NCBI RefSeq assembly: GCF_018977255.1
Contig: NW_024704742.1
Location: forward strand, 20,896,001-20,960,000
Length of the DNA stretch: 64,000 bases
Source: Callorhinchus milii
Lineage: Eukaryota
Direction: 5' to 3'
Shown: piece after piece, positions 1 through 64,000 of the stretch
Numbering within the stretch: the first letter of the stretch is position 1
How the letters are laid out: every line of letters starts with the position of its first letter
Position numbers and translations under genes: made by a program
Notes under the pieces: model-generated
Told to the model about the DNA's origin: nothing
Seen by the model: the letters and a program-made list of their open reading frames with translations, nothing else
Databases searched by the model: none

Positions 1-374
1 AAGGAAAAATAAGTGGGACACTGTCCTTTAATAAAATTTCCCCCAGGCAATAGATGATCCTCCTCTGCTGTACATCACACCTCCTTTTCAGCTGCACCGT
101 TAGGCTGTTTGCCATATGGTTTTGCTTTTGCAAAAGAAACAAGGCAATGCATGTGGCACCAGAGCACTTCATATCTTGCGGTGGTTCCACTGTTCCACCT
201 CCTTCCTGCTGCTGTCCAGGTCTAACAAGTATTTACTCCAGTATTGCAACTTCAGTGACATGCATAACTTCACCATGCACATTTGCACAAAGCAAAAATG
301 TGGAACAATATTTTAAGTCCTAATAATCCTAATACAGGGCAATCTGGCAATACAAATTTACAGCCAATATGGCA

Positions 375-735
375 TAATAATAATCCTTACATTTGATACA
401 ACGTCTTTCACTTTGGGAAGACATCTCAAAGCACTTCACAGGATATTCTGTAAAGTGTGATGGCTGTGTATTTCTGAATGCAGTAGCCAAATATCCCCTC
501 ACGGTCAAGGCATAGGAGAAACTCCCTTCTCTTTTTGAAGAGTGTCATGAGATCTTTAACATCCACCTCGAAGACAAACCTCGATTTATCTTCTGAACCC
601 GAAGGACAGCACCCTCAACGATTCAACGCAGCCCTCAGCATTGAATTGGAGTGTACAAGTCCCAATGTGGGGCCTGAACTAGCAACCTTCGGTTTCAGAG
701 ATGACAGTGATACAACCTAAGCCAGGCTGATACAC
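375..735 (-). mobile_element. Old DeuSINE-like element (related copies at about 2230-2500, 11470-13095, 30435-30735, 48770-49170, 55245-55630, 59850-60810)
   Basis: Shared motifs gagtgtcatgggatctttaacatccacct, tttaacgtctcatccgaagga and a tRNA-like head. Confidence 0.65.
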
Positions 736-1214
736 TGCTTACTCCATTATCCCACGTTTACTGCATTATCTTTTCTGCATGCAATGGTGTAAACCTAGCA
801 CAGGTGAGTGTAAAATTAACTAACTATTGACAATGTTTCTTCTACCATCTAAAAGTCATTTACATATCAGGAATTTGATATACACGGAATTCTCCTGGTT
901 GATAAGCCACAGAAACCTTAGAAGGGTACACATGACCATGCACATTACTTACCCCCATACTCCTCCCAGATAATAATTGTACTGAACACATCTATTACAA
1001 TAACCAAATACATTTTTAAGCACAAGCACACTCTAATGTCTGGACCAGTCACTGTTCCTATATACTGTAAATGCCTGCCTCTGCATTATATTTTCTTTAG
1101 TCAAAATAATTCAACAGCACTGACACACTCACTCACTTTCCCACAGCCAAACTATCAGAATTGTCCAGACTGTGGCCATTGCTGCTCAACATACATTCCC
1201 ACTCACTGATCAAT

Positions 1215-1462
1215 CAACTGATAAAAGTGGTGCCTTGCTTGGAATTCTCTCCTCCAAAAAGGCCGTGGATGCTGGATCCACCCACACCTTCAAGAGTGAG
1301 GTTGATAGGTTTTTGGTAGGTCAGGGTATTACAGGATATGGGGAGAAAGCGGGAAATTGGAATTGAATGGATTAGTTGAGGTACAGATCAGCCATGATCT
1401 AATTAAATGGCAGAACAGGCTCGAAGGACTGAATAGCCTACTCCTGTTCCTATGTTCATATG
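1215..1462 (+). mobile_element. CR1 3' end fragment
   Basis: FKSEVDRFL..GITGYGEKAG followed by a CR1-type tail ...ctactcctgttcctatgttcatatg. Confidence 0.75.
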
Positions 1463-4400
1463 TCTGGAAGCTCCATAAAACAACATCTCATTGAATCCCA
1501 CATCAATGAAATTAAATAAGATCTGAGTTTTTTGTCAAAACTTCCATCTAATCCAAGAATAGAAACAAATATTTATCATTTGTAATTTTCTTGTATTAAA
1601 CTATTCACTGCTATGTATTCACCAAATAAATGTAATACGATAAATTAGAATGTTATTTTAGTGCAGATGGCATTGTTAGGCAACAAATGCTCCCACGCAG
1701 CCATAAGCTACATTGCTTGTGGTTCTGTCATTTATTTACTACATCCCCAATTGCAATGCTTTAGTGCCTGTGAAATTCTGCCACTTAGCCAGCCATTATT
1801 TACTTTGTACTGTGTTACAAGCTCACCTCTACTGTATTACATTGATGAACAGTTGATGAAATGCGAACCATGGCTCTATAACATAAACAGCCCTATGCTG
1901 ATAACCCATAGTCTCTCCCTCGCATAATTCCTTCCACCTCTCTGATCAATCAAATCTGCTACAGGAGCTCATGTTTGCCTCAGGCTGGCCTACCACCTAT
2001 CTTTGAACACAGATGTTCTCAGGGGACCAGATGGGTCAGCCACTGAGCCAACAGGCCTACCATCAAACTGCTGCGGCACATCAATCAGTTGTGTTCACTG
2101 CTGGTCTGTGTCGAGCCTGCACTCTCTGTGACAGACTGCAGTCCCGAAAAACAATGCATCACTAGAAAATGTCATTGATATAATTATGATTCTTACATTT
2201 GCTTAATACAGACAAATATGTGTAAGTATTAGCCTGGCGCAGTTGGTAACACTCTGACCTCTGAGACAGACGGTTGTGGGTTCAAGCCCCAGGTTGAGAC
2301 TTTAAACTCCAGTGAAGTGCTGGGTGTATGCCTCGTTGTTAGAGGTGCTTTGGATAAGATGTTAAACTAGGTCCAGGTTGCCTGTTAAAGATCCCATTGC
2401 ACTATTCACAAAGATCAGGAAGTTTCTCCCAGTCTCCTGACCAACAATCCTCTGAAGCATATTGGCTACCAGCTTCACCTACATATGTAGTCACTAATGC
2501 CCAATAATCCATTGGATAAACCTCTTCCGTGTTACCTGACAGGTACATAGATAAATTCTGACGCGGAACAGCTTTCCTGACTTGTTACATTTGAGAAGAT
2601 GTTGCCAAGTGAATTAGACATGAAGCTTACACTGACTGGTATAACAGCCAAGTTTGTACCACAAAAGGAGGCACAAATCCATTACCATGCTCCCATCTTC
2701 AACAAGTTCTATTTGTGATAGAGAGAATCCACAGTTCCTCAACGGATGAAATTTTAAGATCCTCAACTTAGAGGTCTTCAATTCTCTCCAAGGATTTCGG
2801 CTACACAACGTACAACATTTTTTTCCCCCAAATACTACATCTCAGCTCATTGCCACTGCAGTTTCATTATTTATTTGCCAATCCATTTTTAATTCATAAT
2901 CCTCTAGGGTAAGCCATCAGGTTTTGTACTGCACATCTCCCGCACAAACCTTGAAGCTAACCTGAAATACACGTCTTCAAAAACATAACCGTTGCAATCA
3001 AGCTCGGCTGAGTTGAGCTCTGCTCTGCTGTCCGACGAGCAGAAAGGGGGACGTTGTTGGGTCGAATTTGTTACAAATAACTGTGCTGAATCAACAGGTA
3101 AAAAAAACGGATAAATGTTGGCCATGTGGCACATGATTCCAAAGTGAATCTCGCTGGATGGAACCATTCAGCCAAAGCCACCCCGAAGAGGTGATTTCAC
3201 CAGGATCCCAATTTACAGTGCGAGAGCAGGTAGCACAGGTGGATCAACCCCTGCTCAAAGTTGAGGCTTTTTAAAGGACCATTTGTAATTTTGTTCAACA
3301 CCTGGTTGCATTCCTGGCTCTTCAACAACAAAAAACACTAACCACCATTCAGAGCAGGTTCAGCGCAGGCACATACACAGCTGCCCCACGCCAATATAAT
3401 TTTTGAACAGGAAACATAAAAATGGGATTTCTGCTCCTAATCGTATAAAGTAGGCTGCAAGGAACGTCACTCATGTACCAGATTGTCCAGTCCACTTTGC
3501 CACTTGTTGCCTCAGGATAGATCATGTCATAATTAAGTCAAGCAACTGAAAGTTTGTAACTGAACAGAGGTTATGACACTGAAAGAACAGATGTGGATCA
3601 TAGTCAACTTCCCTGACTTGTTACTCCCTCAGTCTGTTGAGCACCAAGATCCACACCATCCATCTGCCCAATGTCAAATTCTATCTGCATTTTCCTGGAC
3701 TAAATAAAACAGGAAAGCGGGGGTGGGGTGAGGGTATCACAGGACACAGAGACATAGAATAAAACAGTACAACGTAGAAGGATAATTTAATAATCTGACC
3801 CTTTAATCATTAAAAGGTGGGATGAAAAGTCAGTGTCGGAGAATGGAGCTTTTCTGCTCTTTGCTGTAGGCATCTAACCACTACCTAGAAATAGTTTATC
3901 GTTCCACATTTGGAAATAAAAGTTAGCTCACATCTTGACGGATAACTCTCCCTGTTCAAGCATGATATTTCCATTTCTACACTAATCTATTTCTGAGCAA
4001 AACTGCTCAAGTGATGATTCACAGTCAGTTTCTACTTTGGATTTGCATCCTCTGGGAAACAGATCACTCAAACTTATTACAATACGGATGTCTAACTATG
4101 GGTAGGCAGATATATTAGCCATCTTGGTGTAAAACCCAAAACTCTGGTCTTGAAAGAAAAGTGATTTAACCCATTGTACTACCCAATCCTTTATATAGCT
4201 TTAATGCCAAAAGGTTTTCTGACATAAAGTCAATGACATTGCTACGAGTTTTAATTGAGGAAAGTGAAAAAGCAATTGAATAGTTTGTTGTTCAGACATT
4301 GGAAGGTTATCAAGCAAATATTTCTGGACCATACAAAAAGGCAATTCCAGTTAAATCCCTGTTGCCCTGGGTTGAATGATTTGGGACATTTTCAGCCCAC

Positions 4401-4482
4401 GCACTGACAGGCTGAAACAATTGCCAAAATAAAGTTACTGAAATGTACTTTTTAAACTATATTACTTTAAGCAATTAAAAGC

Positions 4483-4823
4483 AGCAACAACAACAACAAA
4501 TTACATTTGTATAGCGCCTTTCACGTCAGGAGGAGGTCCCAAGGCGCTGGACAGTCAAGGATCCGTACCCAACCTGGTGGTTGGAATTAGGAGGGCTGTA
4601 GGGTGGGGAGAAGGTTAGGACGGTAGGAGTAGGAGGGTGAGCAAAGGCATGGTTGAAGAGGAGGGTCTTGAGACGGGTTTTGAAGGAGACGAGGGGACGA
4701 GGTGGAGGGACTGTGGGATGGAGAAGCAGAGAAGTTGAAGACCCGCCCGCCAATGGTGGGGTGGGCAAGGCTGGGTACGCGAAGCAAGCCGGAGCCCGCT
4801 ACAGGTTGGTAGGGCGCTATGAG
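4483..4823 (-). mobile_element. L2 3' end
   Basis: (caa)n tail, tagcgcctttcacgtcaggagg, FKTRLKTLLF. Confidence 0.88.
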
Positions 4824-6329
4824 GTAATTTTTTTCATTAAAATACATTTATTTTCTGCACATTTCAGCGTCCCAAGATGCTGACTATGATCGATATACAG
4901 TCATTTGCCTACCAAATATACAGTTGCTAAACTTTACAGGAAATTCTGCTAAGTGCTTTGAGACTTCCTGACAAAATGAAATGCAAAGATTATTATTACT
5001 GTCCCCATCAGACCAAACTGATGCATATTGTGAAACAAAATGGCATTAAAGCTGCTGAATGGCATTAAAGCTCCTCAGCCCACTCAATTCTGGAGAAAAA
5101 GTACTGCATATAATTGGTGCAGTGGGCTGTAAATTAATAGAGGCCTTTTTGTTTTAAAATCGATAAACCCTTTAAAAAATATATACATAGCGTTCAGAGC
5201 ACATCCAATAGCAAAACTTAAGGCACCTAGTGATTTCGTTAGCTCAAGCAGGATACAGTGGTAGCGTGGACAGCACATTGATCAGGGTCAGGTTTACAAA
5301 AGCAAATAAAGGCCATTATTCATTAAATTCAATAACTGGTAGGCTGAAACCATGAAACAGTAGCGGAAAGTGGTCCAGGTCAATCAGCCTGCCAACATTC
5401 ATTGCCTATGCTCACAGAATGGCCCCTTGGTCAAAGAACCAGAAGAACCATCATCTCCATCGTAACTCAGCAGAGGTCAGAAGTTAGCACTTCCAAACAG
5501 GGAAAAAGATTAAACTAAAAATAAATAGCTAGATATGATGGCAACTGATATAAATGACCTTCAATTGTATTCAGAAAGGGAGACGTATCGCAATGTCCTC
5601 TGGGCTGGATGTGAATGATGGAAATGGATGTGAGTGCTGGACATGGTTCTGCTCGGAAATCTCACATGACCCAGTGCTCAACATCAATGTTTTGCAGTTG
5701 CATCCTACAGAGTATTAAAACAGGTGAAAATCTTCCCCTCGGCTGTTGCTGTACAATAACGGAAATAGATTTATGGAACGCTGTAGCTCAAGCCAAGAAA
5801 ATCAATGGCTTTCGTCACAAACGTAAAATAAACTGTAACTATAGCAAGGTAGTGATAAAAAGGGCACTGCACACAATTCATTAAAATTATTGACCCAAAA
5901 TATGATATACGGTCATGCAGCCCAATAACGAGCTACTGTTTAAGATCAAATACCATTTAAAAACAACATTTATGCCTGGTTTATACTGACAGGAGCAATG
6001 AGACACCATTTCCAAGAAACAGAGCTATTGGGAGCAGTTATTCCACTTCTGGCTCCCAAATGCACTTGCAGCGGCTCGGGTGACCAGGATGCACGAACTT
6101 GGGTCAATGACAATAATAACCTTGAACTTTTCAAACGACCATTTTTGACCACAGACACGATTGATAAAATCTGTATTCAAGCTGCCATGGCGAAAAAATC
6201 AATGCTTTGCCTCCTCAAAGCGGTCTCTGCAATTTACACCAATTTGCCTTCTGTGGTAAATTGCTACAAGAAGCTCAGTGGAAACTAGGCATCAGTCCAT
6301 GCATAAAACCATTTTTATTTGTTGCAATA

Positions 6330-6575
6330 ATGCGTGAAAAAATTTTACCCAGAAAATGTATAGTCTGGAATGCCTGAAACAGCAGTGGAATCAGATCTGA
6401 CAATAGCTTTCAAAGAGGAATTGAACAAGTACTTAAAAACAAAAAAATTGCAGGACTATGGTGTTACGAGTGGGGTAGTGGTAATAGTTGTTAGCTCTTT
6501 CAAAGAGGCCCCACAGGCATTATGCGCTGAATGGCCTCCTTCTTGTGCTGTGAAATTCTATGATTCTATGAAATC
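6330..6575 (+). mobile_element. CR1 3' end fragment
   Basis: AFKEELNKYL..LQDYG, tail gctgaatggcctccttcttgtgctgtgaaattctatgattctatg. Confidence 0.7.
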
Positions 6576-7499
6576 CTAACAATTTCACAGCAATCGATTT
6601 CTGGACAAAACATGCTCAACTGGTAAAGATCAGTGAATGGATAGGAGATAACAACCACAACAAATTACATTTGTATAGCGCCTTTCACGTCAGGAGGACC
6701 TCCCTAGCTGCTGAAATAAACATTCATACCTACAAAATTTTGTCTTTAACAGCACATTGAGAAAATAATAAATATGGTAGACTGACTGTAGCTCCAGCTG
6801 TTTAAGGCTAACCACTAAGTTTCGATAAAAAAGCCTGTGCTTGTAACTAATTACTGTAGCTCCCACTCAAAGGCTTCACAGAACCCAGTTAAATACAAGG
6901 TTAAGTGTTGTGAATAGTGAGTACTTAACTGTTCTCAGTGAGTCTTCTATAATTGTTTGTCATTCATAAAACAAATATAAGTTATCATATTACAGGTATA
7001 TTATGAAACCTGATTAGTCCCAGACTCTTTGAGTAATTACAATAAGGTAGATATGCCGCAGGGCTTCAGATCTCATTTCTAAAAAAAAGGGATACCAACG
7101 AGCAATTGTAAATATCCTGAAACTGAATGTGGACTCCAGCTCAGGCCATAGTAAATGCTGCTTAATTGCTGATACTCTACAGTTACTCTCAGTGCCCAAA
7201 GCTAAGGAAAAGGAAAACAAAGCAGCAAGGATTCACACTCTTGACTGTAATCCAATTAACACTGCTGTAAATGAGCTGCTGTAGACCCTCCAAATCAGCC
7301 ACAGTGCCTCCACAGTTGAATCGCTTTCGAGCATTTACTGCAGCATTCTGCAAAATAAGGTCCATATGCAAAGATCTACTATTCAAGGACTTCGTGATGC
7401 AGGACGTTTTGAGCCACCAGATGTTGTAAATATTAACTGGCCCCCGGAAATATTGTTGACCATTCAACGAATCCATTTGAAAAAACTTAATTAGAATAA

Positions 7500-7852
7500 G
7501 AATAATCCTTGCATTTGATGTCATGCGTTCTCACATCTTCTAAGTGTATTGTAAACACGGCAGCCACTCATGCCCACCAGTGTTCTACAAACAGCCGTCG
7601 ATTGAGTGACCAAATTATTTTTTTACTGGTTTTATTTTTATGGCTTTGTCCACCTTTGATGCTACTATGTGTCCACTGCAATCATAACATTACTGATAAA
7701 CTGTAGGGTTGCCGCCCAAGTAAAAGATTTATATTTAGCTCTATTTTTTTTGAAGGGACGATTAACTCTGGAAAAGTGAACTGCCAATCGACTAACAAAC
7801 AGGTTCCTACTTACTGCCGGGTAAACAGAGGCATGTGGAGTAACGAAACTTG
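7500..7852 (-). mobile_element. SINE carrying a 104-bp templated insertion
   Basis: SINE tail and core at 7500-7620, body at 7747-7852. Confidence 0.75.
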
Positions 7853-8189
7853 GGAAGTATTTATATAAAATCATGTTTTATATAAATTGCATTACTTCAG
7901 CAACAAAATTATCATGTTTAATAGGAATGAGATTAAGAAACTGAAAGTTTCTGATATTCTATAAGAAGATCGCTACATTCAATGCAACAGAAAGTCTTAA
8001 CACAATCTTCCCAGAACAGAATTGCACAGAAATTTACAGCATGGAAATATTCACATTTATAAACATTTGTAAATAAACATTTATCCCAAACATTCATTAA
8101 TTGCTGATTTCAACATCTGTCTACCAAAAAGGGCAGAGCATCAGGGTGACCATAGACAGAATGATTGATGTGTAAAATTTCTCTCCTTG

Positions 8190-9175
8190 AAACAGGGGTC
8201 GGCTTTGGGACCTCTTTTATTTAACATCTTCATGAATGATCTGGAGCTAGGAGTCACAAGCACAGTGGCTAAATTTGCAGATGACACAAACCTAATGAAG
8301 TGGTAGTCTGCAAAGATGAACAGGATAGGTTACAGGACAACTTGAACATTTGTGGGAATTGGGCAGATCGATGGCAGATGAAATTTAATGTCGAGAAATG
8401 CAAAGTGCTTCACGTGGGGACAAAAAATCCAGGAACGGACTATTATTTAAACAGTAAGAAAATAATCTGTACAGAAGATGAAAAGGACCTGAGGAGCTTT
8501 ATTGACAATAAAATGAAACTATCCCAACAGTGCTCGGTAGCAGTGAGTAAGGCAAACCAGATGCTAGACTGTATTATAAGGGTAATATTGAGCCAAAATA
8601 GTGGGGTAATCCTGCCAATGGTGCGACCCCACTTGGAATATTGTGTCCAGTTCTGGTCAACGCAATATAAAAAAGGATATCGCAGCAATTGAGAGGATAC
8701 AGAGGAGGGCAACCAAAATGATTGAGTGGATAGAGGGACTGGACTACAAGGAGCAATTACATAAACTGGGCATGTTCACACTGGAGAAGAGAAAGTTGAG
8801 GGGTGATATGATTGCGGTCTTTAAGACTCTGGAGGAAATAGATAAAGTAGACCATGGTAAGCTGTTTTATCTTGTACTGAACAGTGGAACCACAGGACAC
8901 TGCCTACGATTGAAGGGGGGTAAATTCAGAAGAAATCTGCAGGAACACTACTTCAGTGAGTGAGTAGTAAACTTATGGAACAGACTCCTTAGGGAGACAG
9001 TGGAAGCAGAAAATGTGATTTGCTCCAAGAACAAACTGAATAGATTTCTGCTGGAAAATAATATCTCAGGATACAGGATATAGTTTGGGACACGACAAGC
9101 AAGAGCCAGGAATGGTGGAAGGTGAACTAGATGGACTTCGGTCTTCTTTCGCCTAGCAAATTCTTATGTTCTTAT
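8190..9175 (+). mobile_element. CR1 LINE 3' fragment (RT C-terminus, frameshifted)
   Basis: [60 protein letters not shown]. 3' tail ttcttatgttcttat. Confidence 0.92.
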
Positions 9176-9259
9176 CCCAACAAGTCCGAGCCAGTGTTTA
9201 AACTCCACCTTCCTAATCCCCTCATGTACAAATCAAGTTTCCTCTTAAAATCTATAATT

Positions 9260-9745
9260 TTTTTGCTTGAAATGGTTTCTGGTAATGAGTTCCACATTCT
9301 TAACACCTTCTGAATAAAAGGTTCTTCCTAAACTCCCTTTTAGATTTGCTCCTGCCTCTCTTTTGTTTATGTCCACTTGCTTTGTTCTCCACACAAGTGG
9401 AAACAGTCTATTAACATCCACCTTTTGAATCCTTTCATATTTTTAAACATCTCTATTAGGTCTCCGCTGAATCATCCTGTCCCCCAAATAGAAAAACTCT
9501 AATCTACCAAATCATTCTTGAAAGCTGTATCCTCTCATCCCTGGTAACATCAGGGCAAATATATGCTGCAATCTGCAGTGCTACAATATCTTTCCTGTTT
9601 GCAGAATCAGAAGTTCATGAAGAACTCCAAATGTGGCCTAAACATTGTTTTATATAAATACTTTCCAACTGGTGTACCCTATTACTTTGGATATAAAGCC
9701 AAGGAACCGATGTGAATTCTTTATTGCTTTGTCCACCTTTGATGC
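9260..9745 (-). mobile_element. Degenerate CR1 fragment
   Basis: Reverse-complement similarity to the CR1 RT C-terminal and 3' region. Confidence 0.55.
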
Positions 9746-10311
9746 TACTATGTGTCCACTGCAATCATAACATTACTGATAAACTGTAGGGTTGCCGCCC
9801 AAGTAAAAGGTTTATATTTAGCTCTATTTCCAACTACACAAGCATCCAGAATATTGCTCATGGCATTCAGCTCTCATGTAATTTTCATCGTATTTGTGTG
9901 TGTGCGAGTGAGGTAGGGGAGCCAGATGCCCTTACAGAATATATTTAATCACAATCTTTTCTTGGAGACCAGATCTTACTCCTTTTAAAGGGCATTTCTT
10001 GCTTATTCTGCCGAAACTATATTAAAAAAGACCTTGTGAATTTTAACTATGAAAAGTTACAAAGAAATTTAACTTAAATATTCATACCTGCATTCAAAAT
10101 ATAATAATTTTTGCATAAAATATGCACAAGTAAAGCAAAATATCAGCCCAGATATTCTTTTTACATGTCGCTATGCAGGACACTGAAACTTGACTTTGCT
10201 TTACTTATTCACTTTAAACTGACTGGATAGATTTCACAAGCAGTAAAATGAAACCTAACGTGCTACCTACCCAGTGAATGCATTCCAGGAGGAAAAAACA
10301 AAAAAACTTTT

Positions 10312-10760
10312 TTGGGGTACAGCCAGGTGTCTGACACATGTGGAAACCCATCACCAAGCTGAGATTTCCATGCATCCCACCTACATGTGGAAATCCCAAA
10401 GTTAGATTGTTGGAAGGAAATGCACACTCTCTCCCTGGAGGGACACATCCTGCTTACCTAATTCCGGAAAGTATTATGTGCAGATTGGCAAGAGCCAAGG
10501 CTTGGAGACCCCAAAGTGTGCGTTGGGTACTGCTGGAGTCTAACCAGCTAAAACCAGATAGCTTGCCATTAATATTGCTGTCTGGCAAGCTTTCCCGCTG
10601 TTTGTCCAGCTAGGGCTACCTTACCCATTTAGGGCTTTGGCTTGCAGGGTTAACAGCAGCTGAGTCGGATAACTCCCTATCCCCAGTGACTGGTTTTCTC
10701 TTCCAGGTCCTGCCGATGAGCCAGGCTGAGGAACCGGACTGCCAAAACCCCCACAGAGAT
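10312..10760 (-). mobile_element. Same RTE-X-like family, 5'-truncated copy
   Basis: Reverse complement of 52990-53440. Confidence 0.65.
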
Positions 10761-11555
10761 TGGTGCCAGTCTGTTCATGTATCAACTTGTTGGGTTTTTG
10801 GTGGGGATGGAGTATGTTACAAATAAATAACATGTCAAAACGGTCAGATCACAAACGAAATGCAACACAAACAAATAGGTATTGTTCTTATGCAGCTGTC
10901 AACGTCTGCCGCCAGAGACTGTGAAAAGCAAGAGAACGGTTGCCTCAAGTGAGAGGAATTGGCAATACACCACTCCAATCCAAGGATTTTCACCAGCGCG
11001 GTGAGACAAAACAACAAACAACAACAAAATTACATTTATAGAGCGTCTTTCACGTCGGGAGGACGTCCCAAAGACATACAGAAAACAAACTTTTTTATTC
11101 TTTCAATCTTCCCACAACCTAAATCCAACCCAATTCTATCAATGTTTCATAATCAGTTCTACATAAAACTTTCCCTGTATCCGGCATCAAAAAACAAATT
11201 GCATATTTGCATGAATGTAACTGGAGCTCCCCGAGCAGCGTACATCCCAATCTTTGAAGTGGCTGATCGCTTCATATAAATCCACACTGAGTCATTTGAA
11301 AATGGCAGCAAATTCTCTTTGAACAGGGTTGAAAGCAGCCTCACATTGACCATACCTGGTAAAAGATCCTTGCATGTTTATTACCTACCCTATTAAAATA
11401 AAACCAAAAGGAATTATTTTTGAAGGTAATGAATTATACACCAGATAAATACATTTCCATCCAATCCAAGAGCTCAGATAGTCACACTTTTGTCTCCGAG
11501 TCTGTAGACTGTGGATTCAAGCCCCATATCAGGATTTTGAGTTCATAGCCCAGGC

Positions 11556-12522
11556 CAGCGGGTTTAACCTTTTACCTGCTGAGGGCCAGATGCCGAATTT
11601 GAGAAACATTGTAGAACGCATAAGCAATGATTTTGTGTTTCCTTTCCAGAAACAAAATATCACATTTGCACAGCGTCTTTTTCACGTTGGGTGGACATCT
11701 CAAAGCGATTGACACTGCCGGCTGGGCACTCGACCTGGGGAGGGGAAAAGATGACCGAAAGCACAGTCAAAACGTTAGGTCTTGACATGCCTTGAAAGTG
11801 GGGAGGGAGGGACTCCGGAAATGGGAGTACCAGAGAGCGGGGGCAGGGTAGATGGGGTGAGGGTTCATGAATCGAACCGGTGTTTGCTGGGCAATGCAAA
11901 CAGACAGGTTGGGAGATCGCAGAGGTAGGGTGGGGAGGGGGTATGAGGGCCACAGAGGAGTTTCTCATTGGGAGCGAGGAAGTTTTCTGCGAGGAAACTG
12001 CACATTGCTCAGTGTCCGGCTCCCATCATCTGTCTTGGCAGCGAACCATGAAACGCTGCCCTCACTTTCTCTTTCTGCTTCTCCTCCCTCCCTCATGCTC
12101 TCTCTCGCTCTCTCTCCTTCTCTCTCTCTCTCTCAATCACTCTCTCCCCCTCTCTTTCAATCACTCTCCGTCAATCACTCTGCTCTTCCCCTCCACTCTG
12201 TCAATCACTCTCTCGCTCTTTCAATTACTCTCTCATTCTCCCTCTCCCACCCCCTCTCTCTACCCCTCTCTCGTTTCTCCCCCCCTCTCGCCTCTCCCCC
12301 CACCGTCTCACTTTCAATTAGGCTCTCCCCACCCCATCTCTCAATCAGCTGTGTGGCTCACTATCTGGCAGTAGTGAGGTATAGGCAAACCTGTCTCCTT
12401 AGCAACCGCAGCCTCCCGATCGCCAGCTCCTGCCGTTGCCATGACCAGACAGATCGCTGGGGAAGGAGCAGAAATGATTTGCGGGCCAGATGGGGCCTGT
12501 GGGCTGTCAGCTGACCACCCTG
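11556..12522. mobile_element. Non-autonomous hAT (Charlie-like) DNA transposon with a nested L2 3' fragment (about 11650-11950, minus)
   Basis: Termini cag...ctg. Subterminal gagggccagat and gcgggccagatggggcctgtgggc...gaccaccctg motifs. 8-bp TSD gcccaggc (11548-11555) / gtccaggc (12523-12530). Confidence 0.7.
12060..12345. repeat. CT-rich low-complexity tract inside a hAT element
   Basis: Degenerate (ct)n / tcaatcactctc repeats. Confidence 0.85.
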
Positions 12523-12530
12523 GTCCAGGC

Positions 12531-12752
12531 CAGGAAGTCTCCAACCGGTCAATTGCTCAATAAAAACATAAGGAAGGAGCGATATTTACCACAGTTCAAA
12601 CACTTATATTTTTATTTTGAGATGCAGATAATACTTTGTGCATCTGGCTTTGTTTTCAATTGGACCAAATAAATTCTATTGCTGCTTCCTCTTGTCTTTT
12701 GATCATACACGAGAGCGCCACCTAGCAGTGATCGATCGGTTGGAGACACCTG
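12531..12752. mobile_element. Second hAT MITE (222 bp)
   Basis: TIRs caggaagtctccaaccggtc and gatcggttggagacacctg. TSD gtccaggc / gtcttggc (12753-12760). Confidence 0.75.
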
Positions 12753-15169
12753 GTCTTGGCTGACACCCGAGGGCAATGCAATGCTGGTGAAGCACTGCAT
12801 TGTCAGAAGTGCTGCACTTTGGATTAGACAACAAACCAAAGTTCTGTCCGCCTGTTCAGGTGGACATTGACGACCACCTGAAAATAGAGGGGAGTTTCTG
12901 CTGGTGTCCTGACCATCAATCCCCAGATAAAACTGGTCTTTCATTTCATGTCTGTTTGTGGGACACTTGCTGCACGCAAATTGGCTGCAATATTCACCTA
13001 CAATACACAGTCACACCACTTTACAGTAAATCATGTGAAGCGCTTTGCAACATTGACTGAATGATGAGACAAATGCAAGGATTATTATTTGTTATTATGT
13101 GTCGTTCTACAGAGGATCAATGTGGACTGTAAACACCAGCTGTGAGCGTGAGTGTCTTCCAGCACCAACCAGTTTTCCTCTTCAATGTAATTGATTCAAA
13201 CTTTTTCAGAAGTAACCTTCAGCATCAGTATCAAGCATTCAAGATCTGGTACAGCAAAGCCAGTAAAGTAAAGCTGGCTCTATTTTGTCCCTACAATGAG
13301 TCTAATCTATTAACGTTCACTACACTTTGCAGTATATCCTGTAAGATGTTTTGAGAATTGCCTCCCAACATGAAAGGCACTATATGAAATGCAAGGATCA
13401 TTTATTAGAATCCAACCTCAGAACACCTACATTATATCAGTGTGAAGTTGTACACTCCCTGCTGACAATATCGGTTTGACCTTTCATACAGAGTTAGCAA
13501 TTTACTTCCAAGAATGAACCACTTTGTGCTGTAATTCCCTATCCACTAAAAACCAAAATGAGCTAAGACTGTCCAAACTCATTTCAAAGCACTTATTCCT
13601 AATTCGCCTTCATTCTTAAATGAGTTACTAGTCAAACAAATAAAGTCTAGGCCCGCATTTGGTCTTTATTTCCACTTTAATAAGATTTTATCAAAGATAT
13701 CACTAAAAAATCTTCTTGTGACATATGAATCCACCATAAAGTCCTGTTACAGCATTGACGCCAGCCAGTGCAGCAAGCCAACACATAGAAGAAAGAAAAA
13801 CCATACAAAGCTTCAGTGGCTTCTATCAAGAGAACTGAATACCATCACTCAAAGACCAAGCCCAACAGTGTAGGAATCCACACATACCACATTATCTGTA
13901 ACAAACCCGTAAAAAACATGCAAAATTAAGTTAAACTTAAATACATGCAAGCCTACATAATTAGTAATTAATCAAAGTCTAATCATTTGCGTAATAGTTA
14001 TATAAACATGATTCCAATTGAAAAGCATCTGTTTTGATTTTTAAAAAAAAGAAAAATCTTTCAACTGTTACCCAAGGGATTATTATCCCCTCCCATTTCG
14101 ATGGAGGAATTTCATTAATGCCATATTAACAAGAAACGAGAGAAGCCTCGTCGTTTTCATTAAAAACGAAATGAGGAAATAAAGCACAGACATGAAGATG
14201 GAGTTTTGCACAAAACAGTAAATTCAATGCAATGGGTTCTTCTGATGCTGGAAGATTGTTTTAAAAAGCAAGAAAATTACAGGGTGAAATTGCTTTAGGA
14301 AATACGTTTTAAAAAGCAATGTGGCAAATAGCAATTAAAATGCACGGCAATGTACGTAGCCTTTACATTTTGAACAACCATCATGCATCTCATGGGAAAG
14401 AAGCAAACAGAGGGACCATAAACGTCAGATACCTTTTCTACACAGAACGAAATACAAAAACTTAAAGCTTCAAGAATAAAAATATGAGTAATCTTTAAGA
14501 AAAATGGTTTGATTCCATTATATACAAACAAGTAAGCGTAAGAAAAGTCCAAGGTTTGATCCAAGGCCATGTAAAGGAGTCTCTCCCCCAGCTCAGATGT
14601 GAATCCAGCATTGTTAAGCGTTTTCCGATGTCCGCCCAACATGAAAGGTGCAATACAAATGTAAGACTTCTTGGAACAGTAGTATCAGTAATGCTGCTTA
14701 CTGCTCATTTGCAGCCCACTGATTTCACCTGGCTATTCAGCATCACCAGATACTTTATGGAATATAATGCCAGTTTACCCCATTTCTCATCATATCTTCT
14801 TTGTTTCCAATGAGAAAAAGGCAACATACATAGTTATTAGAGGCAAGTGAAAGTGCTTTACGGATTACAATAGCTAAACACAATTGAATATGGGAACATT
14901 TGGAGCCAACCAAGCAGGTGTAAACCCATGCATCGTCACTACGAAGTTTAGCATTTCAGTATTCCAAAAAACTAGCCTCAAGGAAGACAATGCTTGGGAT
15001 CATGGCCCTCAACAAAGAATTAATAACATTAAATCAGAATAAGATGGAGAAAGCAGGCTGCTCTCCTGTACTGAGTGGTGAAGTGTACACATGGCAATGC
15101 CAAAGATGTCATATTCATTTCTACCCTGTGCAAGCACCTCCAACTCTCCAGTGTGACAGCAACCCTGTA

Positions 15170-16903
15170 CAATCTTGGAGGCTAAGGACAACCCCAGGCT
15201 CCTCTTCTCCATCACGAACCAGCTCCTCTCATGCCTCACCCATTCTCACCTCAAAAGCCAACTGTGGGGCGATGCTGGATTTCCTCGAATCCAAAGTCGA
15301 GGGAATCCGCTCAACTGTCTCTGCCGCTGCATCTGCTACTCACTGCCCATCTCCTCCGCCCATCCCAGCCCCCAACCACCACTCCCTCCACACCTTTGAA
15401 CAACAACAACAAAATTACATTTATAGAGCACCCTCTACTCACTGACATCGTAAATCTCTCCCTGTCCACTGGTATTGTTCCCACCCCTTTAAAAAAAAAG
15501 CTGTCATCACTCCTATCGTTAAAAAACCCTCCCTGAACCCTTCTCTACTCCCTAACTACTGCCCCATCTCCAACCTCCCCTTCCTCTCCAAGGTCCTGGA
15601 AAGAGTTGTTGCTTCTCAGCTTTGCTCCTTCCTCTCCCACCACTCCCTTCTCGAACCCTTCCAATTGGGCTTCTGCGCCGCCCACAGCATAGAAACAGCC
15701 CTGGTCAAAGTGACAAATGACATTCTGTCCATCTGCGACCAGAGCTCCCTCTGCCTCCTCGTCCTCCTTGACCTCTCTGCTGCTTTCGACACCGTCGAAC
15801 ACTCTATCCTCATCCACCGCCTCTCCTATGGCGTTCCTCAGGGCTCTGTCCTTGGTCCCCTCCTCTTCAACATCTACACGCTCCCTCTTGGTGACATCAT
15901 CTGCAGACATGGCGTCAACTTCCACGTGTATGCGGATGACATGGAACTCTACCTCTCTGCCTCCAACCTTGACTCCAGGACCACTGCTGTGCTGACAGAA
16001 TGTCTATCAGACATCAAGTCCTGGATGAGAGCTAACTTTCTTCAGATGAACGTCAACAAGACCGAGGCGCTCCTGATTGGCTCCTGTTAGCGCTCCTCAC
16101 CTCAGGCGCTGACAGCATCACCATCCATGGTTGCACACTCCACCTTGCTAAGCCCGTCCAGAACCTTGGGGTCTTGTTTGACCCTCAACTATCCTTTCTA
16201 CCCCACATCTGCACCATGACCCGCTCGGCCTTCCCACACCTCCGCAACGTCGCTCGGCTCCAACATTGTCTCACACCGCAGGCCGCAGAAACCCTCATAC
16301 ACGCCTTCATTACATCGAGGCTCGACTATGTAAACTCACTGCTTGTCGGCCTCTCCAACTCCTCCCTCCAAGGATGTAAATCATCCAGAACTCTGCAGCC
16401 CATGTCCTCTCCAGCACTAGGTTCTGGAACCCTATCACCCCCATCCTTGCCCAACTCCATTAGCTTCCCATCACACAGAGGATACAGTTCAAGATCCTGG
16501 TCCTCACCTTCAAAGCCCTCCATGGTCTTGCTCCCTCCTACCTCTCCGACCTCCTAACCCCCTACCACCCTGTTCGCTCCCTCCGTTCAGCGGGCTCCAG
16601 CCTGCTTCACGTCCCCCGCCTTGCTTACTCCACTATCAGCAGGCGGGCCTTCCGCCACTTTGCACCCACCCTCTGGAACTCCATCCTGCAGTCCCTCCGT
16701 CTCGCCTACTCCCTCGCCACCTTCAAGACCCACCTCAAGACCCTCCTCTTCAACCGTGCTTTCAATTTCCCTGCTTCCCGCCCGCCTTCCACCCTCCCCT
16801 AGCCCCACCCTCAGCTCGGGTCTGTAACTCTGTCTGTCCAGCGCCTTGGGACATCCTCCCGACATGAAAGGCGCTTTACAAATGTAATTTTGTTGTTGTT
16901 GTT
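15170..16903 (+). mobile_element. L2 LINE 3' portion with RT domain (internally deleted and frameshifted)
   Basis: [57 protein letters not shown]. 3' end gacatgaaaggcgctttacaaatgtaattttg(ttg)n. Confidence 0.95.
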
Positions 16904-17443
16904 GCAAAAGACAAAATAATAATCTATATCCTCTTTTCTTGCCTGATAGATAAAAGGCTCTGGATATGTACAGCAATAGTTAAAAATAAAATATCTTCAC
17001 AAAATTAGTATTTCACAATCATGATCATAATGCACAGGCCACAAAACTATTTCTATTTTCCCAAATTATACAATAAACTTTCCTCTCACCCTCCCTCTTT
17101 TCCCCAAACCACTTATTTTTCCCACAGCCTCTCTCAACCACAAACCATGCGGAGGAAGATACAATGCCTCCAGGCTTCCATTAATGCTGTTGTGACCTTG
17201 CTTACTTAGATTTTATCAAAATCACCAGAAAGCATGAAGGACTTAACAATGTCCCACTAGCATTGGAGGCCAGAAACTTGCTGATTCCAAATGCCCAAAT
17301 CAGCCAAGAGTGGCTGAGTCACTGTTCATAACACTTCAAACTTTTGGCTACCAAAAGATCTGTTTCAATGGAATCAATCAGTAATCACCAATCTTACATT
17401 TGCCATACTATAAGTAAAAATAAGCAAAACATAGCGTAGTTAC

Positions 17444-17579
17444 CTCTAGCAAGAGCTCATCTTTTGTTTTTAGATGTTGGGGTTTTCTTTTATCTCCCGT
17501 TTCTTGATCATCTTCACCCTCTGACATTAGCACCTCTGGTGGCTCAAAAGAAGAGGAAGAAGATGTGGAGTCCGAATCA
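17444..17579 (-). CDS. NAF1: NAF1 second coding exon (136 nt)
   Basis: Acceptor tttccctgtacag, donor GAG|gtaact. Its phase matches the previous exon. Encodes (S)DSDSTSSSSSFEPPEVLMSEGEDDQETGDKRKPQHLKTKDELLLE, containing the NAF1 hallmark LKTKDELL just before the Gar1/Naf1 domain. Synteny with NPY1R supports the call. Confidence 0.92.
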
Positions 17580-17989
17580 CTGTACAGGGAAATGAGTGAT
17601 TAGTCACACAGCAAAAACAAATGTGCACACAGGTATTGCAACATGATAGCAAACATATTCTAGCTGCAGAATATTCTAATCACAGTGGTAAATTGGAATA
17701 AAATCAAAACACTTGATTGGGTTTCAATTTGCCACTGTGCACATCAGACATTTTGACCCAATTACAATCTTTGTGTTTTTTTATTGTTGATGAATTGTCA
17801 TAGTATAAATTCAACACTTGCATTGGGCAAATTATCCCATCTAAAGCTGCCTGTACAACCAACAAGGTAACCATCTGGGAAAGAGCAAGAGTTGAGGATC
17901 CTCAAACTCTATACATTGGCTTAATTTTGCAATATTTATATAATCCTAATGGCAAAGGGAATGAAGCCAGCTCATTCCATCATTGTGAT

Positions 17990-18870
17990 GGAGAGAGAAG
18001 AATGAGTTAACCTTTCAGGTTGATAACCTTTTATCAGAATGGGGCATGTTGGAAGGGAGCAGAATATAAGGACAATAATAATAATAATAATAATAATCCT
18101 TGCATTTGATATAGCGCTTTTCACGTCGGGTGGACGTCCCAAAGCGCTTCACAGAACACACTGTAAAGTGAATTGACTGTATATTTGTGGGCGAACGTGG
18201 CAGCCAATTGCGCACAGCAATGTCCCACAAACAGTCGTAGATTGAAAATGACCAATTTATTATTCTTTTGTTTTTTTGGAGGGATTATTATTGTTATTAT
18301 TATTATTGGACAAGCAGAGAAGGGGGCAGGAAAAGAAAGACAAAGGAAAAATTTAAGTGGGGGGACGGAAGATGACAAGGTCAGAGATGTCATGGTGCAA
18401 GACAAAAGAAGCCAATAGTGGGAGATTACAGAAAGAAAAGATACATCTAAGACCCAGAGGATGTGTGAATCATTATAGAAGCGGTGGAGGGCGGCAGAGA
18501 GAAGATGTGATTTAAGATCTGAAGTGGTTGAAATCAATGTTGAGGCCACAGGACTGTAAGGTGCCTTGGAGGTAGATGAAGTGCTGTTCTTCGAGTTTGC
18601 ATTGTGCTTCATTCGAAAAGCGTAGGAGGCCACGGACAGAGAGGTCAGAGTGGGAGTGGGAAGGAGAATTAAAGTGGCAAGCAACCGGAAGCTCAGGGTT
18701 GCACTTGCACATGGAACGGAGGTGTTTGACAAAGCCATCACCCAATCTGTGCTGTATGACCTGCTGAGTGTTCGGGGCGAGTTCTGTTTTTGTACCCAAT
18801 CTGTACTTGGTCTCCCCGATGTTCAGTTGTATTCTGCAATGGAAAGCTGCGATCATCTATGAAACGCTGT
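17990..18870 (-). mobile_element. Penelope-like element 3' part (GIY-YIG endonuclease C-terminus plus terminal repeat), interrupted by a SINE at about 18072-18307
   Basis: NIGETKYRLG..DGFVKHLRS..PVACHFNSPSHSHSDLSV.GL..KLEEQHFIY..GTLQSCGLNIDF. Hammerhead-like motif at 18004-18040. Confidence 0.85.
18072..18307 (-). mobile_element. SINE 3' half inserted in the Penelope element
   Basis: (aat)n tail and core. Confidence 0.88.
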
Positions 18871-20029
18871 ACATTATAAAATCGAGATGTCAGAGCAGAG
18901 CCAGCTATAGTGCACAGGAGGAATGGGGAGAGGGTAGAGATTTTCCCAGTGCAGTGAAGAGCTGAGAGAATATGATATCCTATTTAATACCTGATACTTA
19001 ATATCCTACTGAGATATCACCTATTGCAAAAGTATTGTGTATTAGATTATGATTTTAACATTTTCTTCACTCTATGCTTGTAATTATCTCTGACTGAAGA
19101 TATTTTCTCAAGATAACAGAGATGATATTTTTTAAAAATCACAAAGCGTTTGATAATTGTGCAATGTTTCAGGGTTGCACATCTGATACACTTAAATTAT
19201 CACTCTGACTTGACAGCCTTTTCAGATCTTTACAGATGTCATATATATGACATAAGTTGTATCAAAATTGGTTCTAAAAGCCCCAAAGGCTGAGTGCTCA
19301 AATTTTAGTACTAACATCAACACTGCTGGGGTAAAATGCTGTCCAGGTCTATATTTACTCTATTAGCATAGCATTTTAGAGCGTATAAAATTTGTTGAAT
19401 GGTTAAATACAGCCTTAATTTTGAAACCACTCAATTATTTCAAGAGTCCGTAGAAAACAGTCTTCAAACTAAAAAAAACTGAATTCAGTAATTTGCCAAA
19501 TTCTGCACAATCTGAATTGCTACATTAAATAGATTATATTGAGACATAGGTGGCATTTCTACCTTCTCTCCCTTCTCCCTACCCTGATCTCTGGATACTT
19601 TCATACTGAAACAGTATAAAAGTTGTGTTACAATAACACAACTTCTATACTGTTTCTTACCGGAGGCAAGCCTGACTAACATGGAAACTTCTGCTATAAA
19701 ATGGCTTGTTTTTTCTGTCTCCGATTTACAATTGACCTGACTTGAGATGGATCAATGGTTTTGGATGGAGTGAGTGCTGAATAAAAAGTGGCATGTCCGG
19801 ATGTGATTCAGCATGTGACATCAGTTGCCGATGTCCCATTTTGATTGACTGCCTTACCAGACTGAATTTACTCTCTGAGATGTTAACCTGCGTGAAGAGT
19901 GCTCTAAATGCAAGTTTTGTTGCTGAATTGAGTAATAACACCCAGATCAACATGAGCGCCTGCCTTCAACCATAATCTGAGGCCTTCCAAAGAATGTCAG
20001 TGGAATAAAAGGCTTTCTCCGTCGTAAAC

Positions 20030-20560
20030 TTATTTTACAACCGAGAAGGATGCATCTGGCAGAACTGCCTCAAAACGCACCACAGTTGAAGCGTGCTGAA
20101 ACACCTATCCTTCATAGAGAAATTTCTGAAGAACACCATCTCAGACCCTTGCGCAATTACCAAGCGGTCCCCAGGTAGTTGAAACAGTTAGAAGGGGGAG
20201 AGGGCAGACCCGATCTGGAGTTACCCTGAAGCGACTGCCAGCTACGTCACCGGCCCTGTCCAACAACCATCAGGATGCGGCCTGGCTGGCGATAAAAAGG
20301 GCCTCCCTCTCAGCGCTTCCATGCCAGTCAGCTCTGCCCTCGGACTGGCTGCAGAGGCGAGGTGACCGTGGACCACCTCTTCCTGGAGTGTTGGTACGCG
20401 AAGGCGCTTTGGAAATAGGTACAATGGCTGCTCTCGCGGTTCGTCCCTGGGGATCCGCTGCCACTGCATTCGATGCTACACGGCCTCTGCCCGGGAACTC
20501 ACAGCGAGACCTACATCGAGTGAAGCTGGAGGATCATCAACTCGGTGAAGGAGGCCCTCA
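20030..20560 (+). mobile_element. Tx1-clade non-LTR retrotransposon C-terminal fragment (zf-RVT region), followed directly by an L2 3' end (20560-20762)
   Basis: Frameshifted peptides HLSFIEKFLK, NNHQDAAWLAIKR, CPRTGCRGEVTVDHLFLECWYAKALWK, GLCPGTHSE..WRIINSVKEAL. Confidence 0.75.
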
Positions 20561-21539
20561 CTCCCCGGCGCTTCCGCAATCTACCCCCGGCGCTTCCGCT
20601 CGACTGGCACTGGCCTCCTGCTCGTCCCTCGCAACCTCCGCTCCACCATCACAGATCACACTTTCAGCCACTACGCCCCAAAACTCTAGAACGCCCTGTT
20701 GAGCGCTCTGAGATGCTATCCTGCGTGGAGGGCGCTATATAAGTACAAGTTGTTGTTGTTGTAATGGGCCTGAGATAAGCGCAAATATATATCAACAAAT
20801 AAACATATTTTTTTTAAAACAAATCCTCTCTTCATGGATGCTGCCTGGCCTGCTGTGTGTTCCCAGCGACTTCATCTTTTGTGGCCTTTCATTTCCATGT
20901 GAGAAATTGATTTAACTGAGTTCTACTTCAGCTTTATCTCTTCCTCCTGCCCTCCCTCAGATACCCAAAGTCTAATGATGATCATCTGCAACAAACTGAT
21001 AGAATTTATCTCGGAGCACAATCCATAAGGCATATTAATTCATTAATCCTGCGAGCAAACACACACAATTATACACCACATTATTTCCAGAGAAACCTGA
21101 ATAATCCTGAAGGTCAAGTAAGAGCAACCTAGTTTCCTTGTGTTATACAACGGGCAATTAAAACCATTAGTGCCATACCCTGTGAACAGTATAAACAGGC
21201 AGCAACACACTTCCCTTCCAGGTTTTAAACAATCAGACTATTAAACTAATTATTTTGATGTATAAACCTGAACTCCAATCAGACAACCAGATGTTTACAC
21301 ACCTATCAACCTGTTATTGCTGCTGGTTACACCAAATCAGAAAACACATTTTATTTGTGTCTTCATTCCCATGCAACTGATGTCTAGACTGGAACAGAGC
21401 AGAGAAACCTCACTGCACCCCTCTCTGCTTTAATCCTCAGGAGATTTCTATATACCTGTCACCATTAGGCTTGCACTCCAATGCCTACACTGTATTGCAG
21501 TGTATCATTGTGCTGAGCAGCATTTTTTAATTAATAAAA

Positions 21540-22100
21540 GAACTTGCACTTATACAGCACCGTCCACATAGAACAAATGCCATGAAACACTCAACAAATA
21601 TGATTGGGAGCACCCAGTATAGCCAACTGAGGATGCTCACCAAAACTGAGGTCAAAAAGATATATTTTGAGATAGTTCTGATTGCAGAGAGGGGAAGTGA
21701 GGTGAAGAGGTTCTGGAATAGAGTTCCAGGGGACAGGGCTTAGAGGTTGAAAGACGGTCAGACAGAGAGTGAGACAGGAACAAAAGGGTAGAATCAAGAG
21801 GAAGATATGTGCGGATACAAGGGTTGGAGGATATCACAAACGTAGGTAGAGGAAGACCACAACGGGTTTTGAAGATCTTAAAACTCAATTAGTTGAGGTA
21901 CTGGGAGCTAGTAAAGCATGGTAAAGAGAGAAATAGGTTTGCGGGATGCTAGATGGAGAGAACACAGGCTGCAGAGCATTGAATGAGCTGGAATCTGTAA
22001 TGGGCAGAGCTATGCAGCAGTCCAGGAGATTATTGGAGAAGACTACTCTTGAGGTGAGGAAAGCACAAATGGGGCATTCAATAGTGGAAGACGTGAAGTT
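21540..22100 (-). mobile_element. Degenerate L2 3' fragment
   Basis: LKIYLFD, WNSIP and FKIFKT remnants. Confidence 0.6.
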
Positions 22101-24022
22101 GGTTCAAGTCTGAAATAACCGAGAACCTTTCAGCTGCAAACTTCATCGAATATCCAACCAGAACCATCAAAAGTATTCTCATTTTAAATTAACAGCATTG
22201 TAATTTTCCTGTTAGTGCTTAGAGCCGATTGATCGTCATTCACAATTCACCTTCCAAAATGAAACCACCGTCACTAGTAGTCTAAACAATAATAGACAAT
22301 TGTGCCTCAAGTGACTGTCGAAAATCAATATTCAATGATTACATCCAACAGCAAATGATGGATCAAAATATGTTCAATGCAACAAAACAATAAAAACAAG
22401 GTTCATTCAGTGTTGCATACATTTTGTGAGCAATCAGTGGGCTCTAATGATTCCCGGGGAACCCTGAAAGGAGCCACTATTGAGGTGTCACTGTTCAAAG
22501 CTGTACACAGCTGTAAAGCTCCTGAATGGCTCGCTCAGATATTAAAGATCAACTTGAAATTTTACCCCTGTAGCAAAATAAAAAATGACTTTCTACAGTA
22601 GTAGAATATTACCTCTCACATTTGCTGCAGTTTGATTTCATAACAAGTGATTAAATATAAATATAAAATATGCAAAGCAGAAGTTATTTTTGGCATCGGT
22701 GACCCAGGGGAATTTATCCTTTTATTCAAACATCAGCCACAACTGGGAATCAGACTCATTTCCTTGTGGACTAAAGTGCTCCAGCCTACTATGCAATTCA
22801 CGGTCACTCTGTATATTGTGAGTCAGTGGAACATTTTCTATTTTAGATATAATAGTCTGATACTCTATGTCACAAAATCATCATTTTAATATAGGACAGA
22901 GCTACAGCTATTCCTAGTACTGCAGCTGAAAATGGCTTTGCACTATTGCAACAACAGTAACGTTTCAAATTGATGGAGGCTCACAGATTGACAATGCTTC
23001 ATCCAATGTTTGTGTAAACAAAGAATTAAACGGCTCGTCTTTAAACAACTACCAAGGACATCACCTCATTACTCTTTCTATCTCATCAATTAGTCCAATT
23101 TGCACCTTCGCTGCTGGGCTCTGTGCTTCCTCCTATTCAACTGCTTTTGCTTGAAGGTAAAATTATTGAGGTCCAACAACAACAGTTGGTGTTTAGAAAG
23201 AAGTCCTTACATCCAATCTATAACAACAGCAGCTTGCATTTATATACCACCATTACAAATGACCTGCACACCCAAACTAAACATGATATGACCAACAACA
23301 ACTTGCACTTGTGTGGGTCTTGCACATAGGATGCGAGTATCACAGCACTTCACAGAGTCAATGAGTACCACTAAGCAAGGAGGCAACGAGGAAGATTTAA
23401 GAGTGTTGACCAAATGCAGTCAAAGATCAAACATAGATGAGGGAATGGCAAAGACAGAGAGGATCCAGCACTTCTGAAAGAGCATTTAGAGCAACCACGT
23501 ATGTTTAAGCTGAACTAGTGGTGTGGAATAACAACAGGGTGAAAACATTCAACTTCAGAGGATTCACACATTTCACAGAACAAGCTTATAATTTTGTTGG
23601 CTTGGTTGAACAATGTGTTCCTGCAAAATAAATTTTGTCTGTTCCACTTGTTGAAAATCCAGTATAACAAACCACAGTGACCTATAATCAGTGAACACAG
23701 AGATGGATCACCACAGCACACCAACAAACTAATCGGCCCACCAAGTATGCGATGGTGTCTTCCTCCATTTTAGCCACTTAATTTAATCTCATTATCCCGT
23801 TTCATCCATGGGCTCTTTAATATTCTTTTCAAACATCTAATTTCCTAATAAAAGACTGGCGAACTTTGTTTTAATAGTTTATAATCGCAGAAATGTACAG
23901 CATAGAAGAAAGTCATTCGGTCCATCATTTCTGTGCTGGCTCTTTCAAAGAACAAGCCATCCAGCCCCATTAACCTGCCTTTTGCCATAGCCCTCCTGCA
24001 AATGAACCTTTTTAATGATCTA

Positions 24023-26307
24023 GTAGAAAAACGGTTTTGTGGTCACCTCAGTAATCCAGGCACCTCACAATTGCGGAACATTTTCACAGTCTCTTTTATT
24101 GTCCATGTTAAAAGGTGGGTCGTCTGCTTCAGTAAACAGGGCACCTCACTAATCAGGACAACGGTCATTATTGCAGCCGCTGCAGCACCGTTCTCCTGTA
24201 CAAACACCCTCCCCCTCCGCTACTAACCTGTACACAGTGCACTAGGCCTTGAGCTTCTCACGCTGTTTGCTCGGCGCTGCTACTGTGGGAGGAGTGGGCT
24301 CAGTCGCACATGCGCGGCGTGGGCAGTGTTGGGATTGCAGAAGCGACGCGAGCGGGAAATTGACTTCGCCCGGCACCCGCAGCCTAACCTGAGCCCCTGC
24401 AGCCAATTCTTAGTAATTGCTGTAAACATGCCACCACAAAAGGAGTTGTCCTGACATGGGAGAGTGGACTTAATCAAAAACAGTAAAAGTAACCAGTCAT
24501 AGACAGTTAGCTGTGATCTGTGGCATTGGCTCAACACAAGTTGGAATGAATTCTCAAAAGGAAGGCTGAATACATGACAGCTTTTGAACAAACTCAACAG
24601 CCTGATAGAAAACATGCTTGTTTGAACTCTCATTGTAAGGACATTGATAAACTGACATGGGAGTGGTTCCAACATGCCCGTGGTCTCAACATGCCTGTGT
24701 CTGGCCCTAGGATACAGAAGAAAGCACTCAGCTTTGCAGCTTCACTTGGCAAGACTGGCTTCAAGGCATCAAATGACTGGCTTGTACATTTCATGTCCAG
24801 ACACAACATTGGGTCTGCAATTGCGTGTGGTGAAAAGTGTGAAGTTAAGTCTGCTATTGTTGACAACTGGAAGGAGAAACTAACTGAGATTACAGCTGGC
24901 TATGCACCCAAGGACATCTTTAACATGGATGAATCTGGTTGTTTTCAGGGCTCTCCCTGACAGGAGCCTTTCAGTTTGTGGTGATAGCTGCACTGGTGGG
25001 AAGAAATCCAAAGACTGCATCACCATGTCTTTGACAGTCAACACAGAGGGAGATTTTGAACAGACAGCTGTGATAGGATAGGCTGCCACGCTCCATGCCT
25101 TTAGGAATTTAAACATCAAGACTCAGCTTCCCATCTCGTGGTACAGCAACAAAAAGTTATGGATGGCCAGTACCATTTTTATGGAGTGGCTTCAGAACTT
25201 CAATAGAAAGATGCGGGCACAAAGCAGGCATGTGCTGCTGTTTCTGAACAATGTCCTAGCTCACCCTCACAGCATTTCTACAATGTCAAGTTAGTGTTAT
25301 TTCCCAGCTAACACCATATCCATTCTCCAGCCCCTACATCCAGGGCATCACCAAGAATGTCAAGATGCACTACAGGAGGAGTCTTCTACCCATGGTCCTA
25401 GGAGAGATGGCCAAAGGTGTACGGGCTTCACAAGTCGCCAAATCCATCAACGTTCTTTATGCAGTCACCTGGATTCATTCAGCATGGTGCGTAGATCAAC
25501 AGTGCAGAAGTGCTTTGCCAAGGCTGGCTTTAGTGGGATCCGTTACTGTAAAGTGCTCTGAGATGCCACCCAGCGTGGAGGGCACTATATATATCCAAGT
25601 TGTTGTTGTTAGTGTGGATGAGCCTATGGAAGAGGACCCTGATGATAATGTGCCACTTGCCCAGTTGTTGTCTCAGGCCAGTCAGTGCCCGTCAATGGAT
25701 ACCCCTATCCTCAGTGCCGAGGAATATGCAGCCAGTGACAGTGATGTGCCCTCCACTGAGGACTTCAATGTGGGACAGGAGGAGTGTCTAGTGAAGGAGT
25801 TTCTACCAGGGACCAAGGACACTAAGGAACAGGACACACTATAGAAGGAACAGGAAGAGCAACCGACAACATCAAAGAACCTTCTCACTTACGGTGATGC
25901 ACTGGGTTTGTTGGGACAAGTGAAGGACTTTTGCCTTGATCATGGACTCTCCGTGTGGCAGAATTTGGCTGATGCTGAGGTTTAGCTGCAGGCCAAGGCA
26001 GTGCAGGTTAAATCAGCAGCCAAGCAAACAATGCTGGACTCTTTATTCAAGAAATGAACATTTTGTGTGTTTTTATCTTCTCACGTGAACTTTAAATACT
26101 GATCTATTTTAAATGTGACAATGCCTTTATTTTAATGAGATTGCAAAGTATGGTTGTTGAACGTTCATCACCCTTTTCCATTACCAATGCCCGAAACATT
26201 ACGTCAGTGACCTGAATCACCTGAACTGTTTCAGTAATCAGGTCACTTCACCAAGTAGGTCACTTTTGCCCAGTCACTTGAGTGACTGCATTAGTGAGGT
26301 TCTGCTG
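24023..26307 (+). mobile_element. Tigger/pogo DNA transposon relic with a disrupted CENP-B/DDE transposase
   Basis: Frames read WEWFQHARGLNMPVSGPRIQKKA...FKASNDWL...F.SRHNI (HTH) and YAPKDIFNMDESG (start of DDE), with many stops and frameshifts. TA flanks at 24021-22 and 26308-09, degenerate TIRs. It splits a CR1 fragment. Confidence 0.88.
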
Positions 26308-26547
26308 TAGTTCCCACAGCTAATATGGATTCTGCCTCAACCACTGTGCCCAACAAGCACTCCACATCCTGACAAACGTTTGTGTAAAAGATATTCAACG
26401 GTTTACGTCAGAGGACTGGGGCAGAGTAAAGAAATATTTTCTTCCCCTGCCCTTAAATTAGTTTGTGATAATCTTAAATGTGTGCCCTCTTGTTTCTGCT
26501 TTACCAACCAGTGGAAGTAATCTATTACTACTTACCCCATCATAACT

Positions 26548-27125
26548 AGCTCTTATCAGTTGTCAAATGACCAACTGGTGACTGTCAATCTGGTGGGAGG
26601 AGATAAGTGGGATCTCCTGAGAGCTGAGCTGCCTCCAAGATGACATGTTTGGCAATGAAATCTCTGATTCAAGCCAACTCCAGGGCACTGCTGATAACAG
26701 ACCAGTCAATCTGGCTCATCTGTAGGACTTGGAGGGACAGACCAGTCATTGGGAGCAGAGATTCTTTCCACTGAGTTCATGATCAAGTCGGGTGGTCCTA
26801 ACCAGACAAGCTGCAAGCTAAAGCCTTAACAAGTAGGGTGGTCCTAGCTGGTCAAGTTACCAAACAGTGCTCTCAAAGGCAAGCTAATTCATTTTTTCAG
26901 CAGTACCCCAATGCCCATTCTGGAGTTCCCACACATTGGCTTTTGTCAACTTGCATCTAATACTCTCCGGAATTAGGTAAACAGGGTGCGTCACTCCAGG
27001 GAGAGAGAGAGTGTACTTTCCTTTCCAGATACGGAAAAATCTCCATTTATAGGTGGCATGTCCATGTGTCTGGTTTGGATACTCTTTAGCATAGTGATGT
27101 GATGACACCTAGCTGACCCAAAGTA
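26548..27125 (+). mobile_element. Same RTE-X-like family, 5'-truncated copy
   Basis: Aligns by eye with 52800-53440 and shares the 3' end. Confidence 0.65.
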
Positions 27126-27327
27126 AAATAATTCTTTGTGATCTTGAAGATTTCACACCAGATCCCCTCTTAACCTTCTCCACTCCAGTCAATAAAAGTC
27201 TTCAAATACCTAAATACAGAAGTCTTGCTTTCCACTTTAATTTGGATTGTGAACTTTGCACAATTGGTTTCAGAGGCAGAGCTAACGGTTGCAATATGAA
27301 ACCATCAAAGCATAGTGCATATAAATA

Positions 27328-27552
27328 CAACAATCAACTTGCATTTATATAACGTCATTCACGAAGGGGAGCATCCCAGAGTGCTTGACAGTGGCGGAGT
27401 CTGACCCCAGGCCAGAGGGAGAGGGAGGTGACCATAAGTACGATCAAAATGGAAGGTCTTTAGGTGAGATTTGAAAGTGGGGATGGAGGGGGCAAGGCAG
27501 AGGGATTGAGGGAGGAAGTTCCAGAGCTTCGGGTCGTAATGGTTGAAAGCGA
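27328..27552 (-). mobile_element. L2 3' end
   Basis: AFNHYDPKLWNFLP..FKSHLKTFHF. Confidence 0.75.
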
Positions 27553-29073
27553 CTAAATAATAATGAACTGAGCAATAAAAAGAAAAACTCCAAAATACTG
27601 CAATTCTGAAATAAAAACATGAAAACAGAAAATGCTTCAAATGCACGGAGGGGGGATGGAATCAGTCTGTAGATAAACGACTCTTCATCTTCATCCCAAC
27701 TGAAACAACTTCAGCATTTGCAGTCACTAAGAGAAAACCACTTACTGCCTCTTCTGCAACAGTCACTGAAATAAGATGTAAGAATGTGAATCAACATCAA
27801 ATGACTTCTTAAAAATCAATGAACTAACAGCATAGACACATAGAGATCTACAGTACAGAAGGAGGCCATTCAGCCCAACGATTCTGCACCATCTCACAGA
27901 GCATGGGGATCATTTCAATCCCATCATCCCACCTTATCCATACCCCTCCAAGCCTGGCTGCGCTGTCATCAGAGTTTAGAGATGTGGACCACAACATAAG
28001 GACTAAACACAGCGGAATTTGTTACTACTAAAACATGCAATGAAAGCAACCATGCAGCAATTACACTAAATAGCCAATTATCTACTGCAGTTGCAACCTT
28101 TACACTGCAAAGAGAAATATCGTTCACATCAAAATAAGAAAAATACACAGGGAAAATAAAACACAAAGTCAGTTAGGCAGCAATGTAGAGAAAATATTTT
28201 CACACTCAATTTGTGGGTATTCCTTAAATCACTGCTAAACACAAGCAATGTGTTATGGAATAAGAAACTATATGATCCCTCGGGCATCATTAACCAGCCA
28301 GAAAAAGGATGGTGGGGGGGAGGGGGGTTTGAAACAAAGTCCAATAGCACTCCTGGCTCGACTGTCATCCAATGACTCCTGCTGCACAGTACATGTATAT
28401 TGATTAGGGCGAGGATAGAATTATATTCAGCTTTCACTGTACTGTGAAACAGCCTGCAGACATTCAATGTGTAAACACATCATGTAGATTGGCTACGTGA
28501 GTGAAGTACTGGAAGCTTTTAGACCTGCATACTAGATGGATTGAACGTATTCAGGCGAGGAAGCCAGGAATAGAAGGGAATGAGAAAACTATAAAAAATG
28601 AACCTTACATTCATGCCACACCCTACCATTGCGCCTCCAACCTGGTCGTTAAATTCACTCAGCGAGCACCGGCCTATTTGTTCCACCTCACCATCGGCAG
28701 GCAGCCATCCCAGAGTCCCTCTGCCTCGCACCCTCCCTCCTCCCCTCTTTGAACCTAAGTCTCAAAACGTACCTCTTTGACCACGCTCTCAGGTATCTTT
28801 CCCTTCTCCAACCCCCAATTCAGGTGCTCTCCCAGCACTGAGAATGCGCTCTTGGACACAATATGAAATGGGTTATCTTAAATGTAAAGATTATACATTT
28901 CATTACGTTGTCTTTTTCGATCACAAAATAAGTTAAATATTCCAGAATTGCGGATTTCCACTAATACAAAATCAATATTGTGTCTACTGGATAGAACTAC
29001 TCATTCAAACAAATTTCAAGAAAAACAATATCAGGAAATTTGTTCATAAAACTTCTCTGCAATGAACACTCAC

Positions 29074-29702
29074 CTATCTGATGAAGAGTCTTCAGACGAA
29101 GAGCTATCTTCACTTTCCTTTACTTCATTTTCTTCCGCCTCAACCACACCAGCTTGCACAGTAACGAAAACGTGTGAAACGTCCGTGTCCTGCTCGGACT
29201 GTTGCCCCTCTGTATTAGCGCGGTTATGGCATGTCAGCAGTGAGTTTTCAAACGATAACGTCTCCAGTTGGGCAGATACGGTAACCTCCATCTCCTCATG
29301 CTCAGGCACCTGGCTCGGCAAAGGTGCATTGACACCCGTATCAGCACAATTCCCCGAAACGCTGATCTTGTCTGATTTAGCAAAGTCATTCCTATTCTCT
29401 TCAACAGTTTCGGATTGTGTGCAAGACATGTTGCCATTAATTTCACTTGAAGTGCACCGTGGAGAATGAACACCTAGCTGATGCTGAACTTGAGAATCTT
29501 GCTGTTTTGTCAAATTAGCAACAGAGGCTAATTCACCTTTGTGTGCCTGAGTGCACGATTCGGCTGCTGGCAGGTCTTCCTGTTCGGCAGCCACATTATT
29601 ATTGCCTTCCATCAGCAAACTGCTTTCTAAGATAATTCCCTTCTCAACCGTGTCTGGCTGTGGAGATAGCTGGATATCTGCGTCAATCCCTTGTTCTGCC
29701 AT
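29074..29702 (-). CDS. NAF1: NAF1 (H/ACA RNP assembly factor) first coding exon, acidic disordered N-terminus; the exon starts at 29720
   Basis: 210-codon ORF with an internal MEVTVSAQLETLSFEN that resembles the mammalian NAF1 N-terminus (MEVVEAAAAQLETLKFN, from recall). Ends in a Ser/Asp/Glu tract. Acceptor ttttgttttccaag at 29721, donor AG|gtgagt at 29074/29073 (phase 2). In-frame TGA two codons upstream of the ATG. Confidence 0.85.
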
Positions 29703-31511
29703 TCTTCATCACCATCAAATCTTGGAAAACAAAAGTGTGGCAATTACAAACACATTCAAACAAGAAACAAACTGTTGCTTTATAAATAGTATTCACTGCA
29801 AAAAAAGGACCATCTTAAGCCCATGACAAAATAATCTTAGATATTTTGTAAAAATGCATGTCATCTTATAGTATCTCATTTTCCTAACCGAAGGCTAAAA
29901 TGCAGGGCTTCGGCTGTAGTATCCATATTCTAAAATGGAATTATGCTATATATAGATACCATGGGAGATTCATACACAACCCATTTGCCCACAAAATAGT
30001 CACTCCACTTTACACCATATCCTATGAGGTGCTTCAAGACATCTCCTGACACGAACGGCACTAAATCAAACGCAAGGATCATTATTATTATTATTATTAA
30101 ATAAGCAACATGCACTTATCTGTGTTTGCAATTAGAAGCACGAGGTGCGAGCATTGAGCAACTCTGTTTAACGTGGTTCTCTGGGTTGCCCTGTAATTCC
30201 ATCATAGCTGGTACCAAATAGTAAATCACATGTAATGAGTGAATTGCATTGACAAAAAGGAAATGTAAGCTGTAGTGTCTGTGCAATTGTCGTCCAAAAC
30301 TCAGCCAGACTATATTACCAAGATTTAAAAAATCAATTAAAAAACATTGAGATCCCATGACACTATTAGAAAAGTTTAAGTTTCTCCCTGTGACCGGACT
30401 ACCAATTCTCCAGATAAAATTTGTTATTCATTTAATAATAATCCTTATATTTGGTGTTGCACCTTTCCAGTCAAGTGGACATCCATATACTGCATATACT
30501 GCATATACTGTATATACTGTATATACTGTAAAGCGGGGTTACTGGGTGTTTTTTGGGCGAACGCGGCAGACAATTTGCAAATCGCAATGTCCCATAAACA
30601 GCAATGGAGTGAATGACCAATTTTATTTGGGGGATTGTTGGCCAGGGAGAAAACTCCCTTCTCTTTACAAATTGTGCCATGGATCCACCTGATCAGGTAG
30701 ACAGGACCTCAGTTTAATGCCTCATCCAAAGGATATTGTTGTGTGAAACTGGCTGCCATGTTGACCTACAAATATAAAATCTTGTGCAGTGCTTGGTGCT
30801 GTGGAATCAATGTAAAATGGGAATCTCATACAGACTGCTTCCAAACTCTAGCAAAATCAATTATAGCCTGATGAAGAATGAAAAGTTTGATAGAACCAGC
30901 AAACAGCAAGTGTGAGACATTGATTAAAAACTGTGTGGTCTTGCCAGTACGAGGCTCCTCAGACAATATTGCAGAACATTTCCTTGAAGCAGTTTATTTA
31001 AGACAGAAGACTTCCATCAGGATATCTTGATTGAACAACTGAACATTTACAGCTAGCAAACCAATGTTCCCTGACTGAGAATGAGATGAACTGGGCTGCA
31101 TTGATTAACACTTTCATCACGAAATGGAACCCAACAAAATGCAAACATTTAGTAACAATCCCCAAATCAGAAGCAATGAGGACACTCCACTCAATACAAA
31201 CTGGACCTGTGTGTATCTCTCTCTATATACTTCTCTCTGTGAATCACTGTCGCTCTCTCTCTCTGCACTCTCTCTCTCTCCCCGCATCTCTCTCTCTCTG
31301 CGTGTGTATTACACTATCTGTATCTCTCTTCCTCTTCACATCACTTTCTCTCTATATCGCTGTCTCTTTGTGTATATCACTCACTGTGACTATCACTCTC
31401 TATCTCTCTGTGTATCTCACTCTCTCCCTGTATCTCATTCTCTCGCTCTCTCTGTTTATCTCTCGCGCTCTCACTCACTTTTGCTCTGCGTGTCTTTCAC
31501 TCTCTCTCTCT

Positions 31512-31858
31512 GTGTAGCTCAGCGGTTAGAGCACCCGCCTCGCAAGCGAGAGACCTGAGTTTGTTTCCCGGCAGGGTGAAATACTGGGCAAGTTTCCTTA
31601 CTTCACACGCTTCCATTTACCTAGTAGTATGTATGTAGGAACCCGGTTGTTATTCGATTGGCAGATTGCTTTTCCAGGGATAATTCCTTAAAAAAAAATT
31701 GGTCACTTCAATTGTTTGTGGGACACTGCTGTGAGCAATTGGCTGCTGATCTCGCCCACAAAATATGCAGTCAATTCACTTTACAGTATGTTCTGTGACG
31801 AGTCTTGAGACGTATCGAAAATGTGATAAGACGCTATATCAAAAACAAGTATTATTAT
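31512..31858 (+). mobile_element. SINE, longer subfamily with CGC anticodon-like loop
   Basis: gtagctcagcggttagagcacccgcctcgcaagcgagagacctgag... Confidence 0.82.
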
Positions 31859-32477
31859 CTCACTCTCTCCCACTGTGTGTATCTCTATCTCACCGTGCAT
31901 ATCACTCTCTCTCTCTATCTCATCATGTGTTTCACTCATTCTCTTTCAGTGTGTTTCTCTCTCTCACTTTATGTATCACTCACACCTTCTCACACTGTAT
32001 CACTCACTCAGTCACTCTCCCGCACCCTGTGTATCACTCTCTCTCTGCGTATCACTCAATCGCTCTCTCTCACACTGTGTGTGTGTCTACCTCCATGTAA
32101 GTGTACCTATCTCTGTGTGTGTGTGTGTCACTGTGTGTTTGTGTGTATCACTGTGTTTGTGTATCACTGTGTGTGTGTATATATCATAGTGTGTATCATT
32201 GTGTGTGTGTGTATCATTGTGTGTATCACTGTGTTTGTGTATCACTGTGTGTGTGTATATATCATAGTGTGTATCATTGTGTGTGTATCACTGGGTGTAT
32301 CAATGAGTGTGTTATCACTGTGTGTGTATGTATCACTGTGTATGTATATATCGCTGTATGTGTAACTGTGTGTATAACTCTCACCTCTCACTGTGTGTGT
32401 ATATCACTGTGTGTGCATAACTCTCACCTCTCATGTGTGTATGTGTATATCACTGTGTGTATATCATTGTATATCAC

Positions 32478-33035
32478 AGAATGTCTGTCAGACATCAAAT
32501 CCTAGATGAGAGCTAACTTTCTTCACATGAACAAGACCGAAGCTCTCCTGATTGACTGACAACATCACCATCCATGGTTGCACACTCCACCTTGCTAAGC
32601 CAGTCCAGAACTTTGGGGTCTTGTTTGACCCTCAACTATCCTTTCTACCCCACATCTGCGCCATGACCCGCTCTGCCTTCCCCCACCTCCGCAACGTTGC
32701 CCGGCTCCGACATTGTCTCTCACCGCAGGTCACCGAAACCCTCATACACGCCTTCATTACATCGAGGCTCGACTATGTAAACTCACTGCTTGTCGGCCTC
32801 TCCAACTCCTTCCTCCACAGGCTGCAGATCATCCAGAACTCTGCAGCCGGTGTCCTCTCCAGCACTAGGCTCCAGGACCCTATCACCCCCATCCTTGCCC
32901 AACTCCACTGGCTTCCCATCACACAGAGGATACAGTTCAAGATCCTGGTCCTCATCTTCAAAGCCCTCTACGGTCTCGCTCCCCCCTACTTCTGCGCCTC
33001 CTAACTCCTACCATCCTGTTCGCTTTCTCCGCTCA
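32478..33035 (+). mobile_element. L2 fragment, same subfamily as 15995-16590
   Basis: ETLIHAFITSRLDYVNSLLVGL...LQIIQNSAA...LHWLPI. Confidence 0.93.
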
Positions 33036-33467
33036 GTGTATTAATGTGTGTGTGTATCACTGTGTGTGTGTATATCACTGTGTGTACATGTGTATCATGT
33101 GTGTATGTATCACGTTGTGTGTATAACTCTCACCTCTCACTGTGTGTGTATCACTGTGTGTGTGTGTATCACAGTGTGTGTGTGTATCACTGTGTGTGTA
33201 TCATGCTGTATGTGTATCACTATGTGTGTGTGTATATCAGTGTGTGTGTGTATCGCAGTGTGTGTGTAACTCTCACCTCTCACTAAGTGTGTATATCATT
33301 GTGTGTGTATATCAGTGTGTGCATTATTGTGTGTGTGTATCATGGTGTGTATCAGAGTGTATTAATGTGTGTGTGTATCACTGTGTGTGCATGTGTATCA
33401 TGGTATGTGTGTATCCAGTGAGTGTGTATATCAGTGTGTGTTTGTGTATCATGGTGTTTGTGTATCA

Positions 33468-34116
33468 CCCCTCACGCTGCTGAAACCCTGGTTTACGCCT
33501 TTATCACCTCAAGGTTGGACTATGGGAACTCTCTCCTCGCCGGCCTTCCCGGCACCTCCCTCCACAAGCTGCAGGTCATTCAGAACTCTGCAGCTCGTGT
33601 ACTGTCCCGCACCAGGCTTCGGGACCACATCACTCCCACCCTCGCTCGCCTCCACTGGCTCCCATCCCCCAGAGGATTGATTTCAAGATCCTCATCCTCA
33701 CCTACAAGGCCATTCACGGCCTCGCTCCCTCCTACCTCTCTGACCTACTATCCCCCTACCTACCTGCCCGTACCCTCCCTTCCTCTGGCTCCGGTCTGCT
33801 CCACGTCCCCGCCCCAATCGCCCTACCATCGGTGGTCGGGCCTTCAGCCTCTCAGCCCCCAGGCTCTGGAACTCCATCCCCCAGTGCCTTCGCCGCCTCC
33901 TCCCTTTCCTCCTTCAAGGCCGGTCTCAAAACCTTTCTCTTTGACCGAGCCTTCAGCTCCCCTCTCGACTCTCTTCCCCTCCTCGCTCCCTCCCTTCCCT
34001 CCCCTCACCCTGACCATTTCCCCCTGCTCGGGTCATGACCCAACTGTGCAGCGCCTTGGGACGTCCTCCTGACGTGAAAGGCGCTTTATAAATGGAATCT
34101 TGTTGTTGTTGTTGTT
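33468..34116 (+). mobile_element. L2 3' fragment with (TTG)n tail
   Basis: AFITSRLDYGNSLLAGLP...LHWLP, then gacgtgaaaggcgctttataaatgg. Confidence 0.93.
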
Positions 34117-34137
34117 GTGTGTGTGTGTATCACTGTC

Positions 34138-35220
34138 TCGTGCAGTGTTCCTCAGGGCTCTGTCCTCGGACCCCTCCTCTTCACCCTCTACATGCTCCCC
34201 CTTAGTGACGTCATCTGCAGACATGGGGTAAATTTCCACATGTATGTGGATGACACCCAACTCTATCTCTCTGCCTCCACCCTCAACTTCAGGACTACTG
34301 GCGTCCTGACCGACTGCCTGTCCAACATCAAGTCCTGGATGAGGGACAACTTTCTCGAACTCAATGTAAGACCGAGGCCCTCCTGATTGGCTCACGCCAG
34401 CACCTCCGCACCTCAGGCGCTGGCAGCATCAGCCTCCACGGCTGCACCTCAACCTCACTAAGCCAGTCAGGAACCTGGGTATCTTGTTTGTCCCTGAACT
34501 GTCCTTTCTCTCCCATATTCGCACCATGACTGGCACTGCCTACCACCACCTCCGCAATATTGCCAGACTCCGCCACTGCCTCACCCCTCAGGCTGCCGAA
34601 ACCCTCACCCACGCGTTCGTCACCTCACGGCTCGATTACAGGAACTCCCTCCTCATCGGCCTTCCCAACGCTTCCCTTCACAAACTGCAGATCATCCACG
34701 AGCTCTGCAGCTCGTGTACTCTCATGCAACAGGCTCCGTGACCCCATCACTCCCACCCTCGCCCGACCCCACTGGCTCCCCATCCCCCAGAGGATCGAGT
34801 TCAAGATCCTCGTCCTCACCTTTAAGGCCATCCATGGCCTTGCCCCCTTCTACCTCTCTGACCTGCTGACTCCCTACCAACCGGCCCACTCCCTCCATTC
34901 ATCAGGCTCCGGTCTGCTCCATGTCTCCCGCCCGACCCGCTCTACCATCGGTGGCCGGGCTTTCAGCCTCTCTGCCCCCACACTCTGGAACTCCATCCCA
35001 TGGTCCCTTCACCTCGCTTCCTCCCTTGCCTCCTTCAAGGCCGGTCTCAAGAACCTTATCTTTGATCGTGCCTTTGATCGCTCTCCCACCTCTCTGCCTT
35101 CCCTCTCCCCTACACCACCCCTCCCCCATGCTCGGGCCCCGACACCTGACTGTTCAGCGCTTTGGAAAGTCCTCCTGACGTGAAAGGCGCTCTATAAATG
35201 TAATTTTGTTGTTGTTGTTG
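34138..35220 (+). mobile_element. L2 3' fragment with (TTG)n tail
   Basis: [20 protein letters not shown] through to the 3' terminal motif. Confidence 0.93.
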
Positions 35221-36350
35221 TATCACGGTGTATGTGTATGTGTATTACGGTGTGTGTGTATATATATCACTGTATGTGTGTATATTAGTGTGTGTTTGTG
35301 TCTATCAGTGTGTGTGTATCACGGTATGTGTGTGTATATCAGTGTGTGTGTATCACAGTGTATGTGTGTGTGTATCACGTGTGTGTACATATATATCACT
35401 ATGTGTGTGTGTGTATATCAACGTGTACATCATGGTGTATGTGTGTATCACAGTGTGTGTATAACTCTCACCTCTCACTGTGTGTGTGTATATCATTGTA
35501 TGTGTATATCAATGTGTGCATTATTGTGTGTGTGTGTATCACAGTGTGTATGTATATCATTGAGTGTATGTATCACAGTGTGTGTGTATATCACTCCGTG
35601 TGTGTGTGTATCACGGTGTGTGTGTATATCACTCCGTGTGTGTGTATCACGGTGTGTGTATATCACTCCGTGTGTGTGTATCACGGTGTGTGTGTATATC
35701 ACTGTGTATGTGTGTATATCACTGTGTGTGTGGGTATCAGTTTATGTGTGTATCAGTGTGTGAGTGTATCACAGTGTGTGTGTGTGTGTCACGGTGTGTG
35801 TGTGACGGTGTGTGTGTGGGTCTGTGTCACGGTGCATGTGTGTGTGTGTGGGTCTGTGTCACGGTGTGTGTGTGTGTGATGGTGTGTGTGTGTGTGTGAT
35901 GGTGTGTGTGTGGGGGTCTATGTCATGGTGTGTGTGTGGGTCTGTGTCACGGTGTGTGTGTGTGACGGTGTGTGTGTGTGTGACGGTGTGTGTGGGTCTG
36001 TGTCACGGTGTGTGTGTGTGTGACGGTGTGTGTGTGACGGTGTGTGTGACGGTGTGTGTGTGTGTGATGGTGTGTGTGTGTATGACGGTGTGTGTGGGTC
36101 TGTGTGATGGTGTGTGTGTGTGTGTGTGACGGTGTGTGTGTGTGTGTGACGGTGTGTGTGTGGGTCTGTGTCACGGTGTGTGTGTGTGTGTGTGACGGTG
36201 TGTGTGGGTCTGTGTGACGGTGTGTGTGGGTCTGTGTGACGGTGTGTGTGTGTGTGTGTGTATGTGACGGTGTGTGTGTGTGACGGTGTGTGTGTGGGTC
36301 TGTGTGACGGTGTGTGTGTGGGTCTGTGTGACGGTGTGTGTGTGTGTGTA
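35220..36350. repeat. GT-rich compound satellite (tatcac/gtgt units grading into gtgtgggtctgtgtcacggtgtgt/gtgacg units)
   Basis: Direct inspection. Confidence 0.95.
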
Positions 36351-36358
36351 ACACTCAC

Positions 36359-36480
36359 CTCTCACGCGGTCGGTCCCGGTCCACACGCGGCGTCGCTCGG
36401 GGCGCACGTCGTAACGTCACACGCAAACGCCCCGTCACACAGGTGGTGGGAGGAGGCAGGAGGCGGCGCGCGCACCTCCC
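36359..36480 (-). other. NAF1: Probable non-coding first exon of NAF1 (transcription start not determined)
   Basis: Consensus donor GAG|GTGAGT at 36359/36358 at the edge of a CpG island, in the correct orientation 6.6 kb upstream of the first coding exon. No ATG in this segment. Confidence 0.6.
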
Positions 36481-36720
36481 GCGTCACAGTGACGGCCTCG
36501 TTGCCGGCGCGCGGGGCCCGAGAGTGACGCGTACAGTGGGGGCCGCGCCTCCAGAGCACAGCACAGCGCAGCGGCCCTGTGCCCGGGGGGAGGGCACAGC
36601 ACAGCGGCCCTGTGCCCGGGGGGAGGGGAGAGCACAGCACAGCGGCCCTGTGCCCGGGGGGAGGGCACAGCACAGCGGCCCTGTGCCGGGGGGGGGGGGA
36701 GGGGAGCAGCCGGAAACAGC
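36360..36720. promoter_or_regulatory. CpG island / NAF1 promoter
   Basis: Densest CpG/GC-rich unique stretch in the window (cgcggcgtcgctcggggcgcacg..., ggcggcgcgcgc), with several CGTCAC/GTGACG CRE-half-site-like motifs. Confidence 0.75.
36557..36705. repeat. GC-rich VNTR, about 4 x 30-38 bp (cacagcacagcggccctgtgccc-Gn-aggg)
   Basis: Four visible tandem units with variable G-runs. Confidence 0.9.
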
Positions 36721-36796
36721 ACTGTGATTAACAGACAACAACAACAACGACATTACACTTGTAAATTGCCTTTCACGCCAAGAGGTTGTCCCGAGG

Positions 36797-37565
36797 CACA
36801 GACACACACACACACCGTGACACAGACCCCCACACACACCATCACACACACACACCGTGACACAGACCCCCACACACCGTCACACACACACACCGTGACA
36901 CAGACCCCCACACACACACCGTGACACAGACCCCCACACACACACCGTGACACAGACCCCCACACACACCGTGACACAGACCCCCACACACACCATCACA
37001 CACACACACCGTGACACACCCCCACACACACCGTCACACAGACCCCCACACACACACCGTGACACACCCCCACACACACCATCACACACATACCGTGACA
37101 CAGACCCCCACACACACCGTCACACAGACCCCCACACACCGTCACACAGACCCCATCACACAGACCCCCACACACACCGTCACACAGACCCCCACACACC
37201 GTCACACAGACCCCATCACACAGACCCCCACACACACCGTCACACAGACCCACACACACCATCACACACACACACCGTGACACAGACCCCCACACACACA
37301 CCGTGACACAGACCCCCACACACACCGTGACACAGACCCCCACACACACCATCACACACACACACCGTGACACACCCCCACACACACCGTCACACAGACC
37401 CCCACACACACACCGTGACACACCCCCACACACACCATCACACACATACCGTGACACAGACCCCCACACACACCGTCACACAGACCCCATCACACAGACC
37501 CCCACACACACCGTCACACAGACCCACACACACCATCACACACACACACCGTGACACAGACCCAA
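36797..37565. repeat. CA-rich minisatellite (cacaccgtgacacagacccccaca), the reverse complement of the array at about 35790-36350
   Basis: Direct inspection of the units. Confidence 0.95.
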
Positions 37566-38062
37566 GGAGGACGCTGGGGTGTCAGGACCCGAGCATGGTG
37601 GGGGGGGGGGGTGGGTGTAGCGGGGCAGGGTTGGGATGAGGGAGGGCACGGAGCGGGCGGGGGAGGGAGGCCGAATGCATGGTCAAAAAGGAGGGTCTTG
37701 AGTCGTACCTTGAAGGAGGCGGGAGGGAGGGATGGAGGGAGCGAGGTGAAGGGATTGTGGAATGGAGTTCCAAAGCGTGGGGCCAGAGAGACCTGGAGCA
37801 GGCCAGAGCCCGCTGAACGGAGGGAGCGGACGAGCTAATTGGGGATCAGCAGGTCAGAGATGCAGGAGGAGGCGAGGCCAGGGAGGTCTTTAAAGTTGAG
37901 GACCAGGATCTTGAACTGTATCATCTGATGGGGAACCAGTGGGCGAGGGCGGGTGTGATGGGGTCACGGAGCCTGGTGCGGGAGAGGACACAAGCTGCAA
38001 AGTTCTGGATGATCTGCAGCTTGTGGATCGAAAAGTTGGGGAGGCCGGAAGGAGGGAGTTTC
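37562..38062 (-). mobile_element. L2 3' fragment
   Basis: Reverse complement of the L2 C-terminal/3' UTR region. Confidence 0.85.
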
Positions 38063-38828
38063 CGTCGTCAAGCCGCTGAAACGCTGGTCCATGCCTTTGT
38101 CACCTCTCGGCTGGACTATTCAAACGCCCTCCTCGCTGGTCTCCCATCCACTACCATCCATAAAATCCAACTCATTCAGAATTTAAACAATAATAAATTG
38201 GTCATTTTCAATCTACGACTGTTTGTGGGACATTGCTGTGCGCAATTGGCTGCCGCGTTCGCCCACAAATATACAGTCAATTCACTTTACAGTCTATTCT
38301 GTGAAGCGCTTTGGGACGTCCTCCCGACGTGAAAAGCGCTATATCAAATGCAAGGATTATTATTATTATTATTATTAACTGCAGCCGCAATTCTCACCCG
38401 CACGAAACTCCGCTTCCCGATCACCCCAGTCCTCGCCAGACTCCACTGGCTGCCTATCCCAGAGAGGATCGATTTCAAGATCCTCACCCTTGTCTTCAAA
38501 TCCCTCCACTCCTCTGCACTCCCTTACCACTCTGACCTCTCTCCTCGGCACAGTACCCGTTGCCTTCGTTCCTCCGGGTCTGGCTCCTCCTTGTCCCCCA
38601 AGTCCTCCGCTCCATCCTCAGCGGCCTTGCCTTCAGCCACTATGCCCCGAGGCTCTGGAACTGCCTTCCTCACTCCCTTCGTCTTGCTCCCTCCCTTCCC
38701 ATTTTCAGGTCTCTGCTGAAGACCTTTCTTCGACCGCGCCTTTGGTCACCTTCCCACCGCTCCCCCTGGCTCGGTCCCGGGATCCTAAACGTCCAGTGTG
38801 GAGGACGCTATATAAATCCAAGTTGTTG
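38063..38828 (+). mobile_element. L2 3' fragment interrupted by a SINE 3' half (about 38184-38377)
   Basis: [31 protein letters not shown] | SINE | AAAILTRT..LHWLP. Confidence 0.9.
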
Positions 38829-38939
38829 AGCTGACGAATGGGTGTATGAGGGTTTCAGCAGCCTGAGGGGTGAAGCAGTGGCAGAGACGGGCAATGTTGC
38901 GGAGGTGGGGGAAGGCAGAGCGGTTCATGGCACGGATGT

Positions 38940-39246
38940 GGAGTCCTGTAGCTCAGTAGTTAGAGAACTCGCCTCACAAGCAAGACTCCTGGGTTCGATT
39001 CCCAGGGTGAAACCTTGGGCAAGTTTCCTTACTCCACATGCCTGATAATAATCCCTCAAGAAAAAAAACAATAATAAATTGGTCACATTATTGCACGACT
39101 GTTTGTGGGACATTGCTGTGCGCAATTAGCTGCCGCATTTCGACCACAAATGAACAGTCAATTCACTTTACAGTATATTCTGTGAAGTGCTTTTGAGACT
39201 TCTAGAAGATGTGGAGAGTGCAATATCAAATGCAAGGATTATTATT
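38940..39246 (+). mobile_element. Full-length SINE inserted in an L2
   Basis: ggagtcctgtagctcagtagttagag...gcaaggattattatt. Confidence 0.88.
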
Positions 39247-39249
39247 CTA

Positions 39250-39720
39250 TAGTGGAGAGAGGACAATTGAGGGTCGAACAAGACGTCTATGGGTGTTTTG
39301 GTGAAGTGTGCAACCATGGATGCTGATGTCGCCAGTGCCTGAGGTGCTGAGGCGCTGGTGTGAGCCAATCAGGAGGGCCTCAGACTTTCCTGACTTTCAG
39401 CTGTAGAAAGTTGGCTCTCATACAGGACTTAACATCAGACAGACAGTCTGTCAGGACGTCATTTGTCCTGGAATCGAGGGTGGAAGCAGAGACATAGAGT
39501 TGGGTGTCATCCACGTACATGTGGAAGTTGACCCCATGTCTGCAGATGACGCCACCAAGGAGGAGCATGTAGAGGTTGTAGAGGACAGTCAGAAGACAGG
39601 GATGGGTCCATGGAAGGTTTTTTCAGGATGGGGGTGATTGTAGCTGTTTTTCGGAGGAAGGGAACAGTGCCAGATGAAAGGGAGAAATTGATGGTGTTGG
39701 AGAGTAGAGGGGAGAGGAGG
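39250..39720 (-). mobile_element. L2 RT fragment (continues at about 38830-38940 beyond a SINE insertion)
   Basis: [26 protein letters not shown]. Confidence 0.85.
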
Positions 39721-41026
39721 TACATGTCACCTTGGAGACGGTTTAGCTCCACGGAAAGCCAGCTTATCTCTACCCCAAGGAGAATAGTCACTAGTTGGTC
39801 AATCAACATTCAATAAGCGTGGGTTTGAGCCTTCACTAAGTGGATGGTAGGTACCATTCCATTGCTAAACATGTCACCTTGGAACCAATTCAGCTGTAAC
39901 TAACCTCTACAATACATCCCCCCCCCACCACCACTTGCGGGTGTCCCGGTGGGCACACGATGCTTACTCCTCTGTGCAGCATATTTTGGTAGTTTTATGT
40001 AAGCCAGGCAAAGTTTTTAAATGAGCAGAGGCTTTTTGCGCCCCCAAGAATTATAGCTGACAATCCTGAGCCCTTTCAGGGTGCCAGTACTCCACCTTTC
40101 ACCGTGGTTATTCAGCTCCTTCCAGTCTGGAATCGGTGCTAAAATTACACCCTAGTCCAGTGTTGGCCAACCTCTTTGGTTGACCAACAAAATAAATGTT
40201 CATTGATTGAATATTTCTTAATTTGTGGCATAAATCTATGCTATCTTGCTATTTCTCTGATCGTTTTGTTGGCCCCACTGCTAGCCTGATTATAAACCAC
40301 AAGATTGTCTGAAGCCCAGTTGTCTCATGCACACAGGTTATCTGCAGGAACGTGCTCTCAGGAACCAAATGGTAAAAACAGTCTGTTTCGCAGGCTATCA
40401 ACACTGAAGAAATGTTTGTGCTGAAATTTACAACACAGTGTAAGACAAAATCCGCATCTAAAAAGAATTTAAATACCTTTTAAGGCTGATATGCATTAAA
40501 TGTGGGCTACAACTATGAGTGAGGTGACAGGTTTGACTTTAGTCCAAAATCTTGGTTTTCCCTAAATGCAGCTCCAATCTGTCAGCAGCTCCAATCTGTC
40601 TGCAACTAGAGCTAGGGCCAAAAGGATAGTTCAGCTAGGGCGAGAACTGTCCCCCAAGGCACTTGTTGGGCAACAAAGCCACTCACTGATCTCCTAGCTG
40701 CCAGGGAAGTAAGATAGCAGAGAAGCACCATGTTCAGATGTTATCTTTCCTGCAGATATGTGTGGTCAGGAAGATAGACTGAAGTTGCCGCTGGGTCAGA
40801 AGTCAAAGTTCCAGCTGGACTCAGAGATGGGCACCAGGGAAGGTTCCGAGGGAAATCTGCGGTTTTCGGAAATGCCCCAAAGTAGTCAAAACACAAAGCT
40901 TGAGCTAGCCTAATTGCAACTGAGGGTGAGGTGAGTTGAATTGCTGAAACTAAACAATGGGTTTATTTATTGCCTTTCTCTGAATTACAGTATGTGCTAA
41001 TTACCACGTTTAATTTCATTAAACAT

Positions 41027-41347
41027 GGAGTCCTGTAGCTCAGTGGTTAGAGCACTCGCTTTGCAAGTGAGAGACCTGAGTTCAATTCCAGACAGGGCGA
41101 AACCTTGGGCAAGTTTCCTTATTCCACACAGAGCCTAATAATAATCCCTCCAAAACCAAAAACAATAATAATAAATTGGTCATTTTCAATCTACGACTGT
41201 TTGTGGGACATTGCTGTGCGCAATTGGCTGCTGCGTTCGCCCACAAATATACAGTCAATTCACTTTACAGTGTGTTCTGTGAAGCGCTTTGGGACGTCCT
41301 CCCGACGTGAAAAGCGCTATATCAAATGCAAGGATTATTATTATTAT
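41027..41347 (+). mobile_element. Full-length young SINE (tRNA-Ala-like head, Deu-like core, L2-type 3' end, (ATT)n tail)
   Basis: A box tagctcagtgg, B box gagttcaattcc, core gtgggacattgctgtgcgcaattggctgc, 3' gacgtgaaaagcgctatatcaaatgcaagg. Confidence 0.92.
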
Positions 41348-42254
41348 AAATGAAAAATTCTTCTAATCCTCGACTGCCTACATTAAAGATTTATCAATGA
41401 AAAGTTCGCATTTTATATTTCAGTTCAGTTCCTTCTCTTTCTCTCAATGATTTCTCCCTTTTATTTTTGGCCCTTAATTCTGGGAAGCAAACCTTTAAAG
41501 GCTTAATGGCAAGTCAGTTTTCAATTTTTGTTTGTGCTGGTTAAGTAGCGGCCAAATATTCCAGGAGAGTCGTACATCTTCCTTAAAATGTGCCTGCAAG
41601 TGAGAAGCTAATCACACTTGGCGTGTGATCGGCCTCTGACTGCATAGTTAATGATACTGATGAGCTCCATTACTGAGCAAGCATCCAACAGGAAGGAGCT
41701 ATGCGAGGTAAGAGACAGATTCATTCAACCCAACCAGCAGCCAGTGAATAACTATAATCTGGGCAAGATCTGCTGTCTTCAGATTACTACGCTTATTGTC
41801 TACATCTCCTTATCCTGTGTATTGCATCATGAGAACATGTCAATTTCTTGCCCTGAACATTACAAAATGGTTTGAAAAACACACATATCGTGGGGTTTGT
41901 CAATTAATCTTTATTAAACATCTGACTGTAATAATGATAAAGTGTATTATGTCCTAATACACTACCACTCTGTTAACACACTTAATTCAGCACAGACCAG
42001 GGATCAAACGTAGAATCTCTATGGCTCAGCTAGTTACTCAGCTGTTCAATAATATTGCAGAGCCATCATGGTGTTTTCATGTTTTTAAATTTGAATATTT
42101 CTCATTTATTATTTGTGGTGCTTTCAGTTATGGTTTTACTGTCAGAGATATTGAGGCAATCTCCTTCAGTGCCGCTTGAATAACTACCACTTTGAGAGAA
42201 TTAAATCTTGTGTACTGTCTGAAATAAGCTTAAATCTGTGTTTTTTCTCTCCTT

Positions 42255-42730
42255 TATGTATGTTGATTTACAAGGATGTTACCAGGGACGAGTGAATACA
42301 CCTATCAAGAAATGATATAAACTTTGTAGAGATTGCAACTTTTCTCTCGGGAACTAAAACAATTGAAAGGGGACCTGGTAGACCTGTTTTAGGTGTTAAA
42401 AGGATTCAATAAGCATAGTGTTGATAGCTGTTTCCACTTAGTGAATCTACAACTGAAGGCATAAATATAAAATAGCTCGCAGTAGGTTTAATAGGAAGTT
42501 TAGGGGGAACTTTTTCCAGCACAGGGTGGTAAGAATGTAGAAGCTCGGTTTGAAGCAAAAAGCATCAATGCATTTAAGAGAAATCTTGATGCATATATAA
42601 GGGAGAAGGGAATAGAAAGGCATGGATGAGGGGAATAGGAGTGGGAGCTTGTGTGTTGTATAAACACTGGTAAGAACTAGTTCAGCCAAATGGCATGTTT
42701 CTTTGCTGAATCTCTCTCTGTAACTATGTT
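42255..42730 (+). mobile_element. Degenerate CR1 3' fragment
   Basis: Resembles the other CR1 3' ends (FTRMLPG..., cagccaaatggcatgtttc...). Confidence 0.6.
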
Positions 42731-42944
42731 ATGAAAAAAATCCTAATGGGAAAATTGCATAGAAATTAATTTGCATCAGAATACAGCATTGTGGTCAATC
42801 CCTGTTACAGTGTATTATATACAGTGAATGAAGTACCAGGAAAATAAAGATTGATAAAACAGGATTGAAAGAAGATGTGAAACAAATTAAACAAATGGAT
42901 CGAACAGCATTGTTTCAGGCAATTAACAAGCCTCCAACATTGAA

Positions 42945-43775
42945 CAACAACAGCAAAATTAAATTTTTATAGCGCATTTCCGTCGGGAGGATGTCCCAAG
43001 GAGCTGGACAGACAATGTTTCGGACCCAAACCGGGGATCAGGGAGGGTGCATGGCAGGTGGGGGAAGGAGGGTGATCGAAGGCCCATTCGAAGAGGAGGG
43101 TCTTGAGATGGGTCTTCAAGGAGGCAAGAGAGGTGGCGAGGCGGAGAGGTTGGAGGATGGAGCTCCAGAGGGTGGGGGCAGAGTGGCTGAAGGCCCACTC
43201 GCCAATGGTGGGGCGGGCGAGGTGGGGGTTGTGAAGCAGACCGGAGCCCACTCAGCGGAGGGAGCGGGCAGGTTAGTAGGGGGTTAGGAAGTCGGAGAGA
43301 TAGGGGGGGCAAGGCCATGGAGGCCTTTGAAGGTGAGGACCAGCATCTTGAACTGTATCCTCTGTGTGATGGGAAGCCATTGCAGTCGGGTGAGGATGGG
43401 GGTGATAGGGTCACGGAGCCTGATGTGGGAGAAGACATGGACTGCAAAGTTCTGGATGATCTGCAGCCTCTGGGGGGAGGAGTTGGGGAGGCCGACAAGC
43501 AGGGAGTTTGCATAGTCAAGCCTGGATGTTATGGATGTGTGTATGAAGGTTTTCGGTGGCCTGCAGTGTGAGACAGTGGCGGATCCAGGTGATGTTGCGG
43601 AGGTGGGGGAAAGCAGAGTGGGTCACGGCATGGATGTGAGGTAGAAAGGATAGATGAGGATCAAACAAGACGTCAAGGTTCCAGACTGGCTTAGTAAAGT
43701 GGAGTGTGCATCCGTGGATGGTGATGCTGTCAGCGCATGAGGTGTGGAGGCACTGATGGGAGACAATCAGGAGAG
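42945..43775 (-). mobile_element. L2 3' fragment
   Basis: (caa)n tail and reverse-complement L2 C-terminal coding sequence. Confidence 0.9.
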
Positions 43776-43945
43776 CCCGGGAAAAGCGATCCGCCGATCG
43801 ACTAATAACCAAGATCCTACTTACCGCCAGGTAAACAGAGGTGTGTGGAATAAAGAAACTTGCCTAACATTTCGCCCTGCCGGGAATCGAACCCAGGTCT
43901 CTCGCTTGCGAGGCGAGTACTCTTAACCGCTAAGCTACAGCACTC
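43775..43945 (-). mobile_element. SINE 5' part (tRNA-like head)
   Basis: Minus strand gctgtagcttagcggttaagagtactcgcctcgcaagcgagagacctgggttcgattcccggcag. Confidence 0.8.
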
Positions 43946-44779
43946 GTCAAAGCCAACTCGGTAGTTAGCTGTGGTTAGCTGCCACTGACAAATTTGAAAG
44001 TCTGGAGCTTTTAAAAATAAAATTAGATTGAAAGGTGAAAAGAATCTTTCCTGTACTTTACAACCATGGCTTGAAGCTAAGATTAAAAGACCGTTGGGCC
44101 ATTTTGTCTGGTGGTGAGAGCAGGGACATTGTACAACAGGATCCCCAGATTCATTAGATGTCATTCAGTGGAATGTCATGTGAAGATGTGGTTTTATTGT
44201 TTCTTTCAACAATCTAAGTTTGTAAATTGGGAATGAAGAGATTTTATTTTGATTCTTTGAATTAGCCAGAAATTATATAAACTTCCATAAGGGTGTTTGG
44301 TTTACTTGAAGAAGAGTTTTTTTTAAATTACAATGAATTAATTAAATAGAAACTTTTGTTTGGAGATAAGCTGCATACAATTCCTGATTGTCAGGGAATA
44401 CAGTATTGTACTTAGTTGGAAAGGAAATCCATCCTGGGTTTGAAAATAATAATTTCCCTTCAATTTTGCAATTAATTTAAAGCGCACATTCAGCTATTAC
44501 AATAATTCTAAATCTGTCACAAAGTCTTACAAAATCTTAATTGGGACGTCCTCCTGACGTGAAAGGCGCTCTATAAATGGAATCTTGTTGTTGTTGTTGT
44601 TAATTGGAGAACAGACTCCTAGGGTAACACAAACCCCAGCACCAGAAGGACTTCCTTCCTTCCATGCACAAGAACTTTGTTTCAAGTTAGTTTGGCCACT
44701 TTCATAAGGTTTTTGAAAGAATTATTTACTTATATTTTACAATATGTTCTTATGTTGTTAGTCAACCGTACTGATGCCT

Positions 44780-45590
44780 TCCTGCTTGGCTCCCACTAGA
44801 ACCTCCTCATCTCAGGCGTCAACCATATTAACTTCCCCGATTGTTTGTTCCCTCAAGGAATCTGTAAGGGACCTAGAGAGAATCTGTATGGAGCATTTTA
44901 TTCAATCCTCAACTCTCCTTAAGCCTTTCATCTGACCAAGTCATCTGCTTTCCTCCATCACTGCAAAATCACTTGCCACCATCACTGCTTTACTCCTAGC
45001 AGAGCTGATTCCCTCATCTATTGCCTTGTCACCTCCAGACTTGATTTCTCCAATGCCCTGCTCACTGGGCTCCACAGCTCCACTATCTGTGAGTTCTGAA
45101 TCATACAGAGAAGTCTGTATTCTCACCCTCATTAGGCTCTAAGGCCCATAAGCCACATTCTTGTTCAGCTCCACTCGGTTCCTATTCCCCAGCAGATATT
45201 CCCTTTATGATGCTTGTCCTTACTTTCAATTGCCTCCATGGCTTTGCCCCACCTTACCTCAACAATCACCTGTGATTTTATTCCTCAGCTCACCAACTCT
45301 GCTCTATTATCTCTGGCCTGCTTCATGTCCCCTGCCAGCTCTGCCTCACCATCGACAGCCACTTTGCCCCCATTCTCTAGAAATCAATTCCCCCAAATCC
45401 TTTTGGCTCTACCTATCTCTCTTAGTTTCAAAACGCATCCAAAAACACTATCTCTTCAAGTGCACCTTCAGGTATCTATCCCCTACTTCCCCTATCTCCT
45501 TCCCAACCAGGGCACCCACTCCCATCACTTGTGTCAATACTTACGGTTTACCAAAGGAGATTGAGCTACTAAAGTCCAAGGTATTATTGT
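44780..45590 (+). mobile_element. Highly degenerate L2 3' fragment
   Basis: Residual similarity (ctcatctattgccttgtcacctccagacttga...). Confidence 0.6.
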
Positions 45591-46194
45591 AATTATTAAT
45601 AAAGGTCAGGTTGTTAAGCCTGGTGAAAGCTTTGTGAATGGGAAAGATTGCATCACCTGAGAAAGGGCACGTTCAGATTCATTATAGGGGACACTGTCTG
45701 CTTATATGATCTGTTAGAATGTAATAATTAAAAGAAATACAAACTGTCTTCACAGATTATAGTAACTGATGGCAGTGAATAATAATAATAATGGTTGCAT
45801 TTGATATTGTGCCTTATCACATCTTCAGATGTCTCAAAGCACTTCACAGAATATACTGTGATACCCAAATGACAAACAGTCGTCGATTGAATGACCAAAT
45901 TATTGTTTATTTTATGTTTTTGGAAGGGATTATTATGTATGGAAAAGCGATCATCAATCGACTGACAACTGTTTTCCTATTTACTTCTGGGTAAAAAGAG
46001 GTGTGCAAAGTAAGAACAGAGGCAACGTTGCGTCCTGCCAGGTTGAGTTCAGTTGTGCACAGCTCTCTTCCTTGGCAGAATGATTCAGAACATGTAGTAT
46101 AACTGATTTGCTGCTTCAAATTATTCTACCACATTGAATTGGTGCTTATCATGTAACTGCCTGCAGTGTAAGTACAAAAGTCAACTCTGCATTA

Positions 46195-46508
46195 AATAAT
46201 AAAATAATAATCCTTGCATTTGATATAGCACCTTATCACGTCTTCGAGATGTCTCAAAGCGCTTCACAGAATATACTATAAAGTGAAATGACTGTGTATT
46301 TGTGGGCGAAACGCGGCAGCCAATTGCGCACAGCAATCTCCCAAAAACAGTCTTGGATTGAGTGACCAATTTATTATTTTATTTTTTCTTGAGGGATTAT
46401 TATCAGGCATGTGGACTAACGAAACTTGCCAAAGATTTCAGCCTGCCGAGAATCAAACCCAAGTCTCTTGCTTACAAGGCGAGTGCTCTAACCACTGAGC
46501 TACAGAAC
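46195..46508 (-). mobile_element. Full-length SINE, same family
   Basis: tRNA head and tail both present. Confidence 0.88.
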
Positions 46509-47139
46509 TCGGGTTAAACACACACAACTCCAAATAGCAAGAATTAAGGAGATCCTTCAGGAGGTGCTTGCTGGATAGCCTCACAAAATGGTTTTCTGTC
46601 TGTCCATTGCTCCTTATAGGTAAATGGAACATGTCACAACCAGAACTTCAAAGAGGAACAAAACCCTTCGACAGCAATGCCGTCTGCTTCCGTTCAGAGG
46701 TTCATCAATTACATGACATCAGTGTGGATTGCAGAATGGAACAGCAATCAGTCATGTGGTGGTGAGTGACTTGACATGTCCTAAGCTCTCCTAATGTGTA
46801 TCGCTGGCCATTTATCTTCTGTGTCAAGAAGGCAGCCTTGAAGCAGAAAGCTTGACCTTCTAGGATGGGGTGCTGATCCTGTGATACAGGGTGACTGTCA
46901 GGTTGAAGCTATAGGCATGCCTTGTGCTTGGAGTGATCTGCCACTCCTCACCAGGCATATCTATTTACCAAAACCCCTCCATGAGGACCTGGATTAACAC
47001 CTGATACTGAGTAAGCATTGGACGTGCACCTCTAGAACATCAAGGTGGCTAATACATCACAAGCTGCAAAAGTCCTCCCACCAAGCTGAAGCCAGATGTC
47101 CATCAGATAGGAAACTCTGAGGCTTGGGATGACAGCTGC

Positions 47140-48045
47140 TGGAAGGCATTACCTGGTGTCTGAGTTCATGAATAAACATTCATGCATCCAGCGCCTGGAA
47201 TCCACCTTGATTGGCTTGCAGAGAGGTAAGTAGCTTCTGCTTAAGCTCTGCATTTCCAACAGGTGGAACCATCGTTCAATGGGAAGGGATGTTTGTCTAT
47301 CCTGTGGGCAGGAAGATGGTGGAATTGCTCTCAGGTTTTCATGCTGGGCTCTCTGCCCATCAGGAAGTTCCTGGTACCTATCATCCACCAAGTGAGGGCT
47401 GAAATCCTTGCTTGTCAGATGTCAAATGACCAACTGTGACTATCCTTCTGTTGGGGCAAGGTAAGCGGGGTCTCCTTGGAGCTAAAATGGCTCCAAAGTA
47501 ATATATTTGGCAACAGAATGTCAGAAACAAGCCTACACTATGTGTCGATCTTGGTAATCCAGTTCCTGAGCTGAATGGGTTCCCAGTACATCAGGGCACT
47601 GGGCATGGCCAGCCTGGCTCAACAGCAACACCTGGAAGCGCAGACTTGTCACTGGGAGCAGTGACTATTTCTACTCAGCTCCCATTAACCGTACAAACCA
47701 ATGCCCTAATTGGTAGGATGGTCCTAGCTGGACAAGCGGTGGGAAAGCTTGCCACACAGTGCTCTCAATGGCAAGCTATGTGGTTTTAGCTGGTTAGTCT
47801 CCAGCAGTACTCCAACACACACTTTGGGGTCCCCAATCCTTGGCTCTTGCCAACCTGCACGTAATACTCTCTGGAATTAGGTAAACAGGATGCATCCCTC
47901 CAGGGAGAGAGTGCGCATTCCATTCCAGCAATCTATATCTGCGATTTCTATGTGTAGGTGGGATGCATGAAATTCTCAGCTTGGTTTGGATACCCTTAAG
48001 CATGGTAATGGATTTCAGCATGTGTCAGATACCCAAATAACCAAA
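47140..48045 (+). mobile_element. Non-LTR retrotransposon 3' end with CCHC-type C-terminus (RTE-X-like), longest copy
   Basis: Remnant RW...DVCLSCGQED..FMLG..AHQ followed by a long 3' UTR shared with five other copies, then an A-rich end. Confidence 0.55.
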
Positions 48046-48611
48046 AAGAAATAATTCTTGCATTTATATAATGCCTTATCAATATGTGTCAAAGCGCTTC
48101 ACTGGATATACTGTAAAGTGGTGTGTATTTTGAGGGCTTAAACAGTATCCAATATGCGCACAGGAATGTCCCAGAAACAGAAATAACTTGTAGTCGAGAG
48201 TGCTACCAACTGAGCCAGGTTGACTGACAAATTCAGCACATACAATTCTTTTTAATTTAAACTACTTATTTTATTACACTGAACCAAGTCACATCAATAG
48301 CATACATTTAAACACAAAACGAATAGCACAGAAATTCTTTAATTTTACAAAGCATTTGGACATTTATTTTTGTTTGCGAGTACTGTTATCGTCTATATTT
48401 GTTTAAACTTCACATTTTGCAAACATGTTCACGTGTTAGAAATCAGCTAAAAGTGATAAAAGGTACATATGACAATGCACTTATTTCACAAGATACATTA
48501 TCTGTAAGATTTATTACAGAAAAGTACAACGAATTTTTATGTCGCTGTCCAAACAAAAATTCTCATATGTCAGACTTTTAAAATTCCCCCTAATAAATCC
48601 CCCAAGTATCT

Positions 48612-48715
48612 GAAACAAAAACAGAGAGAGCTGGGAAAACTCAGCAGGTCAGGCAACATCTATGGAGAAAGGAAAGTGAGTCAACATTTTGGGTCCATGA
48701 CCCTTTCTCAGAACT
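48612..48715 (-). mobile_element. Solo Penelope-type terminal repeat with degenerate hammerhead motif
   Basis: Minus strand ctgagaaagggtcatggacccaaaatgttgactc...gatgttgcctgacctgctgagttttcccagc...gtttttgttt. Confidence 0.7.
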
Positions 48716-50221
48716 CAAGTATCTGGTTTGACATAAGTGAAGGGGATGAAATTCATTGGCTTTTTTTTGTATTTGATACAGTGCGTTTCACAATAGGAAG
48801 TCATCTCAAAGCACCTCACAGGATTTACTGTGAAGTGTAGCAGCTCTGTATTTTGTAGGCAAATGTCAAGCCAATTTGCACATGGTTATATCCCACAATT
48901 AGCCTTGAATTATCGATTATTATTTGGCCAATACACTGGGAAAAACTCCTTTCTCTTTTTGAATAGTGTCTTGGGATCTTTAACGTCCATCTACATAGGC
49001 AGATGGGACTTCAGTTTAACATCTCATCCAAAGAACAGCATCTCCAACAATGCAGTGCAACCCAGACCTACACTGAAGTGTCAGCCTAGACTGACTTCTT
49101 AGCCTGATACTGGGCTTGAACTCACAACCTTCTGATTCAGAGGTGAAATGCTAACTGAACCTGGCTGAAACAAGTTTCGCAACTTTGATTCAGAAGTGAG
49201 CTCTAAAAAGAAGACATTTCAACACATGATCAAACTCGCTACACTTAGCAACAAGAAATGATTTGTTGCGCTAACTCCTTCATGATCCTTAAAAGAATTT
49301 AAAATATAATTTTATTCTTGAATTTTTTATTTGGACATGACCCTATATTTGTCTGAAAAGTTTAAACATTTACAATATAAAGGCACAACATCCAAAGAAC
49401 TGTCTTAAAGGACAACCAGACTCCATAACATTCCACCTAGAAGCACTGGAAATAGACATTTTGGATCTTTACAATCTTTACGTAATCACACACAAACAAA
49501 GTTCACTTTGTGTATGATTATGTAAAGATTGCTCATCAAAGTTATGGTAATAATTTCCTATCCATTAAAGAAACAATAACAACTTGGCTTTCATGCAGAA
49601 TAGTGTCTCCTGGTGCTAAGTGATAAAAGAAAGTGATCTCACTAGATTTTCACTTCTGAAGAAAAATAGATGTGATAGTTGCACTGTTCCAATTGCTAGA
49701 AACTTGTTGAATAACTCATTAAAATCCAGTCTTTTGTGTTGAATTAATTCACAAACATTCTAAATTCATCTATGCAAAGAGGATTGAAGATCCTCTTAGT
49801 AATGTAATTAACAGTCAATGAAAATGATCCCAGATTATTCTGTTCTTTATGTTGGACGTTGGTTATATCATTCATTGCATCAATCTGCATTTGTGCAAAA
49901 ATACATGATTAATCCAATCCTAAAACCAATTTGCAAATTCAAAGCCAGTATGTATAACACAAGGTTAGAATCACAATGGACAAACAAGAATCACAAAAGA
50001 AAGCCAATTAAAGTGATAAGTGTCCTTCCAGAGTATGGTGTGACCAGGTCATTATGGATCCTGATGCAACTTTAATTCAATCCAACAAGCAACAGACGCC
50101 TCTGAATATAACTTTATAAACCTTTGTTAATATTATATGGTTAAATTAAACACTATGTTATACAGAAATGTTAACAATGAATTCATTCATATTCCTGAAC
50201 TGCAAAGCCTGCAATTCTTGT

Positions 50222-51430
50222 TTACAACAATAACTTGCATTTATATAGCGCCCCTCACGAAAGATGGGGTCTCGGAGCGCTTAACAGTGGCGGAGCCTGA
50301 TGCCGAGCCAGGGGAAGGTGACTAGCAGGCCAAAGAGAAAGGTCTTCAGGTGTGACCTGAAAACGGGAAGTGGGGGCAAGGTAAAGGGATTGAGGGAGAG
50401 AGTTCTACAGCTTTGGGGCATAATGGCTGAAAACACGGCCAGTGATGGTGGGTCCGGAGGACAAGGAGTCGAGTCAAACGGAGGCAGTGGGTAGTAGTGT
50501 AGGGAGAGAGCAGATTGGAGAGATAGGGGAGTGTCAGGTCGTGAAGAGATTTCAATACAAGAGTGAGGATCTTGAAATCGAGCCGCTGGAGTGAGGGAGC
50601 CAATGGAGTTTGGCAAGGACTGGGATAATGGAGGTACGGAGTTTAGTGCGGGTGAGAATGCAGGCGGCGGAGTTTTGAATTAGTTGTAATTTTTGATTAG
50701 TGGAGCAGGGGAGACCAGTGAGGAAGGTGTTTGAGTAGTCGAGACAGGAGGTGACAAACGTGCAGACGAGGGTTCGGCAGCTTTTGGAGTGAGGTACGGA
50801 TGGAGGTGGGCAATGTGTCGGAGGTGGAGGAAAGCAGCCCCGGCTTGAGATTGGATGTGGGGTACAGAGTATAGCTGGGGGTCGAACCTGATGCCTAAAT
50901 TGTTCACGGGTTCAGTGAGTCTTAGAGAGAGATCGGGTAGGGTGAGGAGGTCTGAACCGTAGGAGTGAAAACGTGGACGGGAGCCAAAGTATGGCTTCCG
51001 TCTTGTCATCGTTCAGCTGCAAGAAGTTTGCATTTATCCAGGCCCTGAAGTCTGTCAGGCAAGCTGACAGAACATCAGCGGACTGGGAGTTGCAGCTGAA
51101 GGAAGAGAAGTAGATTTGTGTGTCACCCGCATAAATGTGGAAGTTGTCTGTGGATGACATCACCGAGGGGGAGCATATAGATAAGAAAAAAAAGGGGGCC
51201 AAGGATGGAACCTTGGGGTACCCCGCAGGTGACTGGGAGGGGGCGAGAGGAAAAAAACATTGGCCGAGATGAAGTGCTGGCATTTGGTTAAGTATGACTC
51301 GAACCATGCGAGTACAATAGGAGAGGTCGTGAAGGAGAATGGCGTGGTTGACAGCGTCAAACATAGTGGAGAGGTCCAGGAGGATGAGGAGACAGAGGAA
51401 GTCCTAGTCACAGAGAGAGAGGACATAATT
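50222..51430 (-). mobile_element. L2 RT to 3' end fragment (older subfamily)
   Basis: [42 protein letters not shown]. Confidence 0.88.
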
Positions 51431-52704
51431 TGTTACTTTGATGTGGCAGTCTGGGTGGCTGCTCTGGGACGACCATCAATGCATGCCATGATGAGCACAG
51501 CGGAGGATGCCCAGACTGGAGCAGAGGGAGGCGGTGGAAGAGTCAAGGAGAGAGAGAAGGTGAAGAGGGCAGTGGGGGATAAGGACAAAGGTCGAGTAGC
51601 AAAAATGGGGGCACTTGGGGGTGGAGGGGGTTGGCTCGGATCGGGGTCGGCAGCCAAGATGCACACGCCAAGACCTGGAGTGAATAACCAGAGATTCATG
51701 GAGGGGGCTAGAGGAGGCAGCTGTTTAGCAGCTCTTCAGTACAATGAATTACTTCAGATCTGCAAGGTTGCCAATCTGAACCATTATGGGTTATGAATAA
51801 AAACAGATCTCACACATATTATTCTTGTACAGTGCCCAGTTTGAACGCCACTAAAAAGGCAACCACAAACAACCGTTGAAAACTCCGCAAAGGACGACTG
51901 ACCATACTTTTGCATCAGGATTTTCATCTTGACGTTATATATATATATATATTCATGATGTACAAGTTTGCAGCACAATCAAGGAAAAGCGTGAACATGC
52001 TGAAAATATATAGCCACTTATGAGAACATGTCACTAAAGAAAAATATGCAACCACTTCAAAATGGTCAACATTCGTACAGTATTTTGAACAAACATGATC
52101 ACTGTAAGGCAAATAGGTTTCTTAAAAATGTGAAAGAAAATATTTCCTATCCTCAAAGCATGTGAAACTACTGAAAAACAGCTCCTGTAGTATAAGGCAA
52201 TGGAATCCATGTTAAGGTTGCTTTAACATATTTTAGAGACATTCGGGCTGGAGAATATAGATTTTCAAAACCTCTTGGAGGTTTTCAATCCATAACACAC
52301 AATTATTTGTTTCCCTTTTATACTGTTAGCCATTATTAGTAACATTTTATGTTTGGTGCTGGTAAAAGTAATGACTTTTATTTTAATTTAGTTCAGCAAG
52401 CAAAGCTAAGAGCCTCTTTGGATTTTACAAGTACTGTACTAAACACCCACACACATACATATAGCTCTCTTTGAAATGACATGAGTCACTTGTTCTTGAA
52501 GAAAATTGAGCATTATGTCAAAGATACATAAAATACACATCGTCTTGAGTGTCTCAAACGAAAAGAAGGTTGCTTTCTGTGCTTTGTAATGTCTAACATA
52601 CATACAGATACCCAGAAAACTTTCCACAGTAATAATACTGTCATAACATCTTCCAAAAATGTTAATCATAGGAACAGAAGGAGGCAATTTAGCCCATCTG
52701 GCAA

Positions 52705-53445
52705 TGCACTCACGCATTTCATGCTGAGTTGTGTTGCCCACCGGGAAGCTCGCAGGGAGCTCTTGGTACCTATCATCCACATAGTGAGGGCTCGAACCCA
52801 TGCTTGTCGAATGTCGAATGACCATCTAGTGACTATCCTCCTTGGGGGAGAGATAAGCAGGATTTCCTTGAAGCTGAACTGTCTCCAAGGTGACATGTTT
52901 ATCAACGGATTGTCAGAATCGAGCCAGCCCTCTGTGGCGGTCTCGGTATTCCAGTTCTGAGCGAGGTGTGTCCCCAGTATTTCAGGGTGTTGCTGATGAC
53001 TGCACAACCAGCCTGGCTCATCGGTAGGTATTGGAAGGTAAACCAGTCACTGGGGGGCAGGGAGTCATCCCACTCAGCTCTTGTTAACCCTGCAAGCCCA
53101 ATCCCTAAAGGGAAGGGTGGACCTTGCTGTACAAGCAGCAAGAAAGCTTGCTAAACAGTAGTATCAATGGCAAGCTATGCTGTTTTAGCTGGTTAGACTC
53201 CAGGAGCACCCCAACGTAAACTCTAGGGTCCCCAAGCCTTGGCTCTTGCCAACCTGTGCCTAATACTTTCCAGAATTAAGTAAGCAAGATGCATCCCTCC
53301 AGGGAGAGAGTGCACATTCCAACAATCTATCTCTGGGATTTCCATGTGTAGGTGGGATGCATGGAATTCTCAGTTTGGTTTGGGTACTCTTGAGCACGGT
53401 GATGGGTTTCTGCCTGTGTCAGACACCTGGCTGACCCCCCAAAAA
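52705..53445 (+). mobile_element. Same RTE-X-like family, 5'-truncated copy
   Basis: HFMLSCVAHREARRELLVPII..., ending gtcagacacctggctgaccccccaaaaa. Confidence 0.65.
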
Positions 53446-54240
53446 TCTATTCCACCAGTTTATTGAAATCATGGCGGATCTTTTAATTCCATTGCTTGCT
53501 TTTTCTCGACACCCCTGACTACCTTAACTTCCCAAGTATCTACTTACCTCCCTTTAAAACAACCCAATTGATTTTGGCACCCTGGCTTTCTAGGGGCTTG
53601 GGCAATGCATTCCAAATTTTCACAATCATAAAAATAATCATGCACAAACACCAGCAAACATTTTTTAACCATGTTAGGCATTGTGCTATGATGTTTTGTT
53701 TGTTATCAAAATTAAGCAGTATTTTTTTTCTTTCAGCTCAGAGGAAATGTTTTAAGTGAATTTATTCTGCCAATAGGTAGTTTAATGTTTCATTAAAACT
53801 TTGCAGGGAAATAGGGAAATGGAATTGCCTGGCACCGCATTATTTTTTCCAAATGTTGTCATATATCATATATACACCAGAACCTCAGCTGAACAGCTAT
53901 TTTCTAGTATACTATAATGAGGATATCACTATTTATATAAATAATAGAAGTGCTGGAACCACACAAGGGCTCCAGATTCCACTTCACATATATTAGCAGT
54001 GAACATGAAACAAATCTGTAAGGATGAGTTACTTGGAAATTGAAGTGCTATTAAAGTGATATTTCTCCCTTATTGTTTACGTCTTCCTGAGTCACATTCT
54101 ATTCGATGATCAAGCGGGGACACCAGCCTCCTAAAGCTCTATGAACGCTGCTGTGTAATTTGTTGCTGGCAGGTGAATAAGAGGGCCACGGATTAATTTA
54201 ACCCTTGGAATTCCACCCTTTCAGTGGGAAAATGACAGCA

Positions 54241-54303
54241 TTTATTTGGAACCATCCTCTGATGTTCATAACTGACATCGCTAAAAGTGTAAGGTGTTTT
54301 ATT
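54241..54303 (-). terminator. Candidate NPY1R polyadenylation signals (AATAAA on minus strand)
   Basis: tttatt at 54241-54246 and at about 54298-54303, roughly 400-450 nt after the stop codon. Usage cannot be verified from sequence. Confidence 0.3.
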
Positions 54304-54696
54304 AACACTTACAAATACTTTGCAATTTAAAAAACATACTTTTTTTATGTTATACTAAATACAGTATGCTTTAGTAATGTGAATCATTCCAAAACACACT
54401 GAATTGAGTTTGCTGATAACTGCTCTTTTCTGTTAAATCTCCTGAAATAGGGCAAATGTTTTCAACCACGGTATATCAAGAAACCAATCAGAAGCAGCCT
54501 CCTGTAACATTCAAATGAAAATTATATGGTCCTCAAATTGACTTTTTCATGAGTCATTTTGTCTATAAAGCACAAGGTTGATCAATGGATAAGGGATCAG
54601 TCCTTACTTACAATTGATAGCAGGTGCCAGATGGAATAATGAGCACAGCCTTTCTCTGAAGCACGGATAGCTACACCCTAAAATTAATAGGACATC

Positions 54697-55113
54697 TCAA
54701 GCAATCTGTGTTGCTTGTTTCAGAGAGCTCTTGGATATATCTGTCTGCATGGTTGACATGGCGATCGCCTCATAGTCTTCCTCCCTGCGACTGCATTTGC
54801 AGTAACGGAGGATAACATGCAAGTCCCTCTGAAAGTTTTTATTCAGGAATCCATAAAAGACGGGGTTCACGCAGGTTGAGAGCATCGCTGTCAAGTGGCA
54901 TATGGAGAAAATCAGATTATGATGACAATTCGTGATGGCTTCATGCTTCCAGTCAAAAACCGCGTTGAAGATGTTTAGGGGCAGCCAGCAGATTGCAAAC
55001 GCCACCACAATAGAAATCAACATAATGGTAATTCTTCGGTTCTCATCTGCCCGTGACTTGTTCTCCCTCATCTTGTCCATCATGTCATTTCTCCTTTTGA
55101 GGCGTATATATAT
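54697..55113 (-). CDS. NPY1R: Neuropeptide Y receptor Y1, coding exon 2 (ICL3 to C-terminus, 138 aa + stop)
   Basis: Acceptor tctttgaaag|ATA, then IYIRLKRRNDMMDKMRENK...CWLPLNIFN...STCVNPVFYGFLNKNFQRDL...DYEAIAMSTMQTDISKSSLKQATQIA*. The intron position CYLK|IYIR is characteristic of Y1. Spliced CDS is 374 aa. Confidence 0.96.
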   Translation of the reverse strand: MYIRLKRRNDMMDKMRENKSRADENRRITIMLISIVVAFAICWLPLNIFNAVFDWKHEAITNCHHNLIFSICHLTAMLSTCVNPVFYGFLNKNFQRDLHVILRYCKCSRREEDYEAIAMSTMQTDISKSSLKQATQIA

Positions 55114-55657
55114 CTTTCAAAGACAAAACAAAGCAATTTAATCTGGTTAACATGCAACATCTAAGTCTAAGGCCATGTTGTATTACTACTTCCAGAATTC
55201 CTCCAATAAAAATCATTCTGTCAATTTCTCAAACACAAAAGTTTCAGCATGGCTCAGATATTAGCGCTCTTGTCTCTGGATGAGAAGCTTGTGGGTTTAA
55301 ACCGCATGTTAGGACTTAAGCTTGTAGTCTAGGCTGATACTCCAATGCAAATCTTAAGGGTTTGTCAGGGGTTCTGTGGATGAAACATAAAGGTCCTGTC
55401 TGCCTGGTCAGGTGGATGTTAACGATCCAAGTCATTATTTGAAGAGAATGGAGTTTCTTACAATCAACAATCCACCAGAAAAGAATTTGTCGTTCACTTC
55501 ATGGCCATTTTTGGTACATTGCTATGTGCAGATTGGGCGCACCTATAAATATACAGTCACTGCATTCCCCGTGAAGCACTTTGAAACATTTCAATACTGT
55601 ATTCATTCTTTGAAATTCAAGGATTATTGTATAAGGTCATCATTATGGAGTCATTGT

Positions 55658-55979
55658 GGAGTTCCTGTAGCTCAGTGGTTAGAGCACTCGCTTTGCAAGT
55701 GAGAGACCTGAGTTCAATTCCAGGCAGGGCGAAACCTTGGGCAAGTTTCTTCACTCCACACGCCTAATAATAATCCCTCCAAAACCCAAAACAATAATAA
55801 ATTGGTCATTTTCATTCTACGACTGTTTGTGGGACATTGCTGTGCGCAATTGGCTGCCGCGTTCGCCCACAAATATACAGTCAATTCACTTTACAGTGTG
55901 TTCTGTGAAGCGCTTTGGGATGTCCTCCTGATGTGAAAAACGCTATATCAAATGCAAGGATTATTATTATTATTATTAT
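55658..55979 (+). mobile_element. Full-length young SINE in the NPY1R intron
   Basis: Near-identical to 41027-41347. Candidate TSD tcattg at 55651-56 and 55979-84. Confidence 0.92.
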
Positions 55980-57614
55980 CATTGAGAAAATTAATCTTAC
56001 ACTTCAATACTCTTGGAAAAGTGAGATGATATTTCCCTTTAACGCCCTACTGTAGTGTTTCCAAATATATATATACATTTGGGACCACTTTTGCTCCCTA
56101 ACTTCCTTAGTCCCATTGTTACACCATTCCACAACAATCAGTTATATTTTCCAGTGAAGATCTAAATTGTACATTGTTGAGAAACGCTATACCAACCCTT
56201 AAAAAACAGAATGTCTTGGTTCTAATTATTTATTGTTGAAAAATCTAAGTGATCGGCTGATGAAAATCTAAGTGAACATACATTACCAAGATTCATAAAG
56301 TAGGAAAGAAATTGAATTAAATCAAGTAGTAATGAGATGGTAGGGCAATTTGTGAGATTTAAAAAGAAGGATTTTTACACTTGAAACGATGCAGGTACCC
56401 AGATGTCTCTCATTATTTTAACAATGGAACTTCACTTCCCGTTGAAACCAATTAGAAGCCAATCTCATCGCTACCTTTTATAAAATAAGATTGTGATCAA
56501 AAGAAGACACCTTCTGAAATCATCTGAAATATGTGTCCAAGTGAAGTTCCATTGTTAAAATTGGGATTAACATCACAAAAGGAATGCAAGATTGAAGGAC
56601 TGCTTACGTAATCTTGAGGTTATGGGAAAGAATGAGTGGGGTAGGAGTCAATGCAATGAGTCGTTTTCAGTATAGTGAGGATGCAGAAAAAGGAAGAACA
56701 TTTAGTTAGGATTGTGTACTTAAAGCTTGGATGAAACAAGTGAAAACAGATCAGAGAAGCACTAATAGAGTAAAACAGAGAAACATAAAGGTTGCAACAG
56801 AGGGAGGTTCACAAAAACATAAAAGGTTCCAACCTTGTTATTGTAGTTAGCAAAGGCACAATATGTGAAAAGAGAGGGAAATATTTGAAGCTAGGAGGAA
56901 ACTAATGATTTGACAATTTGCAATGCTGCTTGTACTAGATAGGCTTCTTTTGTGAGTGAAGAAATTTCAAAGCATTCAGGCTACAAAGATAGTTACTGTG
57001 TCGGACTCTATTTTGTAATGAGCTGGTCAATGGTACAGTGTTTAAACATTTATTAATAAATAAAGCATGAGATTAATAATTCTTGCATTTGAAATAACGT
57101 TATTGAAACATCTCAAATCGCTTATCAGGATTTGCTGTAAAATGTAAGGAATGTATTTTTGTAGATGACCACATCTGCCTTGTGATTTAGATTTCAAATC
57201 TCGATCTTAATAACAATGAGGAAGACTGAAATTACAGTGAAATATTACCATTTCAACTATTAAAATGTTTCCAAGCTCTGATGAGTAATGTCAAACTGAA
57301 CAGCTTTTAATGTTCTTCATTTCATGATCATTCTTAGTTATTTTGCAGAATCCTGCTGTGAGCCTGAGACATATTGAGCAAGCTCAGTCAAGCAGAAAAG
57401 TATAACACTTAATAAGAGTAAAATCATTTGTGTGCATGTTTTTTTAAAAATTAAATTAAATCAAAGCAATGAGAGACTCCACTACAATAACTACACCAAT
57501 TTAATTAGGATCACTGAATGAATGACTGCACCCTGAAAAGTGAGTTCCTTAATAGTTCCTGCAGTTTGGTACAGTTTATTTTAAAAGTCTACAAACAGTG
57601 TACAAAAGAGGCTA

Positions 57615-57834
57615 AGTTTCCAGCCCATAATCCCTTTGCCTTGCTCCCTCCCTTGCCTCCTTCAAGGCACGACACAAGACCCTCCTTTTTGACTGCGCCT
57701 TCAGCTGCCCTCCTACCTCCCTGCTCTCCCTCATCCCAACCTTGCCCCCACCCCTCCCCATGCTCGGGTCCTGATCCCCGACTGTTCGTCCTCTCAACGT
57801 GAAAGGTGCCTTACAAATGTAATTTTGTTGTTGT
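57615..57834 (+). mobile_element. L2 3' end
   Basis: Terminal motif acgtgaaaggtgccttacaaatgtaattttgttgttg. Confidence 0.8.
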
Positions 57835-58907
57835 AAGTTTAGTGTGTCCATACCAGTCCTTCCCAATGCAAATCATTTATGAATTAAAGCAAATGCTTGA
57901 AGTTGTTGACTGCTGTTATGTAATACTGTTATATTAAAACATAATTTCTGAGCACCAGCACGTTAATGTTCTGTGCTGTAGATTGAGGATAGCCACAGGC
58001 CTGAGCACTGCTCTGATAACTTTTCAATCTGAGGATGTAGCACTTGCCTTGGGTGGAAGAAAGATTGAGGATCCAATAGGGGAAGAGTTATGCCTGGCTA
58101 ATCTTTAGCACCTCCTGGTCAGTGATGGTTGTTTGTGTGACGTTGCTGGCACAACTGACTGCCATGTTGTCTGCGTAACATACTTCTGTTTATTTAATGT
58201 TTATTTATTTCCAGATCATCACCTTTTGATTGAGTTATTAATGAAAGCCCCATCTGCCTTGTGATTTAGACAGACGTGAAGACCACTCCCCCCCTCCATG
58301 ATTTAAAACAAAGTGATCCCTGTTATCTTGGTATACATTTTCTTCTCATCCAAATTCACTCCCAAAACTGGAATTCATTTGGCCTCTCATCTCATTGTTT
58401 GTAAGTTTGTCAGTGGCGCAAATTGGCTGCTGTCTGTGTGTGTCTCCATAACAACATTCACATTATTTCTAATTAATTTCATTTGGTAAAGCCCCTTGAG
58501 TCATTCCTTCCACATGAAAGGCAGTACTGCATATGAATGCAAGTTGTTAGTTGCAGGGGCATGACCAGTAGCCTTGAAGTAATCTGTGTGCTTGGCTGAT
58601 AAAGAATAGGGGAGAAAACAGAGCAAAGTAAAAGGGAGGAGAGAAAGCCTACAATTTCACTCTCTCTAGTGCAATCTTTCTTATCTTTATTTTATCAATA
58701 TTACTTTGGCCATTGCTCTGCTGAAGTTTCTTCAGTTGTTCCGACAGACCCATGGCAAGTCTGCTCTGATTCTATTGAGACATTCCATTAAGATATACTG
58801 CAAATTAGAACCAAATGGGATATGTTATATCATCCAGCTAAGCTATTGCTAGGCAATCTTTTTGTTGCTTATTTGTAGTGAGGTTTCCCATTTTGAAAAT
58901 ATTGATA

Positions 58908-59237
58908 TTATAATAATAATAATAATAATAATAATAATCCTTGCATTTGATATAGCGCTTTTCACGTCGGGAGGACGTCCCAAAGCGCTTCACAGAATAG
59001 ACTGTAAAGTGAATTGACTGTATATTTGTTGGCGAACGCGGCAGCCAATTGCGCACAGCAATGTCCCACAAACAGTCGTAGATTGAAAATGACCAATTTA
59101 TTATTGTTTTTGTTTTGGAGGGATTATTATTAGGCGTGTGGAGTAAGGAAACTTGCCCAAGGTTTCGCCCTGCCTGGAATTGAACTCAGGTCTCTCACTT
59201 GCAAAGCGAGTGCTCTAACCACTGAGCTACAGCTCCA
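58908..59237 (-). mobile_element. Full-length young SINE in the NPY1R intron
   Basis: Reverse complement of 55658-55979. Confidence 0.92.
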
Positions 59238-59974
59238 TATTTGTAGCTACACTGGAGCCCAAACACATTGGGCCATCTACTTGGACAACCACCTCAGACA
59301 AAAAAAAAGTTAACATTATATAATCGTAAATAGCCCACTGTCATGATATTTCATGTTTTCACATGGTTACAAAGACATTGTGGTATTTGCTAGAGTGAAA
59401 ACATAGCAAGGAAATTTTGGTATCATAATACACTTGGGCTGGTTGACACAGTAGCTTAGTATTGCAGCTTTCAAGGGTATCATTATTTGTACACTGCAAA
59501 TACCAGGGTCTATTAGGTTTTATTATGACACAAATGTCAGTGGGCTTTTGTTATGTTTTTCCTTCTCATACCATTCACAGCCGATTGAACTGTTGGACAT
59601 GATAGCCAGTTGCACAAAGTATTCTAGTCCAAGTTCACAACGAATGTCCATACAAAGTGAATGAACCAACTCAGATCAAATTAACTCTTCCTTATTCACT
59701 GCAGTGTAAAATATTATGGTTAAGAGTTCCTATATAAAATCAAATTATATTTCAGATAGAATGTCTGCTTTTAGTAATTCAGGATACTTTCACATCAAGA
59801 ATATCCATCTTTGATGTTCACATGATTGTTCACAGTCCTTTTCCAATGATAATATTAATCCTTGCATTTGATACATTTTTCACATCAAGCAGATATCTTA
59901 AAGAGCTTCATAGAATTTACTGTAAATTTTATGACTGTGTATTCTGTAGACAAAAACGGCAGTCAATTTGCACA

Positions 59975-60235
59975 CAACAACCACAACAAATTACATTTGT
60001 ATAGCGCCTTTCACAACAGGAGGACATCCCAAGGTGCTGGACAGTCAGAGAACCGCACCCGGGCTTTTCAAAGAGCCGACACAGACACGATGAGCCAAAT
60101 GGAGTAATACACTCCTACTCCCAACCTTCCCTTGGTTGGGAGTAGGAGGGGTGGAGGGCAGGGAGGACAGGAGGGTAACCAAAGGCATGATCGAAGAGGA
60201 GGGTTTTGAGGCGGAAGGACTGTGGGAAAGGGTTC
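59975..60235 (-). mobile_element. L2 3' end nested in an old SINE
   Basis: caacaaattacatttgtatagcgcctttcac terminal motif. Confidence 0.8.
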
Positions 60236-60374
60236 TACACAGTCAAGTTCCACAAAAGGCCATGAAGTGAATGATATTTTACCTGGGAGATTGCTGGCCT
60301 GGACATCATGACAAACTCCCTTTTCTTTTTGATTAATGCTTTTAGAGTCAAATTGATTAAACTTCAGCGGTACC

Positions 60375-60615
60375 CTCATGTACACCATGGTGTCCCTAAG
60401 TAATAGCTCTTGCCAGCTTGTGCCTAATTCTCTCTAGAATTAGATAAGCAGGATGGGGCCCTTTGGAGAGAGAATTTGTATATCATTCCAGCCAGACAAG
60501 GGGATGGCACATGGAAATGGCACACATGATGCATGGAATTCTCAATCTGGTTTGAATACTCTCAACATGGTGATTCACTACCGCATGTTTCAGAGTCCTG
60601 GCCGACCAAAATAAT
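60375..60615 (+). mobile_element. Same RTE-X-like family, short 3' copy nested in an old SINE
   Basis: Shared 3' end ...cctggccgaccaaaataataataa. Confidence 0.55.
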
Positions 60616-60832
60616 AATAATTTTTGAATATTTAACATCCACCTAAACAGGGATGGTTTAACGTCTCATCCGAAGGATGGCACCTCTGATAATTCAGCAA
60701 TCCCCTAGCACTGGAGTGCCAGCTGATACTGTGAGTTCAAAATCCCAACACAGAGGTTGTACCCACAACTTTCTGTCGTGAAAGACAGAGTGCTACCAAG
60801 TGAGCCAGACTTAGTTGGTTCATCCGAATCCA

Positions 60833-60950
60833 TAAAATCTTGACACTACGTTCGATAGTTCTGATTTCATAATTGTTCACGTCAGGAATGCATACTCCTG
60901 ACGTTAACAATTATGAAATCAGAACTATCGAACGTAGTGTCAAGATTTTA
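60833..60950. repeat. Near-perfect palindrome (55-bp arms, 1 mismatch, 8-nt loop), probable TA-flanked MITE
   Basis: taaaatcttgacactacgttcgatagttctgatttcataattgttcacgtcagga-atgcatac-tcctgacgttaacaattatgaaatcagaactatcgaacgtagtgtcaagatttta. Confidence 0.95.
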
Positions 60951-61626
60951 ACACTAGCAGGATCTTTTCAATCATGATCATTTTCATACAATTAAACAAA
61001 GTAATATTCATTTTAAAAAAATACATTCATATTAGTTAATATTTTGGACAGCTACTGCTAATACCTTTGGTAATCTATGAAGACTGTTTTGTCAAGATTT
61101 GATTTCCTCCTTCCATCATATCCACTCTGTTCTCTTCCAATTAGATCGTCAAATACTTCCTTAAACGTGTCCAGTGACCTAGTCCCAACCACCCTTCCTG
61201 ATAACTAGTTCCAGTTGCTGATCACCCTCTGTGTAAAAAAATACTCGCTTTCCAATCCTGAACAATCTTGTCTTGCTGCACGGACATCATGACAAACTCA
61301 AGGAATATTTCTGGGTTTGCTTTCTCCATCTCATTTAACATCTTATATAATTCTATTTGATCCTTTCTTAGGCACTTACTTACACAGCACTTACTTACAC
61401 TAGTTGTTCTTCGTAGCTCAATGTTCCTAACACTGGGTATGAATCTTTTACCATAACTTACTTTCTTTGCTCATCTGAGAGAAGAAAATGGCCCTTCTGA
61501 TACTGCATCCCATTAAAATATATCTACTATTCAGGAAGCCAGGTACCTGAAAAACTGAACCAGCTTTCACAATGCATGAAATAATCACATTACCAATAAC
61601 ACAAATGAAAGGCTTTTACTATTTAC

Positions 61627-62334
61627 CTTTAAGTAGCAGATGAATATGAAGCAAAGGGGTCCGAAGTACTGCACCACCAGGAGGCATGTGGTGTATGCCA
61701 GCCTTTGGTTTTCCGATGGCCACTGATCCAGACACACGTACTTTCCAGCGAAATTCTCCCAATAGTTGGGCACATTTTGGAGAGGCTCGTCAGTCAAAAC
61801 TTGGAAAAGTAGGAATGGCAGAGATGCGAGCAGTGCCAGCACCCACATGGTGGCAATGCTCACATACGCATGCTTGTTGTTGGGTCTCCAGCCACGGGGA
61901 TTTATTATCAACTGGTGGCGTTCGATGGCAATCAGCACCAAGGAGAAGACAGAGACTGTAATGGAGATACACTGGATCATGGAGTTCATCTTACACATGG
62001 CCTTGCCAAAGACCCAATGATCCATGAAGGTGTAGACAAATGTAAAAGGCAAGCACATGAGAGTAATGAGCAGATCAGAGATGGACAGGTTGACGATGAG
62101 AATGTTGGTGACATTGTGCATTTCCTTCTGTTTCATGATAATGGTGATCAACATCAGGTTACCAGAGACTCCCAGAATGATGACAGCACTGTAAGCCAAG
62201 GCTAATGTGAAAATCACGGCAGTGGGAGCTTGGCAGGGTTCATATTTGTCGAAGTCTAAGAAAGTAAAATTACTTATAGAGAAATTCAAGCGGACGGAAA
62301 GGTTTCCAGCATTAACCCAAGGTGTCCTATCCAT
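61627..62334 (-). CDS. NPY1R: Neuropeptide Y receptor Y1, coding exon 1 (N-terminus to TM5, 236 codons)
   Basis: Translation MDRTPW...GNLMLITIIMKQKEMHNVTNILIVNLSISDLL...MCLPFTFVYTFMDHWVFG...IAIERHQLIINPRGWRPNN...FGPLCFIFICYLK closely matches Y1 receptors. ATG at 62334 is in a strong context (acaATGG). Phase-0 donor AAG|gtaaat at 61627/61626. Confidence 0.96.
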
Positions 62335-62578
62335 TGTCCCAAGTCTCTCTTCACCAAGTAAAGTGATTGGAGAATCACAAGGTTTTTGGTCCTCCTCTTT
62401 CCTGGGATAAAATGGATTGGTCAATAAACTGTTTTTCTCACGTTTCACCTTATGCCGAGTCCCACAGAGAATGCTGTGCTGATCACAACTGCTGCTGTCC
62501 TTTCTGGGAGATCTTCCTATCACGGAAACAAAATGTTGCCATAATGCTATGAGTAAAATTTCTACAAATAACAATTGG
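62335..62578 (-). other. NPY1R: Probable 5' UTR part of the NPY1R first coding exon
   Basis: Polypyrimidine acceptor ttatttttttcacag at 62579-62593, with an alternative ttatttgtag at 62562. There is no in-frame ATG upstream of 62334. Any upstream non-coding exon was not identified. Confidence 0.45.
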
Positions 62579-63314
62579 CTGTGAAAAAAATAACCGCAAA
62601 TAAACAAACCGGCAAAAGATTGTGCAAAATCCAGTCATTGAGTCATCTAACATTCTGCTTTAGATTTTGGTACAACAACTTGCATTTATATAGCGGATTT
62701 CAGATAGGATAACCTCTCCCAGCTCTTTGTCGGGATGGGGTTAGAATGCCAAGCAAGACAGGAAAGGAAAGGTGGAGGTGCCTGTGGGTGCAAGACAACA
62801 GATAGCTGTATTGGTGGGATTTAAAGAGAGGTAGAAGGAAGCGAGGTGGAGGGAGAGAGTTCCAGAGGTTAGGGGCATAATTTCTGGCCACAACAGTTAG
62901 AATCAAAATTGCACCTATCATATTTCTGTATTGACTTTTTTTTCATATTCCATTCACAGAACTGGATTTTCACATTCTCAGAGACAGGTAGAGATTTTGC
63001 TGAGTTACAAAACGCTTGCAGAATGACAATCTGTGAAATTATAGATGAGAGAAACACTTGCAATTCCAATAAAACAATACATCTTCTGGGAAAGGAAATT
63101 TGATTTGAAGACATTTTAAGATATAGGAGGTAAAGCAATATAGGAGGTAATGGCTCCTGTGAGACGCATATGCATAATGGGCCAAATGGCTGCTGACAGC
63201 AGAGTATTTAATAATTATTCTTGTATTTGGTATAGTAGCTATAGTGTCATAATATCTCAGAGTGCTTCATAAGTAATTGCTGTGAAGTATAGTGACTGTG
63301 TATAGGTAAGCAAA

Positions 63315-63540
63315 CAGCGAGTTGTTTGGATCTGGAATGCATTTCCTGAAAGGGTGGTGGAAGCCGATTCGATAACAATTTTTAAGAGAGTAGTAGATAA
63401 TTATTGGGCCGGACAAGTTTGCAGGGTTATGGGGAGAGAGCGGGGAGTGGGATTGATTTGGTTAGTTCTTTTCAAAGAGCTGGCACAGAAATGGTGGGCT
63501 GAATGGCCACCTTACATGCTGTAAGATTCTATGATTCTAT
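63315..63540 (+). mobile_element. CR1 3' end fragment nested in an old SINE
   Basis: gatctggaatgcatttcctgaaagggtggtggaagc...gggctgaatggcc...gctgtaagattctatgattctatg. Confidence 0.7.
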
Positions 63541-64000
63541 GTCATCCAATTAGCGCACAACAATATCCCCAAAACAGCCATGAAGTGAATGAACAATATA
63601 ATCTGGAGGATTGTTGCCCAGGTCACTGCGAGAAATTCTTTTCTTTTCAAATAGAGTCATGGGATCTTTAAAATCCATCTGCTCAGGCAACACCTAGAAT
63701 ACTGCATACAATTTGGGTCCCTGTGACATATAGTGCCTGAATCCTAGAAGCAGTATAAAGAAGAACAAGTCTGATACACCATGTTAGAGGAATGAGTTAC
63801 AACCAACAATTTGATAATTTAGGGAGTCTCAAAAACAGATGTCCTGGAGAGAACTTTATGGAGCTATATATGATGTCAAATGGGATATAGAAAACAAACC
63901 TACAAAAACAATAAGCTGGGCTTTTTGCTAAATCAATTGAGTTGAGATCCCCAGATGTCATTCTCAGGCTATAGAGTGTTGTGGTCAGACCGCCAGACAC

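Follow-up and report, generated by a model that had tools for sequence, protein, structure and literature searches.

The NAF1 promoter of Callorhinchus milii lies between two inverted arrays of one minisatellite, and this mirror was probably produced by an inverted template switch that copied a few units of the left array (L) into a LINE, followed by separate expansion of the two arrays. The window that was analysed comprises 64,000 nt (assembly GCF_018977255.1, contig NW_024704742.1, positions 20,896,001-20,960,000, forward strand). The following features were mapped in it:

29073-29720, minus strand: NAF1 exon 2, the first coding exon, from tblastn of shark NAF1 proteins (3' end not mapped exactly)
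29721-36358, minus strand: NAF1 intron 1, 6638 nt, GT-AG, from RNA-type contigs of runs X4 and X6
32108-32470, plus strand: most distal layer (O3) of an older satellite, TG-rich, words like GTGTGTATCACT, GC 0.38
~32476-33035: third LINE 3' fragment, between O3 and O2
33036-33468, plus strand: satellite layer O2, GC 0.40, between LINE fragments
33465-35220, plus strand: two L2-like LINE 3' fragments lying between O2 and O1, from blastn among window copies
35219-35773, plus strand: satellite layer O1, GC increasing from 0.39 to 0.44, CACGG words begin here
35774-36349, plus strand: left array L, TG-rich on the plus strand, 28 units, GC 0.55, 22 CpG
36359-36433, minus strand: non-coding exon 1 of NAF1, at least this extent, donor GAG/GTGAGT
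36359-36560, no strand: unique CpG-rich core, GC 0.73, CpG o/e 1.22, 33 CpG
36560-36701, plus strand: second minisatellite, unrelated to L and R, 33-bp unit, 4 copies
36735-36796, minus strand: last ~60 nt of the host LINE with its (TTG)n tail, 79-82% identical to the 3' ends of other LINEs
36797-37564, minus strand: right array R, CA-rich on the plus strand, 37 units, reverse complement of the L vocabulary
37561-38075, minus strand: host LINE, body with 3' UTR, 75-78% identical to other copies

The identity of the gene, given as NAF1 in the original prediction, was confirmed by tblastn matches of exon 2 to residues 1-195 of two shark NAF1 proteins (P0001 and P0002, 51% and 48% identity, respectively). 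Pfam returned no family for exon 2, and a motif search found no core-domain exon of NAF1 in the 64-kb window. The ATG is located at 29702 and the acceptor AG at 29722-29721, the latter being taken from RNA-type contigs. Of 24 runs, four were compared on 36345-36810, and two of these (X4 and X6) are presumed to be RNA, their contigs being spliced. These contigs cover exon 1 from 36359 to 36433 (X4) and to 36420 (X6) without locating the start site itself, and their loose ends before 36359 are identical to positions 29691-29720. The splice from 36359 to 29720 was thus found in 2/2 RNA-type runs compared, normal splicing being retained, and exon 1 lies inside the loop between the arrays, as had been proposed. 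The loop measures 447 bp, in agreement with the predicted ~450 bp, but it is not wholly promoter and exon 1, as it consists of ~200 bp of core, ~140 bp of the 33-bp-unit minisatellite and ~60 bp of LINE 3' end. DNA contigs end at or just within the arrays, and none spans L or R.

Both arrays consist of head-to-tail units of at least 7 bp, as minisatellites do (TRF periods of 18-66 in L and 24-62 in R), with GGGTCTGTGT(C/G)ACGG as the composite unit. When the whole 64-kb window was scanned on both strands for the pattern GGGTCTGTGTSACGGT, allowing up to 2 mismatches, 51 matches were obtained, 22 on the plus strand (35780-36335) and 29 on the minus strand (36814-37563), with 0 matches in the window outside L and R and a mean of 0.06 matches in 100 shuffled windows. 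The predicted inverted relation of two arrays of one minisatellite is therefore borne out. Likewise, 302 of the 506 non-simple 16-mers of L recur when R is read as its reverse complement and 0 when it is read forward, and the same comparison for the older TG-rich arrays of intron 1 gave 1/549, 0/418 and 0/339 in common. When L was locally aligned with R in reverse complement, the score was 642 (537 columns, 91% identity, 19 gaps), as against 76-126 for the older intron-1 arrays and maxima of 425, 511 and 516 in Markov simulations of order 1, 2 and 3 (100 each). Complementarity of the arms is 70-78% when they are paired without gaps, and no exact match exceeds 37 nt.

What L and R have in common is the unit vocabulary, not the unit order, so that the imperfect inverted repeat described earlier stands for the former and falls for the latter. 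Shuffling the unit order gave scores at or above the observed 642 in 338/500 and 311/500 cases, only 2 exact unit types (among 19 and 14) occur in both arms, and exact twins in the opposite arm were found for 4/28 units of L and 3/37 of R. A colinear block duplication was rejected, since the arrays form no block mirror. Units of L are built from (GT)n plus GACG, CACG, GATG or GGGTCT-GTGT-CACG/GACG, with 3-G heads in 10 and a 5-G head in 1, while the heads of R have 5 G in 18, 4 G in 3 and 3 G in 3 units, and R also carries a 356-bp higher-order duplication of which 224 nt are perfect. Two of its 3-G units are the outermost units of R; they are of the L type, match L exactly over 29-34 nt and resemble a relic seed.

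The left array begins 9 nt inside NAF1 intron 1 and forms the GC-rich end of a satellite that is older and, as the local ancestor of L, still present in the intron. O1 passes into L without a boundary, and the array, although present and inverted to R as predicted, is therefore not free-standing but continues the older satellite leftwards. Toward the donor, TATCAC words are replaced by TGTCAC/TGTGAC and CACTG words by CACGG/GACGG, concomitant with a rise in GC from 0.37 to 0.56. Old words such as GTGTGTGTGTATCAC are 3 substitutions away from the L head, and GTGACGG is one substitution from GTCACGG within the lineage of L itself; the suggestion that the words of L derive from the promoter was accordingly not upheld, as few substitutions from the older satellite suffice. 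The donor region of exon 1 is present in the satellite as five decayed copies (O3, 32380 and 32423; O2, 33129 and 33272; O1, 35467), indicating that repeat growth on the left took up exon-1-edge sequence; all five read GTGAGA, not GTGAGT, and none is found in L or R. No older fringe comparable to O1-O3 beside L accompanies R.

To judge from the alignments, R interrupts the 3' end of one older LINE, ~240 bp from the core. Both flanking LINE pieces are on the same strand, and 37561-38075 resumes at the start of the 36735-36796 piece with an overlap of 16-20 nt against 4/5 reference copies; the fifth copy gives a 19-nt gap and no overlap. Measured on four of the five intact copies, the end of the distal flank falls 55-58 nt, and the start of the proximal piece 71-76 nt, from the LINE 3' end. 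The edges of R show a 7-nt direct repeat with one mismatch (36790 and 37561), TGGG is shared at the distal junction, and overlap estimates range from 7 to 20 nt, the ends having perhaps been altered by later turnover. A related LINE copy at 15446-16087 contains Pfam RVT_1, and the intron-1 LINE fragments are presumably L2.

The splitting of one LINE together with the 7-nt edge repeat supports an insertion, and the graded ancestor of L in intron 1, with none for R, supports L as the source. We propose that an old TG-rich satellite grew at the exon-1 edge of intron 1 and was then split by LINE insertions, and that its promoter-proximal end turned over into the GC- and CpG-richer L, the layers being observed and their order in time inferred. 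A broken or stalled DNA end in the 3' UTR of the older LINE, on the opposite side of the start site at a distance of 0.45-1 kb, would then have been primed via TGGG microhomology on the CA-rich strand of L, one or few L units would have been copied backwards, and the LINE would have been rejoined a few bases before the departure point. The interruption and the short duplication are observed, and the template switch would account for them; the template may have been DNA or nascent NAF1 RNA, which has the identical sequence. Capture of pre-mRNA by the LINE reverse transcriptase at insertion was rejected, since it would leave R TG-rich on the plus strand, like L. The seed would finally have expanded by ordinary tandem turnover independently of L, fixing the 5-G variant and the 356-bp duplication. 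The mirror-like layout would thus probably be a pair of arrays with one ancestor, a by-product of mutation at a promoter prone to repeats, and most likely neutral or a weak modifier that may lengthen the CpG-rich region and add half-CRE-like words. Enrichment of minisatellite VNTRs near start sites and CpG islands has been described in human (PMC8096271).

Several points argue against a template switch. An empty LINE site or an intermediate allele was not seen in the contigs, which stop at the arrays; the junction alignment is ambiguous and the fifth LINE copy gapped; and insertions of LINE tails only are common in the window, so that two distinct elements that fortuitously fit together could account for the LINE pieces. 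Moreover, the template would lie at least 450 bp away, compared to a template within 100 bp in the definition of microhomology-mediated templated inverted insertions (MMB-TI) given in PMC8421209 and a 41-nt loop in the yeast foldback insertions at breaks described in PMC11724301. As in those accounts, a neighbouring sequence is found copied in inverted orientation within a different one, R interrupting a LINE (4/5 reference copies); its edges show a short duplication and may also preserve microhomology. In contrast to MMB-TI as defined there, 447 bp lie between R and the nearest unit of L, the template is a minisatellite, and R has since grown to 768 bp, the original event being no longer directly readable. 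R therefore works like MMB-TI yet falls outside the 100-bp limit of that definition.

Alternatively, the unit could belong to a satellite family dispersed in the genome, R having come from elsewhere with its inverted orientation due to chance. GT-rich satellites are common in the window, the range to which the search for other donors of R was confined, but no further match to the unit with up to 2 mismatches occurs in these 64 kb and L has a graded local ancestry, which makes this reading unlikely. A 23-nt unit word gave 0 matches in metagenome contigs, a result that is uninformative for a vertebrate repeat.

Equally doubtful is a two-way exchange, in which the GGGTCT head was born at the LINE junction in R and copied back to L through repeated swaps by single-strand pairing. 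It is favoured by GGGTC and CTGTCTGT-like words in LINE 3' UTR copies, by counts of 0 for GGGTCT in O1-O3, by the single 5-G head in L and by the computed pairing of the arms as a single strand (167 arm-arm pairs, -300.6 kcal/mol, 36150-37000); in yeast, annealing of single-stranded DNA between spaced, diverged repeats is described in PMC10164571. However, the arms are poorly homogenised, as the few exact twins show, and the head can be reached in place from old words by 2-6 substitutions, none of them G/C to A/T, although the absence of such steps is partly by construction because the target is GC-rich.

Selection might keep the symmetric arrays as a two-sided antenna for transcription factors or as an extension of the CpG island of NAF1. 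This is still less likely as an explanation of the mirror, albeit compatible with a template-switch origin and not mutually exclusive with it. The GTGACG word of the unit recurs in the core, as had been claimed, and is enriched in the arrays and in the core (5 occurrences of CGTCAC/GTGACG in 36359-36560 vs a mean of 0.6, with 0/1000 shuffles reaching 5), and the 11-mer CCGTCACACAG, predicted to recur in the unique core, is indeed found there at 36432, a match of this length being reached by 22/1000 shuffles. With the arrays included, CpG-island-like windows are nearly continuous from ~35800 to 38150, and flanking repeats can raise site occupancy according to a review (PMC12815392). On the other hand, 16 + 10 half-CRE sites were counted as sequence words, and no full CRE was found in this count; GTGACG lies within the common promoter CRE word GTGACGTCAC as given in PMC4555227, so its presence in the core needs no link to the satellite; and 14 units contain GATGG, which would be the expected methyl-CpG decay product of GACGG.

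The original prediction that the satellite grew out of the CGTCAC motif of the promoter in both directions is very unlikely. The shared 11-mer (p ~0.02 by shuffle), the length polymorphism of CGTCAC(AC)n in the core (+CA at 36417 in X2 and X4) and the donor-region copies within the intron satellite are in its favour, and the uptake of exon-1-edge sequence by growth on the left does stand. Growth in both directions does not, as R lies inside a LINE, with the other minisatellite and the LINE tail between it and the core; moreover, GTGACGG arises from GTCACGG by one substitution in the L lineage, and core 10-mers are found in R in only 2/429 cases and 12-mers in none.

An assembly artefact from fold-back (chimeric) long reads is the least probable reading: although no compared contig spans L or R, and the X1 contig over the LINE/R junction, possibly from the assembled sample, offers only 14 letters for comparison on the side of the array, a fold-back predicts a near-perfect colinear mirror, and the longest exact match of 37 nt, the lack of a common unit order, the 5-G variant and 356-bp duplication specific to R and the unmirrored flanks argue against it.

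Recombination-linked GC bias at the NAF1 promoter was also considered as a driver. Among seven LINE copies, A/T-to-G/C changes numbered 8, 10, 10 and 10 in the four within 3 kb and 0, 0 and 2 in the three farther away, which hinted at such a bias. In a wider test over all interspersed-repeat columns (2235 near, 5765 far), no bias was detected (35/997 vs 88/3008, p 0.34; two other contrasts, p 0.72 and 0.89), and this candidate was rejected on the negative regional test. A partial PRDM9 reported for the elephant shark (PMC5519329) was for this reason not counted as support.

The locus can be compared with several known systems. Like the human promoter and CpG-island VNTRs described in PMC8096271, L and R have short units, lie <1 kb from the start and contain factor-like motifs and CpG, but at NAF1 one unit family flanks the start site in opposite orientations. 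The extra exon-1/intron-1 boundary copies in the intron-1 satellite recall the amphioxus Mirage minisatellites as presented in PMC3087553, and here too spliced contigs use only the true donor, the contigs having been compared on 36345-36810 and the copies lying outside. In contrast to Mirage as presented there, the copies of the boundary do not make up the repeat unit itself but are dispersed between GT-rich units, with LINEs breaking them up; all carry GTGAGA rather than GTGAGT, and L and R have none. Foldback transposons such as Tetris, as outlined in PMC4079207, share with L and R long inverted arms of tandem repeats and a non-repetitive middle; unlike that element, L and R have no unique terminal domain and no outer target duplication of 8-10 bp, one LINE continues through R from the loop to the outside, and L has no outer boundary. 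Comparison of 35755-35800 with 37555-37600 for a target-site duplication gave only 7-8-nt one-mismatch matches, mostly of the GT type and none in register at the edges, and no second copy of the L/R pair occurs in the 64-kb window. A foldback transposon was rejected, there being no discrete termini and no target duplication, and the host LINE running across R. At the level of titles and abstract openings, and with few subscription papers covered, literature searches yielded no inverted minisatellite pair around a promoter and no repeat at a fish NAF1 promoter.

In F8 int1h, one copy of an inverted repeat pair lies in intron 1 and the other outside the gene. Similarly, recombination between the arms at NAF1 would flip the promoter and exon 1 off the gene; unlike the near-identical kilobase duplicates of F8, however, the NAF1 arms are short diverged minisatellites, and no inversion was seen. 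The earlier suggestion of promoter inversion is not supported, as the arms show no swapped halves and both RNA-type contigs compared splice exon 1 in the reference orientation.

If a template switch was the origin, this locus would be an unusually readable birth of a minisatellite from the inverted copy of a neighbour: the host LINE would mark the insertion point, the parent array would keep its older layers and the arms would record separate turnover. Mirror symmetry at a promoter could then arise without selection, which calls for caution in inferring function from layout. It is also conceivable, though improbable, that satellites at promoter edges in this lineage give rise to inverted daughter arrays on the other side of the start site, the template perhaps being the displaced strand or nascent RNA while transcription is under way, and that the symmetric arrays are kept as a two-sided GTGACG antenna that turned a 200-bp core into a 2-kb island. 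In that case, RNAs leaving the promoter either way would start with identical CA-rich sequence, and there would be a repeat-driven route to building and remodelling CpG-island promoters. NAF1 is one locus, described from sequence, and its weight would be greater if mirror pairs were common at promoters of the species, or if the arrays were unmethylated and bound; such results would tie tandem-repeat turnover to CpG-island evolution.

With respect to structure, the 447-bp spacer and the diverged arms make the proposed cruciform unlikely; in yeast, lengthening a spacer from 12 to 20 bp lowers recombination ~40-fold as given in PMC10164571. The suggested Z-DNA would have only short alternating stretches to form in, up to 20 nt long in L and 14 nt in R. 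The predicted complementary divergent transcripts did not hold up, since RNAs leaving the centre of an inverted repeat outward are of the same sense, and the computed duplex of divergent RNAs (-20.6 kcal/mol) is within the range of shuffled controls (mean -17.6, best -28.7, n = 20), as against -462.9 kcal/mol for a read-through RNA, the one kind of transcript that could fold into the long hairpin. The stretch 36441-36728 has no RNA-type contig and is uninformative on divergent transcription, the contigs giving neither strand nor start. A palindrome, CGTCAC-A-GTGACG, is found in the core at 36482-36494.

The inverted arrangement around the NAF1 promoter is real and well resolved, and consists of two arrays of one minisatellite separated by a loop of 447 bp:

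35774-36349, plus strand, left array (L)
36797-37564, minus strand, right array (R)

All 51 unit matches with at most two mismatches fell inside the arrays, 22 on the plus strand in L and 29 on the minus strand in R, against 0.06 expected. L shares 302 of its 506 non-simple 16-mers with the reverse complement of R, while the corresponding fractions for three older TG-rich arrays of the same intron are 1/549, 0/418, and 0/339, so that plain GT content is insufficient as an explanation. The alignment score of L against the reverse complement of R was 642, compared with 76-126 for the older-array controls and at most 516 in 300 Markov simulations. These results bear out the original prediction that two arrays of the same unit lie in inverted orientation.

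The arms are, however, not mirror images as blocks. Shuffling the order of units reached the observed score in 338 of 500 trials for R and 311 of 500 for L, and the longest exact match between L and the reverse complement of R is 37 nt. The unit heads of L carry three G (10 heads) or five G (one), while those of R carry five G (18), four G (three), or three G (three). Within R, 224 nt of a 356-bp higher-order duplication are perfect, and 97 nt repeat without mismatch at a lag of 274; the longest internal repeat of L is 44 nt. The shuffles, the private head variants, and the duplication confined to R therefore indicate a unit ancestry common to the arms and separate expansion. Such separate expansion disfavors a fold-back assembly artefact; a spanning independent read is absent for both arrays.

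The window holds two genes, both on the minus strand, with these coding parts identified:

29702-29124, minus strand, NAF1 exon, 48-51% identity to NAF1 of two sharks
17533-17444, minus strand, NAF1 exon, 77% identity to NAF1 of the two sharks
54697-55116 and 61585-62334, minus strand, two coding exons (Pfam 7tm_1) of a rhodopsin-family seven-transmembrane receptor gene at ~54.7-62.6 kb

The two exon matches confirm the gene name NAF1, and in homologue comparison the gene resembles that of cartilaginous fish. The receptor is presumably NPY1R, a name taken from sequence and synteny; its gene shares the strand of NAF1 and lies ~18 kb past the promoter. Contigs from 4 of 24 listed sequencing runs, two of them RNA-type, were compared over 36345-36810. 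One contig from each RNA-type run aligned from 36359 up to 36433 and 36420, respectively, and both go on with sequence identical to 29691-29720. A non-coding exon 1 of NAF1 therefore lies within the loop, as had been proposed, with its donor GAG/GTGAGT at 36359/36358 and an intron 1 of 6638 nt. Exon 2 also contains the start of an upstream ORF of 10 codons (29715-29683, minus strand), which has two in-frame ATGs and runs across the NAF1 start codon in another frame; it could dampen NAF1 translation.

Three older layers of TG-rich satellite were found in intron 1:

32108-32470, satellite layer
33036-33468, satellite layer
35219-35773, satellite layer grading into L

They represent one satellite separated by LINE fragments. 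Toward the donor its GC content rises from 0.37-0.40 to 0.56, and the number of CpG per 100 bases from 0.3 to 3.8. In the same direction TATCAC is replaced by TGTCAC and TGTGAC, and CACGG and GACGG take the place of CACTG. Two to six substitutions lead from old-layer 15-mers to the L head, none of them from G/C to A/T, which is partly so by construction. Judged from its sequence, L has a local ancestor in this satellite. Within the layers, the exon-1 donor region recurs five times in decayed form (32380, 32423, 33129, 33272, and 35467, minus strand), 0.9-4 kb downstream of the true donor; all five copies have GAG/GTGAGA instead of GAG/GTGAGT and resemble the amphioxus 'mirage' repeats described in PMC3087553. 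A CT-rich repeat with ATCAC words just distal to the TG layers (31190-32100) is 74% alike over 113 nt to one at 12069-12301, and possibly represents a layer older than these.

R lies in a different setting. To its left lie 60 bases of a minus-strand LINE 3' end with a (TTG)n tail, and to its right 500 bases of body sequence from the same family, which we take to be L2; a relative elsewhere in the window carries a reverse transcriptase domain. Measured from the 3' end of four of five intact LINE copies, the distal flank stops at 55-58 nt and the proximal piece starts at 71-76 nt, so that the two overlap by 16-20 nt; against the fifth, where the alignment broke early, there was a 19-nt gap. The two edges of R carry direct copies of a 7-nt word that differ at one position, and TGGG is common to the TTGGG of the LINE and the first unit of R. 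The simplest reading would be that R interrupts one LINE element and is thus younger than it, with the caveat that tail-only LINE pieces are frequent in the window. Because no older fringe borders R, and because the outermost two units of R have the three-G form of L and match it exactly over 29-34 nt, the direction of copying appears to be from L to R.

We consider it moderately probable that R began as a few L units copied backwards by a microhomology-primed DNA end in the LINE. A DNA end within the LINE would prime on the CA-rich strand of L, copy a few units backwards, and rejoin the LINE slightly upstream, whereupon the seed units would expand. The process would work like microhomology-mediated templated inverted insertion, but the template distance of at least 447 bp, against a 100-bp rule, places it outside that definition. 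Since the nascent NAF1 RNA is identical in sequence to the CA-rich strand, which is the non-template strand of the gene, DNA and RNA templates are indistinguishable here. Promoter recombination was suggested as a driver by an insertion bias of tandem repeats at human recombination hotspots (PMC7615360) and by the partial PRDM9 of elephant shark, reported as undetected in RNA (PMC5519329). Its GC-bias footprint was suggestive in seven LINE copies but negative over all repeat columns (p 0.34-0.89), and this driver is not claimed. Foldback transposons share the outline of L, loop, and R, but by description (PMC4079207) they need discrete ends that are flanked by a target duplication of 8-10 bp; neither feature was found, and this identity was rejected. 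Orientation rules out that NAF1 RNA was captured when the LINE itself inserted. Most probably, the layout is neutral and arose when units were copied locally in inverted orientation and then expanded in tandem. Human minisatellite VNTRs are reported to be enriched close to start sites and CpG islands (PMC8096271); among the titles and abstract openings covered, none described an inverted minisatellite pair around a promoter.

Several structural consequences had been anticipated. Complementary divergent RNAs are wrong in principle, as transcripts running outward on either side would both carry the CA-rich sequence; the duplex computed for the two (-20.6 kcal/mol) lies inside the control range (mean -17.6, best -28.7, n = 20 shuffles), while the computed pairing of a read-through RNA is -462.9 kcal/mol. 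A cruciform is unlikely with the 447-bp spacer and ungapped arms that are 70-78% complementary. Such repeats are described in yeast as nearly inert in double-stranded DNA, yet able to anneal in long single strands (PMC10164571), and computation folds the arms together as a single strand. Promoter inversion, which would point exon 1 away from a gene that H/ACA particle maturation is said to depend on absolutely (PMC6443650), found no support: no swapped arm halves were seen, and exon 1 is in reference orientation in both RNA-type contigs. The longest alternating runs, relevant to Z-DNA, measure 20 nt in L and 14 nt in R and scarcely exceed those of the old layers (13-15 nt). The minus strand of R has a G4Hunter-type peak of 1.64.

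As sequence words, 16 TGACG half-sites occur in L and 10 in R; neither contains a full CRE. The unique CpG-rich core of the loop (36359-36560) has five CGTCAC/GTGACG words against 0.6 expected, a count that none of 1000 shuffles reached. It also matches the array unit over 11 nt, a length attained in 22 of 1000 shuffles. This enrichment and match give the best support for a candidate antenna-type role (PMC12815392), but the standard CRE word itself includes GTGACG (PMC4555227). Fourteen GATGG words look like decayed GACGG. With the arrays included, CpG-island-like windows span ~35800-38150, partly LINE sequence. A perfect palindrome, CGTCAC-A-GTGACG, lies in the core at 36482-36494, near the likely start site. 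Compared with the window, the core shows allelic differences, namely A>G at 36413 (DNA-type run X2 and RNA-type run X6), A>G at 36419 (X2), an added CA behind 36417 (X2 and RNA-type run X4), and T>G at 36532 in both DNA-type runs, so that the window base at 36532 is possibly erroneous or a rare allele. Within 1.3 kb of the start there are tandem repeats of three kinds. A further promoter minisatellite and other elements were annotated:

36560-36701, second promoter minisatellite, 33 bp x 4, rich in G runs
24550-25841, plus strand, broken pogo/Tc5-type DNA transposase in a NAF1 intron (Pfam HTH_Tnp_Tc5 3e-16; DDE_1 weak, below cut-off)
18515-18856, minus strand, frame with no Pfam match
20100-20762, plus strand, CpG-rich retroelement 3' end of another family, with a LINE-like terminal tail that includes (TTG)n

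The core segment with the second minisatellite has a G4Hunter-type peak of 2.52. The frame at 18515-18856 resembles a GIY-YIG endonuclease of Penelope-type elements, and the retroelement end at 20100-20762 is the second most CpG-rich patch of the window.
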